Part shown: one piece after another, positions 1 to 64,000 of the stretch | Position numbering within the stretch: position 1 is the first letter of the stretch | Layout: each line of letters opens with the position of its first letter | Assembly (NCBI GenBank): GCA_018645265.1 | Contig: JABGOS010000088.1 | Location: 11,083 to 75,082, forward strand | Origin: Deltaproteobacteria bacterium | GTDB lineage: Bacteria > UBA10199 > 2-02-FULL-44-16 > JAAZCA01 | Length of the DNA stretch: 64,000 nucleotides | Direction: 5' to 3' | Notes under the pieces: generated by a model | Databases searched by the model: none | Told to the model about the DNA's origin: nothing | Seen by the model: the letters and a program-made list of their open reading frames with translations, nothing else | Program-made: the position numbers and the translations under genes

Positions 1-927
1 ACCGACTACTTTAACGGAGATGGTTGGCAGGAACAGTCAAATAGCTTTGAAGAGTACTATGGTGATGGCTACAGCGATGCATACCTACCACCTGATATTA
101 AACCTGGTGAGAACGATACACTTCTCGAGTTCCGCACTGGCATAATGATTCACAACATGCGTGGTGATATCAAGGGAACCGCCTACAATGACATCATACA
201 GACGTTAGGCGTTAATGAGAAAACAGACTACGCAAAGGAACATCTTCCTGAAGAGGTGCAATCCGCGCTCACTGGTGATCCATTTTATTCAAATATAGTA
301 AAATCGAGTGGCGGAAATGACGTAGTGGTCGCAGGATTTGGCGATAACTTCATCACTGGCGCTACGTTCGTTTCTGTAAAATCAAACCCAAATGATACGA
401 ATGTAATAATGACGCCTGAGCTTCTCTCACATGGTGCTCTTACCGAAAACACCAAGACCAGAAATCCAAAGACCTATATTGAAGTACATGGTGGAGCTGA
501 GACATTTATAGTCAACCCTGAAGAGGACAGCCCTGGCATACATAAAGATGACGACCCTACAGAAGATGAAGGGGAAGCAGATAAATGGAATGACAGCTTC
601 ATAGATGATTGGTTCGATATCAACAGCAACTCCGTAATTTACACAGTACACCCCTATGGTGATGAATATACAGGAAGTGCATCATTCGATGACAGCATGC
701 CGATGGATAAAACGGCTGTAGGCGATGCAATAAGTGGCGCCCAGCAAGCATTCTACGATGAACTCACGACGGCTCCCGATGTAGATGAACAGGCTCTTGA
801 AGCCACATGGAACGACGTATTAACCCAACAGACGACACTCGATGATGAAATGAACGGCTTCTTCGATGAGATGTTTGGAGAAATGGACTCAATGCTCGGC
901 GAACTCAATTTGGGGCCGAATACATAA
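1..927 (+). CDS. Acidic secreted-type repeat protein, 5'-truncated at window edge (reading frame is open back to position 1)
   Basis: Frame 1 has no stop from nt 1 to 927. Asp/Glu-rich with degenerate GxGDNxI (RTX-like) segments. No recognisable enzymatic motifs. Confidence 0.45.
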   Translation, partial: TDYFNGDGWQEQSNSFEEYYGDGYSDAYLPPDIKPGENDTLLEFRTGIMIHNMRGDIKGTAYNDIIQTLGVNEKTDYAKEHLPEEVQSALTGDPFYSNIVKSSGGNDVVVAGFGDNFITGATFVSVKSNPNDTNVIMTPELLSHGALTENTKTRNPKTYIEVHGGAETFIVNPEEDSPGIHKDDDPTEDEGEADKWNDSFIDDWFDINSNSVIYTVHPYGDEYTGSASFDDSMPMDKTAVGDAISGAQQAFYDELTTAPDVDEQALEATWNDVLTQQTTLDDEMNGFFDEMFGEMDSMLGELNLGPNT

Positions 928-940
928 TAATGAGAGGCAC

Positions 941-3061
941 ATGATGAAGATTACTGCACAGAAAATTAAAACCACTGATTTCTCGGACCTTCAGCCAGAA
1001 GCTACTGGACAGGCTCAAGCGGATAACGGAGTCGATACTTCCGATCTCGCAGCCGCGATAGCTGAAATAGAGCAGTTCGAACAGGAAAATTCCGAATGGC
1101 TCTCCGAGGAAAACTTAAGTGAAATGGACCGCATCAAAACCATGCTCGTCGCCGAAAAGGCCGCTATAGAGAACTTCGGCCCGTACGGATCTGGCGGAGC
1201 AGGAGCAGGTGGCGTAGATCCAACACTCTGGGAAATGCCACAGGCATTGGATGCATATTGGAACGGCGTTAATCCTGACCAAATTCTGCAATCCGATGAT
1301 GATGCATCTAGACTCGACGAAGATCCTGCATGGTACGGCGACTACATGGGTACAGTACAGGTTCTAAATAGTGGCGATCCTGCAAACCCGACGAATGTAG
1401 GATTTCAGATGACAGAGGATATGGTCGGTATCTGGGGTGAGTCACGCGGTAGCGATATAGTCGTTACAGTCGAGTACACTGATGGACGCCGTGAGTCATG
1501 GGTAGTCGAGGGCGGTTCTGTAAGAGCTGAGCCTATGATTGTTTCCGGAATTGGCCTCGAAGGCGTCGTTATGGATTTTAGCCGCGTATTTCGTCAGAAC
1601 GGTGATCTCTATCTGCATGGTTCGGATGGTGATGATGAGATCAAGGGTTCACAGAGTGGATGTGGAATTATAGCTTACGCCGGCGATGACATGATATGGG
1701 GTGGTGCTGGTGATGATAGAATCTACGGCGATGAACACTACCTCTATGCTGGTCAGTTTGATCCCAGTTACGGTGGTGCCGATACAGTCTACGGTGGTGC
1801 AGGCAACGATATCCTCTACGGCGGTGGTGGAATTGATACGAACTATTCATCCGACGCAGGTGAGAGCATCAACGAGTTTGATACCGATCCCATCAATGAC
1901 CTGACCACGACACCCCCGGATCCTGCAAGCTGGTCTAGCTCCGATGTATGGGAATACAACTTCGATGAAAGCCAGGACGGCACACTCATCTTTAGAAACC
2001 AGAGCACGGAAGGTTTCGGCGGCGACATCAATATCAATATGGATGGCATGCCCGGATACGACATGGCATTCGGTGATATGGATGCTGACGGAGCATTAGT
2101 CATCACATTCGTAGGCGAGGAAGGTTCATTCAAGGTTAAATATGAAGATTTCTTCAGCGATCAGTTTGGTGCTGACAATCCGATGGATCGCATCGTTAAA
2201 TTAAATCTATACGGTACATCTGGAAATGATATTATAAATTTTGATAAGATCCAGGTAACAAGTCAGGTAATCAACCTTCTCGGCGGAGCTGGCGAAGATA
2301 TTATTCTTGGAACACATAACAAACTTCTCATGGATGGTCTTAAGCCAGACAGTCTCGATAGAAGTCAGAAGAACGGTGCTGGAGTTCTCGCTGGTCATGT
2401 AAATGAAGGCATCTTCGCTGCAGATGATGAAAATCAGTATGGCAAGGATTCTGATGGCAAGGTCGATCTCGCCCAATGGAACGGTTACAAAGCCACGGCA
2501 GAGGATGGACAAATATCGATCAGCGATGATGGCAATGCTGAAACCACAGCAGGAGAGGTTCTCTGTCTCAAGGCACCTGATGGTTATACCCACGGTTATA
2601 TCACCCAGGATCCTTCAACGGGTGACACTATAGTCATAATGGTTAAACCTCAGGCAAGCGGCGATGCAAAGACGATAGTAGTTAGGATCGATGAGAGTCT
2701 TGGCCTAGGATATAATGACATCCTCGTTAAAAATGAAGTCACAACTATAGTTGGAGACGGCGATGTTGAGCAAAGCAGCATGGGTGCTCCATTCACATTA
2801 ACAGCTATAAGCCTCGATCCAAACGACTATGTAATAGAGGGTGGAGCTGGCAAGGATCTTATTTTTGCACCCGAGGGTACCAAGGTAGTTGGCGACGACA
2901 ACGAAGAGGTCGTCTGGGAAGAGGAGTTCAACACCCTTCCAACACCACCGCCAAGCGCACCAACACAGGATACCGATCCAATAGCGCCGGTGGAAGATAG
3001 CGGTTCTGAAAGCGACTCAATTGATGATTCTGGTGGAGATGACGGCAGTCAAACCGTGTAA
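941..3061 (+). CDS. RTX-type hemolysin-like calcium-binding repeat protein, no N-terminal signal peptide, acidic C-terminus
   Basis: Tandem GGxGxDxUx nonapeptides (GGAGDDRIYGD, GGADTVYGGAGNDILYGGGGID, LLGGAGEDIILG, IEGGAGKDLIF). Start moved to ATG 941, which has a GAGAGG RBS at 931-936 and is in frame with the track ORF 866..3061. The C-terminal 60 aa are Pro/Asp/Ser-rich and acidic. Confidence 0.6.
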   Translation: MMKITAQKIKTTDFSDLQPEATGQAQADNGVDTSDLAAAIAEIEQFEQENSEWLSEENLSEMDRIKTMLVAEKAAIENFGPYGSGGAGAGGVDPTLWEMPQALDAYWNGVNPDQILQSDDDASRLDEDPAWYGDYMGTVQVLNSGDPANPTNVGFQMTEDMVGIWGESRGSDIVVTVEYTDGRRESWVVEGGSVRAEPMIVSGIGLEGVVMDFSRVFRQNGDLYLHGSDGDDEIKGSQSGCGIIAYAGDDMIWGGAGDDRIYGDEHYLYAGQFDPSYGGADTVYGGAGNDILYGGGGIDTNYSSDAGESINEFDTDPINDLTTTPPDPASWSSSDVWEYNFDESQDGTLIFRNQSTEGFGGDININMDGMPGYDMAFGDMDADGALVITFVGEEGSFKVKYEDFFSDQFGADNPMDRIVKLNLYGTSGNDIINFDKIQVTSQVINLLGGAGEDIILGTHNKLLMDGLKPDSLDRSQKNGAGVLAGHVNEGIFAADDENQYGKDSDGKVDLAQWNGYKATAEDGQISISDDGNAETTAGEVLCLKAPDGYTHGYITQDPSTGDTIVIMVKPQASGDAKTIVVRIDESLGLGYNDILVKNEVTTIVGDGDVEQSSMGAPFTLTAISLDPNDYVIEGGAGKDLIFAPEGTKVVGDDNEEVVWEEEFNTLPTPPPSAPTQDTDPIAPVEDSGSESDSIDDSGGDDGSQTV

Positions 3062-3819
3062 TAGACCTTAACAAGATATAGAGCACAGGCAGGAGCGCAA
3101 CGATAGGCCTCCTGCCTGTTTTTTTTCTCTAGTATGGACTTCACCTCATCTGGAGAAATATTATTCAATCCAACCTCAACCAGCGTTCCTACAATGTTCC
3201 TTATCATATGCCGAACAAAGCCATCCCCCTCAAAGATTATATCAACCACCCTCCCCTCACTGGGGATTGAGAGTGAATCGTTTGAGGGAATTACATAATT
3301 AATCGAAGTTATAGTTCTCACTGCATCAGAAGCGGTACAACCGGAGGCCCTAAAGCTTTCATAATCATGTTTGCCAACAAGATAGCTTGAAGCTTTCTTC
3401 ATGAGCTCAATATCTAATTCATGTTTAATTCGCCATGCGCGATTATTGAGAAGTGGCACCCTCTGCTTACAATAGAGCATCCTATATCTATACTGCTTGC
3501 CCTGAGCATCACGAAGCGCATGAAAATTAAGATCCGCCTCCTCCGCATCGACGATAGCGATATCCTGGGGTAATATTGAATTAGCGCCCTTCATTATCCC
3601 GTCAGGGGGAATCGTTGAGTCAATCCTTACATGAGCAACCTGCTCAATGGCATGGACACCTGCATCCGTTCTGCCGGAAGCTATAACATCTACTTTTGAT
3701 TGAACAAGCTGACCTATCGCATCCTGCAACAGAGCTTGCACTGATCTCCCATTTGGCTGAACCTGCCAACCTACATACTCGGTGCCATCATAGGATAATT
3801 TTAGCTTAATATTTCGCAT
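3049..3819 (-). CDS. truA: tRNA pseudouridine(38-40) synthase TruA
   Basis: LSYDGTEYVGWQVQPNG and RTDAGVHA catalytic Asp motif. 256 aa. Confidence 0.9.
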   Translation of the reverse strand: MRNIKLKLSYDGTEYVGWQVQPNGRSVQALLQDAIGQLVQSKVDVIASGRTDAGVHAIEQVAHVRIDSTIPPDGIMKGANSILPQDIAIVDAEEADLNFHALRDAQGKQYRYRMLYCKQRVPLLNNRAWRIKHELDIELMKKASSYLVGKHDYESFRASGCTASDAVRTITSINYVIPSNDSLSIPSEGRVVDIIFEGDGFVRHMIRNIVGTLVEVGLNNISPDEVKSILEKKNRQEAYRCAPACALYLVKVYYTV

Positions 3820-3837
3820 GATCTATCAGGGTATTTT

Positions 3838-4563
3838 CTAAAACTCGAAAAGCAATCCAAACGAGAAGAGATATCCACTCACATCCAGCCCCTTCTTACC
3901 AAAACTATCAATCCACTGATACGCTCCCTCAAGGGTCAAAAAGAAATCATTGATACCCATGTCGTGATCAAGATCTCTCCTGCTTCCTGACATCTCCGCC
4001 AGATTCAGCATCAACCCACCAGCTCCGTGCATACCAAATTTCATACCACTGATCTTGCTGCCGGAGATACTCTCTTTATAATAGACCCAATCAAAACCAG
4101 GTCTCAGATAAGGAACTATATAGCGCCATGAAAAATAATCCGCCCGCCATGTAAAGTTGAGCTCCATGGGTATCATGAAAAGATGCAAACGCTGTGCAGA
4201 TTGCGTACCGGTTTGTGAGTCAGTTATAGTTGCCTGCCCACTCTTATATAGAAAACCTGCACTTATCCCTACGCCGTACCTCCTGTTGAAGAGTAAACCA
4301 CCTTGTACCTTAGTGATCAAGTTGCAACACTTTGTAAACGCCTGCTTCAATTCTGCATTATGCGGTATCCAGAAACCAGTTCTCAATTCGAACTCCCACA
4401 TCTGAGGTGATTCATCAGTAGGAGTATATGATGACGATACATCTACTTCATTCACGCGCTCTTCATAGACGTTCGTCTGAGCATATACCTGTTTGGACAC
4501 CAGGACTAAGGAGAGTAGAACACAGATTACGACAGGATACTGTAGAATGCTTTTTCTATTCAT
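3838..4563 (-). CDS. Putative outer-membrane beta-barrel protein
   Basis: N-terminal signal peptide (MNRKSILQYPVVICVLLSLVLVSKQVYAQ). Alternating amphipathic strands and a C-terminal aromatic-Phe (FSFGLLFEF) typical of OMPs. Confidence 0.5.
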   Translation of the reverse strand: MNRKSILQYPVVICVLLSLVLVSKQVYAQTNVYEERVNEVDVSSSYTPTDESPQMWEFELRTGFWIPHNAELKQAFTKCCNLITKVQGGLLFNRRYGVGISAGFLYKSGQATITDSQTGTQSAQRLHLFMIPMELNFTWRADYFSWRYIVPYLRPGFDWVYYKESISGSKISGMKFGMHGAGGLMLNLAEMSGSRRDLDHDMGINDFFLTLEGAYQWIDSFGKKGLDVSGYLFSFGLLFEF

Positions 4564-4565
4564 AA

Positions 4566-5585
4566 TCAGAGATACTCTTTAACCAATATTTCAGCGATTT
4601 GAACCGCATTCAACGCCGCCCCTTTTCGCAGATTATCAGCTACGATCCACAACGCGAGTCCGTTCTCCACGGTGTTATCTTTTCGGATCCTTCCGACATA
4701 GACCTCATCCTTACCAACAGCCTCTATAGGCATCGGGTACTTACAGAGATTTGTTTCATCCATGACGACAACTCCAGCGGTCTCCATTAATATTTCCCTA
4801 GCTTTATCAGGATCTATTGGATCTTCAAACTCGAGGTTCACCGATTCTGAATGTCCACAGAATACAGGCACCCTTACAGCTGTGGCTGTAATCTTTATAT
4901 TTTCATCACCAAGTATCTTCTTAGTTTCAAGGATCAGTTTCATCTCCTCATCGGTATAAGCATCATCGTTGAAAGTGCCTATATGTGGGATACAATTGAA
5001 TGCAATCCGATGTGGAAAATTCTCGATCTTACAATCACCTTCTGAAAAGAGATCAACCGACTGCCTGGATAACTCCTCTATCGCCTTCAGCCCGGCGCCG
5101 GACACAGACTGATATGTGGAAACCACCGCTCTACGTATACCGGCATACCTGTGCAGTGGATCTAAAACCACGACTAGCTGAATTGTAGAGCAGTTTGGAT
5201 TTGCTATAATTCTTCTATCCTTAAAATCTGAGATAGCAGCTGCATTAACTTCTGGAACGACTAGAGGTATATCCTCCTCCATTCTGAATGCTGACGTATT
5301 GTCTATAACCACCGCACCCGACTTAACAGCAATAGGCGCATATTTCTTACTTATGTCACCACCTGCCGAAAAAAGTGCGATATCAACATCTGAGAAAGAA
5401 TCTTCCGTTAGAACTTCAGCGGAGAGATCTTCTCCAAGATACATAACATCCTTACCAACTGAATTCTCAGAGGCTAGTGGAATTAGATTCCTCACTGGAA
5501 ATTTTCTCTCTTCCAGCAGAGAAATCATCTCACCGCCTACAGCTCCAGTAGCCCCAACAACCGCTACATTATATCCGTCACTCAT
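4566..5585 (-). CDS. asd: Aspartate-semialdehyde dehydrogenase
   Basis: N-terminal NAD fold VAVVGATGAVG, and active-site region IANPNCSTIQLVVVLDPL. Confidence 0.9.
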   Translation of the reverse strand: MSDGYNVAVVGATGAVGGEMISLLEERKFPVRNLIPLASENSVGKDVMYLGEDLSAEVLTEDSFSDVDIALFSAGGDISKKYAPIAVKSGAVVIDNTSAFRMEEDIPLVVPEVNAAAISDFKDRRIIANPNCSTIQLVVVLDPLHRYAGIRRAVVSTYQSVSGAGLKAIEELSRQSVDLFSEGDCKIENFPHRIAFNCIPHIGTFNDDAYTDEEMKLILETKKILGDENIKITATAVRVPVFCGHSESVNLEFEDPIDPDKAREILMETAGVVVMDETNLCKYPMPIEAVGKDEVYVGRIRKDNTVENGLALWIVADNLRKGAALNAVQIAEILVKEYL

Positions 5586-5588
5586 TGA

Positions 5589-5873
5589 CTATCCTTTCTT
5601 GAAAATGGCCTCCAGATCGCTCTTGGCCTTCTGAATATCTGCTTTTTCCTTATCGACCTCCCTACCAAACTTAAAGAACTCACAGAAGTTTGAGCCCTCC
5701 TTATCGGAGACAAGACGCGCCTGATTCTCCCTGCATTTATTATGATAGCTACGATCATAGAATGTACATTGCATACAGGCATGTAGATAATGCCCACAAT
5801 GACGACACTCTTCAAGTCGCCCTATCTTGAATTCTAGATCAACCTCATGTCCACAGAATACACATGCCGGCAT
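5589..5873 (-). CDS. Small Cys-rich zinc-ribbon protein of unknown function
   Basis: CxxC...CxxC...CxxC...C spacing in 94 aa with a Lys/Glu-rich C-terminal tail. Chosen over the overlapping same-strand ORF 5582..5815. Confidence 0.45.
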   Translation of the reverse strand: MPACVFCGHEVDLEFKIGRLEECRHCGHYLHACMQCTFYDRSYHNKCRENQARLVSDKEGSNFCEFFKFGREVDKEKADIQKAKSDLEAIFKKG

Positions 5874-5875
5874 AT

Positions 5876-6754
5876 CTATACTCCAGTGCCATTGGCTCGA
5901 TTCTTATCCTTCGATTTATCATGGTCCGACAAGTCTACAACATTATCGTCCCCATCTTTCATAAGCTCCAACTTGTACTGCTTTCTCTCAGCCCTTCTCT
6001 CCTTCATCTTTCTGACAAACTTCCGACTCTGATGAAGGGTCACGAGCTCCTCAACGACACCTGATGCCACATATCCAACGGTCAAGACGAACATGGTTAC
6101 CTCTGGTTTTATAGCCACCAGAAAAATCCCGATGACAACCAACACCAGTGCAAAAAAACTGTTCCGCTTTTTTATGTCAATGACCTTAAGACTTCGATAT
6201 CTGATCGTTGAAACCATGAGCAATGAGAGTATTATTGTAATTACAGCAATCGTAATACTTCCCTCAGGCGGGAAGATAAATAGATGATGATAGAATATTA
6301 CATAAGTGGCTAGAACATACGCGGCAACTGGAATAGGCAGACCCTGAAAATACTCCATCTCAACATCATCATGCTGAACGTTAAAACGCGCAAGTCTCAG
6401 TGCACCACATGCAAAAAATAAAAATGCCGCTAGCCAACCCAGCTTCTTAAGTCCGTATAATGACCAGGTGTACATCAATATGCCAGGAGCGAGTCCAAAA
6501 GATGCAAGGTCTACCAGGGAATCATATTCAACTCCAAACTGACTCTCAGCCTTCGCAAGCCTAGCCAATCTTCCATCGATGAGATCAAAGATGCCGGCTA
6601 GCAAAATTGCCCATGCTGCTGCTTTAAAATCTCCCGAGAGCGACTTAACAACTGAAAAGAAACCACAGAAGAGGCTCGCTGATGTGCATAGATTTGGCAG
6701 AAGATATACACCCTTCTTCATACTATCGCGGCGTCTATGTCCCTTCATATTCAT
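5876..6754 (-). CDS. pssA: CDP-diacylglycerol--serine O-phosphatidyltransferase (CDP-alcohol phosphatidyltransferase family)
   Basis: DxxDGxxAR...G...D...D motif (FDLIDGRLARLAKAESQFGVEYDSLVDL). Multi-TM. The start may be the internal Met MKKGVYLLPNL. Confidence 0.8.
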   Translation of the reverse strand: MNMKGHRRRDSMKKGVYLLPNLCTSASLFCGFFSVVKSLSGDFKAAAWAILLAGIFDLIDGRLARLAKAESQFGVEYDSLVDLASFGLAPGILMYTWSLYGLKKLGWLAAFLFFACGALRLARFNVQHDDVEMEYFQGLPIPVAAYVLATYVIFYHHLFIFPPEGSITIAVITIILSLLMVSTIRYRSLKVIDIKKRNSFFALVLVVIGIFLVAIKPEVTMFVLTVGYVASGVVEELVTLHQSRKFVRKMKERRAERKQYKLELMKDGDDNVVDLSDHDKSKDKNRANGTGV

Positions 6755-7422
6755 AGATATCTCCCGATAATTGTAGAACCTGAGATCACCCTATCCCCCT
6801 TCTTCACATCCACCATCGTCTCTGGTGAAAGATAGAGATCGACCCTTGATCCAAATCTTATCAGACCGAATCTGTCACCCCTTTCAAGCGATGCACCCTC
6901 CTTGAAATAGCAGATGATACGCCTGGCTATTAAACCAGCTATCTGAACCATCACTATCTCACGCCCTTCGTCATCCTCTAGCACCAAGAGATTTCTTTCA
7001 TTTTTCTCAGAAGCTTTGTCCAGACTGGCTACAAAAAACTTTCCCGCAAAATAACGGATCTTCTTCACAGTAGCACTTACAGGGAACCTGTTGATATGAA
7101 CATTAAGAACGGACATGAATATGCTGACTTTCGTTGTTTTCTTCCCAGTCTCCGGTGCAACTATGTCATTCTCAACTTTCAGAACACGTCCATCCGCTGG
7201 CGATATTATCAACCCTTCACCCTTTGGAACTGTGCGTTCAGGATTTCTGAAGAAATAGGTCACAAAGGCTGCCACCCCTATGAAGAACATAGCAACTGAA
7301 CTCAGTTCGACGGCAAAGAAAAAAAGCGATATTACGGCAGCTATTGCAATAAAGGGATGCCCCTCCTTCGCGATATACATCTGCCGCGGCATCGGCCTAT
7401 ACGAATCTATCAATTTTTCCAT
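6751..7422 (-). CDS. psd: Phosphatidylserine decarboxylase-related protein (short, archaeal-type Psd proenzyme)
   Basis: Overlaps pssA by 4 nt, which is the classic psd-pssA pairing. N-terminal TM segment and C-terminal FGSRVDLY (GS processing-site-like). Start chosen at MEKLIDSY (an AAGGA lies 11 nt upstream). The track ORF extends to 7512. Confidence 0.55.
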   Translation of the reverse strand: MEKLIDSYRPMPRQMYIAKEGHPFIAIAAVISLFFFAVELSSVAMFFIGVAAFVTYFFRNPERTVPKGEGLIISPADGRVLKVENDIVAPETGKKTTKVSIFMSVLNVHINRFPVSATVKKIRYFAGKFFVASLDKASEKNERNLLVLEDDEGREIVMVQIAGLIARRIICYFKEGASLERGDRFGLIRFGSRVDLYLSPETMVDVKKGDRVISGSTIIGRYL

Positions 7423-7584
7423 AGGGTAGATATCCTTGTAAGTATGCTTTATTAAACGCCTTCCACCAGCTATCCCGGCAGATAACATGCACCGATAGCG
7501 ACAAGAGTGCAAATCTTATTGAAGTGGTAATGCGATGAACGAATCTGGGACTTATACGAGCCTCGGCAACCTGCAGCCGTTCAA

Positions 7585-7821
7585 TCAGTCCTTACTAGCC
7601 CTCTTCCTGTAATCACAAAGAATATCCTCAATCATATCCCGACCACGCAGTTTTTCCTTCTGCATCTCTTTTCTTTTCAACTCTTCTATAGGTGTAAGAT
7701 ATGGCTTATTATTGAACTTTTCAAGTCTACGCTCAAAATCGACATGCTCGTCATAGAGCATCTTAAGTGCATCATCACTTTCCATGTACTGGTTAATCAA
7801 CTCGATATCACGCTGTTCCAT
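7585..7821 (-). CDS. DUF465/YdcH-like small protein
   Basis: 78 aa coiled-coil with a pattern resembling E. coli YdcH (L..EH..L..I....K...LK..KL.LKD.I..IL). Confidence 0.5.
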   Translation of the reverse strand: MEQRDIELINQYMESDDALKMLYDEHVDFERRLEKFNNKPYLTPIEELKRKEMQKEKLRGRDMIEDILCDYRKRASKD

Positions 7822-8037
7822 GAAAACCTCCTTGAAAGTAAAAAAACCTGAGCAATGCAGTCGCCCAGGCCTTGAAAATTAAAATTTATTTTCAGGGCGG
7901 GCATCTTATTTCGACCGAGCCCACCCTGGATCTCGATCTTTCATATATAGAATGTTACAGTAATGACTCTAATGTGTCAATAAATCACTTGTTTTCATTA
8001 GCTTTTTCCATTAGTTGAGGGGCCAAGGGGGTATTTT

Positions 8038-8457
8038 ATGAAACAGGAAATTCACTCATTTACATTAAAATCCAGCCAATACACTGACATTATTGACATT
8101 ACTGAAAAGGCAAATCAATTCATCGAACAAGCTGGCATCAGAAAGGGTCTTTTTACCGCTTCAGTACCAGGGTCAACTGCTTCAATAACAACCATCGAAT
8201 ACGAGGACGGCGTCCTTGAGGATTTGAAGAATGCTATCGAGAGAATCGCCCCTCAAGGTATGAAGTACGATCATGATGCAAAGTGGGGTGATGGAAATGG
8301 TTACTCGCATGTGCGCGCAGCACTTCTCAAGCCCTCCCTCTCACTTCCTGTCGAAAAGGGTCACATCATGCATGGCACATGGCAACAAATCGTTTTGATG
8401 GATTTTGATAGCAGGGCAAGGAATCGTAACATAATTTTTCATGTCATCGGTGAATAG
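8038..8457 (+). CDS. yjbQ: YjbQ/UPF0047 family secondary thiamine-phosphate synthase-like protein
   Basis: 139 aa with the TASITTIEYEDGVLEDL core and YSHVRAAL. A strong RBS (AAGGGGG) lies upstream. Confidence 0.75.
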   Translation: MKQEIHSFTLKSSQYTDIIDITEKANQFIEQAGIRKGLFTASVPGSTASITTIEYEDGVLEDLKNAIERIAPQGMKYDHDAKWGDGNGYSHVRAALLKPSLSLPVEKGHIMHGTWQQIVLMDFDSRARNRNIIFHVIGE

Positions 8458-8483
8458 AATACAAGACCAGCAGAAATATATTT

Positions 8484-10016
8484 TCAGATTTTCATTTCAC
8501 TACAAACTGACTCTGCAGCTTTGACAACTTCACCGCCTCTGACCATCTCAATACATCGATTGATGTCCAATCTATACTCCCTATCCTCATCGATTTTGTC
8601 TACAACCTTTCGCACTAATTCAAATACAGCACTCGTCCCCAGACCCGGTTTTCCATGCTTGTTCTGAAGATCGATAGCCTGACATGCGGCGAACAACTCT
8701 ATAGCCAGAATAATCTCTACATTCTCAATAATCTGAAGAGCCTTTCTCGCTCCGATCGTTCCCATGCTGACATGATCCTCTTGTCCACCGAATGTAGGAA
8801 TGGAATCAACCGATGATGGATGTGCGAGAACCTTATTCTCTGAAACCAAAGCGCTCATAGTCACATGTGGTGTCATAAGCCCTGAGCTCAATCCAGGATT
8901 TGGCACCAGACTCTTAGTAGGTATTTCGCCTGCAATCGGTGTCGTCAACACTGCTACCCTTCTCTCTGAAATACTCCCTAGCTCCGCTGCCGCAATTGCA
9001 AGCATGTCCATCGCAAAGGCTAGCGGCTCACCATGAAAGTTTCCACCGGACAAAATCTCATCATCCTTAGCGAAGAGTAGCGGATTATCTGTACAACTTC
9101 CTGTCTCTCGAAGCACGATATCCCTGGAATATTTTGCTGCATCCTTAACCGCGCCATGCACTTGAGGAATACATCTGAAGGAATAAGGATCCTGCACCCT
9201 TCCACAATCTCTATGATCAGCTATAATTTCGCTATCACTTAGAAGTATTCTCATATTATCCGCTGTCGCCATCTGTCCAGGATGAGGACGCAATTTATGA
9301 ATCCGTTCATCAAATGGTCTTGCGGAAGCCAGATCACCTTCAACGGAAAGTGCACCCACGATGTCAGCAACCTTAATAAGATTCTCCATCTTGATATGCG
9401 CCATACATCCAATCGCTGCTATAGCCTGCGTGCCGTTTATAAGGGCGATGCCTTCCTTTGCCTGTAACTTTATTGGCTCGAGGCGTTCAGTCTTCAAAGC
9501 TTCCGCAGCGGGCATAATCAGCCCCTTATAATAGACCTCGCCCCTTCCAATCAAGGTCAACGCAAGATGAGCCAGCGGAGCCAAATCACCACTAGCGCCA
9601 ACTGACCCTTTCTCCGGAATTACAGGTATTAGATCGCGGTTAATCATATCGAGAAGCAACTTGAATGTTTCCAACCTGATTCCAGAATAACCAACTGCAA
9701 GAACGTTAGCCCTAAGAAGCATTATCAACTTAGCAATATCAGTTCGAAGAGGATCACCCACACCCACTGCATGTGATATGATTAAATTCTCCTGGAGTTT
9801 CTCAAGATCTTCATGGGAGATGTGACAGCTGGCCATATTTCCAAAACCAGTATTGATTCCATAATAGGGTTTTTCAGAGGAGAGTTTCCCTTCAACAAAT
9901 TCGCGCACCTTCTTTATTCTAGAGATAGTTCCTCTTGACGGCTCAACAGTTTCGCCAGATATAAACCTTCTTATCTCATCTAATGTAAAACCTTTTCCAT
10001 CAATTTTAATAGCCAT
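8484..10016 (-). CDS. hutH: Histidine ammonia-lyase (aromatic amino acid ammonia-lyase family)
   Basis: MIO-forming GASGDLAPLAHL triad. 510 aa is typical of HAL. Confidence 0.85.
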   Translation of the reverse strand: MAIKIDGKGFTLDEIRRFISGETVEPSRGTISRIKKVREFVEGKLSSEKPYYGINTGFGNMASCHISHEDLEKLQENLIISHAVGVGDPLRTDIAKLIMLLRANVLAVGYSGIRLETFKLLLDMINRDLIPVIPEKGSVGASGDLAPLAHLALTLIGRGEVYYKGLIMPAAEALKTERLEPIKLQAKEGIALINGTQAIAAIGCMAHIKMENLIKVADIVGALSVEGDLASARPFDERIHKLRPHPGQMATADNMRILLSDSEIIADHRDCGRVQDPYSFRCIPQVHGAVKDAAKYSRDIVLRETGSCTDNPLLFAKDDEILSGGNFHGEPLAFAMDMLAIAAAELGSISERRVAVLTTPIAGEIPTKSLVPNPGLSSGLMTPHVTMSALVSENKVLAHPSSVDSIPTFGGQEDHVSMGTIGARKALQIIENVEIILAIELFAACQAIDLQNKHGKPGLGTSAVFELVRKVVDKIDEDREYRLDINRCIEMVRGGEVVKAAESVCSEMKI

Positions 10017-10052
10017 ATCCTGAACCCCCGAATGATAACTAGTATCTAATTA

Positions 10053-10751
10053 TCATTTACCTTTAAAACCTATTTCCGCATCAGACTGTCTCACATAGTT
10101 TGGAACCAACATTGTCAAATCATCACCCTCATGCGATTCGAACTTGGCAAGCGCTACAAGGGCTAAGTTATGTGCCATAGGCAATACCTCATTGCCCTGC
10201 GCGATCCTAATAGTGTCACCCAACTCATCCTCCAGAAACTTATGATACTCCAACGCCCCATCACCAACCGCATAGCAAGTCGTCCCTATAGATTTCACCT
10301 CTTCAACCAATTTTTCTGGCGATAGCACGCACTCATCCATTGTCGGAATAGAAATCTTTTTTCCATCTCTCTTCCAAAGAGCAGCATATAGCTCCCCCCT
10401 TCTCGCATCTATCAAAGTGAGGATAGATTTTTCAGCATCGCTTCCATTGATTGAAAGGGACTTCAAAGATGACACACCGACAATCGGAATCCCCAAGGAA
10501 AGGGCAATTCCCTTTGCCGTCGCAAGACCAATTCTCAGCCCCGTAAATGAGCCTGGACCCACCGCAACCGCTACACCCTCTATATCCTTAAGCTTCCAAT
10601 TGCTCTGCTGAAAAAGGGTATCAATAGTCTCTAGTAATTTAGCTGAATGTGTATCAGGCTTGGACTGCTGGATCTGCGAGATACAACTCTCCCCTTCGGA
10701 TAAAGCGAATGAACCGCGCATCGATGTGGTATCTATAGAGAGGATCTTCAT
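10053..10751 (-). CDS. tsaB: tRNA threonylcarbamoyladenosine biosynthesis protein TsaB
   Basis: N-terminal MKILSIDTTS and YeaZ-like fold. 232 aa. Confidence 0.8.
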   Translation of the reverse strand: MKILSIDTTSMRGSFALSEGESCISQIQQSKPDTHSAKLLETIDTLFQQSNWKLKDIEGVAVAVGPGSFTGLRIGLATAKGIALSLGIPIVGVSSLKSLSINGSDAEKSILTLIDARRGELYAALWKRDGKKISIPTMDECVLSPEKLVEEVKSIGTTCYAVGDGALEYHKFLEDELGDTIRIAQGNEVLPMAHNLALVALAKFESHEGDDLTMLVPNYVRQSDAEIGFKGK

Positions 10752-12106
10752 TACATGCCTAATGTATTTTTAATCCAAGCACTTACACCCCATATGCTAT
10801 CAATATCCTTTAAGGTAATAAGAACCATAAATGACATCAAAATGATGAATCCAGTCTGATTTGCGATAGATCTGAACTTTGCACTTAGTGGCTTCCTCTG
10901 GATCGCCTCGATCCCAAGGAACATGAGATGTCCACCATCAAGCACAGGAATAGGCAGAATATTCAAGATTGAGAGCTGTAGGCTTAAAAAAGCCATAAAA
11001 TAGAGAAAGTGCCCAAGCCCTGATGCAGCAGCCTGTGCGGACACCTTTGCGATTACAATGGGGCCACCCAGCACCTTATAGGATAGCTTCAGTGTAATCA
11101 GCCTGTACAGAACTTCAAACGTAAGCTTAGCTAGTTTTATATCCTCTTTAACTCCCAGAATAATTGAGTCTACGAAACCATAACGATAGACTTTCTGAGG
11201 ACCGATATTTCTTCCATTCGTATATATACCGACCACCCATCTACCGCTCTCTGCGCTATAGGTCGGCTGAATCTTGAAATTCTCTCTTGTACCATCATCC
11301 CTACTCACCGAAATTGAAGTCTCCTCACCTCCGGATGCATTGACGCTAGCAGAGAAGTCATAGAAGTCAGCAACTGCCCTACCATCATATGACGTGATGA
11401 GGTCACCCGGTTTCAAACCCGCCTTTTCAGCCGGGCCCCCAGGCACCAGCGAACTGACCTCGGCCTTATAGCCGAGAAAGAAAACCGGTTCGACTCCCAG
11501 ATATCCACCTTTTATTTCAGGCAGTTCACCTACGACGACCTCCTTCTCAATTACCTCCCCATCCCTCATCACCTTCAGTGAGACATTCTGACCGGGACTG
11601 AGCAAAATTCTATTGATGGTGTCAGACCACAGCTTCATCTCAGCACCATCAATAGAAAGGATTTTATCGCCCTTCATGAGTCCTGCCACCTCTGCCGGTG
11701 ACTCAGCTTTGATACCAATGAGAACTGGAGGTTCATGTAGATAGACCGGTTCTGTACGACCTATCATAAAAACTATCGGCATCAGGACTAAACAGAGCAC
11801 CATGTTCATAATTGGACCGAACGCTACGACCTTCGCCCTTGCCCAAACGCTTTTCTGTGCAAACGCCTGAGGATCATCTGCTCCCTCATCGGTAGGATCC
11901 TCTCCGAGCATTCTCACATATCCACCAATCGGAAATAATGAAATACGGTAATCCGTATCACCCTTTTTGAATCCAATAAGCCTAGGACCGAATCCCAAAG
12001 AGAAAGCGTCGACGCGTATGCCGGCACGCTTTGCCATTATAAAATGCCCCAACTCATGTATGAAGATTAATATTCCAAGTGTTATTACGAAGTAGATAAA
12101 AGTCAT
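10751..12106 (-). CDS. rseP: RIP metalloprotease RseP (site-2 protease, two PDZ domains)
   Basis: HELGHF zinc motif in the first TM helix, PDZ repeats, and a C-terminal LDGG motif. Sits downstream of dxr as in many bacteria. Confidence 0.85.
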   Translation of the reverse strand: MTFIYFVITLGILIFIHELGHFIMAKRAGIRVDAFSLGFGPRLIGFKKGDTDYRISLFPIGGYVRMLGEDPTDEGADDPQAFAQKSVWARAKVVAFGPIMNMVLCLVLMPIVFMIGRTEPVYLHEPPVLIGIKAESPAEVAGLMKGDKILSIDGAEMKLWSDTINRILLSPGQNVSLKVMRDGEVIEKEVVVGELPEIKGGYLGVEPVFFLGYKAEVSSLVPGGPAEKAGLKPGDLITSYDGRAVADFYDFSASVNASGGEETSISVSRDDGTRENFKIQPTYSAESGRWVVGIYTNGRNIGPQKVYRYGFVDSIILGVKEDIKLAKLTFEVLYRLITLKLSYKVLGGPIVIAKVSAQAAASGLGHFLYFMAFLSLQLSILNILPIPVLDGGHLMFLGIEAIQRKPLSAKFRSIANQTGFIILMSFMVLITLKDIDSIWGVSAWIKNTLGM

Positions 12107-12181
12107 AATTCAGCGCCTAAGTGTGTTTGTATTTGATTGTCTGAGTTTAAATAAACAACAGATTAAAACAAATATTGAATG

Positions 12182-13327
12182 TTATATGAGCCCGGATGCC
12201 TTCTCCCTCGCCCATCTATCGATATCCACTATCTCATCTATTGAATCAAAATCATGAGGATCGTGAGCATCCATGGTCCCCCTGACCACGCGATATATAT
12301 CTCCAAATTTTATACTGTTCTTCAAAAATGCATCTACAGCAATTTCATTTGCAGCATTCAAAACTGCTGGCATGGAACGACCCACCTCTAATGACTCAAA
12401 TGCAAGATTAAGACATGGGAATTTTTCTCTATCCGGATCCTCAAATGTAAGTTCGCCAATCTTCTTGAGATCCAACGTATCCACGCCGCTCTCTATCCTC
12501 TCCGGATAGGATATGGCATAAGCTATTGGTGCCCTCATATCCGGAACTCCTAGTTGAGCTACAACGCATCCATCACGATACTCAACCATAGAATGAATTA
12601 TACTTTGAGGATGGACGACCACATCTATCTGCGCCGGATCTACATTGAAAAGCCATTTAGCCTCGATAACCTCCAACCCCTTATTCATGAGTGATGCTGA
12701 ATCGATAGTTATCTTCGCACCCATCAACCACTTCGGATGTTTCAGGGCCGCTTCAGGTGTAGCATTATCTATTTCATCCTTACCCTTACCACGGAATGGA
12801 CCACCGGAAGCTGTAAGAAGGATTCTCTTCAGATCCTCATGTCTGTGACCGACGAGCGATTGAAAAATCGCCGAATGCTCGCTGTCTATAGGAAGGATCT
12901 CTACGCCATTCTCCTTGGCTAACCTAGAAACAAGCGCCCCGGCAACGACCATCGTCTCTTTATTTGCCAAGGCTAATCTCTTCTTACTTTTAATAGCTGC
13001 GACTGTGGGTTTCAATCCTGCTGCGCCAACAATTGCAGAGACAACTGTATCTGCCTCTGGATGCGCTGCCACCTGACAGGCCCCACTTATTCCGTGTACT
13101 ATTTCCGGTTTCTCCTTCTGCAACATGCCCCGCAACTTATCCGCTGCTTCCGAATCCCTAACAGATACGAGTTTCGGACGAAACATCTCTATATGCTTAC
13201 TCATCATTTCAACATCATGCCCCTCTGCCAAGGCCACGACATTGAACTTATCCGGGTGTCTCCCCACGACATCCAACGTGCTGAGACCAATTGAGCCTGT
13301 GCTTCCTAGTATAGATAGAGATTTCAT
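12182..13327 (-). CDS. dxr: 1-deoxy-D-xylulose 5-phosphate reductoisomerase
   Basis: [20 protein letters not shown] motif. Start placed at MKSLSILGS, which is preceded by GGAGAG. The track ORF begins 18 nt further upstream. Confidence 0.9.
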
Positions 13328-13345
13328 AAGCAACCCTCTCTCCAA

Positions 13346-14149
13346 TCACCATCCGAAGATGTACTTCATGTAAAGATATGCTGCGGGTGCAGTAAATATC
13401 AACGCATCCAAACGATCCAGCACACCACCATGTCCAGGTATAATACACCCTGAATCCTTAACGTTACAGCTCCTCTTGAGCATGGATTCTATCAAATCAC
13501 CAAACGGCGATGTTATCCAAATTATAAATGCTAGTCCTAGCGGCAAGTACCACTCTAGATGTGGCACCAAAAAGTACCATATCACAAAGACACCCAACAT
13601 AGATCCTACCAGTGCACCAGCGAACCCCTCCATAGTCTTATTAGGACTCGTTTTAGGAGCAAACTTATGACGCCCACAAGCCTTTCCAACAGCATATGCA
13701 AATGTATCACAGAGACAAGCTGGTGCGATGGCAAAAAGTACCGCTATATTTCCATAATCCATCTTTCTCAGCCAAACCCAAAATGAAAAAGAGACGCCAA
13801 GATAGAGTATACCGAGGGTAGAGAGACCTATCCTTTCTGCAACCCCTTTCATCTCAGAAGTTCTCCACATGAAGAGCATCGTAAGAAGAAACAGGAGTGA
13901 AGCAAGCGTTACGGGAAGGAGCGTCCTCGTGTTGTCAAAAAAGATCATCACTACAGCGGTGATAATTATAGATAGAACCGTAACCCATCTTTCCAGCACA
14001 TCTTTAAAAAACATCCTTCCATACTCGATAGAGCCGATCAATAGAATGACTAACATTAGAATATTAAAACTATCCTTAGGAAGCCACCATATGGCAGCAA
14101 CGATACCTAGCCCTAATAGAATTGCTGTAATAATTCTTATCATCGACAT
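13346..14149 (-). CDS. cdsA: Phosphatidate cytidylyltransferase
   Basis: Multi-TM with C-terminal GGVLDRLDAL (CTP_transf_1 signature). Confidence 0.85.
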   Translation of the reverse strand: MSMIRIITAILLGLGIVAAIWWLPKDSFNILMLVILLIGSIEYGRMFFKDVLERWVTVLSIIITAVVMIFFDNTRTLLPVTLASLLFLLTMLFMWRTSEMKGVAERIGLSTLGILYLGVSFSFWVWLRKMDYGNIAVLFAIAPACLCDTFAYAVGKACGRHKFAPKTSPNKTMEGFAGALVGSMLGVFVIWYFLVPHLEWYLPLGLAFIIWITSPFGDLIESMLKRSCNVKDSGCIIPGHGGVLDRLDALIFTAPAAYLYMKYIFGW

Positions 14150-14159
14150 CCCCCATTTC

Positions 14160-14858
14160 CTACTTTACTTGTTCACTGGTCATACCAAAACGACGTTCTC
14201 GCTGGGAATAAGAAACGATAGCCTTTTCCAACTCCGCCTCATCAAAATCAGGCCAAAGAGTATGAGTGAAATAGAGTTCCGTATAAGCCAATTGCCATAA
14301 CATAAAATTGCTAATTCTAAATTCACCGCTTGTTCTTATCAAAAGATCAGGGTCCGGAAAATCAGCTGTATCGAGTGCCTCATCAAAGATTTCCTGTGTT
14401 ACCTCACCGACCCCTTTTTGTATGAGTCCGTTGACAGCCCTTAATATCTCCTGTCTCGACCCGTAAGATAGTGCAACAATCATCGTGATTCTATCACCAC
14501 CCTTAGTAAGCTCCTGGGTCTCCTTGATATCCTTCTGAAGTTCAGCGGGCAAGCGTTCAACATCACCGATCACGCGAAATCTGACACCCTTCTCAACCAT
14601 TCCGCCCCTCTTACTCACAAGAAAGTGTCTCAAAAGTTGCATAAGCGCCAAAACCTCATCACTCGGCCTATTCCAATTCTCATCTGAAAAAGCATAGAGG
14701 GTGATAAATTTCACACCGCGGTCCTTACACAACTCAATAATCTCTTCAATTCTCTCAGCACCACGGCGATGGCCTTCCGCTCGTGACAAACCATTTTCGG
14801 CTGCCCAGCGTCCGTTACCATCCATAATAATTGATATGTGTTGGGGAATTCGGTGCAT
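14160..14858 (-). CDS. uppS: Ditrans,polycis-undecaprenyl-diphosphate synthase
   Basis: IIMDGNGRWA signature. 232 aa. Confidence 0.9.
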   Translation of the reverse strand: MHRIPQHISIIMDGNGRWAAENGLSRAEGHRRGAERIEEIIELCKDRGVKFITLYAFSDENWNRPSDEVLALMQLLRHFLVSKRGGMVEKGVRFRVIGDVERLPAELQKDIKETQELTKGGDRITMIVALSYGSRQEILRAVNGLIQKGVGEVTQEIFDEALDTADFPDPDLLIRTSGEFRISNFMLWQLAYTELYFTHTLWPDFDEAELEKAIVSYSQRERRFGMTSEQVK

Positions 14859-14956
14859 ACTATGCGCGTTTGCGCCTCCTAATGCTTGTATTTCCTAGAA
14901 CTCACGTGCTCGCAATTTATCTCTGACACGTAGGCACGAAGTTTTACAAACACAAA

Positions 14957-15514
14957 TCAGACTTCCATTATATCCTTTTCCTTATGATCCAAATTTTCAT
15001 CGATCATCTTAATAAAATCATCTGTGAGTTTTTGGATTTTATCATGTCCCTTGCGCTCGTCATCCTCGGTGATCGAGCTATCCTTCTTGAGTTTCTTCAA
15101 GTCCTCATTCGCATCACGGCGGGCGTTTCTCACACTTACTTTACAATCTTCGCCATGTTTTCTCATGACCTTAACGAGATCCTTGCGACGCTGTTCGTTA
15201 AGAGGAGGTATAGGAAGGCGAATAACCTTACCATCATTGATAGGATTTAGGCCTAAATCAGCTTTTTGAATAGCCTTCTCAATAGCTGCGACAGCCGAGT
15301 TATCCCAAGCCTGAATGGCAATCGTCCTCGCATCCGGCAAAGAAAGTGTCGCCACCTGGTTCAACGGCGTCAGAGTTCCATAGTAATCGACTTTTAAATC
15401 ATCCAAAATCGACAACGATGCCCTGCCGGTACGCATCTTTGACAATTCATGATGTAGAGCGTCGATTGCCTTCTTCATTCTAGCGTCAGTGTCATTGAAT
15501 ACTTTGTTATCCAT
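14957..15514 (-). CDS. frr: Ribosome recycling factor
   Basis: 185 aa with RRF-type conserved sequence and length. Confidence 0.9.
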   Translation of the reverse strand: MDNKVFNDTDARMKKAIDALHHELSKMRTGRASLSILDDLKVDYYGTLTPLNQVATLSLPDARTIAIQAWDNSAVAAIEKAIQKADLGLNPINDGKVIRLPIPPLNEQRRKDLVKVMRKHGEDCKVSVRNARRDANEDLKKLKKDSSITEDDERKGHDKIQKLTDDFIKMIDENLDHKEKDIMEV

Positions 15515-16220
15515 AAACCACCGTCCCTAGTTTTTCCCCACTCACCACCTTCTTCATATTTCCAGCCTTGAAGACGTCGAAGACAACGATGGGGATGTTA
15601 TGGTCCATACACATCGACACAGCCGTCGAATCCATCACCTTCAGCTGGTTCTTCAGCACATCGATGTATGAAAGTTTATCAAATCGTTTTGCTTGTGGAT
15701 CTTTCTTTGGATCCGCGGAATACACACCATCAACCTTTGTGCCCTTGAGAATCGCCTCCGCATCCACCTCAAGCGCTCGCAGTGACGCTGCAGTATCTGT
15801 TGAGAAAAAAGGGCTTCCCGTCCCTCCACAGAATATAAGGACGCGTCCCTCCTGCATATCACGAATGGCGCTCCTCCTATCAAACGGATGTGCAATCCCC
15901 TGGATTGAAAGAGCGCTCATCAATACGGTATCAATGCCATTCTGAAGCATGGCCTCTTGAAGACCAATTCCGTTTATAACCGTCGCAAGCATACCCATCC
16001 TATCAGCCTGCGCCTGACAGATTCCACCCTCCGCAGCAGCAACTGCTCCTCGGAAGATATTTCCACCACCTATGACGATCCCGATTTGCACTCCGAGATC
16101 CAAAGCTGTTTTAATTTCAGATGAAATTTTTGCTGCTGCGTCGAGGCATATGCCCTTTTTTACACCTTGGGATAGAAGGGCTTCACCGGACAATTTCAGG
16201 ATTATGCGTTTATACTTCAT
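15507..16220 (-). CDS. pyrH: UMP kinase
   Basis: KRIILKLSGEAL N-terminus, and GGGNIFRG. Confidence 0.9.
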   Translation of the reverse strand: MKYKRIILKLSGEALLSQGVKKGICLDAAAKISSEIKTALDLGVQIGIVIGGGNIFRGAVAAAEGGICQAQADRMGMLATVINGIGLQEAMLQNGIDTVLMSALSIQGIAHPFDRRSAIRDMQEGRVLIFCGGTGSPFFSTDTAASLRALEVDAEAILKGTKVDGVYSADPKKDPQAKRFDKLSYIDVLKNQLKVMDSTAVSMCMDHNIPIVVFDVFKAGNMKKVVSGEKLGTVVYG

Positions 16221-16314
16221 ACATCCCCCTATTTCATGAACATCCTGTCATCCGAGTATCCGAAACCCAGCTATCCGGCGAACCGGATAGCCGAGTGTAC
16301 GAATCTTCCAATAT

Positions 16315-17181
16315 TTATTGCTTCTTCTCAACGCCCTCGCCGACCTGAAGCCTTACGAAGGAATTGACCTTTATCGCGTCGTCGATTTTTGTAAGCCACT
16401 TAGCAACAGATGTCTTACCATCAGGATCCCTCACATAGACTTGATCATTCAGGCAGATCTCCGTGTAGAACTTATTAATCTTACCTGAAAGTATCTTCTC
16501 CATGATTTCAGGCGGCTTATTCGTATCGCCCATCTGAGCTGCCATAATCTCTTTCTCTTTCGTAACCACAGCTGCAGGAACTTCCTCTTTGGCAACATAC
16601 TGAGGATGCATGGCAGCTATGTGCATAGCAACCTCGCGGGAGGTTGCATCATCCAACTTATTATTCGGATCATCGTAGACTGCAATAACACCAATTTTCG
16701 AACCAGCATGAATGTACTGTGACAGTTTCTGATTATCGCTTGATGTAACACGTTCAAAACGTCTCACGCCTAGGTTCTCACCAATCTTTGCAATAACTGC
16801 AGTCTGAACATCCTTGACCAACTTGCCATCGATATCGATAGACATGAGCGCATCCAAATCCGCAGGATTCTTATCGCTGACGATCTCGGTCATATGCTTT
16901 ACGAAAGCCTGAAAATCATCAGTCTTTGTCACAAAATCAGTCTCACAGTTGACTTCAACTAGTGTACCAACCTTACCATCGGAGGTTACGTTCCAACCTA
17001 TCAAGCCATCAGCTGCTGTTCTTCCGGCTTTCTTAGCAGCAAGTGCAACGCCACTCTTTCTAAGAAGCTCAACGGCGTTATCCATATTGCCATCAGCCTC
17101 AGCCAGTGCCTTCTTGCAATCCATCATACCAGCACCAGTTTTTTCTCTTAACTCTTTAACCATCGTTGGTGAAATACTCAT
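16315..17181 (-). CDS. tsf: Elongation factor Ts
   Basis: N-terminal UBA-like VKELREKTGAGMMDCKKAL. Confidence 0.9.
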   Translation of the reverse strand: MSISPTMVKELREKTGAGMMDCKKALAEADGNMDNAVELLRKSGVALAAKKAGRTAADGLIGWNVTSDGKVGTLVEVNCETDFVTKTDDFQAFVKHMTEIVSDKNPADLDALMSIDIDGKLVKDVQTAVIAKIGENLGVRRFERVTSSDNQKLSQYIHAGSKIGVIAVYDDPNNKLDDATSREVAMHIAAMHPQYVAKEEVPAAVVTKEKEIMAAQMGDTNKPPEIMEKILSGKINKFYTEICLNDQVYVRDPDGKTSVAKWLTKIDDAIKVNSFVRLQVGEGVEKKQ

Positions 17182-17307
17182 CTTAATATTCTCCTGTAAT
17201 TTACGTTTACGACTGCGAAGCCCAAGTCATCGGATGAAGCATGTCAAACGCCACGCAACCGATCGACCATACGCGATGCTATATCGCAATCGATCGACGA
17301 TAGACGT

Positions 17308-18222
17308 TTATTGTATGACTTCCTTCTTTTCCGTAGCAGGCACTTCAGGTGTGGGCTCAGCTGAAGCCTTCGAATACTGTTCCGCTTCTTTATTGCTTAC
17401 GCCCTCATCTCCACCACGACGGGCGACCCATGCACGGCCTTTTCCACCCATCTTTTTCTCACGGACAGCCGGACCCTTGGGTTTCTCCGTCTGTTCCTTC
17501 TCCTGCTTTGCAGCCTGTTCGCGCAGCACGATTTCGCGACGCTTTGCACCATCCTCGCATGCATCCGCAGCTAGCTTCGAAAAATACTGAATCGATCGAA
17601 TGGCATCGTCATTACCTGCGATTAGATAATCAATTCCATCCGGGTTACTGTTCGTGTCGGTAAGCGCAATAACTGGAATCTTGAGTTTTCTCGCTTCTAG
17701 CTTTGCAATATCCTCTTTATTTGGATCAACAATGAAGATAGCGCCTGGAAGCTTTGTCATCGATTTGATGCCGCCTAGTGAAAATTCAAGTTTAGCTATC
17801 TCACGATCGATGCGAAGGGCCTCTTTCTTCGTAAGCTTATCAAGCTCGCCCTTCTCCTTCTTCTCTTCAAGCGTATTGAGGCGATCGATCGACTGACGAA
17901 TCGTACGGAAGTTAGTAAGCATTCCACCGAGCCACCTGTTGCTCACGTAATATTGTCCAACCCTCTTCGCCTCCTGCTCGATCACATCCTTCGCCTGCTT
18001 CTTCGTACCCACGAAGAGGATGATGTTACCGAGAGCAACCGTGTCGGCAATAAACTTATACGCCTTCTGCGCCTGCTTCGCTGTCTGATCGAGATCGATG
18101 ATGTGAATTCCATCACGCGCCGCGAAGATATATGGACGCATCTTCGGGTTCCAACGACGTGTCTGATGCCCAAAATGCACACCAGCTTCAAGCATCTCCC
18201 TTACTACCACTTCTTTTGTCAT
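17308..18222 (-). CDS. rpsB: 30S ribosomal protein S2 with Lys/Glu-rich C-terminal extension
   Basis: HFGHQTRRWNPKM S2 signature. A ~70-aa low-complexity tail follows the S2 core. Confidence 0.9.
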   Translation of the reverse strand: MTKEVVVREMLEAGVHFGHQTRRWNPKMRPYIFAARDGIHIIDLDQTAKQAQKAYKFIADTVALGNIILFVGTKKQAKDVIEQEAKRVGQYYVSNRWLGGMLTNFRTIRQSIDRLNTLEEKKEKGELDKLTKKEALRIDREIAKLEFSLGGIKSMTKLPGAIFIVDPNKEDIAKLEARKLKIPVIALTDTNSNPDGIDYLIAGNDDAIRSIQYFSKLAADACEDGAKRREIVLREQAAKQEKEQTEKPKGPAVREKKMGGKGRAWVARRGGDEGVSNKEAEQYSKASAEPTPEVPATEKKEVIQ

Positions 18223-18564
18223 ACCATTCTCCTTTGGTTTAAACCTTTCAGAATCCTCGAGCCAGCCGCTTCTCAGACTATTCGATAAGTGGCTGGAACC
18301 AAAGGGAGGATCCTTCGGGATTTATTATCTAACCTTCAAAACCCACGTTTTTATTACGAAAAAGTCCTTGAAGGTCGCGGTGAACTATCATGTAACTGGT
18401 CAACATGCAATAGAAAAAGCACCCCCTCCGTGTCACGGGGCAAATGCGCTCATATTTGCTCCTTAACTGGTGGTAGCTATTGTTTTACCGTTCACTCCGC
18501 TGTAAGATCGAACAATAAGCATCGAGTAACTATCGTTTAATCACTAGAATGGACGGATCGAGAT

Positions 18565-19440
18565 ATGCTCAAAATAACCAATAATATCATAACATTATCT
18601 TTGATAGCGGCTTTTCTGCTTATCCCTACGGCATCATCAGCACAGGATGGAGGGATGCTTGGCGCCTCCCCAGCCACCCCGCCAAAGAAACCGAGTAAAG
18701 CAGCACCCAAGTCGGAGACGAAGAAGAAACCCCCTCCACTTACCGCCACAACAAAGAGTGACTATTCCCAATACTGGAAGGTGGGGCATAAATCGGGAAA
18801 ATGGAATCAGTTCATCAAGCCCGGTTTTGAGACGTTCGATAATGGAAATATGGCTACATCTGCTATTTTCCTTCAGAAGGCTTACGATAAAGGCTGCCGC
18901 GATCCTCTCGTTCTCTTCCGACTGGCCATCATAAAGGAATCGCGCAAGGAGTATGATGAAGCGGCGAAGCTGATCATGGATGCAGATCGGGGGCTGGAGG
19001 AAAGATATTCCAGCCACCCAATCACCAAAGCGATTCATAAACATGCCGCGCGCGCCCTCTTCACCGCCAACAAAAATTCTGAGGCACTGCCACATCTCAC
19101 TGAGGCCCTGAAATATGAGCCGGATGATTTTATGCTGTTATTCATGGCTGGCCAGGTATTGCACCAGATGGGTGAGGCAGGCAAAGCACTTGTACCCCTT
19201 GAGAAAGCCCTGACCGTTACCCCCCCAGAAGGAAACGCACTGGATGCAGCTCGCTCCCTCCTGCACGAATTAATCATAGTAACATATGAAGTCGGCAACG
19301 CCGATGCATGCGCAGGGTATGTAGATAAAATGCTGACATTGGATCCCGCCGATCCCCTTGCCAACAAATATAAGAACAAGGTTGGCTTCCTTCGTAGAAA
19401 AAATCGTGAGAGTGAGATGCTTAAGAAGTTGGTTCAGTAG
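18565..19440 (+). CDS. Secreted TPR-like repeat protein
   Basis: Signal peptide (LLIPTASSAQD). Pro/Lys-rich linker followed by helical hairpins of TPR character. Confidence 0.45.
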   Translation: MLKITNNIITLSLIAAFLLIPTASSAQDGGMLGASPATPPKKPSKAAPKSETKKKPPPLTATTKSDYSQYWKVGHKSGKWNQFIKPGFETFDNGNMATSAIFLQKAYDKGCRDPLVLFRLAIIKESRKEYDEAAKLIMDADRGLEERYSSHPITKAIHKHAARALFTANKNSEALPHLTEALKYEPDDFMLLFMAGQVLHQMGEAGKALVPLEKALTVTPPEGNALDAARSLLHELIIVTYEVGNADACAGYVDKMLTLDPADPLANKYKNKVGFLRRKNRESEMLKKLVQ

Positions 19441-19482
19441 CTAAGTTCCTAATATATTTTTATACCATTTAAAAAATAAGAA

Positions 19483-19511
19483 CCCCGGGGTGCCTAAGCA
19501 CTTACCCGGGG
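19483..19511 (-). terminator. Rho-independent terminator for the giant TSP3-repeat gene (read on minus strand: hairpin then TTCTTATTTTTT)
   Basis: A GC-rich stem (CCCCGGG...CCCGGGG) with the T-run on the minus strand. Confidence 0.5.
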
Positions 19512-19578
19512 CCTTTGGGGGAGTTCTTTTCTAGTTGTAACCGTTACCAGCGGTTACGTTCCCTATTCCCATCCTTCC

Positions 19579-22500
19579 TCAAGCAGGGGTATTCCTTTTC
19601 TTCCTTGAAATTACCCTTGTAGTCATGAGCATCAGCAACGAACCTAGGAGGTAGATTATGCTGGTCGAGCTTCCTGCTGCCTGTCCAGCGATCAGTGAAC
19701 AACCTTCGCGGCTCCACGTCTTCGCGTAGTTCGCGGGGTTACCACCTACCTCGTATCCATCAGGCTGACCGTCGCCATCGGAATCGGCATTTGTCGGATC
19801 AGATTCCAACCAGTTTCCTTTACCATCCTGATCGCGCTTACCGTTACAGTTTAGATCCTCACCAAGTCCGCTTGAAGATGTGAAACCATCTGTCAATCCG
19901 TCTTGATCTGTATCCATCTCGAGTGCGTTCGTTTCGGAACCCATATCGAAGACACCATTCTGGTTCTTATCTTCGCCGAGACTTACTGTTCCATCGGACA
20001 GAGTCATCGGTCCATCAGGAATACAGTCACCATCGGTATCGATATTCGTTGCGTCCGTGCCGTATTTGAGCTCGAACCCATCGTTCAATCCATCATGATC
20101 CGTATCTGCTTCGAAAGGATCCGTCTCACTCAAGTTAGGCTCGTACGTACAGTTATGATTGATATCCTCATCACCATCCCAGACACCATCACCATCAGTA
20201 TCCGGATTCTGAGGATCTGTTCCTAGATCCTGCTCACAGAGATCCGTTAGTCCATCGCTGTCGGAGTCTTTGCCACCAGGGGCACCTTCTCCACCAACAC
20301 AGTTAGGATTGTCATTGAGTCTACAACCAGCTTCTTCTTCAGAATCTTTATTATTGTCAGCATCGGAATCGCGCATACATGGGTTGGAACCATTCCACTC
20401 AACCATGCTTCCGTTATATTCCTCAGCATCCTTCAGACCATCGTTATCGGAGTCCTTCGAACGTGGGTTCGATACCATCGGTATACCACCGATATTGTCC
20501 CAGATCTCTCCATCGATGATCTTCGTCAGGAAGGCCTGTCCTACTACCAAGTCACCAGTTACTTCGACGCCATCCTCAAGGCCATCACCATCCGTATCCT
20601 TGTTCGTAGGATCGGTATCCTGCATCATAGCATCTATACATCCCTCGGATCCCATCTGGTTCAGGTTCACGAGGTTGAAGCCAGGCTGGCCATCACGGTT
20701 CTCTTCACCATCTGGCAGGCCATCACCGTCTGTATCAGCATTACGCGGGTTCGTGTAGATCGGCATTCCATCGCCATTGACCTTCACATGAGTGTTGGTC
20801 TCAGCGAAATCATCTGCACCATCATCATCTGAATCAGCCTTCAGAGGATTCGTTTCAATCAGTGCCAATGCATCCATCGTAATGGCACCCTGAGAGTTGT
20901 CGTTACCATCGAAGCCCATGCCATCAAGATTCTTATCCTCTTGAGCATCGTACAATTCATCCTGATCGCGATCGATGAAGAATGCGAGCACCCTTCTGAT
21001 AGGATCATCAGCGTAGACACTCTTGAAAGGATCACAGCTGTAGTCGACATAAGGATTCTTGTCAGGGCTGTATTCATCGCTCGTGCTACCTGTTGCTGCA
21101 CTTTCAGGACATACATCGATGTTATCAGCAACTGTATCACCATCGGAATCAGCATCCCAGTACTTCAGCATCTGAGACTGAGGTGTCGTACCAGCAGCAT
21201 TCGTTGAATCACACTCTAATGTTGGCTGCTCTACACAATCCGGAATACCGTCACCATCGACATCACCCTGGCAGATACCCATGAGCTGCTCTCTTGTGAG
21301 ACCGTCGATCTCGAATAGATCTGGAACACCGTTCGTATCGTCATCTTTGAGCGCCACCGGCGAACCATCAAGTTCATCCCAGTATACGTACTCGGCATCG
21401 ATACCCCAGAGGATATCCTTAGGATGACATTTATTCTCCTTTTCACATTCCTTTACCTGATCTGCTATGGTAGTAGCAGTTGGTGTTGCATGGAGAGGAC
21501 ACATGTCAACGCCTCTTGGCGTCTTAGTGGTCGAATCGCAAGTAAAGGAAGCTGTCGGTACTGGGATTATGGTAAGATCAACATCTGCATTGATTGTACA
21601 TGTCTTCACACATCCGCCATCCTTGCCAGTTCCACTATTACCACCACCATCACACCAGTGATCACCATCTGAATCCGACTTCCATGGATTCATCTCGTTA
21701 TTATCTATATCAAGGTCACCGTCGAAGTTCGCACGATCACCCAAGCTTCTATTGCGACACATCAGCATCTGTAGGCGTCTCTCCGTCAACTCATCAACAA
21801 CCTCTGCGCCTGAACTGATGTCACCCCAATTACCCTGCTTCGGATCTTCATAGTACGTATCACAGTATGGATCATCCTTAGCACAGGTTACAATGTACCA
21901 CATATATCTGACACCGGTCTTACTCTCATTGCCTGAGCCCAAAGTACACTCGATTGGCTTCTGAGTAGTCTTGCTCTTAATAGGACTGCGAGTATCATAA
22001 GACCCGCCAAACTTGTAGAGCACGCCCTTCGTAACCGAGGTACCTACGCCGGTGAAGAAATGCTGGTTGCGATCTTCCTGGCCATCCCACACTCCATCAT
22101 TATCACTATCTTTATCTAGAACGTTCGGCTGGCCATCACCATCACTATGTTCAGTCATCGTCTCTTTGCCTACGCCATCTGGAATACCATCACCATCTGT
22201 ATCAGGCTCGTAGAAGTTAGTTTCCTTACCTTCATCCCACACGCAATCGCGATCGAGATCCTCATCATCATCCGGCAGACCATCGCTATCGGTATCAAAT
22301 CCCTTAGCTAGACCACCGCCCGTACCCCTGCTCGCTGCATCTGGAATTTTTCTTACGTCACGACAATGCGCGTAACCTGTCATTACATTGGAACCACCAC
22401 TACCCTTGCCACTGAGCGAACCAAATGGAGAGGAAATGTTTACATCCGGACACTGAATGTCAGGATCGTTTTCTGTAGAAGTGATATGAATGATCTTGCT

Positions 22501-23730
22501 CGCCTGACCAACGCCACCGCCGTTCATTTCAGGAACCAATATTATTCTTGAGAAATCGACCGGGACATTAATGCGGAAAGTTCCTGTGGTATTGTCCATA
22601 CCATAATCAACCGCCTTACCTACAAATGCGATCAACTCACCATCTTCCTTAGCAGTTCCACTCTGTGATTTTCCACCAATGGAGTAGACCTGAAGAGCAC
22701 TCAAACCACCGGCAGCTTCATCGGGACAGCTGTCATCGCTCAAACCTTCAACATTAGCAATGTAGCCCTCTATGATTATCGATGATGGAGTTTCATCACC
22801 TGGTTCATAGATAGCACTCTTATCAATAATTCTTACCTGGTACGGCTGCTTCGATGAAATCCAATCTTCAGAACTCTTAAGCTGTGTAATCGAAAGTCTT
22901 GCACCTGTAGAGAGATACATAAAACCATCATCATCCACTGAACTGATTGTGCCTGCGTTAGGAAGGATAAGGTTATTTGCTGACTCTCCAGGGTTATCAA
23001 AGACGATACCACTGTTTTTCGTATTTCTTAAGCTACAGTCAGAGTAAATGACGTTACCAGCAGCTGTCGGACTCATATAGAATCCATCATCTCCACCGTT
23101 AACCTCAACGTGACTGGCAGAGCTATCGTTTCCATAGAAACAAACACCCTTCATCCCATCCGGGATATTCTGAATTTCGAGGTTTTGAATCTCGACCCAG
23201 TCAACGTCCTCTTCTATTATAACCACGCAATCAAATCCCGATGGAATCTCAGCAGCATCGAGGACGGTTCTCTTTCTCTCCGTCACCTCATTGATACAAG
23301 CGCCTGCATCATCCGTCTCATAGCAGACCGTCTCCTCATCCCATGTATCACACGTACCATCGCCGTTGGAATCGTTGAGACATCCGCCGCTTATAACGAC
23401 GTGATGATCGTTCGATCCATCAGCCCTTATAACGAGAGGACCTTTCATGGCGATCCGCTCCTCCGCAATGGCAATCATCTCGCCACATGCGTAGTGCTGG
23501 CTGGTCGGCCCAAGGTTTGCGGAGTGCATTGCGACAGGCAACGTCAGCTTATTCTTATTGCCCGACTTTGCATCCCACTGACTGCTGGTGACCGTACAGC
23601 TCTTCACACTCATGTGATTATACTTGAAGCCTGCGTCGGCTCTAGATGAAATCACAATGGTGAGCGCGAAGACGACTATCGCCAGCGTTATCATGTTTCG
23701 TGATTTTACGTTATGCATGGTTTCCTCCAA
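19579..23730 (-). CDS. Giant (1383 aa) secreted calcium-binding protein with ~25 thrombospondin type-3-like Asp repeats and a C-terminal Cys-containing sorting-like tag
   Basis: Signal peptide. Reiterated DTDGDGxPD, DSDNDGxxD and DTDHDGLND units. The C-terminus reads GCSLIAGQAAGSS, then a hydrophobic helix IIYLLGSLLMLM, then RVISRKKR. Confidence 0.7.
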   Translation of the reverse strand: MEETMHNVKSRNMITLAIVVFALTIVISSRADAGFKYNHMSVKSCTVTSSQWDAKSGNKNKLTLPVAMHSANLGPTSQHYACGEMIAIAEERIAMKGPLVIRADGSNDHHVVISGGCLNDSNGDGTCDTWDEETVCYETDDAGACINEVTERKRTVLDAAEIPSGFDCVVIIEEDVDWVEIQNLEIQNIPDGMKGVCFYGNDSSASHVEVNGGDDGFYMSPTAAGNVIYSDCSLRNTKNSGIVFDNPGESANNLILPNAGTISSVDDDGFMYLSTGARLSITQLKSSEDWISSKQPYQVRIIDKSAIYEPGDETPSSIIIEGYIANVEGLSDDSCPDEAAGGLSALQVYSIGGKSQSGTAKEDGELIAFVGKAVDYGMDNTTGTFRINVPVDFSRIILVPEMNGGGVGQASKIIHITSTENDPDIQCPDVNISSPFGSLSGKGSGGSNVMTGYAHCRDVRKIPDAASRGTGGGLAKGFDTDSDGLPDDDEDLDRDCVWDEGKETNFYEPDTDGDGIPDGVGKETMTEHSDGDGQPNVLDKDSDNDGVWDGQEDRNQHFFTGVGTSVTKGVLYKFGGSYDTRSPIKSKTTQKPIECTLGSGNESKTGVRYMWYIVTCAKDDPYCDTYYEDPKQGNWGDISSGAEVVDELTERRLQMLMCRNRSLGDRANFDGDLDIDNNEMNPWKSDSDGDHWCDGGGNSGTGKDGGCVKTCTINADVDLTIIPVPTASFTCDSTTKTPRGVDMCPLHATPTATTIADQVKECEKENKCHPKDILWGIDAEYVYWDELDGSPVALKDDDTNGVPDLFEIDGLTREQLMGICQGDVDGDGIPDCVEQPTLECDSTNAAGTTPQSQMLKYWDADSDGDTVADNIDVCPESAATGSTSDEYSPDKNPYVDYSCDPFKSVYADDPIRRVLAFFIDRDQDELYDAQEDKNLDGMGFDGNDNSQGAITMDALALIETNPLKADSDDDGADDFAETNTHVKVNGDGMPIYTNPRNADTDGDGLPDGEENRDGQPGFNLVNLNQMGSEGCIDAMMQDTDPTNKDTDGDGLEDGVEVTGDLVVGQAFLTKIIDGEIWDNIGGIPMVSNPRSKDSDNDGLKDAEEYNGSMVEWNGSNPCMRDSDADNNKDSEEEAGCRLNDNPNCVGGEGAPGGKDSDSDGLTDLCEQDLGTDPQNPDTDGDGVWDGDEDINHNCTYEPNLSETDPFEADTDHDGLNDGFELKYGTDATNIDTDGDCIPDGPMTLSDGTVSLGEDKNQNGVFDMGSETNALEMDTDQDGLTDGFTSSSGLGEDLNCNGKRDQDGKGNWLESDPTNADSDGDGQPDGYEVGGNPANYAKTWSREGCSLIAGQAAGSSTSIIYLLGSLLMLMTTRVISRKKRNTPA

Positions 23731-23777
23731 ACTCTATTTAGATACCTCTTAAAATACATCCCCCAGTGTAAATAATC

Positions 23778-24911
23778 TTAGAATACAAACTGCAGAGTGG
23801 CTCCGCCACCGATGCCACCGCTGATCTGTCCCTGATGTCCATTGACATCTGAGTCTGTCGCTTCAAGAACGCTTCTCTCTGAAAAACCTGCGATCGGTAC
23901 ATCGAAGAATACATTACCCATGAGCCTTATGGCCGAGAGAATATCCTCCACACCACCGGTGTTGATCTGGATGCCGGCTGCGAGCATGAATCCGAGAATA
24001 CCGCGTCCCTGCTGTATCGGACCTGTCGCCGTACTGGCGAGATTTGCATATTCACCACCGAGATGGAACTGAGCACCAACTACGAGTGAAACAGAATCAT
24101 GGACCGGGATTACAGGTTCGAGACCTACAAATGCGGTTCCTCTGAAGCCAGCCTTCGGTTCGCTATCTACTGCACCGTTCGATGACATGATGCGGCTGGA
24201 GATAGGAATTCCTAGCAATGCACCGTATGAGAGGAAGAGACCTGAATGCTGCTGTGGCTTTCCCCACATCATAAGGCGACGTCTTCCCTCAAGGCTGATT
24301 TGAACCATGTGGCTAACTGCTCCACCGTCTCCACCCAAATCGCCCATATAGGACATATCACTGAAATCTCCATCGGTACCCTGGACCCATCCGCTACCGC
24401 TGTATCCATAACCAAGGCCCAAAACAAACTGATGCTCATCTACCTTGTCGGCATCTTTCGGTGTCGCTTTGCATGATTTGGAAGCAGCATCAAAAGTTTC
24501 ATCGCTATCACAAGGCTTACATACGCCCGCATCCACTTTCTTGCCTTCAAGAGCACACTCATCAGCAGTCTTCGGCTTCGGTGCGGCCATATCTTTTTCG
24601 ACATCGGCACGCTTCGGCAATGATGGAGCACTTGCCATACCATAAAAGCCAGACATTCCCTTGAACATCGGCAATGGAAGCTTGCCTGTGTGCATCTGGA
24701 AATAATCCTCACACTTAGCTGCGATAGGGGTGCCCTTCGTATGCCCTATGGTGCCGAGAAATTCGGACCAATCCTTCCCTGTGGCATCACCAGCATCAAA
24801 CATCTGTTGATCTGTATCTACCATTGAGCATCTAAATGTGATGCCATCCTTGAAATCCTGACACGCTTTGGTTGTACAACTCTTTAGTGTTCCGTCGCCT
24901 GCTGAAAACAT
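23778..24911 (-). CDS. Cys-rich protein with OMP-like beta-barrel C-terminal half (ends ...GGATLQFVF); no detectable signal peptide
   Basis: Strong RBS (AAGGAGG 7 nt before the ATG). The C-terminal 200 aa have alternating hydrophobic strands and a terminal Phe. Sits immediately upstream of the giant gene on the same strand with a 47-nt gap. Confidence 0.45.
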   Translation of the reverse strand: MFSAGDGTLKSCTTKACQDFKDGITFRCSMVDTDQQMFDAGDATGKDWSEFLGTIGHTKGTPIAAKCEDYFQMHTGKLPLPMFKGMSGFYGMASAPSLPKRADVEKDMAAPKPKTADECALEGKKVDAGVCKPCDSDETFDAASKSCKATPKDADKVDEHQFVLGLGYGYSGSGWVQGTDGDFSDMSYMGDLGGDGGAVSHMVQISLEGRRRLMMWGKPQQHSGLFLSYGALLGIPISSRIMSSNGAVDSEPKAGFRGTAFVGLEPVIPVHDSVSLVVGAQFHLGGEYANLASTATGPIQQGRGILGFMLAAGIQINTGGVEDILSAIRLMGNVFFDVPIAGFSERSVLEATDSDVNGHQGQISGGIGGGATLQFVF

Positions 24912-25266
24912 AATTACCTCCTTGAAATCTTTTTCCCCCGAAAAAGAATGAAGTGACTATTGTCCATTATCCTCCATCTTCATTATCGAACTTAGACGTA
25001 AAAAGTTGCTGGTTTTTTTATCGGTTTTTTTTGGAACTTCAGAAGCGCCCAAATAGGATAAAAAGGACGCTATATCATTAATCATTACATATACTTACAA
25101 AATATGCATTATTTCGGAGCTTTGCATATTTTTTTTGAAAATATCTATTTTTTTCTCCATGAAGAAATTTTTTATTAATTTTACCGAACACATTTTTTGA
25201 TATATTTAGCATTATATAAACGCTCTATACCCAGCCCATCTTCGTCATTTCTCCCAATTTGTTGCT

Positions 25267-25289
25267 AAAAAAGTGTCCGACACTTTTTT
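25267..25289. repeat. REP-like palindromic element copy 1 (AAAAAAGTGTCCGACACTTTTTT)
   Basis: Exact core GTGTCCGACAC flanked by an A-run and a T-run. Lies upstream of the RAYT gene. Confidence 0.75.
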
Positions 25290-25426
25290 GCTGCACATTG
25301 ACCACTTTTCATACACCTACAAGATTCATATCATTGATATATATGGGTTTTTTATGGAATAAATATTGCTCTCTCACATCTCAAATATCAATCGTAACAC
25401 CTATCCAGGAGGTTATTTTGACCAGA

Positions 25427-26029
25427 ATGCCACTTATCCATATCCCGGGGGGTCTCTACTCTGTGGTCAGCAAATGCAATAACAATGAATTTTTGTTCGA
25501 CTCTAAGGATAAATTCGAGCTGTATCTCAGGCATTTAATGGAGTGTAAGAAAGTGCAAGGCTTCAAGATCTACGATATCGTATGCATGTCGAACCATGTT
25601 CATGAACTGTATGAAGTGCCTGAAAAAGTAACTATCGCTAAAATTCTGCAGCGAGTTAAGGGTAGTTTTGCCATAAAATTCAACGTTATTTACAAGAGAA
25701 GCGGTCATTTCTGGAAGAACAAACCATTTTATAGGGTGGTTGAAGATGAGGAGCACGCCATCGCATGCATCAACTATTTCCACGAAAACCCCACAAGGGC
25801 AGGTATGGTGCTGCATCCATCCCTATGGCCCTTCTCCGGATATAACTTCCATGTACATGGTGATCGAACAGGCCTGATAGGAAAGCTACTTGACCCACTA
25901 CCCGGCTACAGCGAATTCTCGCCATTTGATGAGATGAAGATAGATGTTGAAAAGGTCCTAGGCTCTAAAAAACATAAATTTTTAGGCAGCTCTATCTTTC
26001 AGGAATCTATGAAAACAAAGTACAAATGA
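25427..26029 (+). CDS. IS200/IS605-family HUH/Y1 transposase, REP-associated tyrosine transposase (RAYT)-like
   Basis: HuH motif (MSNHVHEL) and a Tyr motif followed by NP.RAG (YFHENPTRAGMV). AGGAGG at 25407-12. The track ORF 25259.. extends 5' across the REP copy and an AT-rich tract, which is unlikely to be coding. TTG at 25418 is an alternative start. Confidence 0.65.
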   Translation: MPLIHIPGGLYSVVSKCNNNEFLFDSKDKFELYLRHLMECKKVQGFKIYDIVCMSNHVHELYEVPEKVTIAKILQRVKGSFAIKFNVIYKRSGHFWKNKPFYRVVEDEEHAIACINYFHENPTRAGMVLHPSLWPFSGYNFHVHGDRTGLIGKLLDPLPGYSEFSPFDEMKIDVEKVLGSKKHKFLGSSIFQESMKTKYK

Positions 26030-26039
26030 TAGATGACAT

Positions 26040-26061
26040 AAAAAAGTGTCGGACACCTTTT
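26040..26061. repeat. REP-like element copy 2, inverted orientation (core GTGTCGGACAC)
   Basis: Reverse-complement orientation of the core. Immediately 3' of the RAYT gene. Confidence 0.75.
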
Positions 26062-26074
26062 GTACAATTCTCGT

Positions 26075-26094
26075 AAAAAGTGTCCGACACCTTA
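26075..26094. repeat. REP-like element copy 3 (core GTGTCCGACACC); forms an inverted doublet (REPIN-like) with copy 2
   Basis: 18 nt from copy 2 and in opposite orientation. Confidence 0.75.
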
Positions 26095-26098
26095 TTCA

Positions 26099-27277
26099 TT
26101 ATAATAGTTCGATCACCATTGCTGTTGCTTCGCCGCCACCATTACACAGCGTTGCCAAACCCAACTTCTCGCCACGATTCTTCATAGCATGAACGAGTGT
26201 CACTAATATTCTTGCACCAGAGGCGCCGATCGGATGACCGACAGCCACTGCACCACCGTTCACATTCACCTTATCAGGATTCAGTTCCAGTTCCTTGATA
26301 GCTGCGAGCGTCACGGCCGAGAACGCCTCATTAATTTCAAAGAGATTAATATCCCCTGCCTTAAGCCCAGCCTTTTCCAAAGCACGTTTCGATGCACCTA
26401 TAGGCGCCGTCGTAAACCACTCAGGCTCTTGTGAAAAACCAGCATGCGAACGTACGTACGCAAGAGGAGTTAACCCTTCCTTCTTTGCTCTACTCTCAGA
26501 CATAACGACGAGCGCCGCAGCACCATCAGAAATTGAACTGGCGTTTGCGGCAGTAATCGTACCATCCTTCTTGAAGGGAGCCTTCAACGTTGGTATTTTA
26601 TCAAACTTCACGCGTCCCGGCTCCTCATCCTTATCGAAGATGATCGGCGCACCCTTCCTCTGTGGTATTTCAACTGTTGTGATTTCATTTTTAAATGCAC
26701 CATTCTCATTTGCAGCCTGCGCGCGCTTATACGTAGCAATCGCATATTCATCCTGAATCTCTCGCATAAATCCATATTTCTCAGCACAAAGTTCCGCACA
26801 TGCACCCATATGCTGATTTGAGTAAATGTCCCAGAGACCATCAAAGACCATTCCATCAACGACCTTTCCATCACCCATCCTGTAACCATTTCTAGCTTTT
26901 GGAAGATAATAGGGTGCATTCGACATCGACTCCATACCACCCGCGATCACAATTTCCACGTCACCGGCACGAATCATCTGGTCCGCAAGCATGACACTCT
27001 GCAAACCGGAGGAACACACTTTGTTGACAGTAAGCACGCCAACTTCTTTTGGTAGGCCGGCACCAAGTGATGCTTGTCGCGCAGGTGACTGACCAAGCCC
27101 TGCCGGAAGAACGCATCCCATAATCACCTGATCAACCTTCGAACCATCGAGACCCGTCTTCTTGAGTGCATCCTTGATGACGATAGAACCAAGCTCAGTA
27201 GATTTCATTCCGGACAAAGCTCCCTGAAAGCTACCGAGAGGAGTTCTTGTTGCTGACACTATGACTGTGCGTTCCAT
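26099..27277 (-). CDS. Acetyl-CoA C-acetyltransferase (thiolase II)
   Basis: Cys-acyl site VNKVCSSGLQ. C-terminal NGGGEATAMVIE thiolase signatures. Confidence 0.85.
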   Translation of the reverse strand: MERTVIVSATRTPLGSFQGALSGMKSTELGSIVIKDALKKTGLDGSKVDQVIMGCVLPAGLGQSPARQASLGAGLPKEVGVLTVNKVCSSGLQSVMLADQMIRAGDVEIVIAGGMESMSNAPYYLPKARNGYRMGDGKVVDGMVFDGLWDIYSNQHMGACAELCAEKYGFMREIQDEYAIATYKRAQAANENGAFKNEITTVEIPQRKGAPIIFDKDEEPGRVKFDKIPTLKAPFKKDGTITAANASSISDGAAALVVMSESRAKKEGLTPLAYVRSHAGFSQEPEWFTTAPIGASKRALEKAGLKAGDINLFEINEAFSAVTLAAIKELELNPDKVNVNGGAVAVGHPIGASGARILVTLVHAMKNRGEKLGLATLCNGGGEATAMVIELL

Positions 27278-27329
27278 TTTATACCCTCCGCTGTGATTTA
27301 CTATTTAGTGCTTCTTAAAAATAATTTCA

Positions 27330-28280
27330 TCAATCCTTGGGGTCGTACGGATGCTCCTTCGCAAGTTTTTCAAATGCCTTCTTAGCCTCACCCTTGAGCC
27401 CCTTCGGTGGAACGATCTTTACGATGACATACTGATCACCCTTCTTACCTTTCTTACCAAGTATGGGAGCTCCCTTTCCACCTATTCTAAATTTCTGTCC
27501 GCCGGAGGTACCGGCAGGTATTTTCATCTTTGCAGAACCACGAACGGTAGGGACCTCAACCGATGCACCCAGCACAGCATCATAAATAGTAATAGGAATC
27601 TCAGTATAAATATCTGCCGCCTCGCGCCAAAATGACTGATGAGGAGTTACGTGCACGCGAAGATAGAGATCACCATCCTTGCCACCACCAAAACCGGGCT
27701 GTCCCTTTCCAGCAATTCTCACCTTGGATCCGTTGTCGACACCTGCGGGAATTTTAACGGTAAGTTTCTCTACATTCTCACCACGCCTGATAGATATCTT
27801 TCTCTGCGTTCCTTCGACACCATCATTGAAATCGATTTCAATGTCGGCAAAGGTATCCTGTCCCTTAACCTGTGGCTGATATGAAGACCTCCTGGCCTCC
27901 CCTTGGGAATAGCCCTTACGCCTTACCCCACCCATATTGAAAAGCTCGCTAAAGAGATCTCCGAGATCGCCCATCTCCCCATAATCGCCCCCCGCAGGAT
28001 CGAAACCCTTGCCAGAGTTCTGCCATCTAAAACCACTGAAGTCCGGACCCGCTCCACCACCTCCGTATGCAGAATTGCCGAACATATCGTACTTCTTTTT
28101 CTGTTCTGGATTGGAAAGGACGTTGTAAGCCTCTGAAATTTCCTTGAAGCGCTCTTCAGCGGCTTTCTCACCTTTGTTGACATCGGGATGATATTGCTTG
28201 GCAAGCCTGCGATAGGCTTTTTTGATCTCGTCCGGTGAGGCCCCTCTGGGCACTCCTAAAGTCTGATAGAAGTCCTTCAT
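27330..28280 (-). CDS. cbpA: J-domain co-chaperone, CbpA-like (DnaJ without zinc-finger domain)
   Basis: J domain with HPD (YHPDVNKG). Gly-rich linker and two C-terminal beta-sandwich domains, with no CxxCxGxG repeats. Confidence 0.75.
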   Translation of the reverse strand: MKDFYQTLGVPRGASPDEIKKAYRRLAKQYHPDVNKGEKAAEERFKEISEAYNVLSNPEQKKKYDMFGNSAYGGGGAGPDFSGFRWQNSGKGFDPAGGDYGEMGDLGDLFSELFNMGGVRRKGYSQGEARRSSYQPQVKGQDTFADIEIDFNDGVEGTQRKISIRRGENVEKLTVKIPAGVDNGSKVRIAGKGQPGFGGGKDGDLYLRVHVTPHQSFWREAADIYTEIPITIYDAVLGASVEVPTVRGSAKMKIPAGTSGGQKFRIGGKGAPILGKKGKKGDQYVIVKIVPPKGLKGEAKKAFEKLAKEHPYDPKD

Positions 28281-28359
28281 AGCGCGGGGATACTCTGATT
28301 TGAGAGGGGCTATGTCAATGGAAATTATAAGAAATTAGTCACTGCACCGATCAAAATAG

Positions 28360-28869
28360 CTATAGAGCTCTTGATAAGGTCGAAGATCCTTCAGAGAAGT
28401 TTGAAAGAAGATATTCTTTATTATAGACGAGAAGCGAACGATCGAAGACAGCATTCTCATACTGTCCACTGTCCAATCTAATTGCATCACATGGACATGC
28501 CTCCGCGCACAATCCGCATAGCATGCAACGTGACATATCTATTTGAAAGCTCTTCGCACGTTTTTCGATATTAGGATCACCGACCTCCTCCGCTTTAATT
28601 GCTATGCAATCAGAAGGACAGACGGTGACACAAAGCATGCAGGCGGTACAACGAATCGAACCATCCTCCCTAGTCATCAAACGCGGTTCGGTCCTACATC
28701 CCGGAGGTAATAGCTTTTTATTTTCTGGATACTCCACCGTGATTCGATCACGCATCTTGAAAAGATTTCTGAGAAAATGATATCCGGTAACAGATAGACC
28801 GCGCACAATTTCAGGAATATATATTCTCTGCCAAAAGCTCATATCCCTTTTGTCGATCATGTAAGCCAT
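28360..28869 (-). CDS. nuoI: NuoI-like 2x[4Fe-4S] ferredoxin (NADH-quinone oxidoreductase subunit I homologue), orphan
   Basis: Two CxxCxxCxxxCP clusters (RCTACMLCVTVCPSDCI and RCMLCGLCAEACPCDAI). LVYNKEYLL aligns with E. coli NuoI LVYEKEDLL. No other nuo genes are nearby. Confidence 0.7.
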   Translation of the reverse strand: MAYMIDKRDMSFWQRIYIPEIVRGLSVTGYHFLRNLFKMRDRITVEYPENKKLLPPGCRTEPRLMTREDGSIRCTACMLCVTVCPSDCIAIKAEEVGDPNIEKRAKSFQIDMSRCMLCGLCAEACPCDAIRLDSGQYENAVFDRSLLVYNKEYLLSNFSEGSSTLSRAL

Positions 28870-28913
28870 GGCATGAAAATACCATCGTGCTACTACATCG
28901 TCAATTGATGGAT

Positions 28914-29405
28914 TTAATGAATTGGATATTTTTCGGCAGGAGTATACTGCTTACCGAAGAGAGGCTTTCTGGCGATATAATCCTCATCGACGTCATGCCA
29001 GAAACTCACCTCCATCTCACCATACTGCCATGAGAGGTACACCTCATCGTCATCCAACCACGAATACATTCTTACAATACCGTGATCGGCGTCCTCTACG
29101 ACTACACCTAATGACTCAATGCGATCCAGGTAATAGAGATAATCCTCGGAATGCTCATCAAGGCGCCGCTTGAGATGCCTTATTATAGGGTTGTCCAGCT
29201 TCTCAAGTTTATCGAGAAACTCATCTTCATCGATGTTGATTCCATAGTCGTTGGCCTTCCTGCAAATATTGTTCACATGCCTCTGCACACTTCCAAGCTT
29301 TCCGAAGAAATACTCGAGCTTAGGTACAATGGCATTCGCCTCTGATATGCTGTAGTAACGTCTCGGTTCAAAGACGATATCGTTATCGTGCTCCATCAAC
29401 CACAC
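28914..29405 (-). CDS. Hypothetical protein (possibly DUF2203-like; C-terminal [15 protein letters not shown])
   Basis: 163 aa, acidic. Overlaps the dcd stop by 10 nt, so it is probably co-transcribed. The family assignment is from memory of a motif only. Confidence 0.35.
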
Positions 29406-29953
29406 CCCTTTGCAACTGTTATCTCCTTCTGAGCCTGATACTTGCCCTTCTTATCCGCATAGGACACTTCACATGTCTCATCAGCACCCAGAAATAAAAT
29501 TTGGCCTATCCCCTCTCCCGCATAGATCTTGGCAGGATATGGCGTCGTGTTTGAAATGGCGATCGTAGCATGTCCTTCCCACTCAGGTTCGAATGGAGTT
29601 ACGTTTAGATGCACACCGCATCTTGCGTACGTAGACTTTCCATAGCATATGGTGATCACATCCCTAGGAATTCTAAAATACTCCACCGTCTGCGCGAGAA
29701 CATAACTGTTAGGTGGTATCTCACAGACATCACCTTCATAACTGCGAAAATGCGCACTCACATCCATCTTCGGATCCATGATGCCGCACTTTGCGGAATC
29801 AAAGATCTTGAAGTTTCGATCTATTCTAAAATCGTATCCATATGACGACAGGCCATAGGATATGCCATGACGTACCTGTTTCTCCTCAAATGGCTCAATC
29901 ATACCTTTTAGCTCAGCCATTTCCTTGATCCAACCGTCGGATTTTACTCCCAT
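29396..29953 (-). CDS. dcd: dCTP deaminase
   Basis: SSYGYDFRI and the housekeeping 185-aa length. Confidence 0.85.
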
Positions 29954-30083
29954 AAATTATTCCCCTAATTTCAAAATTATAAATGATATCCTCTAATGTA
30001 TACGTGGCGCTATACACCCAAAACACCTATAAATTCAAGCTTTGACATCAATCTGATATATATGTTGTATATCAACAAGTTGA

Positions 30084-30782
30084 ATGATATTCATTAAAGA
30101 ATTACAAAATGCTGGGGGAGATTTTTTGAAGAATAAAAGGCAGCTAATAGCGGTTCTAGTGATAATTTTAGGCCTTCTGGGGTTTTATACAGTCTCCAGG
30201 ATCTTCTCTACACCTAGCGTTTCACACCTCAGGTGGCACATTCCAAAGAAAACCGCCTTCATGAAGGATTGTGATACGGAGATTCAACGACAATATGTAC
30301 CCCTATCGAAGATATCTCTCTTTCTGAAGCAGGCTGTCATCTTGGCGGAAGATGATAGGTTCCCGCAGCATGATGGAATTGATTGGAAAGCGATTATGGA
30401 GGCATTCAAAAGAAACTGGAAGAGAAAACGGATAAGCCACGGCGCATCGACTATCACTATGCAACTAGCAAAGAATCTCTACCTCTCCCCCAGAAGGTCA
30501 CCATTTCGTAAAATCAAAGAGATGCTGATCGCCTTGAAACTGGAGCGAGAACTCTCCAAAGATCGCATCCTTGAAATATATCTCAACGTAGCTGAGTTTG
30601 GCTGTGGAATTTTTGGTGCCGAAGCGGCAGCAAAGCACTACTTCGGCGGTTCGGCCAGGTACCTGGACAAGCATCAAGCAGCATTCCTAGCTGCGATACT
30701 TCCTAGACCCTGTTTCTACGACAAACACAGATGGGGAGCCTTCCTTCAAGAGCGCATTCAAGGTATAGAAGGAAGGTTGTAG
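30084..30782 (+). CDS. mtgA: Monofunctional biosynthetic peptidoglycan transglycosylase
   Basis: GT51 motifs EDDRFPQHDGID and GASTITMQLAKNLYLSP. N-terminal TM anchor. Confidence 0.8.
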   Translation: MIFIKELQNAGGDFLKNKRQLIAVLVIILGLLGFYTVSRIFSTPSVSHLRWHIPKKTAFMKDCDTEIQRQYVPLSKISLFLKQAVILAEDDRFPQHDGIDWKAIMEAFKRNWKRKRISHGASTITMQLAKNLYLSPRRSPFRKIKEMLIALKLERELSKDRILEIYLNVAEFGCGIFGAEAAAKHYFGGSARYLDKHQAAFLAAILPRPCFYDKHRWGAFLQERIQGIEGRL

Positions 30783-30824
30783 CCTTAAAGAGTCAGCTAA
30801 ATAGAATTACTTACATCAACAAAT

Positions 30825-30857
30825 AAAAAACCCGGCTAGAAAAGCCGGGTTTTTTTA
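30825..30857. terminator. Bidirectional Rho-independent terminator (A7-CCCGGCT-AGAAA-AGCCGGG-T7)
   Basis: A perfect 7-bp GC stem flanked by an A-run and a T-run. Sits between convergent mtgA and the histone gene. Confidence 0.8.
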
Positions 30858-30871
30858 TCAATAAATATATT

Positions 30872-31051
30872 CTAAATATCACGATCCTTAACCGTCTGAC
30901 GGCCATTATCCTTCGCACGCGCTATGGCTTTATCCAAAAGCTCACGCACAGCATTTGAAAGAGCTTCTACAGCTGTCTCTGAGGTCTGCATCCCCTGTTC
31001 CTTCACATATTCTTTGACCTTCGATACCACTACTAATGTTTCCTTCGCCAT
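30872..31051 (-). CDS. Bacterial histone-fold protein (singlet histone, HBb-like), 59 aa - absent from ORF track (<60 aa)
   Basis: Translation: MAKETLVVVSKVKEYVKEQGMQTSETAVEALSNAVRELLDKAIARAKDNGRQTVKDRDI. Strong RBS (AAGGAGGGGAG then ATG). It has a histone-fold helix-strand-helix with the conserved GR.T...RDI loop, as in archaeal HMfB GRKTIKAEDI. The LVV.SKVK N-terminus matches my recollection of Bdellovibrio HBb. Confidence 0.7.
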   Translation of the reverse strand: MAKETLVVVSKVKEYVKEQGMQTSETAVEALSNAVRELLDKAIARAKDNGRQTVKDRDI

Positions 31052-31331
31052 ACTCCCCTCCTTTGTGTTGTCATAATTTATCGAAGGGCGATTTTTGAGT
31101 ATAGGCGCCGTATTGTCAAATTAAAAAATGGAGTTACTTGGATTGACATCATTTCAATGCTCTGCTAGATTCCCGCGGCCTTTCGGGTAGATAGCCAGAC
31201 AATACGGCGGAAATATCGACAGGAATTTGATAAATGCTGTCTCAGAAGGCTTAGATCTCGGTCCTTGAAAAGATGAAATATTGATAAAATCATGTCCCTA
31301 TTCGAAAGATTCTGCCCTTCTGTCATTTGTT

Positions 31332-31407
31332 GGGCCGCTAGCTCAGTCGGCAGAGCAACGCCCTTTTAAGGCGTGGGTCGAAGGTTCGAACCCTTCGCGG
31401 CTCACCA
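31332..31407 (+). tRNA. tRNA-Lys (anticodon TTT), CCA encoded
   Basis: Cloverleaf: acceptor GGGCCGC/GCGGCTC, anticodon loop CTTTTAA, T-loop GGTTCGAAC. 76 nt. Confidence 0.9.
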
Positions 31408-31475
31408 AAAGACATGAATGATGGCTAGAATCAGTCTGATTTTTATAGCAATTCATGATTTCGCAATATTTCACA

Positions 31476-31547
31476 GACCCCATCGTCTAGCGGTTAGGAC
31501 ACCGCCCTTTCACGGCGGCAGCACGGGTTCGATCCCCGTTGGGGTCG
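31476..31547 (+). tRNA. tRNA-Glu (anticodon TTC), no encoded CCA
   Basis: Acceptor GACCCCA/TGGGGTC, anticodon loop CTTTCAC, T-loop GGTTCGATC. Confidence 0.85.
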
Positions 31548-31558
31548 CAAAAAGCTAA

Positions 31559-31588
31559 GCTCCACCATATGGTGGGGCTTTTCTTTTT
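31559..31588 (+). terminator. Rho-independent terminator after tRNA pair
   Basis: 8-bp stem GCTCCACC/GGTGGGGC with ATAT loop, followed by TTTTCTTTTT. Confidence 0.7.
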
Positions 31589-31688
31589 ATAACCTCCTAC
31601 TTGACCAATCCTTGTATCAAAAATATAATGCGCACCATCATTTGGTGGCTCAAAGTTTGGGGCTACCTCAAATTCGAGGGAGGAATAT

Positions 31689-32219
31689 ATGAGGAAATTA
31701 GTAATCGCACTATCGATCGCCGCGAGCGTGACGATTCTGCTCCCGCAGATCGCTTCAGCAGGAACAGCCATGTTCAATAAGGACATGCAGGGCAGCAAGA
31801 TGGCCCTCGACAAACAGTGCATGCCACCCGCTGTAATGGTTGGTGTCGTCTACTCCGATAGAGGCGGCACAGATGCTATGGATGCTGCATCTGCAATTTG
31901 TTATTCAAAGCAACGCGGAGAATTTGAGATTCCTAACTCTGATTTTGGAGATCGCGCGAAGGTACGTGCTAAATGCAACCGTGATACAGAATATGTATGG
32001 GGTATTGCCTATAAAGACCGTGTCGACAGTGATGAGGCTGATGGCGTTACCGTAATATGCAGAAATAAGAAGAGTGGCTCGCAGAGAATTGTCAATGTAC
32101 CGGACCTTGCAGGTGGCCGTGCGTGGATGCAATTCACTGGAGCAAACGCAATAGGCATCTCCTGTAACGATAGGCAGGACTCCGATTCAGTAGATGGCTG
32201 CACTGTAATAGTAAAATAA
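31689..32219 (+). CDS. Small secreted protein with three internal D-x-DSD-x-DG-x-TVIC repeats
   Basis: Signal peptide (LLPQIASAGTA). Repeats DRGGTDAMDAASAICY, DRVDSDEADGVTVICR and DRQDSDSVDGCTVIVK. GAGGGAGG RBS. Confidence 0.5.
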   Translation: MRKLVIALSIAASVTILLPQIASAGTAMFNKDMQGSKMALDKQCMPPAVMVGVVYSDRGGTDAMDAASAICYSKQRGEFEIPNSDFGDRAKVRAKCNRDTEYVWGIAYKDRVDSDEADGVTVICRNKKSGSQRIVNVPDLAGGRAWMQFTGANAIGISCNDRQDSDSVDGCTVIVK

Positions 32220-32247
32220 GAATCAGCATCGAAAGAACCACATAGAA

Positions 32248-32277
32248 ACCCGGGTCAGTCATGATCCGGGTTTTTTT
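32248..32277 (+). terminator. Rho-independent terminator (CCCGGG stem + T7)
   Basis: ACCCGGG...TCCGGGT followed by TTTTTTT, immediately 3' of the 31689..32219 gene. Confidence 0.7.
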
Positions 32278-32283
32278 ATTTCG

Positions 32284-32302
32284 AAAAAGTGTCGGACACT
32301 TT
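32284..32302. repeat. REP-like element copy 4 (AAAAAGTGTCGGACACTTT)
   Basis: Same core as the RAYT-flanking copies. Follows the terminator. Confidence 0.7.
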
Positions 32303-32452
32303 AATGTGCCTATATATCATATAGATAAGAAATTTTGCGCTATTTAAAAGCTATATCAGAGAAAAGAAACTCACGCAAAAATAGCGCAACAAAGTTATCC
32401 TCTGGCCGATAAGAACCTGATTCATCATATAATGATATATTAGGAGGTTTAA

Positions 32453-33994
32453 ATGTCTAAACTGTTCTCCATCTTAGCACTTATAACAGTGCTTTTCCTT
32501 TCTCCAATGAGCCATGCAGACAACCAAATGACGGAAACGTTTCTAAACGACTTGGACTATCTGCATGAAGTGGGCGGTGACATATATTGTTATTGGGATC
32601 TCAAGAAGGAGATGGATGGGGTCGACTGGGATGAGCTCTATGAAGAGGCACGCTCACAGATGACCTCAGCTACTACGATCAAAGGATACTATACCATCCT
32701 TCGCAAGATGATAGCAGGAGTACACGATGGACATGTCAATATCTCGATGTTGAAAAATCAACTCAGCAATCCATACTATCTACCGCTAAGATTCAAAGAA
32801 GTTGAAGGAAATAAAATCGTAATCTCCGCTATAAAAACGGGAGCTTTTATAGATCAACCGCCCTTCACACTTGGTGATCAGGTCGTCGCTATGAATGACA
32901 TTCCAATAGAGGATGTAATCACGGACTGGCAGCAATATATGTCGGGCTCAACGGAACAACTGAGACGTTTCTATACGATCAAATTCATGCACAACTGGCC
33001 GCCATACAATGAACCTCCAATGAGCAATTCAATTCTCACGATCAAAGATGGAGGGACGACTCGCAAAGTTGAAGTTCCCTGGATCATCTATGACTATAAC
33101 GATGACCCAACATATAAGATGGAAGAGTACCGCATCAACGAGGATGTGGAAGCAAAGATTCTCCCGGGGAATATCGGATATCTCAGAGTGAGCGCAATGT
33201 ACGCCCCTGTGGATGAGAAATACATTCCATATATCAGATCTCAGATGGAGAAACTTCTGAACACCGATGGGCTCATCATCGATGTCCGAAATAATGGTGG
33301 CGGTTGGGGTGAAGTTGGTGATGCAATAATCAGCTACCTAATTGACGAACCTAAAATTCGTTACAAAGCCTCGCCTAGGATGTCTCCTCAGCTATTATAT
33401 GCAAGACCCCACTTTTATTCCGCATTCGAAGCGGACTTTGAAAACGATCCTCTATTTGCAAAATGGAAGGATTTCATCATTGAACCAGCACCCAAGGAGC
33501 TTCGATACAAGGGAGAAGTCATTACATTGATCAATTCAAAGTGTTTTTCAGCATGCGATACTTTCGCTGACAGCATCGCATCAAACAAGCTTTCAAAGAT
33601 GATGGGTACACCGACAGGAGGCGGCACCGGCTATCCAATGTATATTGAGATGCCTAGCGGAATGAGCGTAGCCAGATTCTCAACTACTCGAGGGTATTCC
33701 AACTTTGGCAGGCTCTTGGAGGGCACTGGTACAATTCCGGATATCTACGCCAGACTAACAAATGATGATATTAGGAATCGCCGCGATTCCGTTCTGATGA
33801 GCGCATATGAAATGTTGCTTGGCGATAATCAGCTAACAAAATCACACTCTCTCAAAAACGCAGTCACATATTCATACTCCGGGAAGAAGGAACTAGTTTT
33901 CTTTCCACTCGCCGATGAAGAGATACTGCCTCAGAATATTGAAGAGGAGAGGCTCATCAACCTGAGCAGCCACGAATTTGATGAGCTTTGGTGA
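32453..33994 (+). CDS. Secreted S41-family (tail-specific/C-terminal processing) peptidase
   Basis: Signal peptide. DVRNNGGGW matches the S41 LRNNGGG motif. A PDZ-like segment lies upstream. Confidence 0.65.
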   Translation: MSKLFSILALITVLFLSPMSHADNQMTETFLNDLDYLHEVGGDIYCYWDLKKEMDGVDWDELYEEARSQMTSATTIKGYYTILRKMIAGVHDGHVNISMLKNQLSNPYYLPLRFKEVEGNKIVISAIKTGAFIDQPPFTLGDQVVAMNDIPIEDVITDWQQYMSGSTEQLRRFYTIKFMHNWPPYNEPPMSNSILTIKDGGTTRKVEVPWIIYDYNDDPTYKMEEYRINEDVEAKILPGNIGYLRVSAMYAPVDEKYIPYIRSQMEKLLNTDGLIIDVRNNGGGWGEVGDAIISYLIDEPKIRYKASPRMSPQLLYARPHFYSAFEADFENDPLFAKWKDFIIEPAPKELRYKGEVITLINSKCFSACDTFADSIASNKLSKMMGTPTGGGTGYPMYIEMPSGMSVARFSTTRGYSNFGRLLEGTGTIPDIYARLTNDDIRNRRDSVLMSAYEMLLGDNQLTKSHSLKNAVTYSYSGKKELVFFPLADEEILPQNIEEERLINLSSHEFDELW

Positions 33995-34032
33995 TAGAAC
34001 TCAAATAACTAAACAGCTGAGTGTAATTGGAT

Positions 34033-35361
34033 TCAGGATATGCCCTGTACCTTCTTCACTAAAGGCGCAATAACCTCCTCCAGATGTTTCTCTGATGTTT
34101 CACTTGCTTTGTTTAAGAGCAGCTTAAGTGTAATTGGCCCGATCAATTGATTGATAGTTATAGCGGCTATCATAACAGTACGAAATGTTGCACCCCACTC
34201 GGGAAATACCCTTGCAACTGTAACAACAAGTCCAAGGCCAACGCCTGCCTGACTTACGAATCCCATCCAGCCATAGCGCTTGAGAAGACGCCCTTCCTTA
34301 CCTATACTTGCCCCTGCATATGTACCGACTGCTGTACCAAGAACCCTCAAAAATACTATACCCAAAGCATAAGGCCACATCGTCCGGATGGCAGTGAAAT
34401 CGATCATAGCACCAGCCAAGGCAAAAAATATGATATATACTGCCATTGAGGTGCGCTCTATAGCACCTACCAATCGATCGCCAAGACTCGTAAAGTTTTC
34501 TACTAGAAATCCAGCCATCAAACATGAAAGAAGATAGTGAAAACCCAATAATTTTGATAAAAATACGATCCCCAATGAGACCGTAACAACGAAGATAACG
34601 AACTCACGTCGTATATATTTAAGATAAAGGCCAACCACTACACTGACCGCTACGCCTCCGATCAAGGAGAGTGCGATAACGATGAGTGCCTCACCAATAA
34701 CCCCACCCTTAAGCGTTCCCCCCACCTTTATGGCGTAGGCAATGGCAAGCGCCATGGTAAAACCCAAAAAGACCAGAACATCCTTAATTACAGTCACACC
34801 TATTGTAATGTCGGTAATGCGGCCCTTCGACCTAGACCCAACGATGACAGCGATAGTGGTTGCAGGTGAACATGCAACCGCAACAGCACCAAGCATAATT
34901 GAAACAACGATCAGATCTCTCGTCAAAAGTCCGAAGCTGTTTATATGATACATGGCGAGATAGCTACCACCCATGACAATTGCAAAGATCAATACCGCCT
35001 GTAATACAGATATTGATAATATACTCAGTGCACATTTTTTAAATTTAGATAACTTTATCTCTCCACCAGCGGTAAAAGCTATTAAAGCTAGAGCTAGATC
35101 CTCTACGATTCCAAACTGCAGGACTGTTCCGTGATCCACCAAGTTGAGCAATTCCGGTCCACAGATAATACCCGCCAGGAGATATCCTGAAATACTCGGA
35201 AGTCCTATTTTTACAACGTAGCAACCGGCAATGTATCCGGCAAATATCATAAAACCAAATGCGAGAATGGCCCTAGGCATTGGATCCGCACCGGTAGCCC
35301 CCATAAGGTATTTCAACGTAAGCATAGATAACATCAAGAAGAAGAGAACGAGCACCCTCAT
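34033..35361 (-). CDS. Cation:proton antiporter (CPA/NhaP-KefB-like), paralogue 1
   Basis: 12+ TM segments. GLPSISGYLLAGIICGPELLNLV matches the CPA N-terminal signature. Confidence 0.6.
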   Translation of the reverse strand: MRVLVLFFLMLSMLTLKYLMGATGADPMPRAILAFGFMIFAGYIAGCYVVKIGLPSISGYLLAGIICGPELLNLVDHGTVLQFGIVEDLALALIAFTAGGEIKLSKFKKCALSILSISVLQAVLIFAIVMGGSYLAMYHINSFGLLTRDLIVVSIMLGAVAVACSPATTIAVIVGSRSKGRITDITIGVTVIKDVLVFLGFTMALAIAYAIKVGGTLKGGVIGEALIVIALSLIGGVAVSVVVGLYLKYIRREFVIFVVTVSLGIVFLSKLLGFHYLLSCLMAGFLVENFTSLGDRLVGAIERTSMAVYIIFFALAGAMIDFTAIRTMWPYALGIVFLRVLGTAVGTYAGASIGKEGRLLKRYGWMGFVSQAGVGLGLVVTVARVFPEWGATFRTVMIAAITINQLIGPITLKLLLNKASETSEKHLEEVIAPLVKKVQGIS

Positions 35362-36566
35362 GCTATACCCTCCTCTCTATTGAGGAGGAGCCTGATAAAA
35401 TATGAACTAGCCACACCATTTATGACAAATGCGATAACGACGGCACTGACGACAATCTGACTGATCATCCCAGGATACCTATTTAAAAAATCCAAAGACA
35501 TTGCAATTGATAGACCGCCCTGTTCCAAGAGCGAAAGCCCGAATAAATTTGGATTGCCTTTCATGAGAGGAACCGCCCAAAACGCAACTCGTGAGCCCAA
35601 CATCTTTGCCACAATTCTTATCACTACAAAAAAGAGGGACAACAGAACACAGAATGACTCAAATCCCATCCAGTATGCACCAGCTAGAATCAACATCATT
35701 CCAAAAAGAGGCTTCTCTGCGTTGGATAGGAGGCTTAACAATCTATCCTGATCATCAGAAAAATTATTAAGGACAATTCCAACGATCATCGAAAGAAAGA
35801 GAGGCGATACATCTATTGTAGAAGCTGCACCCGCCAGCATCACCACGATGCCAATCGCTATAACCAACCTTTCATTACTGGACAGCCTCAGCTTAAGGAA
35901 GACGTGATATAGAATACCCAAGAGAAAGCCGAGTCCTATTGTAATCAACAACCATATAAATCCTTGTACAAAAGCCCCTTCCACCATCGTATCCATCTTG
36001 AAGAACGAAAGGGATATCCCAAAAAGAGATATCCCTACAATGGCGTCGGATGCAGATACATAGAGTAGTGTCCTAGCAGTTGTGCCATGAGCCCTCATAC
36101 GTCTGACCACAGCGGAAACAGCAGTAGGTGCAGAAATGCTAGCAATAGCGGCAAGCGCAAATACGACTGGAAGCTCCTCAGACAGTGATAGAAAGAGATC
36201 AGGTTTAAAATAACGCAGGGGCAGCAGAAAAAGGCAGCAGAAAAAGAATACGACCAATGACTGAATAACCGCTATCTTAAAGTTCGCTCGCGATATCAGC
36301 CTCAAACTCTTAACTCTGAATTGAAGGCCAAACATGAGCCCAGCCCAACTGAGTATGATCGATGTTGGAGCGATGAATAGATCGAGCCGTGTTGAGTTCA
36401 ACCAATCCATACCAAGAGGTCCTACGGCCACCCCCATTAGTATGAAACCAACTCCAGCATGTAAAAAACTTGATATAAAGAATGGAAGACGCCAAGACTT
36501 AAAGACCAATCCAGCACCCATGTAGGCGAAAAGAACGAGGATTAGGATAAAGATAATGGATTCCAT
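35358..36566 (-). CDS. Cation:proton antiporter-like membrane protein, paralogue 2
   Basis: Multi-TM. ILMGVAVGP segment. Overlaps paralogue 1 by 4 nt (coupled). Confidence 0.55.
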   Translation of the reverse strand: MESIIFILILVLFAYMGAGLVFKSWRLPFFISSFLHAGVGFILMGVAVGPLGMDWLNSTRLDLFIAPTSIILSWAGLMFGLQFRVKSLRLISRANFKIAVIQSLVVFFFCCLFLLPLRYFKPDLFLSLSEELPVVFALAAIASISAPTAVSAVVRRMRAHGTTARTLLYVSASDAIVGISLFGISLSFFKMDTMVEGAFVQGFIWLLITIGLGFLLGILYHVFLKLRLSSNERLVIAIGIVVMLAGAASTIDVSPLFLSMIVGIVLNNFSDDQDRLLSLLSNAEKPLFGMMLILAGAYWMGFESFCVLLSLFFVVIRIVAKMLGSRVAFWAVPLMKGNPNLFGLSLLEQGGLSIAMSLDFLNRYPGMISQIVVSAVVIAFVINGVASSYFIRLLLNREEGIA

Positions 36567-36580
36567 AATAGGGCATCATC

Positions 36581-36928
36581 TTAGGACGATTTCCCGCCTC
36601 CCCCCTTAAGCCCAATGAACCTTCCAACCGGCAGGGTAAAAAGAACCCCCATACCTTCCTCTTCGAAATCACCACATATCTCTTTAACAAGCCTAACAAC
36701 CTTTTCGACCTGATCCTCATCCGCAACTGATAGGATCATGTGGTTGCCTATATTTCCTCCAGGCATGAGATCACGAAGACCGGCAAAGATAGGCACCTCC
36801 GCCGTAAGAATCTGCCCCATACCACGACTGTCAATAACCGTAGCGCCCTTTATGCCGATGTCGACAAAGCCCGTCAGGATATCGTCCAGAAAACGAGTGT
36901 GTTTTATGATCAATACGATGAGTTCCAA
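36581..36928 (-). CDS. PII-like (GlnB/DUF190 superfamily) signal-transduction protein
   Basis: 115 aa with a beta-alpha-beta ferredoxin-like start (MELIVLIIKHTRFLDDIL). Gly-rich T-loop-like segment. Lies 15 nt upstream of the transporter pair. Confidence 0.55.
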   Translation of the reverse strand: MELIVLIIKHTRFLDDILTGFVDIGIKGATVIDSRGMGQILTAEVPIFAGLRDLMPGGNIGNHMILSVADEDQVEKVVRLVKEICGDFEEEGMGVLFTLPVGRFIGLKGGGGKSS

Positions 36929-36966
36929 TTATCCCCCCGTTCTCTACAAATATCTAAAAAAAACAC

Positions 36967-37434
36967 CTACCCCACACAACGTTCATCTTCCTCTAGAATC
37001 AGTTGCACGAGATCATCTTTATCTTCTGACTGACTAAGCAGCTCTATAAAGATATCCTTGGAGCACAACCTGGATATGCGCGCCAACAGAGCTATATGTT
37101 CATCCACAGCAGCAGGTGGGCTGATCAGCACTATAACCAATTTCACCGGTCTTTTATCTATAGATTTAAAATCGATTGGATCCGCAAGGGTTGCGATTGC
37201 CATGTAGGTTTTATCCAAGCTCTCGATTGTTGCGTGAGGTATTGCCAGCCCCTTACCTATACCTGTAGAACAACTCGATTCCCTCTTCAAAAGCTCCCTA
37301 ACGACGATATCCACATCTATCTTTACACCGGATTCATAGAACTCTTCGGACAGTGTCCTGAATAAGGAATCCACAGATGGGGTATGAACTTTTACAGCGA
37401 TTACAGCATCTTTTAAGAATGGTGCGAGTTTCAT
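36967..37434 (-). CDS. ptsN: PTS EIIA type-2 (EIIA-Ntr/PtsN-like) regulatory protein
   Basis: GIGKGLAIPHAT with the phosphorylatable His. 155 aa. Confidence 0.7.
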   Translation of the reverse strand: MKLAPFLKDAVIAVKVHTPSVDSLFRTLSEEFYESGVKIDVDIVVRELLKRESSCSTGIGKGLAIPHATIESLDKTYMAIATLADPIDFKSIDKRPVKLVIVLISPPAAVDEHIALLARISRLCSKDIFIELLSQSEDKDDLVQLILEEDERCVG

Positions 37435-37476
37435 ATGCGCATTTGAAACCGTGAAGGGACAGGATGTCGAACTCTA

Positions 37477-37493
37477 AAGCGTCCGACGCTTCT
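37477..37493. repeat. Degenerate REP-like copy with compensatory stem changes (AAAGCGTCCGACGCTTC)
   Basis: T>C and A>G substitutions preserve the palindrome (GCGTC/GACGC). Confidence 0.5.
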
Positions 37494-37579
37494 TACAAAG
37501 TGATGTCTATACCCTCACAACTCCAGTATCCTAAAGTACGCAAACTGATATCATGATGAAGATAAGAGGTAAAGCACGT

Positions 37580-38176
37580 CTATACCGCGGGAGTTGTCTT
37601 CTTTCTGCGTCCCCTGACACCACCCTTTGGCATGATGACCGGCTTTACCGTTTCGAATAGCCTTGAATGATCGAACGGTGTGGAAATCCTAAGATCTGCG
37701 CCATTGTTAGGAGCTGTAGGTCCGGAAACTACGGCAACTTTCACATTCTTAAGCGAGGGTGCCATGTGAATGCTTTTGCAAGCCTTTGTGGCATCCAAAC
37801 CGGTCAGTGATGTATTTAAGATAACAAGATCAGGTTTCATTGACTCAATTAAAATACCTGCTTCGAATATATCATCCGTATTACGAACCTCGACGTTGTT
37901 TCTGTGAGTATGAAAGGATTCCTGAAGGCTGCGACTGACTTCCCCATCCTTGTCGACTACCACAATCTTCTTCTTCTCAGGATCGTGCTTGTCATTTATG
38001 GGCAAAGCATACTCGCGAGAAAAGCTCTCAAGATCGTCAATATTTATTCTAAGATGACCACCGGCAGTTCTATAAGCGGAGAGAAGTCCCCTCTTAATCC
38101 AATTTTTGATAGTGTTATAACTTACATTACACAGTGCAGCTGCTTCAAATGTTGTCAGTATTTGCTTGTTGGCCAT
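37580..38176 (-). CDS. HTH (MerR/excisionase-type) DNA-binding protein fused to a receiver-like domain lacking the phospho-acceptor Asp (pseudo-receiver)
   Basis: N-terminal LTTFEAAALCNVSYNTIKNWIKRGLL. The receiver-like fold has DLVILN where DLVILD is expected. Confidence 0.5.
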   Translation of the reverse strand: MANKQILTTFEAAALCNVSYNTIKNWIKRGLLSAYRTAGGHLRINIDDLESFSREYALPINDKHDPEKKKIVVVDKDGEVSRSLQESFHTHRNNVEVRNTDDIFEAGILIESMKPDLVILNTSLTGLDATKACKSIHMAPSLKNVKVAVVSGPTAPNNGADLRISTPFDHSRLFETVKPVIMPKGGVRGRRKKTTPAV

Positions 38177-38294
38177 CTAACCCTCCGAATTTAAAAGATA
38201 ATATTGCGTATAGTTGATTATACAATTATTATAATACTAAGTGCTGAAGTGCTCTGCATAGTAGAATTGATAAAATTTAGCAACTGCTAAATAA

Positions 38295-39557
38295 TTATTT
38301 CTTGATCAGCGAGGCGCCAAAAAAGCCATCCCAGCTGTAAGTGACGGGATTTGTTCTGAAATACATTCCATCGATAATATCGGTCGAGTCTACAGAATAA
38401 CGGGCAAAGTATTGATCTGGCTTCTCTAAAGCGAAGTCTCCGTTCCTCTCTAAAAATTTCTTCACGACATCATCATTTTCCTCATCGAACAGACTACAGG
38501 TCAGATAGACGACCCTTCCCCCTTCAGCAACAAACTGAGTTCCCTCATTTAGGATTTCCAATTGCATCTCTGCCCTATCCGAAATCAGTTTTTCATCGAT
38601 ACGCCATTTTAGATCAGGATTTCGACGTAAGGTCCCAGTCCCGGTACATGGGGCATCAATCAAAACGACATCAAATGATCCACGGAGTTTGTTGCTATCC
38701 ATCAAAGTGTCTTTAGATATAGTCTCTATACAATCGATTTTCATCCTCTTCGCTCTTGCATACAACTTCTTGAGTTTTTTTGAATCGATGTCCGATGCAA
38801 ACATCTGGCCCTGGCCGTTCATTAAATCCGCCAACATAAGAGATTTTCCACCTGCACCGGCGCACAGATCCAAAACCTTCTGTTTCTCACTGGAGAAAGC
38901 CAAGAACGTAGCAAGTTGACTAGCCTCATCCTGAATATCTATAGAACCATTCTTGTATGATGGCACGGTTTCGAGGTTCACCCTCTTGTTTAATCTGATA
39001 CCGAATGGAGACATTGTAGTCTCAAGTCCTTGTATTCCTAAATCCTTAAGCTCAGATATAATAATATCCCTATCAGTCTGAGCTTTGTTGATACGAAGAA
39101 CCGGCATAAGGGGTTCGTTCAGGGAAGGAAGACGGCCTTTATACTCTTCTGTACGATTCTTTTTTATTCTCCGATACAAAAAATCAGGCAATGAATAATA
39201 CGCAGCCTCACCACCTGGAAACCTATTCGAACCTACAGAATCATAATCAATACCGGAGAGCATTGCCTCAATAGTAGCATTGAGGACTAGTTTCTCTGAG
39301 CCCTCCGGTTTCTTCCACAAGTAGTAACACAGAATCCTATTCTGCCACGTCGATTTCCTGACACCAGACAGCTCAAGATATCCATCAAGGCGTCTTAACC
39401 AACGCATAACACCGAAGATCGTCTCGTAAAGCAGCCTTCGGTTCGCCCCGCTGATCTCCTTATGTTTCTTAAGATAAGCGGATAATACCCTATCGATTGG
39501 CTTGGGTTCTATCTCGAATGATTTAAGGACTGTAACTGAATGATCAATTATATTCAT
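38295..39557 (-). CDS. rsmB: RNA m5C methyltransferase, NOL1/NOP2/Sun (RsmB-like) family
   Basis: SAM motif DLCAGAGGKS. Catalytic DAPCTGTG and a second Cys region. Confidence 0.7.
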   Translation of the reverse strand: MNIIDHSVTVLKSFEIEPKPIDRVLSAYLKKHKEISGANRRLLYETIFGVMRWLRRLDGYLELSGVRKSTWQNRILCYYLWKKPEGSEKLVLNATIEAMLSGIDYDSVGSNRFPGGEAAYYSLPDFLYRRIKKNRTEEYKGRLPSLNEPLMPVLRINKAQTDRDIIISELKDLGIQGLETTMSPFGIRLNKRVNLETVPSYKNGSIDIQDEASQLATFLAFSSEKQKVLDLCAGAGGKSLMLADLMNGQGQMFASDIDSKKLKKLYARAKRMKIDCIETISKDTLMDSNKLRGSFDVVLIDAPCTGTGTLRRNPDLKWRIDEKLISDRAEMQLEILNEGTQFVAEGGRVVYLTCSLFDEENDDVVKKFLERNGDFALEKPDQYFARYSVDSTDIIDGMYFRTNPVTYSWDGFFGASLIKK

Positions 39558-39595
39558 AGAGACAACTATAAGATCCGCTTAAAGAACATTGGACA

Positions 39596-40897
<1,302 letters not shown>

Positions 40898-40913
40898 TTA
40901 ACATGCTTTAAAA

Positions 40914-42320
40914 CTACAGTATGTATCTCCTCAAATCCCTATCTTTCACGATCTCTGAGAGATGCTCCGTAACGTATTTCTTATCTATAACCAACTGCCC
41001 CGCTTTCATCTCAGGGGCTTCAAAGGAGATCTGTTCCAGCAGTTTCTCCATGACGGTATGCAATCGTCTAGCTCCAATATCCTCGAGCTGTGCATTGACC
41101 TCCGCTGCGACATCACAGATCTCATCTATCGCATCATCCTTGAAGTTCAGTTTCAATCCCTCGGTATCCATCATAGCCCTATACTGTTTGATAAGCGAAT
41201 TTTCAGGTTCCGTTAGGATTTTAATAAAATCCCCTTTATTCAATGAGTCGAGCTCAACACGAATGGGAAACCTACCCTGAAGCTCCGGTATCAGATCGCT
41301 GGGCTTCGATGAATGGAAGGCACCTGCTGCTATAAAGAGGATATGATCGGTCCTGACCAGACCATGTTTTGTCGTAACCGTAGAACCTTCAATTATTGGA
41401 AGAATATCCCGCTGAACTCCCTCTCGAGAAACATCAGGACCTTGCCCACCCCTCTCACCTGACGATCTCGCTATCTTATCCACCTCATCCAAAAAGATGA
41501 TGCCGTTTTGTTCAACGCGCTCAATTGCATTCTTCGTTACATTCTCCATATCGATCAATCTCGATGCCTCTTCCGCTGCAAGATGTTCAAGCGCCTTCGG
41601 AACTTTCATCTTTCTCTTTTTATTTCCTGAAGGGAATATATTGGAGAACATATCTCGAAGGTTTGAGTTCATCTCATCGATACTTCCAGCTGCCACAACC
41701 TCTACGGAAGGAAATCCTTGCCTTGGCTGTGATTGAATCTCAATCTTTCTATCATCCAACTTCCCCTCACGGAGAAGTTTTCTAAGGCGCTCTCTCGTCT
41801 CAACCGCCTTCTGCTCCTGCTTCGCCTCCGCCTGCTCTATCTCCTCCGCTGAAGGAAGCTCCCCAGTTGAGACCTCCGGTTCCTCATCTGAAGCATTAGA
41901 ACCTGGAAGGAGGAGATCCAAAAGCCTCTCCTCAGCCAACTCCTGAGCGCGAACTTTGACTTTTTCTGATTCCTCTTCGCGAACCATTTTTATAGCAACC
42001 TCGGCAAGTTCACGAATCATAGACTCGACATCCTTACCGACATATCCGACCTCGGTGAATTTAGATGCCTCGACCTTAATAAATGGAGCCTGCGCAAGCT
42101 TCGCAAGCCTTCTTGCAATCTCAGTTTTTCCAACACCGGTAGGCCCCATCATTATGATATTCTTTGGTACGATCTCATCGCGCAAATCATCGGCAACCTG
42201 CCTGCGACGCCATCTATTCCTAAGCGCTATTGAGACCGATTTCTTCGCCTTATTCTGTCCTATGATGAAGCGATCAAGCTCCGACACGATTTCACGCGGT
42301 GTAAAATTCTTTTCATTCAT
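40914..42320 (-). CDS. hslU: ATP-dependent protease ATPase subunit HslU
   Basis: Walker [19 protein letters not shown]-domain. C-terminal tail typical of HslU. Confidence 0.9.
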
Positions 42321-42369
42321 AAAATTTAAAACTCCTATTCACGTCTAATTTTTGAAATAGCTCAAATGA

Positions 42370-42900
42370 TTATTTTAGAACTTCAATTTGAATCTTATCA
42401 TTAGTATAGATGCATATCTCAGATGTAATTCTCATACCCTCTTTGACTATTTTTTCAGCATCCAATTTTGAATGCTGCAGCATAGCTCTCGCAGCTGCCA
42501 AGGCATATGGACCACCTGAGCCTATGGCGGTAACATCATCATCTGGCTCCAACACATCGCCCGTACCTGAAATTGTAAAAGTCTTCTCCTTATCGGCGAC
42601 TATCATCATAGCCTCCAGCTTTCTCAGAATACGATCAGTTCGCCAATCCTTAGCAAGTTCAACAGCCGCCCTTGTCAAGTTGCCGCGATATTCATCCAAT
42701 TTTGCCTCAAATCTCTCAAACAGCGTAAATGCATCAGCGCTTGAACCTGCAAAGCCCGTAATAACCTTACCATCGAGCATAGTCCTTATCTTGCGTGCAC
42801 CACTTTTCATAATGGTGTTGCCGAAGCTCACCTGTCCATCCCCACCAAGTGCAACTTCACCTTTTTTCCTGACACAGAGAATCGTAGTCGATTTAAACAT
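42370..42900 (-). CDS. hslV: ATP-dependent protease subunit HslV
   Basis: N-terminal Thr (TTILCVRK) and the GGxGxxxA proteasome-beta fold. Confidence 0.9.
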
Positions 42901-43056
42901 AGCACCTCCTGAGTGAACGGCAGCCTTCCTTAGTAAAATGTCCTGGAAAAATCAAATAGATAACTTACATCCGATACAAACCAGGCAAGGTCATTCTCAT
43001 TCAGGCGTTCAATATGGTGTCGAGTCGAACGAAGTCAATGCATCATTTCAGAATGA

Positions 43057-43078
43057 TTAAGTGTCCGACACCTTTAAA
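43057..43078. repeat. REP-like element copy 5 (core GTGTCCGACACC)
   Basis: Lies in the hslV-xerC intergenic region. Confidence 0.7.
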
Positions 43079-43111
43079 GTTAGAATTATTAGCTCATTTT
43101 AAATAAAACAA

Positions 43112-43147
43112 CCCCCGAGGTGTGCTTTACAGCCTTAACCCCGGGGG
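43112..43147 (-). terminator. Stem-loop (AACCCCCG/CGGGGGTT, 8 bp) with T-run on minus strand; probable xerC terminator
   Basis: Sits between two REP copies. The minus-strand read gives the hairpin followed by GTTTTATTT. Confidence 0.45.
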
Positions 43148-43157
43148 TTGCAAATAA

Positions 43158-43179
43158 CTAAAAGTGTCCGACACTTTCC
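43158..43179. repeat. REP-like element copy 6 (AAAAGTGTCCGACACTTTCC)
   Basis: 4 nt past the xerC stop. Confidence 0.7.
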
Positions 43180-43182
43180 TCG

Positions 43183-44088
43183 TTATGCCTTAGGATGAGA
43201 CTTATCGTATGTATCCATAAGTCCCTCAACACTCACATGTGTGTATTTCTGCGTCGTTGAAAGGCTGGCATGCCCGAGAAGCTCTTGAATACCCCTCATA
43301 TCCGCACCAGAACCCAAAAGATGTGTCGCAAATGTATGTCTAAGAATGTGAGGAGTAACCTTCTTCTGAAGCCCACAGACTTTTATGTATTTATTGAGCA
43401 TTCTCTCTATTGAGCGCGCTGTCAACCTGCCGCCACGCCTATTCACAAACAGCGCTTCCTGCTTCGCGCCATCCGGCGTCAGCACAGATCTAAACTCGAT
43501 ATACGCACCTATCGACCTACAGGCCTTCTCCCCAACAGGAACTATCCGTTCTTTCCGCCCTTTACCTAATACCCTCACCGTCCTCTCATCGAGGTCTACA
43601 TTGTCGAGATCGAGCTCCACGAGCTCACCGACACGGATCCCGGAAGCGTATAGAAGTTCTATTATAGCCTTATCTCTGGAGCCCAGGGCTTCATCGCCAC
43701 ATGGGGCATCAAGAAGAGAAAAGACCTCGTCAACTGTAAGAAATTTTGGAATTTTCTTCGGCACCTTAGGAGTTGCAACCTCTTTCGCCGGGTTATAATT
43801 GACTACACCCTTTCTCAAGCAATATTGAAAAAAGGTACGCAATGATGCCAATTTTCTAGCCATCGAAGATGGAGAGTGATCCTTGACCATATGGCCCAGA
43901 TAATCTCTCACCACATTGGCATCAACCTTAGTCAGATAAGATGCTTCCTTATCCATCACCCCTGGAAAACGCACACCCATGAAGGTGAAAAACTGGGTTA
44001 AATCAACCATATAGTTCTTGTGAGTGTGCGGCGACACGACTTTTTCGTGTTGTAGATAGGTCTCGAATTTTCTAATAAGTTGTCTCAT
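43183..44088 (-). CDS. xerC: Tyrosine recombinase XerC/XerD
   Basis: R..HxxR..Y catalytic set (HILRHTFATHLL and Y in TQKYTHV). Lies upstream of hslVU, as in the Bacillus codV-clpQ-clpY arrangement. Confidence 0.85.
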   Translation of the reverse strand: MRQLIRKFETYLQHEKVVSPHTHKNYMVDLTQFFTFMGVRFPGVMDKEASYLTKVDANVVRDYLGHMVKDHSPSSMARKLASLRTFFQYCLRKGVVNYNPAKEVATPKVPKKIPKFLTVDEVFSLLDAPCGDEALGSRDKAIIELLYASGIRVGELVELDLDNVDLDERTVRVLGKGRKERIVPVGEKACRSIGAYIEFRSVLTPDGAKQEALFVNRRGGRLTARSIERMLNKYIKVCGLQKKVTPHILRHTFATHLLGSGADMRGIQELLGHASLSTTQKYTHVSVEGLMDTYDKSHPKA

Positions 44089-44228
44089 TTTACCCCTCCC
44101 CCAAGGTTAAAGGGATTCTACCGGACAAACTGATAAAATCAACATCTTTGTCGCATAATCACTGAGATCGAGAATCTCTGATTTATGGGCAATGTCGCCA
44201 ACTCATTATAGTGTATATTATTGTTTAT

Positions 44229-45881
44229 TTACAGATACTTAAGACTTGGAATGATTTTACGAGATCCGTAAAATAGGATACAAGGCATGATGAACATGAA
44301 AACAATATAAAGATATATCGATAAATTTGACTTCGATCTTACGTCATTGGCTATAAACGAACACGCCCCCCCATCCGCAGCGCCTGCGAAATGACCGCTG
44401 CCCCCAGCGCTCGTCTTCTCTTCAGGACTCTGAGCAGGTGAACCACCCCCTCCTCCGCCAGCAGCTACATCGTCTGGACAGACTTTCGTCTTGGGGTCGT
44501 AGACATCCGGTATCCCATTTGTATTCGCATCGAGCCATCCCCCCTCCATGAGATCGGGACATGAATCACCATCCGAGTCACCATCCCTGGCATTCGAAAC
44601 ACCATCACAATCGATATCGGTTAGCATTTCTGGTGAAGAACATTCACCCTCTCCAATAACCATTCGATAATCGAAATCCGGTATACCATCCCCATCAAAA
44701 TCACCCAGAGTTTCGACACCATCGCTTAAGCCGTCGGAATCTGTATCGACTATCGAGGGATCGCTCTCATTGTGATCGACCCAACCATTTGCATTTAAAT
44801 CCTCCAGACCATCCTCCAGGCCATCGCCATCGGAATCCGGATTGAGAGGATTCATCTCGTTAGGTTTTTTAAAATTCGTTCCGGATGGCTGAAGGCCATG
44901 GCATCCGTTGTATGATATCGGCTGGATCCTTCCCATCTCCACCCCATCAGACAGGCCATCACCATCGGTATCGCATTCATTTATGAGAGTACCTGCTCGA
45001 ACCTCGTCACCATCGGAGACACCATCACCATCCGAATCAGCCCTGATAGGATCAGATTCAGATGAACCGTTTATCTCACCATCTCCATCGCGATCCCCTT
45101 CCTCACCATCTAGAAGGCCATCGTTATCTGAATCAGGATTCAATGGGTCCATCTCCAGCCAAATGACATGTTCCTCATCCTCAGTAAGTTCACCATCACG
45201 AAGACCATTGAAATTAGGGTCTTCAAGTCCATCAACAACTCCATCATCATCGGTATCGTCGAGACTTGGATCGGTCATACTGCTGACGTCGAGGTCGAAC
45301 AGCGCGGCTACGTTATGAATACCTGGCAAAGAATCATCATATGAAATTACATTTTCAAATGCCGACACTAGATTGTCATCCAATATTTTTTTACAGCGCG
45401 ATGTCGGAATATACTTAGGGCGACTTGGCATACGATCAATCAGTTGCAGCAGTTCTTCCTTCGTAACCCCCACCTCGACACCGTCAGGAATACAGTCACC
45501 ATCGGAATCACTTTTTAGAGGATCGAGTCGATCTGGAAAGCGAATGCGAACTTCTTCATTACCCAAAAGCTCTTCCACCCTGCCAATATGAAGGCGCTCC
45601 TCACCATCGCTCAAGCCATCTGCATCGGAATCTGGATTGTTTAAATCTGTCTCACCATTTTCAGGCTCCCAAACTCCGTCACCATCATGGTCCTCAGCCT
45701 CATCTAGCAGACCATCGCAGTCGGCATCCATGTTACAACCATCACTCTCAACCGTAGCGGGTTCACCATCAGCCGCAAATGCATCGGGAACAATAGATAA
45801 GGAGAGAACAATAAGACCCACCACAATAAGCAGCGCAACGTTATGGCCAATAAAGACCATTATTTTAATAGCTCTATTCAT
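44229..45881 (-). CDS. Secreted calcium-binding protein with thrombospondin type-3-like Asp repeats (550 aa) and C-terminal Cys-containing sorting-like tag
   Basis: Signal peptide. Repeats DSDADGLSDG, DTDDDGVVDG, DSDGDGLEDG and DTDSDGLSDG. A Gly-rich spacer is followed by GGACSFIAN, then TM IYLYIVFMFIMPCILFY, then GSRK. Confidence 0.65.
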   Translation of the reverse strand: MNRAIKIMVFIGHNVALLIVVGLIVLSLSIVPDAFAADGEPATVESDGCNMDADCDGLLDEAEDHDGDGVWEPENGETDLNNPDSDADGLSDGEERLHIGRVEELLGNEEVRIRFPDRLDPLKSDSDGDCIPDGVEVGVTKEELLQLIDRMPSRPKYIPTSRCKKILDDNLVSAFENVISYDDSLPGIHNVAALFDLDVSSMTDPSLDDTDDDGVVDGLEDPNFNGLRDGELTEDEEHVIWLEMDPLNPDSDNDGLLDGEEGDRDGDGEINGSSESDPIRADSDGDGVSDGDEVRAGTLINECDTDGDGLSDGVEMGRIQPISYNGCHGLQPSGTNFKKPNEMNPLNPDSDGDGLEDGLEDLNANGWVDHNESDPSIVDTDSDGLSDGVETLGDFDGDGIPDFDYRMVIGEGECSSPEMLTDIDCDGVSNARDGDSDGDSCPDLMEGGWLDANTNGIPDVYDPKTKVCPDDVAAGGGGGGSPAQSPEEKTSAGGSGHFAGAADGGACSFIANDVRSKSNLSIYLYIVFMFIMPCILFYGSRKIIPSLKYL

Positions 45882-46081
45882 GTATACCCTTTTCGACTGA
45901 CGTAAAAATATGTTGCGTGGTTTTTCTAATACAGGAGCGATCCCCCTACTAGCCGCAACGCAGCATAATTATAGGTTTTTTTGTTGTCATCACGCGTCAC
46001 ATCCCTAACGCACTGTACGTTGAATTTACGCAACTTTCTGTAAGGATAGTCGATAAGTTCTCCACGGAAAGGATACCCAAG

Positions 46082-46966
46082 ATGTCATCGATATGTAACC
46101 CTCTATCGGGGGAGAAACGCGACTACTGCATGGCACTCGATCAACAGTGCGATGCACTCCTCTCTGGGGACAAGAAGAGCATCAAGCTCGATTTGATGAA
46201 CGGTAAGTCATACAACTATACCGATATCGATCTATGCCGATCCTTCCTAAAATTTCAAGTGACGCACGGTGCAGTACCACCAGGCTTTAAAGAAATAAAG
46301 AGAACGACTGGGGGAACAACACCTACGACTACATACACGCCCAAAAGTACACCTTCCACAGATCTCGTTGCAAAAAGATGCATTGCAGCCGTACCTGTCG
46401 GAGTTCTTCCGGAATGCCAAAGACTGATGTCCATATGCTATTCGAAAGCGACTGGACCTTACCAACTTCCAACTAGCAGCGGCTTACAAACAATAGCTGA
46501 TCAGGACCAATGCTTCTCATTGGCTATATTTTATTCAAAATTCAGTGCACCCACTACAGACACGACCTATATCTCGACTGACACGAAACCGGGATGGACT
46601 GTGAATGGCAAGACAACTTTTGCAGCCAGCTTTGCAAGGGTCAGATTCGCACCCAATAAGAGTGAAGTAATCCACACACAGAAGCTAACTCTACCATTTC
46701 ATTATGGATGGACGATAAAGGGCATCAAAATCACAATTGCATATAAGTTACAGCAAAGAAGCGATTCTCGATATGCTATCCGCTACAACATCTATTACGG
46801 CGATACAAAAGTACCGGATAAAATCACAGATATGGACCTAACGAGGGCAGTAGGATTTGGATTCAAAGCTGGCGATACTATGACGGATATCCTCTCCTTT
46901 GGCGTAACGCTAGGCAATGAAGGCGATTTCGGAAATATCCAATCTATAGATATCGTAAAACTATAA
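46082..46966 (+). CDS. Hypothetical Cys/Thr-rich protein
   Basis: No recognisable motifs. Divergent from the 550-aa TSP3 gene. An in-frame upstream stop fixes the start. Confidence 0.4.
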   Translation: MSSICNPLSGEKRDYCMALDQQCDALLSGDKKSIKLDLMNGKSYNYTDIDLCRSFLKFQVTHGAVPPGFKEIKRTTGGTTPTTTYTPKSTPSTDLVAKRCIAAVPVGVLPECQRLMSICYSKATGPYQLPTSSGLQTIADQDQCFSLAIFYSKFSAPTTDTTYISTDTKPGWTVNGKTTFAASFARVRFAPNKSEVIHTQKLTLPFHYGWTIKGIKITIAYKLQQRSDSRYAIRYNIYYGDTKVPDKITDMDLTRAVGFGFKAGDTMTDILSFGVTLGNEGDFGNIQSIDIVKL

Positions 46967-47002
46967 TAAGAATGATTTCTTACGACATGAATGAGCGCTG
47001 CT

Positions 47003-49270
47003 CTATTCCATTTTTTTCTTAAAGCTACATTCCTTCTTAGGACAAGCTATCGAAGTCTCGCCACTCCTCTTGGAATATTTCTCAACTAGAATAGGATTCC
47101 CGCAGTCAGGACACTTCTCCGCAACCGGTTTATCCCAAGTTGCAAAATCACAATTCGGATACTTATTGCATCCAAAGAATATCTTTCCACGCTTTGTGCT
47201 CTTCTGGACCAGTTCGCCATCCGCACACTGAGGGCATTTCACACCAGTGCTGATCGATTTCGTATTCTTACAATCAGGGTATCCAGAGCAAGCCAGAAAT
47301 TTTCCGAATTTACCCCTCTTTACGACCATAGCTTTACCACATTTATCGCAGATCTCCTCCGTCTCTATAGCTTTCTTGATCTGTATCTCACCGGCATCAT
47401 CCCTCACGAACTCCTTAGTGGTTCTACATTCCGGATAGGTTGAACAAGCCAAGAATTCGCCATGTTTTCCCCACTTGATAACCATATTGTTGTTGCACTT
47501 CTCACACACGATATCTGTGACGACCTGCTGCCTTTTAACATCGCGCATCTTCTCCCTGGCTTCCCCAAGTGCTTTTTCAAAAGGACCATAAAAATCCTTT
47601 AATGTATTCAGCCAAGATACCTTACCCTCCTCGACTTCATCGAGCTCCCTCTCCATATGGGCGGTAAAACCTATTTCAAGGATTTTCGGAAAACTAGAAA
47701 CCAGGAGATCATTCACCAGCTTGCCAAGCTCTGACGGATGAAACCTCTTCTCCATTTTCCTTACATATCCCTTATCCTGAATTGTACTCATGATGGATGC
47801 ATATGTGGATGGCCGTCCGATTCCCTTCTCCTCCAACTCCTTGACGAGCGATGCTTCAGTAAAACGCGGTGGCGGCTGTGTAAAATGCTGATGAGGATCT
47901 ATCTCGATGAGTTTTAATTCTTCGCCCTCTTTTAAATCGGGCATTGTAGGATTATCTTCCTCGTCCTTCTCCTTCTCCTCATCCACACCTTCCATGTACA
48001 CGGAGATGAAGCCAGGAAAGCGCATTACTTGACCTGTCGCACGCAGTTTAAATCTTCCCGCCATAACATCAAATGCCGTTTGATCGAATACAGCTGGTTT
48101 CATCTGAGACGCTATAAAGCGCTTCCATATAAGATCATACAACCTATACGCATCTCGTTCGAGATATTCCTTCACCACCTCCGGAGAACGATCCATCGAT
48201 GTAGGTCTGATAGCTTCATGCGCATCCTGGGCGCCTCGTTTACTCTTATAGATAACGGGTTTATCGGGAAGCATTTTATCGCCGTATTTATCCTTGATGT
48301 AATCCCTGACCATATCGAGCGCTAAATTTGAAACACGGATAGAATCCGTTCTCATATAAGTGATCAGACCAACAGCTCCTTCACCGCCTATCTCAATTCC
48401 TTCGTATAGCATCTGGGCAAGCGCCATAGTCTTCTTTGCAGTAAAACCAAGCTTTCTTGCAGCCTCCTGCTGAATCTTTGAGGTGATAAAAGGCGGAGAT
48501 GGTCTTCTCCTGCGTTCACTCTTCCTAATCGCTGCCAATGTAAAATTCTGTTTACGAAGTTCATCGACTATCGAGGTGGCACCACCCTCATCTGAGATGT
48601 CGAAATCCTTCTCCTCAATTTTTATTAGTTTAGCTTCAAACTGGGGAGGAAGACTTCCCTCAAGCTTAGTAACAACCGACCAATATTCCTTCGATTGAAA
48701 GGCATCAACCTCCGCCTCGCGCTCACAGACGATCCTCACCGCAACGGACTGCACTCTACCTGCGGAGAGCCCCCTTCTCACCTTATCCCACAAGAGCGGA
48801 CTTATTCTATAACCGACCAATCGATCCAAAACCCTTCGAGCCTGCTGTGCTTCAAATAGGTTGCCATCCAACTCCGTGGGATTATCTATAGCTTCTTTGA
48901 TTGCTGCTTTCGTAATTTCGTTGAATCGCGCACGATGAATCGTTGGACAATTTTTCTTGGTGGCCTTCTTTATTCGGTCCGCTATATGCCACGCAATAGC
49001 CTCTCCCTCTCGATCTGGATCGGGTGCGAGAAATACTGAATCCGATTTCTTAGCTGCATCGGTGATCTTTTTGAGAACCTTCGATTTACCACGTATGATG
49101 ACGTATTTTGGCGTAAAATCATTTTCGACATCAACGCCTAGCTCACGAGTTGGAAGATCGATAACATGACCCACCGAGGCGATCACAGAAAAGTTCTTTC
49201 CGAGATACTTCTTGATAGTTTTGGCCTTCGCCGGAGATTCGACCACTACAAGCGCATTTCCCATTATCAT
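47003..49270 (-). CDS. topA: DNA topoisomerase I with C-terminal C4 zinc-ribbon repeats
   Basis: Toprim N-terminus (ALVVVESPAKAKTI). Active Tyr region. Three or more CxxC...CxxC ribbons at the C-terminus. Confidence 0.9.
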   Translation of the reverse strand: MIMGNALVVVESPAKAKTIKKYLGKNFSVIASVGHVIDLPTRELGVDVENDFTPKYVIIRGKSKVLKKITDAAKKSDSVFLAPDPDREGEAIAWHIADRIKKATKKNCPTIHRARFNEITKAAIKEAIDNPTELDGNLFEAQQARRVLDRLVGYRISPLLWDKVRRGLSAGRVQSVAVRIVCEREAEVDAFQSKEYWSVVTKLEGSLPPQFEAKLIKIEEKDFDISDEGGATSIVDELRKQNFTLAAIRKSERRRRPSPPFITSKIQQEAARKLGFTAKKTMALAQMLYEGIEIGGEGAVGLITYMRTDSIRVSNLALDMVRDYIKDKYGDKMLPDKPVIYKSKRGAQDAHEAIRPTSMDRSPEVVKEYLERDAYRLYDLIWKRFIASQMKPAVFDQTAFDVMAGRFKLRATGQVMRFPGFISVYMEGVDEEKEKDEEDNPTMPDLKEGEELKLIEIDPHQHFTQPPPRFTEASLVKELEEKGIGRPSTYASIMSTIQDKGYVRKMEKRFHPSELGKLVNDLLVSSFPKILEIGFTAHMERELDEVEEGKVSWLNTLKDFYGPFEKALGEAREKMRDVKRQQVVTDIVCEKCNNNMVIKWGKHGEFLACSTYPECRTTKEFVRDDAGEIQIKKAIETEEICDKCGKAMVVKRGKFGKFLACSGYPDCKNTKSISTGVKCPQCADGELVQKSTKRGKIFFGCNKYPNCDFATWDKPVAEKCPDCGNPILVEKYSKRSGETSIACPKKECSFKKKME

Positions 49271-50373
49271 CTCCCAATGCGAAACCTTCGTCCAGGCAAC
49301 TCCAGTATCTCACCACCCAGCGTAAGCTTCGTTATTTCCATCAGAATCTTTGATGTTTCCATTCCAGTTTTTTTAATGAGTTCATCCACCGTAACCTCAC
49401 CGCGTTTGGGGAAAAAGCTCAAAAGTGTTGAACCCTTACCCACATCATCTTCAAAATGTCCAGATTTTTTCAAATCGGGCCATTTTTCAAGCTCCCTCTC
49501 CACTATCCCTAACATGTCATCGACGCTCTCAACGAGAGTGGCTCCATCACGGATCAATCCGTTGGATCCCGCAACAGCCCAACTTCCACCAACACCAGGC
49601 ACTGCAAATACTTCACGCCCTTGCTCAAGCGCGAGCTTCGCTGTGATAAGGCTGCCGCTCGAATGTGCTGCCTGCACTATCAACACCCCCAAGCTCATTC
49701 CGCTAATAATTCTATTTCTCTGTGGAAAATACGATGGGTAGGGTCTGATCCCGATTGGAAATTCAGATAGCAGCAGACCATTATCAGAAATTTTTTGAGA
49801 TAAGCTGAGATGTTCAGCAGGATAAATATGATCTAAACCACACCCAAAGACAGCAATCGTATTACCCTGAGCATCCAGAGCTCCCCTGTGTGCCGCAGCA
49901 TCAACGCCATAAGCCATTCCACTAACTATACAGAAACCCGATTCACAGAGTGAACCAGCGATTTCAAAGGCAAGTCGCTTACCATCGGAATTCGCCTTTC
50001 TAGATCCGACAATTCCTACACATGGGATGTTTAATCTAAGTTCTCCCCGCCCCCTTACCGTAATAGCAAGTGGAGGATCAACAATCTCCCTCAGCATTCT
50101 TGGATAGCTCTCATCACAGATGCATATTATGCTAGTCAGAGATGCCTTGGCATGATTCCAAATCTTCTCTAACTTCTTCCAATCATTGAAATTCTTAAAT
50201 TTAAGCCATGCGGATTCTTGATACCCAAAAAGGTCTCTAAAACGGATACGATCTCCTGTGAATACTCCACTAGCTGATCCCTCGGCTTTGATAAGCTCCG
50301 ACATCAATCTTGGATAACCATGTAGAATTGTTTGGATTGCGAACAAAAAAAACCGCTCATCCTCATTAGCCAT
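49267..50373 (-). CDS. dprA: DNA processing protein DprA (Smf)
   Basis: Rossmann-like core GIVGSRKANSDGKRLAFEIA. Coupled upstream of topA by a 4-nt overlap. Confidence 0.85.
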   Translation of the reverse strand: MANEDERFFLFAIQTILHGYPRLMSELIKAEGSASGVFTGDRIRFRDLFGYQESAWLKFKNFNDWKKLEKIWNHAKASLTSIICICDESYPRMLREIVDPPLAITVRGRGELRLNIPCVGIVGSRKANSDGKRLAFEIAGSLCESGFCIVSGMAYGVDAAAHRGALDAQGNTIAVFGCGLDHIYPAEHLSLSQKISDNGLLLSEFPIGIRPYPSYFPQRNRIISGMSLGVLIVQAAHSSGSLITAKLALEQGREVFAVPGVGGSWAVAGSNGLIRDGATLVESVDDMLGIVERELEKWPDLKKSGHFEDDVGKGSTLLSFFPKRGEVTVDELIKKTGMETSKILMEITKLTLGGEILELPGRRFRIGR

Positions 50374-50431
50374 AACTCCTCCTTTGCTAATTTGGCACGA
50401 ACGGCAAAAGTCTATCTATTATATGGTCTCG

Positions 50432-50779
50432 TTAGAACGACTGCCCGCCGGTATCCGTACTACCATCGGTGCTTTGGGGTGGCGTAGGCGTCGACGCGCC
50501 AGCGCTACCATCGACTCTATCCTTAAGCTCCTTACCTACCTTAAAAAAAGGCAGTCTCTTAGGACTTACTTGGATGGAATCACCCGTTCTCGGATTTCTT
50601 CCCGTATAGGACTTGTACTCCTTAACTACGAAGCTGCCTAACCCACGGATTTCAATCCGTTCCCCCTTGGCCATAGCATTCGTCATCGAATCGAAGATGA
50701 GGTTGACAACATCCTCCGCCTTCTTCTTCGTTATCTTTGATTTTTCCGCTACAGCCTCGATGAGTTCTGACTTATTCAT
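50432..50779 (-). CDS. HU/IHF-family DNA-binding protein with Ser/Thr/Gly/Pro-rich C-terminal tail
   Basis: MNKSELIEAVAEKS...GFGSF..R..R.GRNP.TG arm motif, followed by a 25-aa low-complexity tail. Confidence 0.8.
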   Translation of the reverse strand: MNKSELIEAVAEKSKITKKKAEDVVNLIFDSMTNAMAKGERIEIRGLGSFVVKEYKSYTGRNPRTGDSIQVSPKRLPFFKVGKELKDRVDGSAGASTPTPPQSTDGSTDTGGQSF

Positions 50780-50974
50780 CCCCCACCCCTTGTCTAATTA
50801 TTGGATTTCATTAGAGAAAATAGCAACTACTCGCTTGTGTGTCAAGTGGCATTTTATATATTAGCTAGTTCGGCAAACCTTGATTTATCAATACTTTCAG
50901 GGAGATGGGGCATATCCAACAGGGACCTGTAGTCGATTCTTATCCACTTTATCAGCTTGAAAATTGACAAAAAA

Positions 50975-50999
50975 GCCCTCCATAAAGAGGGCTTTTCGC
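50975..50999 (-). terminator. Rho-independent terminator (GCCCTC-CATAAA-GAGGGC) flanked by A6/T4, bidirectional
   Basis: A perfect 6-bp stem. On the minus strand it is followed by TTTTTTGT. Sits 3' of the 432-aa orphan gene. Confidence 0.65.
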
Positions 51000-51022
51000 A
51001 GATCATTCATAACTTATTATTC

Positions 51023-52321
51023 TTAGAAACTGGGCTCAGCCAAAGGGTTAACAATTCCATACATCTTTGTGTTAGCTTTGACGGCAACAGCAAGTGCTTC
51101 TTCATCAGTAACGATATCTAGTGCCTGAATAAGTCCACGTGAAAAAGCTGAATGCAAACCATCACCCATATAAGCAGGTAATTTTACCCTGCTTTTTACT
51201 CGAGCTGCTTCCAAAGTAATCAATGCACTTCGAAGTGTTACAGCATCTCGAAGGATATCGCCTATACCAATACCACCATCCTCCTCAAGAGCGAATGGCT
51301 TAGCAATCAACGGTGAGTTCAGCCCACCCCAGGGATTATTAACTCTCCAAGCAACATTAATAATTCTCAGCATCTCTATTAGTGATTGAGCTTTATCAGC
51401 CGCACTTCCTTCACCAAGACTTTTTAGAATTGCCTCATTCTCTAAACCAAATAAGACGGCTGCAACATTATCGGTTTGTAGTTTGAATAAATATGCAGGA
51501 CGTTCCGCCATCCAATCCGGGTTTTCTTGAACCTGAATACCTAAAAGTGCTTTCCATTCACCCCCGACGGTATTTAGCATAAAACCACTTTCGAAGGCCC
51601 TACCAGCAGCTGCTTCAAAACTCCTTGAGAAGGCTACTGTTGCCTCTGCATCATCAGGAAGAACAAAGTCACCTTCCATTAATTTAAACTTTTTACCAGG
51701 GGCATGATGGGTTTCAAGATCCACCGAGGTTATCAAGCCGCCAGTTATACATCTCCTTATAAAATCATGAACTTCTTGTGTATACGGAGTATAGTACTTC
51801 TGTTGCTTTTCACCCGTTAGCCACGCCTCATGTGTAGCCCTTGCGAGATTGTGTAAATTTGTACCTACACCCCTACCTGGGTTAGCGCCTTCAAATCTTC
51901 CCAAGGCTTCATGAGTTTTTAGCTGGAGCTGCATCAGGCTTGAATAAACCCAAAAGGAATGAACAAGACGTTGTTTATCTGTAGCCAGAGCTCCTTCATC
52001 CCATGCGTTCTGCAAGGCCTCAAATGTATCAGGACCTACAAAATCATGTACACCGCCCATACCATCTGGACTAGCATACATCTTCACAAAATCAGAAACT
52101 CCTTGTGGCGCACGCGGCGTAACACCTGTAAAAGCGCTCACATCACCAGCTCTACCAGGTATTGAACTCAACTGTGGACCGCTAAGTTCAAACATCGCTG
52201 TAACTCTGGGATTGGCAACATATGTCGTAGCAGCCGCACCAACTGTAAATGGCCGTCCAGCAACTCCAAGGGTGAGCCCCTCCGTGGCTAATGCAGCTAG
52301 ATTACCTGCCGAAATCATCAT
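51023..52321 (-). CDS. Hypothetical 432-aa protein (orphan; no signal peptide; possibly capsid/shell-like, unverified)
   Basis: No motif recognised. Flanked by AT-rich intergenic DNA and a strong terminator. Confidence 0.4.
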   Translation of the reverse strand: MMISAGNLAALATEGLTLGVAGRPFTVGAAATTYVANPRVTAMFELSGPQLSSIPGRAGDVSAFTGVTPRAPQGVSDFVKMYASPDGMGGVHDFVGPDTFEALQNAWDEGALATDKQRLVHSFWVYSSLMQLQLKTHEALGRFEGANPGRGVGTNLHNLARATHEAWLTGEKQQKYYTPYTQEVHDFIRRCITGGLITSVDLETHHAPGKKFKLMEGDFVLPDDAEATVAFSRSFEAAAGRAFESGFMLNTVGGEWKALLGIQVQENPDWMAERPAYLFKLQTDNVAAVLFGLENEAILKSLGEGSAADKAQSLIEMLRIINVAWRVNNPWGGLNSPLIAKPFALEEDGGIGIGDILRDAVTLRSALITLEAARVKSRVKLPAYMGDGLHSAFSRGLIQALDIVTDEEALAVAVKANTKMYGIVNPLAEPSF

Positions 52322-52534
52322 TCCTCCATAAGAACGAAAAAATTACCTTCATCCATAACCATGTATCTGCGCACGATATTTCGCATATTTTACGAAAAAG
52401 TTGCTAGGTTTTATCTATATTATCCGACGACATTGCAAGAGAATTAGCTTTAAGTATTTTATAGGTTATTCATTTATCATATTGAATTTGAGAATAAAAT
52501 ATTTCTCACATTGATCAGCAAGAGAAAATAGCAC

Positions 52535-53170
52535 CTATCTTTTTCTCTTACATATCGAAAGCAGATTCCTATCGTTTACAGTTGGGTAACCCCATGCCCT
52601 TTCAAAGATCTCCTGGCTCACCTCGAAATTTGGCATCGGGGGCATCCCGGGGTCATGTAGTATAATCCTATCACCGACGATATCGCATATAACTATAAAA
52701 TGACCTGCATACCCTTCGTGACCATGAAGTGCAGCAGAGTTTAGATTAATGATAACAATATGCTGGCTCTTCAGGAGAGCTTCAATATCATCAAGCTGTG
52801 GAATGCGATATTCGATTGGAGCTTTATCAACGAATTCCTTAGCAATCGTTCTTTCCTCTTCAACATCGCTATTTTCTATCTGCGCCCTGCCTACTTCCTC
52901 ACCATATCTCTCTAGCAGATATTCACCACCTCTATCCACAAATGCCCGATAATCGAATTCTTCGATCAGGCCAATCTCCAACCCCTGATCCATCATCCAT
53001 AACATTGCAGATGTGGGCCAAGTCCATTTACCAGGTTTCTTGTTTGAGATCTCGTCGAGGTATTCATAGCTAAATTCCTTCTCTGGGATCAGCATTCCAA
53101 GTGCCATCTTGAGCGCAGCCTGAAAACAATGAGTGCCATCACCTGTATTTGGATAAAAAGGAATTTTCAT
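52535..53170 (-). CDS. Papain-like/C39-like cysteine peptidase domain protein
   Basis: N-terminal GDGTHCFQAALKMAL (a Cys nucleophile in a C39-like context) and a downstream His (GHFIVICD). 211 aa. Confidence 0.45.
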   Translation of the reverse strand: MKIPFYPNTGDGTHCFQAALKMALGMLIPEKEFSYEYLDEISNKKPGKWTWPTSAMLWMMDQGLEIGLIEEFDYRAFVDRGGEYLLERYGEEVGRAQIENSDVEEERTIAKEFVDKAPIEYRIPQLDDIEALLKSQHIVIINLNSAALHGHEGYAGHFIVICDIVGDRIILHDPGMPPMPNFEVSQEIFERAWGYPTVNDRNLLSICKRKR

Positions 53171-53193
53171 GAAAGATTAATTCAACCGCCCAG

Positions 53194-53266
53194 TGGGCCT
53201 GGCAGGAATCGAACCTGCGGCCCTCTGCTTAGGAGGCAGATGCTCTATCCCCTGAGCTACAAGCCC
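53194..53266 (-). tRNA. tRNA-Arg (anticodon CCT)
   Basis: The reverse complement folds as acceptor GGGCTTG/CAGGCCC, anticodon loop CTCCTAA, T-loop GGTTCGATTCC. No encoded CCA. Confidence 0.85.
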
Positions 53267-53324
53267 ATTGGGAAGTCGAATCTCTTAACCAAGTTATCAA
53301 TTAAAGCTCTCTGCTCGACACCTC

Positions 53325-53846
53325 TCAAGAATATGATACCAAAGAATGAATCGGCACATCACCGATCTTCTCCCGACCATTCAAGAAAGCCAGTTCAACA
53401 ATGAATGCACATTCAACTACGTCACCACCCTGTCTCTTTATCAATTCGCATGCCGCACCTGCTGTACCACCGGTTGCCAGCAGATCATCGATGATCAACA
53501 CCTTCTCACCTTTTTCAATAGCATCTGTATGCATCTCAATAGTTGCGGAGCCGTACTCCAAATCATATGAGATATCAATAGTCTTGTAAGGCAATTTACC
53601 TTTTTTCCTAACCGGGACAAAGCCTGCACCGAGCTGATGCGCAAGTGGCGTTCCGAATAAAAAACCTCTCGACTCTATACCAACAACAGTATCGATCTCC
53701 TGATCCACATATCTCTCAACTAAGCTTCTAATAGTCTCTTCAAAAGCTGCGTGGTTCTGAAGCAATGGAGTTATATCCTTAAAAACGATCCCTGGTTTGG
53801 GAAAATCGGGGATATCCCTGATGTGTTTCTTAAGTCTATCCTGCAT
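53325..53846 (-). CDS. apt: Adenine phosphoribosyltransferase
   Basis: [25 protein letters not shown]-binding [13 protein letters not shown]. Confidence 0.9.
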
Positions 53847-53878
53847 AGAACCTCCTGATACTCGTTTGTTCAGATGAG

Positions 53879-54616
53879 TTATTTCCTCTGAGGCAGGAAA
53901 AATAGGGGATTGCGGGCTTTTTGTCCATTACGAATTTCAAAATGCAGGTGAGGCCCTGTTGATCTTCCGGTCCTCCCAACATACGCGATCACCTGGCCCT
54001 TTTTCACAGTTTGTCCTTTTTTACTCTTATTACTCTTATTATGCGCATACGCCGTAAAAAAATCATCCCCATGCCTGATCAGAATAAGATTGCCATATCC
54101 ACGCATCTTACCGGAAAAAACTACACGGCCCGACCCAGCAGCCTTAATAGGCGTTCCGGATTTCGCCGCTATATCAATTCCATCATGACGCCTCCCCCCC
54201 CTTATTCCAAATGGAGAAGTAAGCTTACCGTCGACAGGCCATATAAACTTGCCATGAAAAGTTTTAATACTCTTGGAACGACTCTTCTTCTTACTACTCT
54301 TTGCATATCTCCTACTCTCCTTAGCTGACATCCCGAGAGGCAATTTCTTATAGCCAGCTGTCTTTTCTTTTGGTGGAAGATAGAGACGCTTTCCGGGCTG
54401 GGCATCGTTGGGGCTAAATATATTATTATATTCAGCAAGCTCCTGAAGATCGACATTGTAAGCCCTTGAGATTCTCCATATGGATTCTCCCGATCTTACA
54501 GTGTGATATTTACCTCGCTTATCAAATGAAGTAGCACATCCAGAGAAGGTCATCGCAACGAAGGTTCCGATGAATAGAATCAGCAGCATGCGCAATGTTA
54601 TTCCAGACCTAGTCAT
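53879..54616 (-). CDS. nlpD: LysM-domain M23 family murein endopeptidase lipoprotein (NlpD-like)
   Basis: Lipobox FSGC. LysM ([19 protein letters not shown]). M23 HxxxD and HxH region (HDGIDIA...HLHFEI). Confidence 0.8.
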
Positions 54617-55391
54617 TCACATTCCACCCCTGATCACCTACTAGTTTTACAAACCTACAATGAGTTACAACCCTTTTATCATATCTCTCGCCCTTCCGGG
54701 TAATCACTTCCAATTTCTGAAGATCCTTATCCCCCACTGGTATTACCAACATTCCACCATCCGTAAGCTGCATCTGCAACGCCTCCGGAACACACGGAGC
54801 ACCAGCCGTAACGATAATTCTATCGAAGGGTGCTTTATCAACCCAACCGAGAGTCCCATCCCCAACTTTCAGACTTATATTTTTATACTTCAAATTCGAA
54901 AGAACCTGCCCGGCCCTACTCGATAGATCGCTCAAGCGTTCAATCGTATACACCTCCTTAGCCAGCTCAGCTAATATCGCCGCCTGATACCCGGAACCTG
55001 TACCTATCTCCAGCACACGTTCTACACCTGTCAGGTGTAGCTCCTCCGTCATCATCGCAACTATCAGAGGCTGAGAAATCGTCTGGCCGAAACCGACCTG
55101 TAACGGACGATCTTCATAGGCCTGATATTCCATTCCAGGGCTTACAAAGAGATGCCTTGGAACTCTACTCATCGCGGCAAGAATTTGATCATCCTTAATC
55201 CCCTTAGGGATAAGTTGCTCAGTGACCATTCGCCGTCTTGCAACCTCGAAAGGGTCCCTCTCTTCACCATAGCGTGTCGAATATTTTTTTTTGCTTATTA
55301 AATTGGCCGTTGATGTTTTATCATCACGTGATTTGGAAGATTCCTTCTTCATGTGATATCGGAGCACGCGTGTTAAAATCTTCTTATCCAT
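54609..55391 (-). CDS. pcm: Protein-L-isoaspartate O-methyltransferase (with ~50-aa basic N-terminal extension)
   Basis: RRRMVTEQL..G.....L.AM..VPRHLFV and SAM motif VLEIGTGSGYQAA. Sits in a surE-pcm-nlpD cluster. Confidence 0.85.
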   Translation of the reverse strand: MDKKILTRVLRYHMKKESSKSRDDKTSTANLISKKKYSTRYGEERDPFEVARRRMVTEQLIPKGIKDDQILAAMSRVPRHLFVSPGMEYQAYEDRPLQVGFGQTISQPLIVAMMTEELHLTGVERVLEIGTGSGYQAAILAELAKEVYTIERLSDLSSRAGQVLSNLKYKNISLKVGDGTLGWVDKAPFDRIIVTAGAPCVPEALQMQLTDGGMLVIPVGDKDLQKLEVITRKGERYDKRVVTHCRFVKLVGDQGWNVND

Positions 55392-55405
55392 CTAAAATAT
55401 TCCCC

Positions 55406-56158
55406 TTAAATATTCCAGCTCGATAACTTTTTTAATGTAGGCTTATCGGTTATATCGACACGTAGTGGCGTAATCGAAATGTAATCTTCACGAACTGCAT
55501 TGCAATCTGAACTGGGAATATCTTCAAAACCATTTTGATCCCCACCAATCCAATAGTATTTTCTACCCTTAGGATCGACCTTGTCGACTATTATATCACC
55601 GTAGTTTCGCTTACCCTGTTTTGTAATTTTATATCCCAAGATTTCCTTTTCTGGAAGATCTGGAACATTCACATTCAGTATAACCCCCCTAGGCAACCCC
55701 TCCTTCAGAACCTTTTTCGAAACCCTCTTTGCAAATTCAGCGGCCGATTTAAAATGTTTCCCATTTTTGAAAAGTAATGACATCGCTATTGAGGGAATAC
55801 CCTCAATTCCACCCTCATATGCTGCGGAGACGGTTCCGGAATAGTGCACATCATCGCCGATATTTGGACCATGATTGATTCCAGAAACTATGAGATCCGG
55901 TTTCTCATCCAAGATTTCGTTCAAGGCCAACATGATACAATCAGTAGGAGTTCCGCTGACTGAATAGATATCTTTAGCCAGCTTATTAATTCTAAGCGGA
56001 AGATGCAGCGTGATAGAATGGCTACAGGCTGACCTCTGCTGATCCGGAGCTACAACGATCACACGGCCCAGCCCTTTAAGTGCCCTCGCTAGGATCTTCA
56101 AACCCTTGGCCTGCACTCCATCATCGTTCGATACTAATATCAGAGGTTTTCTCGTCAT
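55406..56158 (-). CDS. surE: 5'/3'-nucleotidase SurE
   Basis: ILVSNDDGVQAKGL N-terminal motif. Confidence 0.9.
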   Translation of the reverse strand: MTRKPLILVSNDDGVQAKGLKILARALKGLGRVIVVAPDQQRSACSHSITLHLPLRINKLAKDIYSVSGTPTDCIMLALNEILDEKPDLIVSGINHGPNIGDDVHYSGTVSAAYEGGIEGIPSIAMSLLFKNGKHFKSAAEFAKRVSKKVLKEGLPRGVILNVNVPDLPEKEILGYKITKQGKRNYGDIIVDKVDPKGRKYYWIGGDQNGFEDIPSSDCNAVREDYISITPLRVDITDKPTLKKLSSWNI

Positions 56159-56346
56159 AATAATGAAGCCGGCCAGCTGACCGGCTTAACCTAAAAAAGT
56201 CAATATTTATGCTAAGTTACGATACACCACCTAAAGTGTCAAGATCAAAGCTCCCCCCACGTTGTGCGCTAACGCGGATCCTCTAAAACTTTGGAGGTTG
56301 CCCATGATGCTTGCTTTTTTTCGATCCTGTGGTAGACGCCCTCGCC

Positions 56347-57381
56347 ATGAGCGATTCATATAAAAAATCCGGTGTGGATATAGACGCCGGCAACAAGTTC
56401 GTTAATAACATTAAAGATTTAGTCAAAAGTACGCATATCCATGGCGTCATCTCTGAAGTCGGCGGGTATGGGGCACTCTTTGCACCGAATATCTCTGAGA
56501 TGAAGGAGCCAGTCCTTGTATCTGGAACAGATGGCGTGGGCACTAAGCTCAAAATTGCGATCCAAATGAAAAAACTGGATACAATCGGAATTGATCTTGT
56601 GGCGATGTGTGTAAACGACATCGGTTGCCTTGGAGCAAAGCCCCTTTTCTTTCTAGATTATCTTGCTACATCGAAGCTTGAGCCAGAGCTGCACGCGGAT
56701 GTAGTTAAGGGAATTGCCGAAGGATGCAAGATGGCAAAATGTGCTCTCATAGGTGGTGAAACTGCTGAGATGCCGGATTTTTACAAAAAGGGAGATTTCG
56801 ATATCGCCGGCTTCTCCGTAGGAATCATCGACAGAGAGAAGATTATAGACGGAACTGATATTGGAGTTGGAAATGTTATTGTCGGCTTTCACTCCACAGG
56901 TCCCCACAGCAATGGCTATTCCTTAATCAATAAAGTCATCAAAGATTCCCAATTGGATTTACAAAAGAAATATGAGGGATTCGAAGAAAGTTTAGGAGAG
57001 GCCCTCCTCGCACCCACGAAAATTTACAGTCATCTTATTGAAAACCTCCGGAAGATTTTCAACATCAAAGGAATAGCGCATATCACCGGCGGTGGATTCT
57101 GGGAGAACATCCCTCGGATACTCCCTCGAGGTGTTCAGGCTGTAATTACAAAGGGCAGCTGGGAAGTCCCCCACATATTCCGTTTTATCCAGAAGCACTC
57201 CAATATGGATGAGGAGGAGATGTTCCGCGTATTCAATTGCGGCATAGGAATGGTCCTAATTGTTGATAAGGATCATGCCGAAGATCTTACCCAGGCAGCA
57301 TCTACAAACGGTATCCAAGCTACTATAATCGGCGAAACGAGGATTATGCCTGAGAATGATAAAGCAATTATTATGGAGTAA
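56347..57381 (+). CDS. purM: Phosphoribosylformylglycinamidine cyclo-ligase
   Basis: SYKKSGVDIDAGN N-terminus. Start moved to ATG 56347 (MSDSYKK). The track ORF begins 36 nt upstream. Confidence 0.9.
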   Translation: MSDSYKKSGVDIDAGNKFVNNIKDLVKSTHIHGVISEVGGYGALFAPNISEMKEPVLVSGTDGVGTKLKIAIQMKKLDTIGIDLVAMCVNDIGCLGAKPLFFLDYLATSKLEPELHADVVKGIAEGCKMAKCALIGGETAEMPDFYKKGDFDIAGFSVGIIDREKIIDGTDIGVGNVIVGFHSTGPHSNGYSLINKVIKDSQLDLQKKYEGFEESLGEALLAPTKIYSHLIENLRKIFNIKGIAHITGGGFWENIPRILPRGVQAVITKGSWEVPHIFRFIQKHSNMDEEEMFRVFNCGIGMVLIVDKDHAEDLTQAASTNGIQATIIGETRIMPENDKAIIME

Positions 57382-57386
57382 TCTCG

Positions 57387-58016
57387 ATGGTGAATAAAAT
57401 TAATCTTGGAATCCTAGTCTCCGGCAGCGGCACCAACCTTCAGTCCATCATAGATAACTGCAAATCCGACAGGATCGATGCTTTAGTCAAGGTTGTGATT
57501 AGCGATAGCCCTGAAGCCTTTGCCATTGAACGAGCGAAAAAAAATAACATAGATACAGTTACTGTTGTTAGAAGCGAATTCGACAGCAGGAAATCATTTG
57601 AGAAGAAGATTGTAGAGATTCTACAATCACATAAGGTTGAGCTGGTCTGTTTGGCCGGTTTCATGAGAATCATAGGGAAAACCCTCTTGGGCGCATACCC
57701 CAACCGCATCATCAACATCCACCCAGCATTACTACCATCCTTTCCAGGGCTGGACGGCCAAAAACAAGCCTATGATTACGGTGTAAAAATCGCTGGATGC
57801 ACCATGCATTTCGTAGATGACAAGGTCGATCACGGTCCGATCATATGTCAATCATCGGTGCCAGTCATGGAGGATGATACGCCGCAGACCCTCAAAGATA
57901 GGATCCTGGAAGAGGAGCATAGAATCTACCCACAGGCGATACAGCTATACGCCGAAGGAAAACTAAAAATTAAAAACCGACGTGTTTACATCCTGAACGA
58001 AAGTGATAAGGGGTAA
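57387..58016 (+). CDS. purN: Phosphoribosylglycinamide formyltransferase
   Basis: GILVSGSGTNLQ, and HPALLPSFPG folate-binding motif. Confidence 0.85.
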   Translation: MVNKINLGILVSGSGTNLQSIIDNCKSDRIDALVKVVISDSPEAFAIERAKKNNIDTVTVVRSEFDSRKSFEKKIVEILQSHKVELVCLAGFMRIIGKTLLGAYPNRIINIHPALLPSFPGLDGQKQAYDYGVKIAGCTMHFVDDKVDHGPIICQSSVPVMEDDTPQTLKDRILEEEHRIYPQAIQLYAEGKLKIKNRRVYILNESDKG

Positions 58017-58044
58017 GGCATAAGTTCATAAAAGGGGGGAGTTC

Positions 58045-58623
58045 ATGAGAAAGATTTTTTTCTGTTTATCAGCTATCGCAGTTGTTTTGATAAGTGGTCA
58101 AGCTTATGCTGGATCTGCCAGCGGCAACTTTTCTGTGGGCCTTGGACCTCTTGGTAATATTTACGTAGTCGATTCAAATCCTCAGCTTGATATGGGTGCC
58201 GGTGGTTATGTCTTTTTCGACTATAGATGGTCACCTCAATTCTCCACACAATTTGGAGTTGTAGTTACAACTCAGGATGGAACTGGCATATCAAATGGAG
58301 ATAATGGAATTGAATTTCTGGGCATCCCTACTTTCGACTTAAAATTCTACATATTCTCAGAACCTTCCAGATGGGATCCATACGGTCTTATAGGAATGGG
58401 AGTATACGCTGTAACCGAAGGTTCGGCAAAGAACGGCACAACGGCTGTCGGCATTGGAGCAAATCTGGGCTTGGGCACCGATTTCTATATTACTGAAAAG
58501 TGGTCTGTCGGACTTGCAGCTATCTTTCGCTCCATCGGCCTTATAGACTCAATGGGTGGGAGCAACAACGGCACCGCGCTCTTCCCATTCTCCATGATGG
58601 GTAACGTAGCATATCATTTTTAA
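58045..58623 (+). CDS. Small outer-membrane beta-barrel protein (OmpW/OmpA-barrel-like)
   Basis: Signal peptide (AVVLISGQAYAGS). Eight predicted amphipathic strands. Ends VAYHF. Confidence 0.5.
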   Translation: MRKIFFCLSAIAVVLISGQAYAGSASGNFSVGLGPLGNIYVVDSNPQLDMGAGGYVFFDYRWSPQFSTQFGVVVTTQDGTGISNGDNGIEFLGIPTFDLKFYIFSEPSRWDPYGLIGMGVYAVTEGSAKNGTTAVGIGANLGLGTDFYITEKWSVGLAAIFRSIGLIDSMGGSNNGTALFPFSMMGNVAYHF

Positions 58624-58632
58624 GATTTTTAA

Positions 58633-59400
58633 ATGCTACAACGGATATCTATGACTCTCAAAGTCCATACAAGAAAGACGATAACGTTCATGATACTAAT
58701 CGCGTTATCGTTTTTTTTCTTTTCATGTTCCAGCAAACCTAAGAGCTACGCTGAAAAAAGAATGTTGATGACAGAGAACCTCATCAAGAAGCGAGGCATC
58801 GAAAATCCAAGGATCTTAAAAGCCTTTCAAACAGTACCCAGAGAAGAGTTCGTTCTGCCTAAGTACAAGGAGAAAGCCCATGAAGACATTGAGGTCCCAA
58901 TAGCCTTCGGAGAGACATTAAATAGGCCATATGAAGATGCCGTAATGCTTGCCTCAATGGAGATCGAACCACATCACAAGGTCCTTGAAATCGGCACCGG
59001 CACTGGCTATCACACCGCCCTTCTCTCGCAATTGGCGGATAAAGTGTACACAATTGAAATTGAACCGGAATACGCAAAGAAAGCGAAAAGCAACTTTGAA
59101 AAATTAGGCTATAAGAATATCTTCCCTAAAACCGGCGATGGATTTGCCGGATGGCCTGAATTTGCACCTTTTCACAGGATAGTGATGATGTGCAGCCCTT
59201 CAGAAATCCCCATACCTCTCAAAAACCAGCTTGCAGAAGATGGACTGATGATACTCCCGCTTGGGGGTAGCGAGCGTTTTCAGGAACTTTTCCTATACAC
59301 CAAAAAGAACGGTGAATTAATTAAAGTCAGAAGCATAGCACCGACCACCTTCTCTCCAATGAAGGGCCAGATTCTTGAAATGGAAGACCAGAATCCATAG
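58633..59400 (+). CDS. Protein-L-isoaspartate O-methyltransferase paralogue with N-terminal export/lipoprotein-like signal
   Basis: The Pcm core (FQTVPREEFV, VLEIGTGTGYHTALL) is preceded by a basic n-region, the hydrophobic ITFMILIALSFFFF, then SCSS. Confidence 0.7.
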   Translation: MLQRISMTLKVHTRKTITFMILIALSFFFFSCSSKPKSYAEKRMLMTENLIKKRGIENPRILKAFQTVPREEFVLPKYKEKAHEDIEVPIAFGETLNRPYEDAVMLASMEIEPHHKVLEIGTGTGYHTALLSQLADKVYTIEIEPEYAKKAKSNFEKLGYKNIFPKTGDGFAGWPEFAPFHRIVMMCSPSEIPIPLKNQLAEDGLMILPLGGSERFQELFLYTKKNGELIKVRSIAPTTFSPMKGQILEMEDQNP

Positions 59401-59406
59401 TCCCAC

Positions 59407-60501
59407 TTAAGCCATATTCGGAGCATCTGCTTCAGACTGTTCCTGTGAATTTTTCAATCGATATACATAGACTAATATTTCCGCAATCGCAGCGTAGAGG
59501 TCCTCTGGAATTTCATCGCCAATGTCCAATTCAATCAAAGTCCAAGCAAGTGGGACATTCTCAATAATGGGAATGCCATAATCCTCGGCGTATTCCCTGA
59601 TGGTTTGTGCAAAGAGACGCTGCCCCTTCGCCATAATCTGCGGCGCTGCCATCTCCGAGTCATCATATTTGATCGCTATAGCCAACTCTGTTGGGTTGGT
59701 AATCACCGCATCCGCAGATTTCACTGACTGCTTCGTATCGCTCATCGCTAACTCCTGGTGGAGCTGACGTCTTGCACTCTTTATGAGTGGATCACCTTCA
59801 TCCTGTTTGTACTCCCTCTTCACCTCCTCCTTTGTCATCCTCATCTGTTTTTTATAATTCCACCGCTGAACGAAGAGATCGATAATAGCTATCATAATGA
59901 AGACGATAAAAACCTTCACCAAAAACTCCACAAGGAGCTGTGCGGCAAGCGCGCCAGACTGGTCGGGCGTACCCTTCACAGTCAACACGACTTCCCTCAG
60001 CCTATTGGTCACAACGAGATATGCCAGAAGAAAGATGAGGCTCATCTTTGCTATATTCTTTAAGAGCTCCACAAGGGTCGTAATCTTAAACATATTTTTA
60101 AGATTCTCTATGGCATTTATCCTCTTCATCTGGGGCTTCATCGATTCACCGGTAAAGATAGGACCAACCTGGAAGAAGCCCACTGCTATGGCTACCACGA
60201 TCATAACTATCCCAAATGGTATAACGATTTTCACATAGGTCATAAAATTACTGTGCGCTTGTAGGAATAATGTTTCGACATTCAGATCCGGCCTTGAGAT
60301 CAAATTGAAATTGGAGGTCAGCACTCCACGCAGCTGCTCACCGATATACCCCCTCATGAAGAGTATCGTTATGAATGCCGCTATAAGGATTACTATAGTG
60401 TTGAGATCGCGGGATTTTGCGACCTGTCCCTTCTTTCGCGCATCCCGCAGCCGCTTCGGTGTAGCTTCCTCAGTTTTTTCCTGGCTGCTTGATTCTCCCA
60501 T
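59407..60501 (-). CDS. flhB: FlhB/YscU-family type III export apparatus protein (orphan)
   Basis: N-terminal EKTEEATPKRLRDARKKGQVAKS. Four TM segments. The autocleavage-site region reads NPTE in place of NPTH. Confidence 0.75.
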   Translation of the reverse strand: MGESSSQEKTEEATPKRLRDARKKGQVAKSRDLNTIVILIAAFITILFMRGYIGEQLRGVLTSNFNLISRPDLNVETLFLQAHSNFMTYVKIVIPFGIVMIVVAIAVGFFQVGPIFTGESMKPQMKRINAIENLKNMFKITTLVELLKNIAKMSLIFLLAYLVVTNRLREVVLTVKGTPDQSGALAAQLLVEFLVKVFIVFIMIAIIDLFVQRWNYKKQMRMTKEEVKREYKQDEGDPLIKSARRQLHQELAMSDTKQSVKSADAVITNPTELAIAIKYDDSEMAAPQIMAKGQRLFAQTIREYAEDYGIPIIENVPLAWTLIELDIGDEIPEDLYAAIAEILVYVYRLKNSQEQSEADAPNMA

Positions 60502-60684
60502 TCAGTGCTCCTGTATATATTATCGGCAGTGAAGTTACCAAAAATTGCTTCATCCAGCAAGAAATGCCGGCAAAACTGACAAATTGATGTTGCTGACATA
60601 TAAGATTAAATTCTTCTTCATTTTTAGCCCCCCCTGATCGGCCTGGCCTTGCTTTTCTTTAAAAATACCGGTATCTTGCGGCGG

Positions 60685-62742
60685 ATGGCTCAAACGACAC
60701 AAGACAAGCAACCGAGACAGGTAGGCCAGTATTACCTCATGGAGAAGATTGCCCAGGGCGGCATGGCTGAGATCTTCAAGGGGCTCTCCTATGATGTCCA
60801 CGGCATAAAGAAAACGGTTTGTATCAAGAAGATCCTTCCACACATCGCTGCCAGTGAGGAGTTCATCGACTCTCTGATAGATGAGGCGAAGATCGCCGTT
60901 AAACTCGTTCATGGAAACATCGCCCAAACCTATGATCTGGGAAAGGTCGCCGACGACTATTTTATGGTTATGGAATATGTCGATGGCAAGTCACTCTCCC
61001 AAATTCATAAGCGTTGCCTTGCAAAGAAGGAAGTTATACCGATTCATCATCTGGTACACTTTATATCGGAAACTCTCAATGGGCTTGACTATATTCATAG
61101 GAGGACAGATGAGAACGGTCTGCCACTTCATATAGTGCATCGTGACATCAGCCCCCAAAATATAATGGTATCGTATGCAGGTACCGTTAAGATAATCGAC
61201 TTTGGAATAGCAAAGACTGGTTTCAAGGTTGGATCTACCGACTCTGGCATTCTCAAGGGGAAATTCGCATACATGTCCCCAGAGCAGGCACATGGGGATA
61301 CTATAGATCACCGTTCAGATATTTTTTCCTTAGGCATCATACTTCACGAAACGCTGACCGGAAAAAGGCTCTTCAAGGCGGGCGATAGCAGGGAGACAAT
61401 TAGGAATGTGAGGAAGGCAAAGGTCATTCCTCCCTCGGTAATAAGAAATGACCTCCCTGATGAACTTGACCGTATCGTCCTCAAGGCACTCTCAAAGGAC
61501 AGACGACATAGATACAAGAAGGCAGCGGAGATGCACGACGATCTGATAAAGTTTCTATATTCAAATTACCCTGAATTCAGGCCATCGGATGTTGGAACGT
61601 TCGTACAGGATCTTTTTAAGAATGAACTTCAGAACCAGGGCAAGAATGAGGCCGACGCCAAGACACCTTATTTAATCATAGATAGATCAAACTCTGCACT
61701 CGCAGACGATAGTCAATTTGAAGTCACAGGAGCGGCGAAAGCCCCTATCGACCTTGAGGAGTTTATGGTCGAAGAGGATAGTGAATCCGTACCTAAGGAT
61801 ATGGTACCCTATTCCGACAATGAAATGGAGGAATATAGGGATGGACCTGAAATCCCAAAAGAAAGCAAGTTCAAGTACGTATGGGATATTGTAAAACACA
61901 TTAAATATCATCTTTTAGTGATTTTTATAATTGCCATAGTGACTACTCTAGCAGTCATATCCAACAGAAAATCGGAAATTACAGAAGATAATACTGTAGC
62001 TTACACATCAGCAGAAATCATGATCACTACCGAGCCTGCCGATGCATCGATCGTCTTTAACAATAAGCCGATTGGGCAGGGATCCCCTATTACGATGCGA
62101 GATATCGATCCAAATGCTGACCATTTGTTGGTGGTCCAGAAAGAGGGATTCTTCACACACGAAAAACATCTCAATCTAAAACCTGGCGAGTTCTTAAGCC
62201 TCTCCATAGCCCTCAAGCCAAAGCCCCCCATGACATCGGCAATAGAGCTTACAACCATTCCAGAGGGTGCGACAGTTTTTCTGGACAACCGGGAAACTGC
62301 ATACCGCACACCGACAAACATAAAGGATATAGACCCCAAGCGGTCTCATGACATTGGTCTTTTTCTGAGGGGCCATCGTTTTTGGAACAAAAAAATCAAT
62401 CTAAAACCAGGAGAAACAAAATCCTTTGAGATTCAAATGGTCAAAGATTTTGCCACACTCAATGTCGAATCAGAGCCCCCTGGGGCACTCGTCATGCTTG
62501 ATGGCGTTCCAATAGGGCAGACCCCCGTCACAAGGGAAAAACTTGAACCGGATAAGGTTTATAAGGTAGAAGTATGGGTCCAGGGGTATGAGGCAACCAA
62601 GAAGGACTATAAAGCAGTTGCAGGTGTAAAAAAGGGACTTAGGTTCATCCTGAAGAAGATGCCCACACCCGCAGAATTAGAGATGAAGGCTAGGGAAGAG
62701 AAAAGAGAGATGATGCACCAAGAGGAAAAAGATGACCGATAA
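60685..62742 (+). CDS. Hanks-type Ser/Thr protein kinase with TM segment and C-terminal PEGA repeat domains
   Basis: GxGxxA loop (GQGGMAEIFKG), HRDISPQNIMV, DFGIAK, SPEQ. TM segment LLVIFIIAIVTTLAVI. Four or more PEGA-like units (TTEPADASIVFNNKPIGQ...). Start set at ATG 60685. The first 36 nt of the track ORF are probably not coding. Confidence 0.8.
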   Translation: MAQTTQDKQPRQVGQYYLMEKIAQGGMAEIFKGLSYDVHGIKKTVCIKKILPHIAASEEFIDSLIDEAKIAVKLVHGNIAQTYDLGKVADDYFMVMEYVDGKSLSQIHKRCLAKKEVIPIHHLVHFISETLNGLDYIHRRTDENGLPLHIVHRDISPQNIMVSYAGTVKIIDFGIAKTGFKVGSTDSGILKGKFAYMSPEQAHGDTIDHRSDIFSLGIILHETLTGKRLFKAGDSRETIRNVRKAKVIPPSVIRNDLPDELDRIVLKALSKDRRHRYKKAAEMHDDLIKFLYSNYPEFRPSDVGTFVQDLFKNELQNQGKNEADAKTPYLIIDRSNSALADDSQFEVTGAAKAPIDLEEFMVEEDSESVPKDMVPYSDNEMEEYRDGPEIPKESKFKYVWDIVKHIKYHLLVIFIIAIVTTLAVISNRKSEITEDNTVAYTSAEIMITTEPADASIVFNNKPIGQGSPITMRDIDPNADHLLVVQKEGFFTHEKHLNLKPGEFLSLSIALKPKPPMTSAIELTTIPEGATVFLDNRETAYRTPTNIKDIDPKRSHDIGLFLRGHRFWNKKINLKPGETKSFEIQMVKDFATLNVESEPPGALVMLDGVPIGQTPVTREKLEPDKVYKVEVWVQGYEATKKDYKAVAGVKKGLRFILKKMPTPAELEMKAREEKREMMHQEEKDDR

Positions 62743-63658
62743 AAAGAAAAAAGAGATAGATCCACTTCTTCAGAGCGATGAGTTGTCCGAATGCACTGTA
62801 GTAACATCATTGGAGAAGGTAAGTTTTCCAAAGGATGAACGCGCTTACATACTCTTCATTTCAGGCCCCCTAATTGGTAAAATGTACCTTCTTGAAGAAT
62901 CTACAACAATCATGGGCAGGGCTCCGGATATTGATATCTCTATTAGCGATTCAAGAATATCCAGAAAACATCTCTGCATACACCTTGAAACAGGTAAGGC
63001 AATCATTGAAGACATGGGCTCCACCAATGGAACCTTCGTAAACGGTGAGAGGGTTATACGGCGAGTGCTAGAAAATGGCGACAAGGTTCACATATCCAGC
63101 GATACCTTCTTTAAGTTTGCTGTAGGTGATGCGGCAGAAAGAATGTTTCAGGAGGAGATGCACCAGATGGCGAACTACGACGCCGTCACCGGCATACTCA
63201 ACAAACATGCATTCGCAAGACGCCTGAGGGAGGAGTTCAGCTATGCAAGAAGAAGAAAGCACTCCCTCTCACTCATGATGATCGACATAGATTTCTTCAA
63301 GAAGGTCAACGATACATATGGGCATATGGCTGGTGATTATGTCCTAAATGGAGTTGCACAAAGAATCCAAAGCAGCCTTCGTGATGAGGATATTACAGCT
63401 AGATACGGCGGCGAAGAATTTGCAATTATTCTTCGAAATACGGATGCCAAAGACTCGATGATGTTGGCGGAAAGAGTGCGTCATCTGATTGAGGAGAAAC
63501 CCTTCCAATTTGAAGATCAATCGATACCTGTGACAATCAGCGTTGGGGTATCCACACTCAAAGGCGACAACTTCAACTCCGCAAAAAAACTCATTTCTTA
63601 TGCCGATGAGTGCCTATACAAGTCCAAAGCTGATGGAAGAAACCGCGTAACCGCATAA
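62732..63658 (+). CDS. FHA-domain diguanylate cyclase (FHA-GGDEF)
   Basis: FHA core (GR....D.....D..ISRKH...........D.GSTNGTFVNG). GGEEF active site with an upstream RDED I-site-like motif. Overlaps the kinase stop by 11 nt. Confidence 0.8.
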   Translation: MTDKKKKEIDPLLQSDELSECTVVTSLEKVSFPKDERAYILFISGPLIGKMYLLEESTTIMGRAPDIDISISDSRISRKHLCIHLETGKAIIEDMGSTNGTFVNGERVIRRVLENGDKVHISSDTFFKFAVGDAAERMFQEEMHQMANYDAVTGILNKHAFARRLREEFSYARRRKHSLSLMMIDIDFFKKVNDTYGHMAGDYVLNGVAQRIQSSLRDEDITARYGGEEFAIILRNTDAKDSMMLAERVRHLIEEKPFQFEDQSIPVTISVGVSTLKGDNFNSAKKLISYADECLYKSKADGRNRVTA

Positions 63659-63671
63659 ACTATTCTAACAT

Positions 63672-63696
63672 AAAAAGGTGTCCGACACCTTTTTAG
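63672..63696. repeat. REP-like element copy 7 (AAAAAGGTGTCCGACACCTTTTTAG)
   Basis: The longest near-perfect palindrome of the family. Lies between convergent genes. Confidence 0.7.
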
Positions 63697-64000
63697 ATTA
63701 GACGATATTTACGCAAACGATATACGAGGGTGGAACGCGCAATACCCATCATCCTTGCAGCTTCACTCACGTTACCACCCGCCTTTCGAAGGGATGCCGC
63801 CAACTCCTTAGCGCTCTCATCATGAATCGTCTCCAGAACCGACCCGGAAATCTTATCAGGATCTATACTCTCAACTGTTGAAGCGGTTCTGTTGATTTCA
63901 TCAAGGTCAGTCACAAAATCGGAAACACCCAACTCACCCTCACCCATGATTACAGCTCGTTCTATCATATTTCTCAGTTCACGAACATTTCCAGGCCACT
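63693..64000 (-). CDS. Sigma-54-dependent transcriptional activator, C-terminal part (AAA+ end and Fis-type HTH); 5' portion lies beyond window
   Basis: The minus-strand frame reads WPGNVRELRNMIERAV (the AAA+ C-terminal signature) and continues to the HTH ARMMGIARSTLVYRLRKY. It is open to nt 64000. Confidence 0.75.
   Translation of the reverse strand, partial: WPGNVRELRNMIERAVIMGEGELGVSDFVTDLDEINRTASTVESIDPDKISGSVLETIHDESAKELAASLRKAGGNVSEAARMMGIARSTLVYRLRKYRLI

What the first reader, a model, noticed from the sequence alone, without database searches (positions are those of the whole stretch)
34033..37434. EIIA(Ntr)-like / PII-like / tandem cation-proton antiporter module
Four same-strand genes are tightly packed: a PtsN-like EIIA (with the GLAIPHAT His site), a PII-like small protein, and two paralogous CPA-type antiporters that overlap by 4 nt. 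EIIA-Ntr regulates K+ transport in enterobacteria, and PII-like proteins gate transporters, as in SbtB-SbtA. The physical linkage suggests a two-layer regulatory switch on monovalent cation/proton exchange. I am not aware of a described arrangement of this kind.
Basis: inference. Interest (0 to 1): 0.55.

Follow-up and report, generated by a model that had tools for sequence, protein, structure and literature searches.

The report
PtsN-like/PII-like regulator pair on antiporters
A four-gene operon pairs two small signalling proteins (a PtsN-like EIIA and an unusual PII-like protein) with two membrane ion exchangers, and this undescribed pairing recurs in at least six bacterial phyla, so it is probably a widespread switch on salt and pH balance.

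Summary
Four minus-strand genes (34033-37434) encode a PtsN-like EIIA, a divergent PII-fold protein and two deeply diverged CPA-fold paralogues whose stop and start overlap by 4 nt.

The linkage is not chance. Of 80 loci from species-representative genomes that carry this PII-like family, 39 have EIIA and PII-like next to one or more CPA genes. These come from Myxococcota, Desulfobacterota, Planctomycetota, Gemmatimonadota and CSSED10-310. In 9 spirochaete loci the same pair heads an Mrp (CPA3) operon instead. An exhaustive profile search found three divergent EIIA::PII-like fusion proteins. The two with readable flanks sit beside CPA genes. It also found a PII-like::PilZ fusion that replaces EIIA in front of a CPAa/CPAb pair.

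Best reading: the PII-like protein is a constant adaptor, joined to a swappable input domain (EIIA-Ntr or PilZ), and together they control H+-coupled monovalent-cation exporters that lack regulatory domains of their own. The mechanism is inferred, not shown. The ligand, the binding partners and the transported ion are all untested. No HPr, EI or HprK gene lies nearby, and 25 loci carry the PII-like gene alone.

I found no published description in five completed full-text searches and two reviews. I rate it a new variant of known kinds (SbtB-SbtA, GlnK-AmtB, PtsN-YcgO).

The parts
36967..37434 (-). PtsN-like EIIA (EIIA-Ntr class), 155 aa, first gene of the operon
   Evidence: Pfam PF00359, E 8.7e-31. 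The family profile matches PtsN crystal structures 4gqx, 3urr, 1a6j and 2a0j at E 1e-30 to 1e-32, against 1e-14 for EIIA-Mtl. It is 28% identical to E. coli PtsN, with H66 aligned to the PtsN phospho-His H73. H66 is conserved in at least 90% of 32 family members; H112 and R121 are invariant. It scores below the NCBIfam PtsN equivalog cutoff (73.3 against 138.7 bits).
36581..36928 (-). Divergent PII-fold protein, 115 aa, TTG start, with a conserved hydrophobic T-loop motif GMGQIL..(D/E)VPIFAGL
   Evidence: Pfam PF00543, 31.4 bits against a gathering score of 25. The profile aligns full length with GlnB structures, E 2.8e-5. AlphaFold pLDDT 81; top Foldseek PDB hits are canonical PII and PotN, probability 1.0, TM 0.6-0.8. 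The family has 585 clusters (50% identity) at E<=1e-10. NCBI names it 'hypothetical protein HN337_04960'. The N-terminus MEL... is shared by homologues.
35358..36566 (-). CPAa: divergent CPA-fold membrane protein, 402 aa, always the gene next to the PII-like gene; no cytoplasmic regulatory domain
   Evidence: No Pfam or NCBIfam hit as a single sequence. Profile against NapA 4bwz, E 1.7e-13 over residues 40-387. AlphaFold pLDDT 79, pTM 0.84; Foldseek matches NapA, MjNhaP1, PaNhaP, SOS1 and KefC. R316, K320 (aligned with NapA K305) and N267 are invariant. The TM5 motif is D-[A/S/G], so the second, canonical Asp is missing.
34033..35361 (-). CPAb: CPA-fold antiporter paralogue, 442 aa; its start overlaps the CPAa stop (ATGA)
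   Evidence: Pfam PF00999, E 2e-25. Profile hits NHE6, NapA and MjNhaP1 at E 1e-6 to 3e-3. TM5 is x-D, with D193 invariant and aligned to the D of the CPA1 'ND' motif. TM10 R338 is invariant. TM4 is SPS/SPA, with no Asp. A start codon overlaps the CPAa stop by 4 nt in about 13 of 18 loci from four phyla.
37580..38176 (-). HTH_17 + receiver-domain protein upstream; possible local transcriptional regulator, not a conserved part of the module
   Evidence: Pfam HTH_17, E 1.6e-11. Response_reg scores 28.7 bits, below its cutoff of 30.2. NCBIfam gives a weak DVU0259-family hit. It lies upstream of the module only in close relatives L001, L002 and L088, and nearby on the other strand in L013.

Best explanation
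The four genes form one operon for a regulated H+-coupled monovalent-cation exporter. CPAa and CPAb are bare CPA-fold membrane proteins with no RCK/KTN or CorC domain. They are probably made in fixed proportion and may form a heterodimer. Regulation is supplied in trans by a composite sensor. The PII-like protein is the constant adaptor. By analogy with SbtB-SbtA and GlnK-AmtB, it would dock its conserved hydrophobic T-loop on the cytoplasmic face or inter-domain cleft of the transporter and hold it inactive or active, depending on a bound small ligand. The PtsN-like EIIA is an input module that reports the phosphorylation state of a PTS-Ntr-type relay through His66, much as unphosphorylated PtsN inhibits the K+/H+ antiporter YcgO in E. 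coli. It acts together with the PII-like protein, probably bound to it. Shown here: the domain identities, the folds, conserved synteny, the gene fusions and the switch of antiporter type. Inferred: direct binding, the direction of control, the ligand, the transported ion (Na+ or K+) and the heterodimer.
For: 1. Domain and fold assignments.
2. Synteny: 39 of 80 loci from species-representative genomes have EIIA and PII-like next to CPA genes. In 38 the order is EIIA, PII-like, CPA on one strand. In L024 EIIA lies downstream on the other strand. In L029 the upstream flank is cut off. The record titles name five phylum-level groups. Gemmatimonadota carry a single CPAa.
3. Nine spirochaete loci have PII-like, EIIA, MnhE, MrpF, MrpG, MbhD/E and MrpD in that order. 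The same pair is thus linked to a non-homologous class of cation/proton antiporter. Planctomycete loci have convergent Mrp genes after the CPA pair.
4. Every locus with an adjacent antiporter and an intact upstream flank also has EIIA.
5. Three divergent EIIA::PII-like fusion proteins keep the phospho-His. P0185 was assembled in three separate samples and is followed by a 400-aa Na_H_Exchanger gene. P0194 is flanked by Na_H_Exchanger genes on both sides.
6. A PII-like::PilZ fusion precedes CPAa-like and CPAb-like genes, with 4-nt overlaps and no EIIA nearby.
7. The T-loop motif is conserved across all context classes.
8. The CPAa stop/CPAb start overlap is conserved.
9. [quoted passage not shown]
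Against: No binding, transport or phosphorylation data exist for any member.

25 of 80 loci carry the PII-like gene with neither EIIA nor an antiporter beside it. These are Gemmatimonadaceae loci flanked by MurA, a DUF948-like gene and a phospholipase C gene, and Myxococcota loci flanked by a Ser/Thr kinase and a VKOR-DsbA gene. Four more loci have EIIA and PII-like but no detectable antiporter. The family therefore has, or can have, other targets or partners encoded elsewhere.

No HPr, NPr, EI or HprK signature occurs in the 64-kb window or within 8 kb of the module in any of the 80 loci.

The PII-like protein lacks the canonical ATP/2-oxoglutarate contact residues (K58, R38/Q39, K90, R101), so its ligand is unknown.

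PII proteins are trimers (established knowledge), whereas CPA antiporters are dimers and Mrp is a multi-subunit complex. A symmetric SbtB-like docking cannot simply be copied.

CPAa lacks the canonical TM5 Asp, so its transport competence is uncertain. Yet Gemmatimonadota have only CPAa next to the pair.
Confidence: 0.6

Rival explanations
1. EIIA and the PII-like protein are general signalling proteins whose main targets are enzymes or regulators elsewhere in the genome. The antiporter genes are only co-transcribed, or the transporters act as sensors that report to the pair and are not controlled by it.
For: 25 of 80 loci have the PII-like gene without an antiporter or EIIA, and 4 have the pair without a detectable antiporter. 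E. coli PtsN and canonical PII proteins each have many targets (PMC13104625; established knowledge). One locus (L070) has the PII-like gene in front of an ATP synthase a-subunit gene.
Against: The pair is tied to two non-homologous antiporter types, with very short gaps or overlaps. Both fusion proteins with readable flanks sit beside CPA genes. The CPA proteins have no regulatory domain of their own.
Confidence: 0.17
2. CPAa/CPAb do not exchange Na+ or K+ for H+ but move another substrate, for example NH4+, an anion, or a metabolite with Na+/H+. The PII-like protein would then gate it as GlnK gates AmtB or SbtB gates SbtA.
For: The ion-site motifs are atypical. CPAa has D-[A/S/G] in place of DD/ND. 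CPAb has K/R-D in the window, in L002, L007 and L079, and in planctomycetes, and has no TM4 Asp. Both fall far below the NCBIfam CPA2 cutoff (39.5 against 238 bits for CPAb, no hit for CPAa).
Against: All structural and profile neighbours are cation/proton antiporters. CPAb keeps the invariant TM5 Asp and the TM10 Arg, as in electroneutral CPA1 exchangers. The same regulator pair is attached to Mrp Na+/H+ antiporter operons, which points to cation/H+ exchange as the shared function.
Confidence: 0.13
3. The pair controls expression of the operon and not transporter activity, for example by acting on the adjacent HTH_17-receiver protein, as PtsN acts on KdpD or PII on NtrB.
For: An HTH_17 + REC gene lies 145 nt upstream in the window and in close relatives.
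Against: That gene is found only in close relatives and is absent from most syntenic loci. The fusions and the Mrp-linked versions have no such neighbour.
Confidence: 0.06

Closest known systems
SbtB-SbtA (cyanobacterial PII-like protein and Na+/bicarbonate transporter)
   Same: A small PII-fold protein is encoded beside an elevator-type secondary transporter that has no regulatory domain of its own. In SbtB-SbtA the T-loop inserts into the hydrophobic core/gate cleft and partly blocks the exit (PMC8352866). Here too the T-loop is long, hydrophobic and the best-conserved segment.
   Different: The transporter family differs (CPA fold or Mrp, not SbtA). There is no C-terminal CGPxGC motif (sequence). 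An EIIA or PilZ partner is obligatory here and SbtB has none. CPA proteins are dimers, not trimers. The ligand is unknown.
PtsN (EIIA-Ntr) control of K+ transport in E. coli: YcgO, TrkA, KdpD
   Same: The EIIA profile matches PtsN structures best, and the phospho-His is conserved. Unphosphorylated PtsN binds and inhibits the CPA1 K+/H+ antiporter YcgO (PMC11808508).
   Different: E. coli ptsN sits in the rpoN operon, unlinked to its targets, and binds a CorC domain in the YcgO C-terminal region. CPAa and CPAb have no such region. Here the EIIA is dedicated, is paired or fused with a PII-like protein, and scores below the PtsN equivalog cutoff.
GlnK-AmtB
   Same: A PII-family gene is co-transcribed with the transporter whose pore it plugs with its T-loop (as summarised in PMC8352866).
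   Different: The protein here lacks the canonical residues for ATP and 2-oxoglutarate binding and the Y51 modification site. It scores 18.5 against 181 bits on the NCBIfam GlnB model. No amtB gene is nearby.
PotN (PII-like protein of Lentilactobacillus, PDB 7o4x)
   Same: It is among the structural neighbours of the model (rank 15). From my own knowledge, it is another non-canonical PII protein, encoded in the pot polyamine ABC-transporter operon.
   Different: It is linked to an ABC importer, not an antiporter, has no EIIA partner, and shares only 17% identity.
Kef, KhtTU and CpaA-type CPA2 systems with RCK/KTN or ancillary subunits
   Same: They are CPA-fold K+/H+ exchangers held in check by soluble ligand-sensing modules: glutathione adducts for Kef (PMC11808508) and c-di-AMP for others (established knowledge). 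KefC 8bxg is a fold neighbour of CPAa.
   Different: No RCK/KTN domain or KefF/G-like subunit is present. The sensing is done by a PII-fold protein plus EIIA or PilZ.

Membership tests
Canonical PII (GlnB/GlnK) | Ferredoxin-like beta-alpha-beta x2 fold with a long T-loop | tested here: met
   AlphaFold pLDDT 81 with strands and helices in PII order. Foldseek gives probability 1.0 and TM 0.6-0.8 to GlnB, GlnK and GlnZ structures.
Canonical PII (GlnB/GlnK) | Pfam PF00543 at or above the gathering score | tested here: met
   31.4 bits against 25. Only about half of the homologues carry the precomputed hit.
Canonical PII (GlnB/GlnK) | ATP/2-oxoglutarate contact residues R38, Q39, K58, K90, R101 and the T-loop modification site Y51/S49 | tested here: not met
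   In the HMMER alignment to 2gw8 and 2eg1 these positions map to Q39, I40, N62, V95 and G106 of the window protein. The T-loop has no conserved Tyr or Ser. The Gly-x-Gly loops (36-38 and 92-94) are kept. Residue numbering for canonical PII is from established knowledge.
Canonical PII (GlnB/GlnK) | NCBIfam P-II equivalog score | tested here: not met
   18.5 bits against a cutoff of 181.
Canonical PII (GlnB/GlnK) | Homotrimer with ligand sites between the subunits | not testable with these tools
   Only monomer prediction was available.
SbtB-type PII-like | Encoded beside sbtA; many members carry a C-terminal CGPxGC redox motif | tested here: not met
   The neighbours are CPA or Mrp genes. The C-terminus is GLKGGGGKSS, with no Cys pair.
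PtsN / EIIA-Ntr | PTS_EIIA_2 fold with the phospho-accepting His in a G-x-A-x-P-H context, plus a second conserved His and an Arg | tested here: met
   Pfam E 8.7e-31. H66 aligns with E. coli H73. H66 is conserved in at least 90% of members; H112 and R121 are invariant. The closest solved structures are PtsN.
PtsN / EIIA-Ntr | NCBIfam PtsN equivalog cutoff (TIGR01419, NF008145) | tested here: not met
   73.3 against 138.7 bits and 64.9 against 221 bits.
PtsN / EIIA-Ntr | Phosphorylation by an EI-Ntr/NPr relay | not testable with these tools
   No HPr, EI or HprK signature in the window or within 8 kb of the module in the 80 loci. The pattern was validated on E. coli NPr. The rest of the genomes could not be read.
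CPA superfamily (Na_H_Exchanger fold) | 13-TM NapA/NhaP-like fold | tested here: met
   CPAb: Pfam E 2e-25. CPAa: profile against NapA E 1.7e-13, Foldseek TM about 0.7 to NapA and NhaP, hhalign CPAa against CPAb probability 99.9.
CPA superfamily (Na_H_Exchanger fold) | Essential TM5 Asp (second position of the DD/ND motif) and a TM10 Lys or Arg | tested here: inconclusive
   CPAb: D193 and R338 are invariant, so the feature is met. CPAa: the second position is A, S or G in 35 of 38 sequences, so the Asp is not met, while K320 is invariant and the first-position Asp is present in 29 of 38. An alignment at about 15-20% identity could be off by one residue.
CPA2 family (NCBIfam TIGR00932) / Kef-type | Family score cutoff; C-terminal KTN/RCK domain for Kef | tested here: not met
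   CPAb scores 39.5 against 238.3 bits and CPAa has no hit. No TrkA/RCK domain was found, and the proteins end right after the last TM helix.

The most novel reading that the evidence does not exclude
A previously unrecognised, portable regulatory cassette consists of a PII-fold adaptor plus an exchangeable input domain (a PtsN-like EIIA reading PTS phosphorylation, or PilZ reading c-di-GMP). It directly gates structurally unrelated H+-coupled cation exporters (CPAa/CPAb heterodimers and Mrp complexes) in at least six bacterial phyla. In this reading CPAa is a catalytically altered partner subunit that serves as the docking platform.
Probability: 0.35. Interest if true: 0.75.

Novelty: new variant of a known kind. 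Interest (0 to 1): 0.62.

Why it matters
Most bacterial cation/proton antiporters are studied as autonomous, pH-gated machines or as RCK-regulated Kef-type systems. This module suggests a third, widespread solution. Transporters with no regulatory domain would be controlled in trans by a PII-fold adaptor coupled to a metabolic or second-messenger input.

If confirmed, it would extend the PII superfamily to Na+/K+/pH homeostasis. It would give PtsN-type proteins a dedicated, genetically linked target outside Proteobacteria. It would also provide the first candidate soluble regulator of Mrp complexes that I am aware of.

The natural fusions make direct tests straightforward: EIIA::PII-like, PII-like::PilZ, and one cultured carrier, Planctomycetales bacterium ZRK34, CP050848.1 (L034).

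Tried and rejected
- **Chance adjacency.** Rejected by synteny across phyla and by the gene fusions.
- **CPAa is not a CPA protein.** It has no Pfam hit, but profile, profile-profile and fold searches all place it in the CPA fold.
- **Riboswitch or other RNA element upstream.** No Rfam hit at gathering score across the window apart from three tRNAs. No hit at E<=1 in 36800-38400.
- **Promoter and terminator scan of 33800-38400.** The counts equal the shuffled expectation, so the scan is uninformative.
- **PTS partners nearby.** Signature-motif searches for HPr, EI and HprK found nothing in the window or in the 80 loci.
- **Literature.** Five completed full-text searches (two further attempts failed on syntax) found no description. 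Text look-ups in a 2026 PTS-Ntr review (zero mentions of PII) and in a PII review also found none.
- **First gene-calling attempts.** A crude longest-ORF approach failed on the high-GC loci. I replaced it with a PII-anchored, GC3-weighted caller backed by tblastn.
- **Structure prediction with the deep CPAa alignment.** A shallow 6-sequence alignment was used instead.
- **Word-indexed homologue search with CPAa.** It found only 6 proteins, so family alignments were built from the loci.
Full report
**1. What is in the sequence**

The interval 34033-37434 holds four consecutive minus-strand ORFs.

- **EIIA (36967-37434, 155 aa).** It matches Pfam PTS_EIIA_2 at E 8.7e-31.
- **PII-like (36581-36928, 115 aa, TTG start).** It matches Pfam P-II at 31.4 bits, above the gathering score of 25.
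- **CPAa (35358-36566, 402 aa).** It has no Pfam or NCBIfam hit.
- **CPAb (34033-35361, 442 aa).** It matches Na_H_Exchanger at E 2e-25.

The gaps between the genes are 38 nt and 14 nt, followed by a 4-nt ATGA overlap. The next gene upstream (37580-38176) encodes an HTH_17 domain plus a weak receiver domain. Downstream lies a convergent S41 peptidase gene.

The window comes from a MAG labelled 'Deltaproteobacteria bacterium'. NCBI calls the PII-like protein 'hypothetical protein HN337_04960'.

**2. Identity of each part**

*EIIA.* A profile of 32 family members matches solved PtsN (EIIA-Ntr) structures at E 1e-30 to 1e-32. It matches mannitol-type EIIA only at 1e-14. The window protein is 28% identical to E. 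coli PtsN, and H66 aligns with the phospho-His H73. H66 is conserved in at least 90% of members, and H112 and R121 are invariant. The protein still scores below both NCBIfam PtsN equivalog cutoffs. It is therefore PtsN-like, but not demonstrably the organism's general PtsN.

*PII-like protein.* Its profile aligns end to end with GlnB structures at E 2.8e-5. The AlphaFold model (pLDDT 81) matches canonical PII proteins and PotN with probability 1.0. In that alignment the canonical ligand-contact positions R38, Q39, K58, K90 and R101 correspond to Q39, I40, N62, V95 and G106 (canonical numbering is from established knowledge). The two Gly-x-Gly loops are retained. The best-conserved segment is the T-loop motif GMGQIL..(D/E)VPIFAGL, which is hydrophobic and lacks a conserved Tyr or Ser. 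An exhaustive HMM search of 1.84 billion representatives found 585 clusters at E<=1e-10 and 1412 at E<=1e-3. This looks like a distinct, medium-sized subfamily.

*CPAa and CPAb.* They are only 21% identical, but their family profiles align with probability 99.9 and E 7.8e-36. The CPAa profile matches NapA at E 1.7e-13. Its model (pLDDT 79, pTM 0.84) matches NapA, MjNhaP1, PaNhaP, SOS1 and KefC. Neither protein has a cytoplasmic regulatory domain.

The ion-site motifs differ between the two.
- **CPAb** keeps an invariant TM5 Asp (D193), aligned with the D of the CPA1 'ND' motif, and an invariant TM10 Arg (R338). It lacks the TM4 Asp.
- **CPAa** has Asp at the first TM5 position in 29 of 38 sequences, and planctomycetes have lost it. 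The second position is Ala, Ser or Gly. It keeps an invariant Lys (K320) aligned with NapA K305.

So CPAb looks transport-competent by canonical criteria, and CPAa is atypical.

**3. Is the linkage real?**

I scanned one genome per GTDB species with the PII-like alignment. This gave 251 relatives, of which the best 80 loci were kept. I scored neighbours by tblastn and by a PII-anchored gene caller.

| Context of the PII-like gene | Loci (of 80) | Lineages (from record titles) |
|---|---|---|
| EIIA and PII-like next to CPAa, usually followed by one or two CPAb genes | 39 | Myxococcota, Desulfobacterota, Planctomycetota, CSSED10-310; Gemmatimonadota with CPAa only |
| PII-like and CPA genes, upstream flank cut by the contig end (L029) | 1 | CSSED10-310 |
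| PII-like, EIIA, then an Mrp operon (MnhE, MrpF, MrpG, MbhD/E, MrpD; Pfam) | 9 | Spirochaetes |
| PII-like then EIIA, no Mrp operon seen downstream (L057 contig ends just after EIIA) | 2 | Spirochaetes |
| EIIA and PII-like, no detectable antiporter | 4 | Gemmatimonadota, Phycisphaerae |
| PII-like alone | 25 | Gemmatimonadaceae (MurA, DUF948-like and phospholipase C neighbours); Myxococcota (Ser/Thr kinase and VKOR-DsbA neighbours) |

- In 38 of the 39 EIIA+CPA loci the order is EIIA, PII-like, CPA on one strand. In L024 EIIA lies downstream on the other strand.
- Planctomycete loci also have convergent Mrp genes after the CPA pair.
- Every locus with an adjacent antiporter and an intact upstream flank also has EIIA.
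- A start codon overlaps the CPAa stop by 4 nt in about 13 of 18 loci from four phyla. This fits coupled, stoichiometric synthesis.

**4. Gene fusions**

The top 150 hits of the exhaustive search include three mutually divergent proteins of 275-289 aa. Each has an N-terminal PTS_EIIA_2 domain, with the phospho-His kept, and a C-terminal PII-like domain.
- **P0185** was assembled identically in three samples and is followed by a 400-aa Na_H_Exchanger gene.
- **P0194** comes from an NCBI assembly and lies between two Na_H_Exchanger genes.
- **P0173** sits on a contig too short to read its neighbours.

In each case the two domains share one reading frame.

A fourth protein, P0177, is a PII-like::PilZ fusion. 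It is followed, with 4-nt overlaps, by a CPAa-like gene (E 7e-25) and a CPAb-like gene (E 3e-70). No EIIA gene is nearby.

These fusions argue that EIIA and the PII-like protein work as one unit. They also show that the PII-like part is constant while the input domain can be exchanged.

**5. Most likely mechanism (inferred)**

The operon probably encodes a cation/proton exporter whose regulation is supplied in trans.
- By analogy with SbtB-SbtA, the hydrophobic T-loop of the PII-like protein would dock on the cytoplasmic face of the transporter. [quoted passage not shown]
- By analogy with PtsN-YcgO, the phosphorylation state of EIIA would modulate that complex. In E. coli only unphosphorylated PtsN binds and inhibits the K+/H+ antiporter (PMC11808508).

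Attachment of the pair to both CPA and Mrp systems points to cation/H+ exchange as the controlled process.

Still unknown are the ligand of the PII-like protein, the phosphodonor, the ion, the stoichiometry of a trimer acting on a dimer, and whether CPAa is catalytic. No HPr, EI or HprK signature occurs in the window or within 8 kb of the module in any locus.

**6. Comparison with known systems, and novelty**

The nearest analogues are listed here.
- **SbtB-SbtA and GlnK-AmtB:** a PII-fold plug on a co-encoded transporter.
- **PtsN-YcgO, PtsN-TrkA and PtsN-KdpD:** EIIA-Ntr control of K+ flux.
- **PotN:** a PII-like protein that, from my own knowledge, lies in a transporter operon.
- **Kef-type systems:** a soluble sensor acting on a CPA exchanger.

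This module differs from all of them. It combines a PII-fold protein with a PtsN-like or PilZ partner. Its PII protein lacks the canonical ligand residues. It is attached to bare CPA pairs or to Mrp operons.

Five completed full-text searches, a 2026 PTS-Ntr review with no mention of PII, and a PII review gave no description of it. That library is incomplete, so the absence is not proof.

I rate it a new variant of known kinds, with interest 0.62. The comparative evidence for a functional unit is strong. All biochemistry is still inference.

**7. Negative or uninformative checks**

- There are no Rfam elements apart from three tRNAs.
- The promoter and terminator scan was at background level.
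- The upstream HTH-REC gene is conserved only in close relatives.

Noticed in passing
L087:4610-8336 (metagenome contig SRR31372310_5017): A PII-like::PilZ fusion protein (P0177, 405 aa) replaces the EIIA + PII-like pair in front of CPAa-like and CPAb-like genes. This suggests c-di-GMP can substitute for the PTS input.
   Followed up: partly
L083:2859-4908; L085:1-3179; L086:494-1363: There are three divergent EIIA::PII-like single-chain fusions (P0185, P0194, P0173). Two are directly adjacent to Na_H_Exchanger genes; the third contig is too short to tell.
   Followed up: yes
L044, L060, L062, L063, L068, L075, L077, L078, L080 (about 8000-14000 in each): In spirochaete MAGs the PII-like/EIIA pair (gene order swapped) heads a complete Mrp-type (CPA3) antiporter operon: MnhE, MrpF, MrpG, MbhD/E and MrpD.
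   Followed up: yes
window 35358-36566 and 34033-35361: The TM5 motifs are complementary. CPAa has D-[A/S/G], with Asp only at the first position and an invariant TM10 Lys. CPAb has x-D, with Asp only at the second position and an invariant TM10 Arg. CPAa may be a non-canonical or non-catalytic partner. Yet Gemmatimonadota have only CPAa next to the pair.
   Followed up: partly
L070:1417-3212: In one Deltaproteobacteria MAG the PII-like gene is followed by an ATP synthase a-subunit gene and small genes that may belong to an ATPase operon. This is another ion-translocating machine, but it is a single observation.
   Followed up: no
L006, L008-L011, L020, L022, L026 compared with L045, L047, L053, L054, L065: Gemmatimonadota loci with the same flanks (MurA on the opposite strand, a DUF948-like gene, a Zn phospholipase C gene) carry either EIIA, PII-like and CPAa or the PII-like gene alone. 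EIIA and CPAa therefore appear to be gained or lost together while the PII-like gene persists.
   Followed up: partly
window 32453-33994 (+): An S41 peptidase convergent with the operon gives its best NCBIfam match to the chlamydial protease-like activity factor CPAF (119.6 bits, below the cutoff of 250). An S41/PDZ peptidase sits in the same position in relative L088.
   Followed up: no
window 19579-23730 (-): A 1383-aa ORF has no Pfam hit at E<=1e-4. ORFs at 23778-24911 (377 aa), 51023-52321 (432 aa) and 31689-32219 (176 aa) also have none.
   Followed up: no
alignment A5 against PDB: The EIIA family profile weakly matches the cytoplasmic domain of human anion exchanger AE2 (E 1.3e-4). From my own knowledge, this fits the reported EIIA-like fold of band-3-type cytoplasmic domains, another case of an EIIA-like module attached to an ion exchanger.
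   Followed up: no
window 4000-56000: GC skew is strongly negative (about -0.2) across the stretch where almost all genes are on the minus strand. It returns to about 0 at 30-34 kb and after 56 kb, where plus-strand genes occur.
   Followed up: no

Follow-up and report, generated by a model that had tools for sequence, protein, structure and literature searches.

The end of the gene for a 550-aa TSP3-repeat protein, within the 64-kb window (the whole stretch of DNA analysed here), probably encodes a Cys-containing tripartite C-terminal signal that sorts and anchors a Sec-exported, calcium-binding surface protein. Among known signals, it comes closest to MYXO-CTERM and JDVT-CTERM, which likewise are tripartite and contain a Cys, and not to the signals of sortases or exosortases. 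The original prediction had read the region as a sortase/exosortase-type signal behind a flexible stalk; the stalk and the tripartite anatomy hold, whereas the class is better placed with MYXO-CTERM and JDVT-CTERM.

The 550-aa TSP3-repeat protein

The tag carrier is a secreted, calcium-binding, CglD/MtsD-like TSP3-repeat protein that is 100% identical to NCBI entry HN337_05000 from a 'Deltaproteobacteria bacterium' MAG. Pfam TSP3_bac (PF18884) scores it at 29.1 bits against a gathering cutoff of 25, the gene contains about 10 TSP3-coding DNA repeat units, and the NCBIfam model gliding_CglD gives a partial match (3e-36) that lies far under the model cutoff. The protein begins with a signal peptide whose putative cleavage site was read from the sequence. 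AF2 gives a helix at residues 2-34, and a hydrophobic N-terminal 12-mer is present in 117 of 124 homologues. The AF2 model of the whole protein has a pLDDT of 55 and is too uncertain for fold searches.

The final 82 residues read ...VAAGGGGGGSPAQSPEEKTSAGGSGHFAGAADGGACSFIANDVRSKSNLSIYLYIVFMFIMPCILFYGSRKIIPSLKYL, followed by the stop codon. The C-terminus encoded by 44229..44400 on the minus strand consists of a Gly/Ser/Pro linker, DGGAC-SFI, a spacer of 12 residues, a hydrophobic helix, and a basic end (Table 1). The Gly/Ser/Pro/Ala linker, the Cys motif, the transmembrane helix with its Pro-Cys, and the basic end thus all lie where they had originally been placed. The linker is disordered in the AF2 model (pLDDT <50 across residues 471-519), and its Gly run is kept in the orthologues. 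AF2 also gives a helix at residues 514-543 with a pLDDT of about 70, and the basic cluster behind it is weak, with one Arg and two Lys.

Table 1. Positions of the tagged genes, the parts of the tag, and the neighbouring partner gene in the window
Feature	Position	Strand	Basis
550-aa TSP3-repeat protein gene, tag carrier	44229..45881	minus	ORF list
N-terminal signal peptide, residues 1-36 (…LSIVPDAFA/ADGE)	45774..45881	minus	read from sequence
Flexible linker, residues 469-502 (PDDVAAGGGGGGSPAQSPEEKTSAGGSGHFAGAA)	44376..44477	minus	alignment consensus 'GGGGG', AF2
Signature motif D503-G-G-A-C507-S-F-I	44352..44375	minus	orthologue and homologue alignments
Invariant Cys507 codon	44361..44363	minus	alignments
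Polar spacer, residues 511-519 (ANDVRSKSN), sequence variable	44325..44351	minus	homologue alignment
Hydrophobic transmembrane helix, residues 520-538 (LSIYLYIVFMFIMPCILFY)	44268..44324	minus	hydropathy scan, AF2
Short basic end, putatively cytoplasmic, residues 539-550 (GSRKIIPSLKYL), and stop codon	44229..44267	minus	sequence
Giant 1379-aa TSP3 protein gene	19579..23718	minus	sequence
Giant's tag: E-G-C1340-S-L-I, AGQAAGSSTS spacer, IIYLLGSLLMLMTT helix, RVISRKKRNTPA	19579..19707	minus	eight orthologues
Partner gene, 294 aa, divergently transcribed	46082..46966	plus	positional neighbour comparison

Conservation of the tag

Aligned C-termini of orthologues stay similar beyond chance: the Cys never changes, and conserved flanks surround it in a stretch that is otherwise unconserved. 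All 15 orthologues of the 550-aa protein share G504 and C507, and conservation reaches 90% or more at D503 and A506. In the wider family, the Cys is present in all 100 full tails (100/100) and is preceded by D/G at -4, G at -3 (89%), G at -2 (67%), and A at -1 (75%). It is followed by S/T/A/Q at +1, L at +2 (87%), and V/I/L/M at +3, whereas the other ~40 residues vary freely. This conserved core of 100 homologues differs from the shared 'CS-x-IA' motif that had been proposed for the two tails, in which the 'IA' is coincidental. The hydrophobic core lies at a median distance of 13 residues from the Cys, and at least two Arg or Lys residues stand beyond the helix in 73 of 78 family tails, with an overall R:K count of 170:72.

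From the tails of 76 homologues, with neither window tail included, a profile was made and scored against 8012 ORFs, each represented by its final 70 aa. Because this independent profile scores the 550-aa tail at E=2.7e-8 (8012 ORF ends), its conservation exceeds chance. The profile found no further tagged ORFs in the scored sequence, which comprises the window and lineage loci and totals about 136 kb. Within the window the clients number two, both TSP3-repeat paralogues, and among the sequences scored the tag is seen solely on this one paralogous family, with no unrelated passengers. A tail-only profile has 46 positions, too few for a sensitive search of 1.84 billion representative proteins; it returned only two matches there at E<=1e-3, namely a junk repeat and another member of the TSP3 family. 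A genome-contig scan from the orthologue alignment used generic TSP3 patterns, and the matches listed came mostly from unrelated phyla; the close loci among them were L002 and L003, and the window's own MAG was not in the list.

The giant paralogue and the gene neighbourhood

The second tagged protein is a 1379-aa giant whose C-terminus reads ...WSREGCSLIAGQAAGSSTSIIYLLGSLLMLMTTRVISRKKRNTPA before the stop codon. It is a distant paralogue of the 550-aa protein, with 31-32% identity and colinearity across the TSP3 repeats to the end, and TSP3_bac scores it at 19.5 bits, under the cutoff of 25. Its tag is a diverged sub-variant of the 550-aa design: (N/R)EGCS[L/I/M], a Gly/Ala/Ser spacer, a helix, and RRMKK are kept in 8/8 giant orthologues (33-83% identity). 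On the profile of the 550-aa family, the giant's tail is only marginal (12.8 bits, E=0.04, rank 5), and two adenine-phosphoribosyltransferase false positives rank just under it. The status of the giant's tag rests on its own eight orthologues.

Both tagged genes are fixed and syntenic in conserved housekeeping neighbourhoods at related loci, and therefore the tag is not a mobile module. A mobile linker-plus-tag module, as first suggested, is ruled out by these fixed loci, by the distant paralogy of the two genes, and by the lack of DNA similarity: comparison of their last 360 nt with blastn and blastn-short returned only random 7-8-mers.

The divergently transcribed neighbour of the 550-aa gene had been taken for an orphan. 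It instead belongs to a fast-diverging family conserved in position, a member of which adjoins the tag gene at the same place in most related genomes examined. A word-indexed homologue search found one relative, and the family becomes visible only when positional neighbours are compared. The 294-aa product is Cys-rich, has neither a Pfam match nor a signal peptide, and gives an AF2 model (pLDDT 55) too uncertain for fold searches.

Comparison with known C-terminal sorting signals

The proteases that cleave MYXO-CTERM and JDVT-CTERM are Rce1-like members of the CPBP family. MrtX cleaves MYXO-CTERM in a reaction that requires the Cys, and the working model for this signal combines Cys lipidation with T2SS export (PMC11980579; Haft bioRxiv 10.1101/2023.06.07.544157).

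Neither window tail scores above threshold on any NCBIfam C-terminal sorting model, and no Cys-type, PEP, GlyGly, or PGF match was found. The only matches at E<=10 are weak ones of the giant's tail to VPAMP-CTERM and LPXTG, both under cutoff. The MYXO-CTERM model TIGR03901.2 (cutoff 20 bits) matches neither window tail at E<=10, while its positive controls pass, with 20.6 bits for the TraA tag and 26.9 bits for a Myxococcota TSP3 protein. Across 80 family tails, the most-matched NCBIfam families are JDVT-CTERM (11/80, best 9e-4) and MYXO-CTERM (6/80, all weak), and one distant homologue carries the NCBI name MYXO-CTERM. The MYXO-CTERM of TraA, a signal studied by experiment, also aligns with the tag in register; it consists of GGAFCC, a 13-aa spacer, a helix, and RPRRPAR (sequence: PMC11980579).

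Like MYXO-CTERM (TIGR03901.2; MrtX/MrtC/MrtP), the tag forms the very end of surface proteins that start with a signal peptide, and in each case a disordered linker leads into the signal. The two signals have the same three parts: a Gly-rich motif that holds an invariant Cys, then a helix, and finally a basic cluster. The distance from Cys to helix is close to that in TraA (13 aa), and TSP3/CglD/MtsD-like adhesins are passengers of both. Homologous TSP3 passengers elsewhere bear the C-terminal module of their own lineage: a Myxococcota homologue ends in MYXO-CTERM (26.9 bits against the cutoff of 20), a Flavobacteriia homologue in a T9SS type B domain (40.8 against 35), and a Corallococcus homologue in an OmpA/TraB-like end.

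The MYXO-CTERM helix is described as free of Pro and charged residues, and a second Cys (GCGC) is frequent (Haft bioRxiv 10.1101/2023.06.07.544157). The tag motif, in contrast, has a single Cys, and an adjacent second Cys of the GCGC type occurs in only 1/78 family tails. The hydrophobic core contains Pro in 46/92 tails, including the MPC of the window, Cys in 29/92, and charged residues in 31/78. The Pro-Cys pair pointed out in the original prediction is thus present in the 550-aa helix, but its position is not conserved in the family. Further departures from MYXO-CTERM are the aliphatic pair conserved after the Cys (C-x-L-[V/I/L/M]) and the mixture of Arg and Lys in the basic cluster. MYXO-CTERM serves many unrelated clients (3-73 per genome), whereas in the sequences scored the tag was seen on one protein family only, at fixed loci. 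MYXO-CTERM hosts are Myxococcota and Bradymonadales; the window's host and its relatives are uncultured and carry only the label 'Deltaproteobacteria/Pseudomonadota bacterium' in NCBI.

JDVT-CTERM (NF033191; MrtJ NF033192) resembles the tag in its single invariant Cys, its tripartite build, and its few targets per genome, and it is the commonest weak model match of the family tails, although NF033191 matches neither window tail. The near-invariant Asp-Pro that JDVT-CTERM has about nine residues past the Cys is absent, with DP at +7..+12 in 0/78 tails. JDVT-CTERM has one client per genome, whereas two targets lie within 25 kb here. An adjacent CPBP gene accompanies 16/17 JDVT systems (Haft bioRxiv 10.1101/2023.06.07.544157), whereas none lies within ±10 kb of the tag, either here or at seven related loci.

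In the GlyGly-CTERM/rhombosortase and PEP-CTERM/exosortase systems, Gram-negative bacteria likewise place tripartite signals at the C-terminus of secreted surface proteins, and GlyGly-CTERM shares the Gly-Gly pair of the motif. The GlyGly-CTERM motif abuts the helix. The tag differs from both systems in its invariant Cys, its long spacer between motif and helix, and its lack of a PEP motif, and the family tails match the two models to a negligible extent (1/80 and 3/80).

Proposed mechanism and processing enzyme

It is proposed that the N-terminal signal peptide would take the protein over the inner membrane, where the C-terminal helix would retain it, its basic end lying in the cytoplasm. The disordered Gly/Ser/Pro linker would then offer [D/G]GGAC[S/T/A]L[V/I/L/M] on the periplasmic face of the membrane, and the invariant Cys would be modified, probably by lipidation. 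An intramembrane endopeptidase, by analogy an Rce1-like CPBP ('Mrt'-type) glutamic protease, would cleave just past the Cys and so release the helix together with the basic tail. The mature protein would be tethered via its modified C-terminal Cys and shown on the cell surface, and the giant protein may follow the same pathway with its diverged version of the design.

Of the 158-kb contig, about 81 kb was inspected; neither there nor in ±10 kb around seven related loci do the Pfam tables list CPBP (PF02517), rhomboid, or exosortase genes. A scan for CPBP motifs (EExxxR, FxxxH, HxxxN/D) combined with transmembrane segments likewise found none among all window ORFs and 85+ loci. Because the inspected 81 kb of the contig holds no CPBP gene, the identity of the protease is put forward by inference. 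Myxosortases are not expected beside their clients (Haft bioRxiv 10.1101/2023.06.07.544157).

Helix-less orthologues and alternative readings

Some positional orthologues stop 5-7 residues past the Cys and have no helix (…GGGSCSLIVE and stop). They occupy the same topA-xerC locus and carry signal peptides; GCA_040960315.1 is one genome with such a short form. Since they keep GGGxCSL[I/V] strictly, the motif is selected independently of membrane anchoring.

These short forms bear on the reading of the tail as a plain, unprocessed anchor of a type I inner-membrane protein, whose GGAC motif would serve another end such as an intermolecular disulfide, possibly with the Cys-rich partner, or metal binding. 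The lack of a processing enzyme near the loci inspected, the Cys-rich product of the divergent neighbour, and the confinement of the tag to one family, for which it could be a mere family-specific C-terminal domain, all speak for such an anchor. However, the helix-less orthologues retain the motif, which stands at the end of a disordered linker in the manner typical of enzyme recognition sites, and the best model matches are processed Cys-type sorting signals. The partner has no signal peptide and so would not meet a periplasmic Cys. A plain anchor is unlikely.

The same orthologues invite comparison with the CaaX box of eukaryotes and archaea, which is processed by Rce1 of the CPBP family and is exemplified by CSIM of lamin A. 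The C-[S/T/A/Q]-L-[V/I/L/M] of the tag resembles its Cys-aliphatic-aliphatic-X pattern. The setting of the tag is extracytoplasmic, since the proteins carry signal peptides, unlike that of the CaaX box; the Cys is followed by 5-7 residues in the short forms and by about 40 where the helix is present, rather than by exactly three; and neither a prenyltransferase nor a protease is known to be linked to the tag. Judged from sequence, the CaaX-like C-S/T/A-L-V/I/L/M and the short orthologues would fit recognition by an enzyme of the CaaX-protease type. A bolder and rather doubtful hypothesis is that GG-x-C-[S/T/A]-L-[V/I/L/M] is an extracytoplasmic bacterial counterpart of CaaX, a self-sufficient site of lipidation and cleavage, with the helix and basic tail as an optional means of delivery.

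Processing by an enzyme outside the CPBP family, either a rhombosortase-like protease acting at Gly-Gly in the style of GlyGly-CTERM or another new enzyme, is less probable still. Most tails have Gly-Gly ahead of the Cys, a weak match to GlyGly-CTERM (TIGR03501; 1/80 tails, E=0.13) and matches to PEP-CTERM (3/80) occur, and no cognate enzyme was found at the loci inspected. Against this, ~13 polar residues separate the motif from the helix, the invariant residue is Cys and not Gly, the P-E-P motif is absent, and the neighbourhoods examined hold no rhomboid or exosortase gene.

Chance likeness of the two window tails, in which a short peptide match would merely coincide with a hydrophobic C-terminus and no function would be shared, draws on the giant's marginal profile score near two false positives and on the coincidental 'IA', but it is very improbable and largely refuted by the orthologue alignments, in which each tail is conserved with its invariant Cys at equal distance from the helix, and by the profile, which matches 9/9 giant-family tails versus 0/14 other TSP3 proteins.

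Significance

Cys-containing C-terminal signals were tied to Rce1-like proteases only recently and have been described as limited to Myxococcota and Bradymonadales (MYXO-CTERM), some Pseudomonadota (JDVT), Synergistetes, and Thermococcales. The tag variant described here comes from an abundant uncultured lineage, is missed by current models, and would widen the known range of the system. Its C-x-L-aliphatic signature is CaaX-like, and its natural helix-less orthologues bear on what recognises the Cys motif. If the CaaX-like hypothesis is true, this natural series of helix-plus and helix-minus forms could help to find the Cys-modifying enzyme of MYXO-CTERM-type sorting. For annotators, the tag alignment would serve as the seed for a new model, and the giant and 550-aa proteins are better annotated as surface-anchored and adhesin-like than as hypothetical.

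The tag of the 550-aa protein

The 550-aa ORF product is identical to HN337_05000 (NCBI; 'Deltaproteobacteria bacterium' MAG, 158-kb contig). It begins with a signal peptide (…LSIVPDAFA|ADGE) and contains TSP3_bac repeats (Pfam; 29.1 bits, cutoff 25), and it partially matches the Myxococcus gliding/adhesion proteins CglD and MtsD at sub-threshold level. Positions 44229..44400 encode its final 56 residues and the stop codon. In an AlphaFold2 model of poor overall quality (pLDDT 55), residues 471-519 are disordered and residues 514-543 form a helix.

Features of the two tagged proteins and of a helix-less orthologue
Feature	Location	Strand	Basis
550-aa ORF, tag carrier	44229..45881	minus	ORF reading
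Linker VAAGGGGGGSPAQSPEEKTSAGGSGHFAGAA	550-aa C-terminus, precedes motif	minus	sequence
Motif DGGAC507SFI	550-aa C-terminus, after linker	minus	sequence
Spacer ANDVRSKSN	550-aa C-terminus, after motif	minus	sequence
Hydrophobic helix LSIYLYIVFMFIMPCILFY	550-aa C-terminus, after spacer	minus	sequence
Basic end GSRKIIPSLKYL*	extreme C-terminus of 550-aa protein	minus	sequence
Giant gene, 1379 aa	19579..23718	minus	ATG start as in NCBI and JGI
P0070 helix-less end, …GGGSCSLIVE*	L082:12641-12730		stop codon verified in DNA

The full tag design is found in 100 of the 120 homologues collected, and the cysteine is invariant. Homologue tails carry D/G at -4, G at -3 (89%), G at -2 (67%), and A at -1 (75%) upstream of the cysteine, followed by S/T/A/Q at +1, L at +2 (87%), and V/I/L/M at +3. 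The other ~40 tail residues are free to differ, save for hydrophobicity and the terminal R/K cluster. The original observation of the tag holds with corrections. Its 'CS-x-IA' motif is only partly correct: C-S-[L/F] is part of the motif, and the I-A portion is coincidental.

A profile of 76 homologue tails, from which both window tails were excluded, recovers the 550-aa tail at E=2.7e-8 when the C-terminal 70 residues of 8012 ORFs (window plus retrieved loci) are searched, and at E=2.1e-6 with full-length ORFs. Its leading false positive is an adenine phosphoribosyltransferase with GGTAGAAC-x-LI, which serves as a warning for those building models of the Cys tag. This sequence is present in the enzymes at window 53325-53846 (-) and L084:20-541. 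A search of 1.84 billion proteins with a profile of the tail alone was not informative.

The tag of the giant protein

The giant TSP3-repeat protein ends in …WSREGC1340SLIAGQAAGSSTSIIYLLGSLLMLMTTRVISRKKRNTPA*. Against the 550-aa-family profile this tail scores 12.8 bits (E=0.04, rank 5 among 8012 ORF ends), just above two adenine phosphoribosyltransferases carrying GGTAGAAC-x-LI. Since this score is marginal, the case for the giant's tag comes from its orthologues, which number eight (33-83% identity) and without exception keep (N/R)EGCS[L/I/M] together with the Gly/Ala/Ser spacer, the helix start S-M-F-Y-L-L-G, and RRMKK. The profile matches 9/9 giant-family tails and none of 14 other TSP3 proteins. 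Separate conservation among orthologues and the marginal cross-score indicate that the window's two tags are sub-variants of one design, not copies of one sequence. Across the window and the lineage loci scored (~136 kb together), the tag was seen only on TSP3-repeat paralogues.

Gene neighbourhoods

The proposal that linker and tag form a mobile module is contradicted by the two loci. The last 360 nt of the 550-aa and giant genes share only random 7-8-mers. The proteins are distant paralogues with 31% identity that stay colinear across the repeats and up to their C-termini. Each gene keeps a fixed place among housekeeping genes. The 550-aa locus reads dprA-topA-(divergent partner)-tag gene-xerC-hslV-hslU, an order found again in related contigs L084, L089, and L090 and partially in L082 and L087. 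The giant locus reads Y1-transposase-like gene, 360-377-aa gene, giant, TPR gene, then rpsB-tsf-pyrH-frr-uppS-cdsA-dxr-rseP, and recurs in L085 and L086.

The gene at the topA-xerC position encodes 323 to 909 aa among related genomes (window, L084, L082, L089, L090), reflecting repeat number and an extra N-terminal beta-helix domain, and the C-terminal Cys motif is constant throughout. Separate 'classes' of 323, 382, 536, 550, and 909 aa were rejected, as these are positional orthologues differing greatly in length.

The 294-aa partner (46082..46966, +) has no Pfam match, and a word-indexed search returned a single relative (63% identity). It was previously considered an orphan, a view overturned by same-position homologues in L089 (30% identity, E=4e-18), L090 (E=1e-9), and L084 (E=6e-5); the L082 same-position neighbour is not similar to other partners. 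The partner family evolves fast (22-63% identity) and holds its position: most related genomes examined (window, L084, L087, L089, L090) have a member flanked by topA and the tag gene. The partner lacks a signal peptide; a Cys-containing helix-hairpin module is repeated within it, and the C-terminal half beyond this module is beta-rich (low-confidence AF2 model, pLDDT 55).

Directly upstream of the giant, a gene in the same orientation (23778-24911, -), separated by 59 nt from the giant's ATG, encodes a 377-aa Gly-rich protein with neither a recognisable signal peptide nor a Pfam match. Its C-terminus, …GGGATLQFVF, resembles an outer-membrane beta-barrel signal, and the L085 360-aa gene in the same position is weakly similar (24% identity over 154 aa, E=0.005). 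By analogy with TraB and TraA, this protein may be the giant's partner. A Y1_Tnp (REP-associated tyrosine transposase-like) gene at 25343-26029 (+) adjoins the giant locus, and L085/L086 have one in the same position. Elsewhere, three genes (59407-60501, -; 60649-62742, +; 62732-63658, +) lie next to each other. One is an FlhB/YscU-type export gene (Pfam Bac_export_2) that stands alone, as no further flagellar or type III secretion genes surround it; the others encode a PEGA-domain Ser/Thr kinase and an FHA-GGDEF protein whose cytoplasmic domain is YscD-like.

Comparison with known sorting signals

When 80 family tails were scanned singly against NCBIfam, the most-matched families were two tripartite sorting signals with a Cys, JDVT-CTERM (11/80, best 9e-4) and MYXO-CTERM (6/80); PEP, LPXTG, and GlyGly models matched 1-3 tails each. 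Neither window tail matches any of these five models above its cutoff. The tag aligns in register with that of TraA (GGAFCC, 13-aa spacer, helix, RPRRPAR), and the control TraA peptide passes the MYXO-CTERM model TIGR03901.2 (20.6 bits, cutoff 20), which the window tails fail. The MYXO-CTERM helix is described as lacking Pro and charged residues, and GCGC as frequent (Haft 2023, bioRxiv 10.1101/2023.06.07.544157). In contrast, the present family has a single Cys (adjacent second Cys in 1/78 tails). Its helix core contains Pro in 46/92 tails, charged residues occur in 31/78, and its basic cluster mixes R and K. Unlike JDVT-CTERM, it has the DP motif in 0/78 tails, no protease gene adjoining the tag genes at the loci inspected, and two clients within 25 kb. 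The tag falls outside MYXO-CTERM and JDVT-CTERM as now defined.

Other TSP3 proteins end in different modules: a Myxococcota protein passes TIGR03901.2 (26.9 bits), a Flavobacteriia protein carries a T9SS type B sorting domain (40.8, cutoff 35), and a Corallococcus protein has an OmpA/TraB-like terminal domain. It follows that homologous passengers take their lineage's anchoring module, which supports the present tail as that of its own lineage. The original reading of the tail as a sorting signal behind a flexible stalk is supported.

Proposed processing

A published model comprises Cys lipidation, CPBP/Rce1-type cleavage, and T2SS display (Guo, Haft and Wall 2025, PMC11980579; Haft 2023), with MrtX as the M. 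xanthus protease (PMC11980579). By analogy, we infer that Sec would export the tagged protein and the C-terminal helix would keep it in the inner membrane. Some enzyme would lipidate the invariant Cys, a putative CPBP/Rce1-type intramembrane protease would cleave directly after it, and the type II secretion system would display the protein on the surface. Evidence from this analysis concerns the substrate side. There are no CPBP, rhomboid, or exosortase genes in ~81 kb of contig or beside seven related loci, which is weak evidence either way because housekeeping myxosortases are never encoded beside clients (Haft 2023).

Helix-less orthologues

Approximately ten positional orthologues (~900 aa, with signal peptides) stop 5-7 residues past the invariant Cys and lack the helix and basic tail. 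The helix-less set (among them P0070, P0063, P0064, P0068, P0069, P0072, P0079, P0088, P0089) strictly keeps …Y-Y-S-R-Q-I-K-G-G-G-x-C-S-L-[I/V], with endings such as CSLIVE*, CSLIMD*, CSLVIP*, and CSLVVGR*. P0070 occurs on five contigs; its DNA reads …TGC AGT CTC ATC GTC GAG TGA, with the rplU start 57 nt downstream.

The L082 contig encodes a 7TM-transglutaminase (PF01841 + PF14402) and an ATP-grasp gene (14558-17791) ~2 kb downstream of the helix-less tag gene; ~8 kb downstream of it lies the gene for a DsbD-type thiol-disulfide transporter. All are probably unconnected with the tag, although the transglutaminase and the transporter are both enzymes of the membrane whose targets are periplasmic proteins.

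Retention of the Cys motif in helix-less orthologues indicates that it is selected independently of the anchor. A plain membrane anchor is therefore an unlikely account of the tag. The same independence suggests an extracytoplasmic CaaX-like site, itself a doubtful reading. The Cys is followed by two aliphatic residues (C-x-L-[V/I/L/M]), a feature that sets the tag apart from MYXO-CTERM and JDVT-CTERM and is similar to a CaaX box. These helix-less, CaaX-like orthologues are the main source of added interest in the family.

Follow-up and report, generated by a model that had tools for sequence, protein, structure and literature searches.

The window, by which we mean the whole 64-kb stretch of DNA that was analysed, carries a conserved housekeeping gene string in the order surE-pcm-nlpD-apt-tRNA-Arg(CCT)-C39-like-HU-dprA-topA. 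Between the genes for HU and the tRNA there are only two ORFs of at least 100 aa that are not overlapped by a longer ORF: one encodes an orphan protein of 432 aa (431 aa if the second ATG is the start) and the other a papain/C39-like protein of 211 aa, which is separated from the tRNA-Arg gene by a gap of 22 nt in all. The features of the locus, read in the direction of transcription, are as follows:

53193..53266, minus strand: tRNA-Arg(CCT) gene (ARAGORN; Rfam, 71 bits)
52535..53170, minus strand: gene for the 211-aa papain/C39-like cysteine peptidase homologue, cytoplasmic, a resident syntenic gene
52521..52537: left copy of a 17-nt direct repeat (TAGGTGCTATTTTCTCT on the minus strand), from the repeat search (family D8)
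52322..52520, minus strand: region upstream of the 432-aa gene, rich in AT (GC about 30%), from the sequence and alignment A4 (L004/L005)
51023..52321, minus strand: 432-aa orphan gene
50970..50997, minus strand: intrinsic terminator of the 432-aa gene, a hairpin with a T-run after it, from the terminator scan
50846..50969: spacer, probably the far end of the insert (alignment A5)
50817..50845, minus strand: promoter of the HU gene, TTGACA, 17 nt and TATTTT with an upstream TG (promoter scan and alignment A5)
50813..50829: right copy of the 17-nt direct repeat (TAGTTGCTATTTTCTCT on the minus strand), overlapping the -10 element of the HU promoter
50432..50779, minus strand: gene for an HU/IHF-type DNA-binding protein, resident, downstream of the probable insertion (Pfam Bac_DNA_binding, E = 1.3e-32)

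The genes, the tRNA, the AT-rich spacers and the terminator named in the original prediction thus all exist, while its picture of a gene pair bounded by AT-rich DNA is not borne out. The most AT-rich segment, 52322..52534 (213 nt, 30.5% GC, among the lowest 0.5% of 213-nt windows), separates the two genes from each other, and the AT bias of the segment at 50780..51022 is no more than mild (38.7% GC, 6th percentile). As about seven comparable AT troughs occur elsewhere in the 64 kb, the spacer at 52322..52534 looks like an ordinary intergenic region. It contains the Shine-Dalgarno sequence GGAGGA of the 432-aa gene (52322-52327), and its part at 52322..52520 has blocks in common with the upstream region of an orthologue of 78% identity (L004; alignment A4). 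Searches of this spacer detected no Rfam family (a sub-threshold RNAI match corresponds to the terminator hairpin), no RNA fold better than that of shuffled sequences (z = 0.59), no match to the sigma-70 consensus in the promoter scan and nothing meaningful in a check for small ORFs. The terminator, which was described as strong and bidirectional, is indeed a hairpin of 12 pairs followed by TTTTTTG and is also present downstream of the L004 orthologue; it was scored on the minus strand only, and bidirectionality has no role here because all the neighbouring genes lie on that strand. The HU promoter matches 10 of 12 consensus positions.

The proposed papain/C39-like nature of the 211-aa protein is supported by both its fold and its conserved residues. 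It shows weak Pfam matches to DUF3335 (PF11814; 22.8 bits against a gathering cut-off of 25) and Peptidase_C39 (PF03412; 17.3 against 22), and C15, H157 and D173 do not vary among 39 homologues. Judging from the order of these residues and the fold, they constitute a putative catalytic triad. In having a papain-like fold with Cys, His and Asp, the protein resembles peptidase C39 and the C39-like proteins (PF03412, PF13529 and PF11814/DUF3335; PCAT1, ComA-PEP, 3erv and PeiR). However, it differs from them in being a stand-alone protein without a signal peptide, without a fused or adjacent ABC exporter or bacteriocin precursor, and in its sub-threshold Pfam scores and fixed housekeeping neighbourhood (apt, tRNA-Arg, HU). 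Its gene is syntenic in all the relatives examined and is preceded by the same tRNA-Arg in L010, L012, L013, L024 and L025; across six contexts its neighbours are apt, tRNA-Arg, HU, dprA and topA, with neither an ABC exporter nor a gene for a substrate with a Gly-Gly leader among them. Both its GC3 and its total GC (0.432) are typical of the window, and its codon use is core-like. The 211-aa protein is a resident cytoplasmic papain-fold Cys-His-Asp protein, and its link to the inserted gene is positional only. In the clade, the conserved stand-alone C39-like protein encoded between apt/tRNA-Arg and HU is found far more widely than the 432-aa family.

The 432-aa protein, in agreement with the earlier view that it has no recognisable motif, lacks matches in Pfam, NCBIfam, PHROGs, PADLOC and the PDB sequences. 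When all 34 family members were scanned against Pfam and NCBIfam, only single chance matches came up; the PADLOC scan of the protein returned only a chance-level match to SspE (E = 0.027), and nothing usable emerged from the PDB sequences when profiles A1 and A2 or three multi-domain relatives were the queries. The protein consists of a Gly/Ala/Thr-rich N-terminal extension (approximately residues 1-60), with the consensus ARAFTVGSAG, followed by an all-α domain of about 350 aa. The domain is characterized by the motifs FE..NPG, THEAWL, INTVAGEW, GLQAD, NVxWRVNNPWGG and GGIGIxDIxKDA (where 'x' is any residue) and by the invariant residues H164, R274, Q282, R326, G350 and G352. In the AF2 model residues 115-420 mostly have a pLDDT above 90, the first 110 residues are of low confidence, and the model has no fold match in the PDB or among viral folds. 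Neither a signal peptide nor a hydrophobic segment was found in the protein, and no double-glycine leader is conserved in the family.

The family is very rare: there are 14 homologues among 5.8 billion sequences, a profile search recovered 43 representatives among 1.84 billion sequences, and in a third search with the broad alignment A2 the matches listed included only known stand-alone proteins. No relatives occur in the IMG/VR, phage or plasmid collections. Elsewhere, stand-alone homologues are found in six other unrelated neighbourhoods, all without the C39-like gene; in one of them the gene lies behind AbiEi/AbiEii at 3 kb from a tmRNA, and in others it is flanked by hypA and hypF, follows an Mqn-type radical SAM gene, or adjoins an AAA_14/DUF4143 ATPase or a Xer-type recombinase. 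A 495-aa gene inserted beside the tRNA in L024 was considered as a further family member and proved to be unrelated. The GC3 of the 432-aa gene (0.307 versus 0.453 +/- 0.038) is the lowest of the 44 ORFs of the window (z ~ -3.9), and in homologues elsewhere GC3 tracks that of the host. The total GC (0.448) is close to the window mean of 0.454, and the mean synonymous-codon log-likelihood does not separate the gene from core genes among the window ORFs. We regard GC3 as the more informative measure because the likelihood depends on amino-acid composition. The gene is under strong purifying selection (dN/dS = 0.06 against the L004 orthologue).

Comparison with related loci bears directly on how this gene reached its position. 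In five related syntenic contigs (L010, L011, L012, L024 and L025), in which the identity of the C39-like protein ranges from 63% down to 50%, the 432-aa ORF is missing from the same site, and in L004 the orthologue keeps HU-dprA-topA as its downstream context. The HU promoter, which relatives share whether or not they have the insertion, marks the resident side of the junction, whereas the terminator and the upstream blocks are common to occupied sites only (alignments A4 and A5). The spacer at 50846..50969 is likewise shared with the L004 insertion and cannot be aligned to the empty sites (alignment A5). The 17-nt direct repeat is identical at 16 of 17 positions between 52521..52537 and 50813..50829, a level reached by none of 2000 Markov-resampled pairs of spacers (P ~0.02 for such a repeat anywhere in 3 kb); the TAG within the left copy serves the C39-like gene as stop codon, and the region of the right copy is conserved in relatives with an empty site (alignment A5). 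As a conserved att site the repeat was rejected, being absent at the orthologous locus and, beyond the resident HU copy, at the empty sites. One of its copies is the conserved -10 region of the HU promoter, and the repeat may reflect local duplication rather than transposition or an att site.

Taken together, these observations indicate that an insert of about 1.65 kb with a single gene, made up of the AT-rich upstream region and its Shine-Dalgarno sequence, the ORF of 432 aa and a terminator of its own, probably separates the C39-like gene from the HU promoter, bracketed by a repeat that copies the HU -10 region; this somewhat better than even estimate applies to the account as a whole, namely insertion, a resident C39-like gene and an undescribed domain. 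Lateral acquisition of the gene, as a one-gene cassette, by an ancestor that this MAG shares with a Myxococcales-labelled MAG is the likely course of events on an unrooted comparison in which only one other lineage has an occupied site, so that gain is weighed against ancestral presence and loss. In that second lineage the assembly breaks between the C39-like and 432-aa genes. The alternative that the 432-aa gene is an old resident, a lineage-retained hypothetical gene deleted in the relatives rather than acquired, accords with the same placement upstream of HU-dprA-topA in the second MAG at 78% identity, with the purifying selection and typical total GC, with the absence of any mobility gene at the insertion and with the lack of the 17-nt repeat in the orthologue. 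Yet it has to accommodate the five syntenic contigs without the gene, the outlying GC3, a bracketing direct repeat beyond chance expectation and the presence of other family members at unrelated loci, some of them beside tmRNA and toxin-antitoxin genes, and we consider it rather improbable, if still the most serious of the competing views.

The original proposal of a small islet of both genes, integrated at tRNA-Arg(CCT), can be retained only in part: the 432-aa gene is compositionally atypical and probably an acquired orphan (by its GC3, the five empty sites and the 17-nt repeat), but the C39-like gene belongs to the resident, syntenic string. The locus does resemble tRNA-targeted islands in its tRNA adjacency, AT-rich spacer, GC3-deviant gene and short flanking direct repeat; furthermore, the spacer between the tRNA and the C39-like gene is variable in relatives, L010 has a 67-nt duplicate of the 3' part of the tRNA, and L024 has two extra genes at this position. 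It differs from such islands in that the insertion comprises a single gene, the repeat stems from the HU promoter rather than the tRNA, the gene touching the tRNA is resident and separates the inserted gene from it, and neither ORF between HU and the tRNA has an integrase domain. The expected copy of the tRNA 3' end downstream did not materialize: 26-nt and 16-nt patterns allowing up to three mismatches match only the tRNA itself in the 64 kb. Integration of both genes at the tRNA is hence most improbable. The tRNA is conserved in its place beside the C39-like gene, and nothing in the window demonstrates that it has served as an integration site. The composition check against the window genes had the same divided outcome, with the deviant GC3 of the 432-aa gene on one side and its total GC and codon likelihood, together with the typical C39-like gene, on the other.

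The domain of about 350 aa is also found within proteins of 900 to 7000 aa from other uncultivated bacteria, often as tandem pairs (hmmsearch coordinates), and the 432-aa protein is a stand-alone copy of this undescribed all-α domain. In 14 of 21 multi-domain relatives the N-terminus is signal-peptide-like as judged by eye. In one giant protein (P0138) the domain directly follows a lytic transglycosylase (SLT) domain, the full order being SLT, the NNPWGG-type domain, HATPase_c, SecA_PP_bind and HEAT; in the giant relatives the other pieces include transmembrane-like segments, SLT, SecA_PP_bind, HATPase_c, TPR-S, HD and sigma-70. Pfam gave nothing in five of six further multi-domain relatives scanned or in P0134 and P0141. 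SecA preprotein-binding domains have been described as typical of giant exported proteins (bioRxiv 10.1101/2023.11.21.568195), and the present domain, being a module of proteins of 900-7000 aa with signal-peptide-like N-termini, recalls the giant multi-domain exported proteins of West-Roberts et al. (same preprint); the protein of the window differs from them in being stand-alone and single-domain and in lacking a signal peptide. The likening of the large relatives to published giant or polyvalent classes is based on length, domains and N-termini judged by eye, and their class membership is putative. The polyvalent proteins of mobile elements (Iyer et al. 2017, PMC5512222) are argued against because the 432-aa family has no relatives in the phage, plasmid or IMG/VR data.

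These architectures also bear on whether the two adjacent genes encode a protease and its substrate, the C39-like peptidase trimming, for example, the disordered N-terminal region of the 432-aa protein. The two genes are next to each other on one strand, the model has a low-confidence N-terminal region of about 100 residues, and C39-like domains have been reported near the N-termini of giant exported proteins, with cleavage of propeptides proposed (bioRxiv 10.1101/2023.11.21.568195), in a setting where the 432-aa domain too is found in giant proteins. However, the families do not co-occur beyond the lineage of the window: the six other contexts of the orphan lack the C39-like gene, five contexts of C39-like homologues lack the orphan, and the numbers of homologues are unequal (at least 119 versus 14). 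Moreover, an HMM of the C39-like family finds no match in the multi-domain giant relatives, no Gly-Gly leader is conserved, and the genes are set apart by the 213-nt spacer, with the 432-aa gene having its own terminator. The proposed pairing is accordingly very unlikely. A capsid or encapsulin shell, also suggested earlier for the 432-aa protein, or a shell cargo recruited via the N-terminal FTVG(S/A) motif, is harder still to sustain. The ARAFTVGSAG consensus bears what we take to be a loose resemblance to LTVGS-type encapsulin targeting peptides, and the protein is similar to HK97-fold proteins in length; yet its core is confidently all-α rather than showing the α/β HK97 fold with A and P domains, the AF2 model matches no HK97, encapsulin or viral fold, the family has no PHROG match and is not in the viral collections, and no Linocin_M18/encapsulin family is seen among the called neighbours within 8 kb in seven contexts. 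A cytoplasmic metabolic enzyme, such as an accessory step of the futalosine (Mqn) menaquinone pathway, would be in keeping with the conserved His, Arg, Gln, Asp and Glu residues and with P0012 and P0013 (two lineages, four contigs), where the gene lies 25-75 nt downstream of a Radical_SAM + CofH_C gene on the same strand and near a VitK2_biosynth (MqnA/D-type) gene. This option is very doubtful in view of six other contexts, including the window, without Mqn genes, of the exported appearance of most multi-domain relatives, and of a family far too rare for a pathway step.

Our best guess, a tentative one, is that the domain acts in the envelope or outside the cell as an enzymatic or binding module with a substrate such as a glycan, and that the stand-alone forms might use the conserved Gly/Ala/Thr-rich N-terminal extension, in place of a Sec signal, for targeting or partner binding; this guess draws on the partner domains seen in a few giant proteins and on signal peptides called by eye. 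It is also conceivable, at a similarly modest level of confidence, that the 'NNPWGG' domain represents a new fold and family and serves the giant exported proteins of uncultivated Myxococcota-like and Planctomycetota-like bacteria as an effector module that catalyses a reaction or binds a ligand, and that it also circulates as a single-gene cassette entering intergenic hot spots, with the N-terminal peptide of the stand-alone forms being a previously unrecognised targeting or export signal.

The analysis removes a false lead, as there is no tRNA island, protease-substrate pair or capsid-like shell at the locus. What it brings instead is a very rare domain, under strong purifying selection, that links stand-alone orphans to otherwise unannotatable giant exported proteins. 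An activity of the domain, if found, would annotate a recurring module of these little-understood giant proteins.

Every gene between 47.0 and 56.2 kb of the window lies on the minus strand, in the following layout:

47003-49270, minus strand, topA
49267-50373, minus strand, dprA
50432-50779, minus strand, HU/IHF-type gene (Pfam E = 1.3e-32)
51023-52321, minus strand, 432-aa ORF
52535-53170, minus strand, 211-aa ORF (C39-like)
53193-53266, minus strand, tRNA-Arg(CCT)
past the tRNA in coordinate order, to 56.2 kb, minus strand, apt, an M23/LysM peptidase gene, pcm and surE

One gene of this layout, that for the 432-aa protein, has been inserted singly into an otherwise resident string. In five contigs of relatives (L010, L011, L012, L024 and L025) the order surE-pcm-nlpD-apt-tRNA-Arg(CCT)-C39-like-HU-dprA-topA is found, with HU directly after the C39-like gene and the 432-aa gene absent. 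The 211-aa C39-like protein, whose Pfam matches to DUF3335 and Peptidase_C39 are both sub-threshold, has at least 119 homologues, and its identity across these contigs ranges from 63% down to 50%. Its gene, with a core-like GC3 of 0.415, is a resident and not island cargo, and is unrelated to the 432-aa gene.

Occupied and empty sites both keep the HU promoter with its 5' leader (TTGACA, 17 nt, TG.TAtTTT) in the alignment upstream of HU. Only one other locus, the occupied site with the 78% orthologue P0002 (Myxococcales-labelled MAG), shares the terminator hairpin, some 70 nt past it, and blocks of the region upstream of the 432-aa ORF. A 17-nt direct repeat (50813-50829 and 52521-52537; 16/17 identical) flanks the gene, one copy being the resident HU -10 region and the other providing the stop codon of the C39-like gene; such a match was seen in 0 of 2000 resampled spacer pairs (P ~0.02 over the whole 3 kb). 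As it is missing at the orthologous locus, the repeat is read as a trace of rearrangement and not as a proven att site. The orthologous locus has an additional gene after the C39-like gene, a 265-aa ORF ahead of the contig end (L013:6749-7546, minus strand) that holds a run of N and has no Pfam match; this makes the insertion in that MAG larger or compound, with an assembly break inside. Probably, a single-gene cassette was gained laterally in the ancestor of the two MAGs. The opposite polarity, in which the gene is ancestral and was lost from the relatives with empty sites, is unlikely.

The 432-aa ORF has a GC3 of 0.307, below that of every other ORF among the 44 compared (mean 0.453, sd 0.038), while its total GC is typical of the window; homologues elsewhere have GC3 values that track their respective hosts. 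The dN/dS against the orthologue is 0.06, and the gene is therefore a working one. Two successive ATG codons open the ORF (52316-52327), with a GGAGGA Shine-Dalgarno touching the first; as the database record of the identical protein P0001 has 431 aa, the second is the likelier start.

The original prediction placed both genes in an AT-rich islet integrated at tRNA-Arg(CCT). The observation itself is largely real, the spacer 52322-52534 (30.5% GC) falling in the bottom 0.5% among 213-nt windows, but the layout was misread: this spacer separates the 432-aa and 211-aa genes, the latter lying 22 nt from the tRNA. The window has about seven more such troughs, the spacer 50780-51022 (38.7% GC) is unremarkable, and only on the minus strand does the hairpin at 50970-50997 score as a terminator. 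The deepest trough (24897-25410; 213-nt windows down to 25% GC) and the ORF just downstream of it (25343-26029, plus strand; at 40.9% the lowest total GC of any ORF in the window) stand out more in composition than the region first singled out. Integration at the tRNA has no backing here: its 3' end has no further copy anywhere in the window, no integrase was found, and the tRNA-adjacent gene is resident. That both genes form a tRNA-Arg(CCT) islet is accordingly very improbable; what survives of the prediction is the reading of the 432-aa gene as a foreign-looking orphan, with the lowest GC3 and no family match.

Two relatives with empty sites show other changes beside this tRNA. In L010 the 3' 50 nt of tRNA-Arg(CCT) and downstream bases are duplicated (5744-5810 and 5921-5987; 67 nt, 97% identical, beginning 177 nt downstream); this resembles an att-type scar, implying past integration at this tRNA within the clade, but not in the window. 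In L024 (1621-5000) two genes, for a 495-aa protein and a GATase_7 protein, lie between the tRNA and the C39-like gene. The 495-aa protein has a signal peptide and no Pfam match, and is unrelated to the 432-aa family; its gene, lying between two identical 30-nt direct copies of a terminator hairpin (1698-1727 and 3442-3471), is another single-gene cassette between copies of a local regulatory element.

The 432-aa protein has no match in Pfam, NCBIfam, PHROGs or PADLOC. Its homologues number 14 among 5.8 billion sequences and a profile search of 1.84 billion gives 43 representatives; 3 family loci were recovered in 185,579 species genomes and 7 in a metagenome collection, both scans being bounded by their search patterns, and none in IMG/VR, phage or plasmid collections. 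No partner gene is conserved among the stand-alone copies, which lie in the following neighbourhoods:

3 kb from tmRNA, AbiEi/AbiEii before and a Band_7 gene after
between hypA and hypF
downstream of an Mqn-type radical SAM gene
adjoining an AAA_14/DUF4143 ATPase
adjoining a Xer-type recombinase

The first of these, a 52% homologue (L001 and L015, one contig; tmRNA at L001 4531-4871, genes to 10348), occupies a small variable stretch downstream of the tmRNA, with a 62-aa ORF and the AbiEi/AbiEii toxin-antitoxin pair before it and the Band_7/SPFH gene after. Five kb from the hypA/hypF-inserted homologue lies a clearly foreign AbiEii/AbiEi pair (L003:11468-13215; ~42% GC vs ~60% in the contig's other genes). 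That the family is an Mqn-linked enzyme is very improbable, and so is the proposed protease-substrate pairing with the adjacent C39-like protein.

The 432-aa profile also matches proteins 900 to 7025 aa long, where the ~350-aa domain (profile positions ~60-415) often forms a tandem pair; Sec-type signal peptides, judged by eye, open 14 of 21 multi-domain relatives. Accompanying Pfam assignments are sparse, and most relatives other than these four have none:

P0138: SLT, 432-aa-type domain, HATPase_c, SecA_PP_bind, HEAT
P0139: sigma-70 regions 2 and 4
P0137: TPR-S/MAP3K_TRAF_bd, HATPase_c, HD, NAD_binding_9
P0164: TPR-S

Giant proteins from putatively predatory, uncultivated bacteria are described as typically having signal peptides, N-terminal C39 domains and SecA preprotein-binding domains (bioRxiv 10.1101/2023.11.21.568195), and the "polyvalent" multi-domain proteins of mobile elements form another published class (PMC5512222); the multi-domain relatives may resemble either. 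The HMM of the window's C39-like family has no match in these relatives. The domain is new, rare, selected and all-alpha, and common to large proteins with apparent signal peptides; the suggestion that the 432-aa protein is a capsid-like shell protein or shell cargo is highly improbable.

Across 34 diverse members H164, R274, Q282, R326, G350 and G352 are invariant, and the near-invariant positions include W167, Y180, H185, K211, N250, T251, W270, R319, N322, W325, N328, N329, W331 and D359, a pattern that would suit a binding pocket or active site. Residues 1 to ~60 (consensus LATxGxTxGxAARAFTVGSAG) are found only in stand-alone forms. Just after their signal peptides, P0150, P0153, P0158 and P0167 share a segment (MP..PAPG.MV.L.P.FTPA.L.GI.I.P.N.LKFDFLI), suggesting a second undescribed module that accompanies the domain. 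Tentatively, the domain might act upon an envelope or extracellular substrate, with the N-terminal extension of stand-alone copies serving for targeting or partner binding instead of a Sec signal. The locus represents no new system; it is a clean case of a single-gene indel bearing an undescribed domain family.

Follow-up and report, generated by a model that had tools for sequence, protein, structure and literature searches.

A predicted lipoprotein with the protein-L-isoaspartate methyltransferase fold and a remodelled acceptor loop in a deltaproteobacterial contig

Described proteins of the PCMT fold

Protein-L-isoaspartate methyltransferases (Pcm, PIMT or PCMT1; EC 2.1.1.77; PF01135; structures 3lbf, 1jg1 and 1i1n) bind S-adenosylmethionine (SAM) through motif I, the post-I acid and a GDG motif, and have a C-terminal F-x-P stretch. 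It is generally assumed that SAM-dependent enzymes work in the cytoplasm and that proteins of the envelope cannot be repaired once they carry isoaspartyl damage. The proposed isoaspartyl site of human PIMT consists of the T-I-S residues 57–59 together with residues 212–216 (PMC8275801), and the invariant Ser of the pre-region-I loop positions the isoaspartyl alpha-carboxylate (PMC8275801; PMC7565475). Midge PIMT paralogues in which this residue, Ser60, is Ala have no activity (PMC7565475). In PCMTD1 a Thr-to-His change in the T-I-S motif goes with loss of activity; SAM and isoaspartate are still bound, with no methylation (PMC12590147).

Human PCMTD1/2 (9oma), PCMT-domain components of CRL5 E3 ligases that act as non-catalytic isoaspartyl readers, carry a C-terminal SOCS-box extension in addition to the altered motif. 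A bacterial PCMT fold is also found in complex I of Paracoccus denitrificans, as a membrane-associated, PIMT-like supernumerary subunit that presumably has no repair function (8qby chain t). The PIMT homologues of RiPP systems, TIGR04188 (graspetide) and TIGR04364 (FxLD/lanthipeptide), are cytoplasmic enzymes derived from PCMT whose acceptor is altered; their target is an L-Asp of the precursor peptide. In the searchable literature we found no description of a periplasmic, exported or lipoprotein branch of PCMT; the papers that came up matched by coincidence, such as one on FlhB, one on the surE-pcm operon of R. sphaeroides, and reviews.

The gene considered here, pcm2, encodes a PCMT homologue with a predicted export signal. 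It lies in the window, i.e. the whole 64,000-nucleotide stretch of DNA that was analysed.

Two PCMT genes and an export signal

The genes that bear on the argument are the following.

53879–54616, minus strand: nlpD-like lipoprotein gene (LysM-M23)
54609–55391, minus strand: canonical cytoplasmic pcm (PF01135, 203.7 bits), the comparison copy for pcm2
55406–56158, minus strand: surE
58045–58623, plus strand: small 8-stranded outer-membrane beta-barrel protein (OMP), 192 aa (PF13505, AF2, Foldseek)
58651–59400, plus strand: pcm2, a predicted 249-aa lipoprotein with a PCMT fold (PF01135, NF001453, AF2/Foldseek)
59407–60501, minus strand: flhB (PF01312, 2.2e-115), convergent with pcm2 and 6 nt from it

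An earlier note on this DNA had placed a surE-pcm-nlpD cluster at 53879–56158, and all three genes are indeed there on the minus strand. The pcm gene of the cluster exceeds the cut-offs of NF001453 (247.1 bits) and TIGR00080 (215.8 bits), has an intact TISQP (55068–55082) and encodes a protein without a hydrophobic N-terminus. It is this copy, not pcm2, that has the cytoplasmic form and the surE-pcm-nlpD(-rpoS) context usual in Proteobacteria-like genomes; pcm2 carries a lipoprotein signal and lies outside the cluster, flanked by the OMP gene and flhB.

The same note had proposed a second Pcm homologue at 58633–59400 on the plus strand, and its family membership is clear from PF01135 (158.8 bits; cut-off 20.3) and NF001453 (198.8 bits; cut-off 188). 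Its TIGR00080 score, 157.8 bits, is slightly below the cut-off of 159.05. The AF2 model (pLDDT 88.9) has E. coli PIMT, 3lbf, as its best Foldseek match (E 2.8e-23, TM to target 0.92, rmsd 1.5 Å), and other PIMT structures rank after it. The core is similar in length to that of Pcm/PIMT/PCMT1, and the protein ends directly after it, with no extra domain. The RiPP families do not fit: TIGR04188 gives 112.9 against a cut-off of 380 and TIGR04364 gives 98.4 against 320, and the window and related loci contain no ATP-grasp, lanthipeptide synthetase or precursor genes near pcm2.

If translation began at the upstream ATG at 58633, the protein would have 255 aa. The likely start is M7 of that frame (58651; 249 aa), since the JGI call (P0001) agrees with it and the closest orthologue, at locus L081, has no upstream ATG. 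The lipobox Cys is Cys26 in the 249-aa protein and Cys32 in the longer one; the loop residues N97, R98, E101 and D102 discussed below follow the 255-aa numbering. A promoter and terminator scan of 57300–59700 gave counts inside the range expected from shuffled sequences. The elements within pcm2 are these.

58651–58728, plus strand: predicted lipoprotein (SPII-type) signal peptide MTLKVHTRKTITFMILIALSFFFFS, then the lipobox Cys (codon 58726–58728), by the lipobox rule and conservation
58915–58941, plus strand: remodelled pre-region-I acceptor loop T-L-N-R-P-Y-E-D-A, canonically T-I-S-Q-P-Y-[IMV]-V-A
58981–59010, plus strand: SAM-binding motif I, VLEIGTGTGY, kept
59044–59064, plus strand: post-I acid, VYTIEIE, kept
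59131–59154, plus strand: GDG motif (TGDGFAGW), kept

That the N-terminus resembles a signal or lipoprotein sequence was also claimed earlier, and comparison with relatives bears it out. The lipobox rule of PROSITE PS00013, which we take to be {DERK}(6)-[LIVMFWSTAG](2)-[LIVMFYSTAGCQ]-[AGS]-C with the Cys at 15–35 and a K or R within the first seven residues, is satisfied from either start; NlpD, the positive control, passes, and the OMP and canonical Pcm, the negative controls, fail. All 37 aligned relatives have the lipobox Cys of the translated sequence; 36 of them have S, A or G at position −1, and none has Asp at +2. At eight fetched loci (L081, L083, L084, L086, L087, L088, L089 and L092) the Cys is in frame, so that the export signal is conserved in relatives. 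AF2 predicts a helix at residues 2–23 and then a short linker. Signal and altered loop motif recur in 48 relatives, and thus are not due to chance. By the pattern rule and its conservation, pcm2 is predicted to be an exported protein, and the lipoprotein signal is genuine.

It might be argued that the signal is an artefact of annotation, i.e. that translation starts at M46 (MTENL...) and yields a second cytoplasmic Pcm or, in a variant of this idea, that the N-terminus stays uncleaved and anchors a domain that faces the cytoplasm. The NCBI record for pcm2 (MBT3181866.1) is only 210 aa long and has the signal cut off, several metagenomic gene calls of relatives begin at an internal Met (205–208 aa), and no strong Shine-Dalgarno sequence was found before any candidate start. 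Basic residues also flank the hydrophobic segment on its n- and c-sides, which makes the positive-inside rule ambiguous when taken alone. However, the open frame, the hydrophobic stretch and the lipobox Cys occur at every fetched locus, even at L086, despite its too-short gene call. The N-terminus aligns gap-free with that of the L081 orthologue (74% identical overall), SCSSKPK is identical in both, and over the codons for the signal and the linker pN (0.25) is lower than pS (0.47). The hydrophobic region, about 15 residues long, has the usual length of a signal peptide and would make a short transmembrane helix, and distant relatives have cleavable SPI-type signals. The downstream Met chosen by NCBI is contradicted by these comparative data, export survives this wrong-start test, and an artefact of either kind is exceedingly improbable.

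Tat export of a pre-folded, SAM-loaded pcm2 was considered and rejected: the protein has no twin-arginine motif, and the clade does not conserve an RR pair. Action on envelope proteins before export, which the earlier note had entertained, is unlikely for a Sec/SPII precursor.

The SAM pocket and the acceptor loop

The earlier note held that pcm2 retains both the SAM and the catalytic motifs. The first half of the statement stands: in addition to the kept motifs listed above, alignment A1 of the clade shows no variation at G115, T116, G117, G119, D163 and G164, and the post-I position is always E or D. The second half does not, as the catalytic motif has Asn in place of Ser.

The substrate loop, canonically GQTISQP-x-VA, reads GETLNRPYEDA in pcm2 and aligns gap-free (HMMER) to the PIMT structures of E. 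coli, V. cholerae and P. furiosus. Across 48 clade members the T-I-S Ser has given way to Asp (37) or Asn (11) and is never retained, vs Ser in 74 of 74 other PCMTs; the window copy has Asn. The Gln position is Arg throughout the clade (48/48) and Gln in 71 of 74 proteins elsewhere; the [IMV] position is E or D in all 48 and I, M, V or L elsewhere. The Thr of T-I-S is kept as T (34) or S (12) in most of the 48. The clade consensus is therefore T-L-[D/N]-R-P-[Y/F]-E-[D/N], as compared with T-I-S-Q-P-x-[IMV]-V. There are five radical clade-specific changes, of which four fall inside the pre-region-I loop or immediately ahead of it (E87, R98 and E101, plus D/N97 and D/N102) and the fifth does no more than split clade A from clade B. 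The C-terminal F-x-P side of the cleft is kept. Read from these residues, the acceptor cleft of pcm2 is recharged.

This raises the question of whether pcm2 could be an envelope or periplasmic copy of the canonical repair methyltransferase, one that takes its SAM outside the cytoplasm. A score above the NF001453 equivalog cut-off, the PIMT fold, the intact SAM motifs and the kept F-x-P side would all be expected of such an enzyme, and the Asn of the window protein could still donate a hydrogen bond from its amide to the carboxylate and leave some residual isoaspartyl activity. Exported relatives with the canonical TISQP are known from many phyla, and the parent group may therefore do extracytoplasmic isoaspartyl work. 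Yet no member of the clade (48 of 48) keeps the Ser, and the Asp that usually takes its place would repel a carboxylate; loss of the Ser is accompanied by the invariant Q-to-R and [IMV]V-to-E[DN] changes, PIMT paralogues with Ala at this position are inactive (PMC7565475), and TIGR00080 falls just short of its cut-off. Loss of the Ser that holds the damaged residue means that pcm2 is probably no simple periplasmic repair enzyme, and we consider this reading unlikely. A further difficulty is supply: we know of no SAM pool outside the cytoplasm, and any catalytic model of pcm2 thus needs an unrecognised donor supply.

PCMTD1 shares with pcm2 the fold and a substitution in T-I-S, but in PCMTD1 the Thr has become His, and pcm2 keeps the Thr and has lost the Ser; neither hallmark of the PCMTD1 type, Thr-to-His or SOCS box, is present in this exported bacterial lipoprotein, and identity is 18%. 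The complex I subunit 8qby chain t matches pcm2 in sequence (7.5e-14; 22% identity) and in fold (TM 0.78/0.89), and nothing within the window links pcm2 to complex I. The RiPP enzymes, unlike pcm2, are not exported.

Neighbours, relatives and the role of pcm2

The gene directly before pcm2 had been read as a signal-peptide beta-barrel OMP gene, correctly so. Its product matches PF13505 (OMP_b-brl; 44.8 bits, cut-off 28.7, 2e-11), has an SPI-type signal MRKIFFCLSAIAVVLISGQAYA|G (GQAYA|G) and ends in AYHF, with a final Phe. AF2 predicts eight strands (pLDDT 77.7), and Foldseek matches are OmpW (2f1v), the OmpA transmembrane domain (1bxw), Ail (3qra) and NspA (1p4t).

Perhaps the OMP gene and pcm2 constitute an envelope module of two genes in which, for example, the barrel serves to anchor the lipoprotein or to present it on the cell surface. 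The two genes share a strand and are separated by 9–27 nt, in the window nothing resembling a terminator lies between them, and the order recurs in L081, L082, L084, L085, L087 and L089. The pair is, however, split by a minus-strand M49-peptidase-like gene (570–680 aa) in L086, L088 and L092. In L091 and L093 purM-purN-OMP is found without pcm2, and in L096 a TISEP-type orthologue adjoins flhB without purN-OMP. Since synteny extends over the entire block, which comprises more than 10 genes, the adjacency carries little information. Evolutionary rates are strongly unequal as well, with 80–90% identity for the OMP and 53–74% for pcm2; OMP orthologues range from 58 to 90%. The OMP gene always lies 3′ of purM-purN, whether or not pcm2 is present, and the pair is thus inherited synteny and not a module. 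The synteny that the earlier note had proposed to check is real, in six loci, and the functional unit is not borne out; a module is very unlikely. The OMP, an ordinary barrel of the OmpW/OmpA type, owes its link with purMN to descent and is no partner of pcm2. The secreted M49-like peptidase, which the window lacks, was also considered as a required partner and rejected.

Of all neighbours of the exported PCMT, flhB is conserved most persistently. It lies tail-to-tail with pcm2 in L081–L086, L089 and L092, and with TISQP/TISEP-type orthologues in L094 and L096. FlhB cleaves itself by Asn cyclisation at an NPTH motif, but a functional link to pcm2 was rejected: the genes are convergent, the cleavage domain of FlhB is cytoplasmic and pcm2 is exported.

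The earlier note regarded pcm2 as a paralogue of the canonical pcm with the same catalytic site. Apart from the replaced Ser, identity argues otherwise: it is 36% to the canonical pcm of the same genome and 48–51% to exported PCMTs of other phyla, so that pcm2 is no recent duplicate. Recent horizontal acquisition was likewise rejected, given the deep synteny and a GC content of 0.436 for pcm2 and 0.442 for the OMP gene vs 0.45 for the window. In a crude NJ tree the clade nests within signal-bearing PCMTs with canonical motifs. These are its closest sequence relatives (41–51% identity) and, like pcm2, combine an SPI or SPII signal with a PCMT core; examples are those of Maribellus maritimus (P0049) and Lutimonas saemankumensis (L080), P0127 and P0055. 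They keep the Ser, the Gln and the hydrophobic [IMV]-V, all of which the pcm2 clade has replaced. P0127 and P0055 are orthologues of pcm2: like it they lie beside flhB, and they share its ERFQEL...K.GK features at the C-terminus. In this sister lineage, at the same locus, the lipoprotein-type PCMTs with TISQP or TISEP adjoin flhB and a Ser/Thr kinase gene.

Signal-bearing PCMTs occur in Bacteroidota, Planctomycetota, Verrucomicrobiota, Acidobacteriota, Chloroflexota and other phyla. A genome scan with patterns for motif I and the C-terminal FxPMKG stretch, which matched PCMTs in general, returned among the matches listed 80 species-representative loci that best fit the family profile; 58 of these have a hydrophobic N-terminal extension, in a sample biased toward signal-bearing forms. 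The puzzle of SAM supply is therefore real and wider than the window. In 58 genomes, the 101 genes that directly adjoin exported canonical PCMTs include no Pfam family more than three times and thus give no operon clue. The clade motif is in none of the best 80 loci among the matches listed, and among 1.84 billion proteins it is confined to one 50%-identity representative. The altered-loop clade is narrow.

Comparison with the L081 orthologue (pN 0.135, pS 0.707) indicates purifying selection, so pcm2 is no decaying gene. It is nevertheless the fastest-evolving gene of the block (74, 55 and 53% identity vs 80, 69 and 68% for pcm), which would also fit relaxed constraint. This bears on a further reading, that pcm2 is a non-catalytic pseudoenzyme lipoprotein whose fold recognises a ligand or damaged protein or serves as a structural subunit. 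Such a protein would not need periplasmic SAM turnover, and the lost Ser, the rapid evolution and the Foldseek and HMMER relatives, which include 8qby_t and the isoaspartyl reader PCMTD1, are consistent with it; P0125, a tandem exported PCMT, also has a degenerate first domain (SMFRP). But no residue of the SAM pocket varies within the clade, which speaks for a bound nucleoside ligand; pcm2 still has the Thr that PCMTD1 has exchanged for His, and in related loci no partner gene is conserved that might suggest a complex. We regard the pseudoenzyme as a minority possibility, and a doubtful one.

The explanation that we favour, with some reserve, is that pcm2 is a retooled extracytoplasmic SAM-binding protein of the methyltransferase fold and not a plain isoaspartyl repair enzyme. 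After export it would be lipidated at Cys26 and cleaved, and the mature domain would sit on a tether of about 6–10 residues at the periplasmic face of a membrane. In E. coli, lipoproteins without Asp at +2 are sorted to the outer membrane, and by this rule pcm2 would go there. The protein would still bind SAM or a close analogue, but the isoaspartyl alpha-carboxylate would no longer be positioned through a Ser hydroxyl, and the new constellation of an invariant Arg and acids should select a different acceptor. This could be a carboxylate of an envelope protein or of peptidoglycan that is presented in another way, or a nucleophile other than a carboxylate. Or else pcm2 may be a non-catalytic recognition module.

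A broader proposal, which we offer only tentatively, is that many phyla export PCMT-fold proteins for extracytoplasmic SAM use and methylation, or for SAM-independent isoaspartyl sensing, and that the lineage of the window re-engineered such a protein for a new envelope acceptor. If so, pcm2 would represent an undescribed periplasmic methyltransferase specificity. The locus also illustrates an annotation problem: an equivalog HMM labels as a repair methyltransferase a protein without the key Ser, and the NCBI call drops the export signal. The pcm2 clade is a new variant within the PCMT family, and together with its sister lineage it provides a natural experiment, with the same locus and export signal and different acceptor sites. 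A conserved exported PCMT branch challenges either the view that SAM is confined to the cytoplasm or the view that isoaspartyl damage in the envelope is irreparable, or else shows a new, non-catalytic use of the fold.

Gene order around pcm2

A second PCMT-family gene, termed here pcm2, lies after purM, purN and an OMP gene, and is convergent with flhB. The features of the region are as follows.

53879–54616, minus: nlpD-like LysM-M23 lipoprotein gene of the surE-pcm-nlpD cluster; apt comes next
54609–55391, minus: canonical pcm of the same cluster
55406–56158, minus: surE of the same cluster
56311–57381, plus: purM
57387–58016, plus: purN
58045–58623, plus: OMP_b-brl gene (192 aa)
58633–59400, plus: pcm2, second PCMT-family open reading frame
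59407–60501, minus: flhB, 6 nt from pcm2

The pcm2 product scores 158.8 bits against PF01135, 198.8 bits against the NCBIfam equivalog NF001453 (cut-off 188), and 157.8 against TIGR00080, slightly below the cut-off of 159.05. Since open reading frame layout and family scores agree, the coordinates and gene identities of the earlier note are correct.

The longest canonical pcm frame (260 aa) overlaps nlpD by 8 nt (54609–54616). Its N-terminal extension of ~50 aa is Lys/Ser-rich and non-hydrophobic, is common to the related locus L081, and is absent in more distant relatives (222–235 aa); the true start is uncertain. Just downstream of apt, a 211-aa open reading frame (52535–53170, minus) resembles papain-like or C39-type peptidases, and its counterpart in relative L084 is annotated PF13529, Peptidase_C39_2. 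A tRNA-Arg(CCT) gene (53193–53266, minus) adjoins it.

The earlier note pointed out that pcm2 directly follows the OMP gene. The OMP is very well conserved among relatives; its AF2 model is an 8-stranded barrel, with Foldseek matches to OmpW, the OmpA transmembrane domain, Ail and NspA. The order OMP-pcm2 is indeed kept, but within a block that is syntenic across the lineage (surE-pcm-nlpD-apt, purM-purN-OMP-pcm2, flhB, PEGA-domain Ser/Thr kinase, FHA-GGDEF protein, folD, gcvT), and the adjacency is therefore of little information. The informative exceptions among relatives all split the pair. A minus-strand M49-peptidase-like gene separates the two in L086, L088 and L092; in L091 and L093, purM-purN-OMP is present but pcm2 is missing; and a TISEP-bearing orthologue in L096 has flhB downstream and no purN-OMP upstream. 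The OMP is a neighbour by descent, and a functional OMP-pcm2 module is highly improbable.

The M49-peptidase-like gene encodes 570–680 aa (L086:4006–5715, L088:3770–5806, L092:5656–7629 and L091:7016–8767, all minus) and follows closely on the OMP gene, in some cases separating it from pcm2. The L086 and L091 products have a signal-like N-terminus. A tblastn search detected no copy in the 64-kb window.

The exported PCMT gene (58651–59400, plus) and flhB are tail-to-tail, as in L094 and L096, and this order persists into a sister lineage despite different upstream genes. No functional link between pcm2 and flhB is evident from the conserved adjacency. Next to flhB, the gene for a PEGA-repeat Ser/Thr kinase (60649–62742, plus) overlaps that for an FHA-GGDEF protein (62732–63658, plus) by 11 nt. 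Conservation of the pair at this position across the whole lineage suggests a kinase-to-FHA-to-c-di-GMP signalling pair.

Export signal and start site

The pcm2 N-terminus, (MLQRIS)MTLKVHTRKTITFMILIALSFFFFS-C-SSKPK, fits the classical lipobox rule whichever start is taken, M1 or M7. As controls, the window NlpD passes the rule, and the OMP (SPI-type signal) and canonical Pcm fail. Among relatives at 47–74% identity, nearly all begin with a hydrophobic segment that runs up to [SAG]-C. Across an alignment of 37 sequences this Cys never varies, 36 have S, A or G at position −1, and none has Asp at +2. In the AF2 model (pLDDT 88.9), residues 2–23 form a helix that a short unstructured tether joins to the domain.

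The start is likely M7 (58651) on comparative grounds: the JGI call begins there, L081 has no upstream ATG, and L081 and the window have a common GGA ~10 nt upstream. The earlier note allowed that a downstream Met might remove the signal. Such a call exists, as NCBI record MBT3181866.1 ('Deltaproteobacteria bacterium'; 210 aa), which begins at an internal Met and drops the lipoprotein signal. However, signal and Cys are in frame in all eight additional loci fetched, including L086 (upstream MRHLFLLTIPIMIFVFAC), where the gene caller began too late. The 74%-identical orthologue aligns gap-free across the N-terminus, with SCSSKPK identical and pN 0.25 vs pS 0.47 over the N-terminal codons. Comparative evidence thus shows the short NCBI call to be in error; a start-site artefact is very unlikely, and the lipoprotein-like signal noted earlier is borne out. 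Several metagenomic calls of relatives have the same truncation (205–208 aa; P0022 at 224 aa).

The acceptor loop

Over the acceptor loop, HMMER pairs GQTISQPYMVARM with GETLNRPYEDAVM without gaps in alignments to the solved enzymes of E. coli, V. cholerae and P. furiosus, and superposition of the AF2 model on E. coli PIMT gives 1.5 Å. The SAM motifs (motif I, post-I acid, GDG) are conserved throughout 123 aligned sequences. The pcm2 product has the fold and SAM motifs in common with canonical PCMTs, but the acceptor-loop Ser, Gln, hydrophobic residue and Val are replaced, and an alternative loop is fixed in its clade.

Residues at acceptor-loop positions (255-aa numbering) in the pcm2 clade (n = 48) and other PCMTs (n = 74)
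Position 97 (Ser position): clade Asp 37, Asn 11; others Ser 74
Position 98: clade Arg 48; others Gln 71
Position 101: clade Glu 45, Asp 3; others Ile/Met/Val/Leu
Position 102: clade Asp 30, Asn 16, Ser 2; others Val

A differential-conservation column scan of clade against others finds four radical clade-specific changes, within or just before the loop; a fifth column separates only clade A from clade B. The earlier observation is confirmed overall except in its catalytic-motif claim: the SAM motifs are kept and the catalytic site is not (Ser in 0/48 clade members, 74/74 elsewhere).

Published work puts this loop at the substrate site. In human PIMT, residues 57–59 (T-I-S) and 212–216 line the proposed isoAsp cleft (PMC8275801), and PIMT paralogues of midges in which Ala replaces Ser60 are without activity (PMC7565475). 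With its Ser position changed there, the pcm2 protein lacks a defining feature of the repair enzyme, even though the equivalog HMM still labels it as one, with a score above cut-off. A canonical periplasmic repair enzyme is unlikely. In PCMTD1, Thr to His in the same motif accompanies loss of methyl transfer, and SAM and isoAsp are still bound (PMC12590147). That pcm2 encodes a purely non-catalytic pseudoenzyme is doubtful.

Origin and proposed role

Identity of pcm2 to its own genome's canonical pcm is 36%, vs 48–51% to signal-bearing, TISQP-keeping PCMTs of Bacteroidota and other phyla, and a neighbour-joining tree nests its clade inside these. Searching 1.84 billion cluster representatives with a profile gave 4,630 PCMT relatives at E ≤ 1e-30. 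The altered motif occurs in only one 50%-identity representative (P0126, SLNRPF), and the clade is therefore narrow. The next-best matches, P0127 and P0055, are lipoprotein-signal PCMTs that keep TISQP or TISEP, with genes tail-to-tail with an flhB 59–60% identical to that of the window; in L096, flhB is followed by a Ser/Thr kinase gene with 62% identity to its counterpart in the window. This is the corresponding locus of a sister lineage, so the active site was probably remodelled inside an already exported orthologue. Another protein of the representative library, P0125 (482 aa), has a lipoprotein signal and two tandem PCMT domains. In the first the loop is degenerate (GQSMFRPY), with Phe in place of Ser; in the second it is canonical (GQTISQPY).

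The fastest-evolving gene of the block is pcm2, with 74/55/53% identity to three orthologues (pcm 80/69/68%, OMP 90/83/80%). Nevertheless, pN of 0.135 vs pS of 0.707 indicates purifying selection and no decay.

Among the 80 species-representative genome loci best matching the family profile, a sample that favours signal-bearing forms since the signal was part of the profile, 58 encode a canonical TISQP-type PCMT with a hydrophobic SPI- or SPII-like N-terminal extension. They come from Planctomycetota, Bacteroidota, Verrucomicrobiota, Acidobacteriota, Chloroflexota, Elusimicrobiota, Myxococcota and others, and their immediate neighbours have no common family. Many of the Planctomycetota proteins (among L001–L080, e.g. 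L003, L006, L008–L010, L014–L017) are 400–465 aa long, with a C-terminal extension of ~200 aa beyond the PCMT core. Because such PCMTs span phyla and no study of an exported PCMT was found in the literature searched, the puzzle of SAM outside the cytoplasm raised by the earlier note is legitimate and general. Its interpretation stands as regards export, but not as regards canonical repair or an OMP partner.

The pcm2 product has an SPII-type signal and a PCMT fold, keeps the SAM-pocket residues, carries a remodelled acceptor loop and is under purifying selection. The protein would be exported by Sec and lipidated at Cys26 (249-aa numbering), with a short tether keeping the domain near a periplasmic membrane face, and it would bind SAM or a close analogue. 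Because the Ser hydroxyl gives way to Asp/Asn beside an invariant Arg and two acidic residues, canonical handling of the isoaspartyl alpha-carboxylate has presumably been lost. The protein would then either methylate a different acceptor or act as a recognition module without turnover. On balance, pcm2 probably encodes a retooled exported PCMT-fold lipoprotein and no plain repair enzyme.
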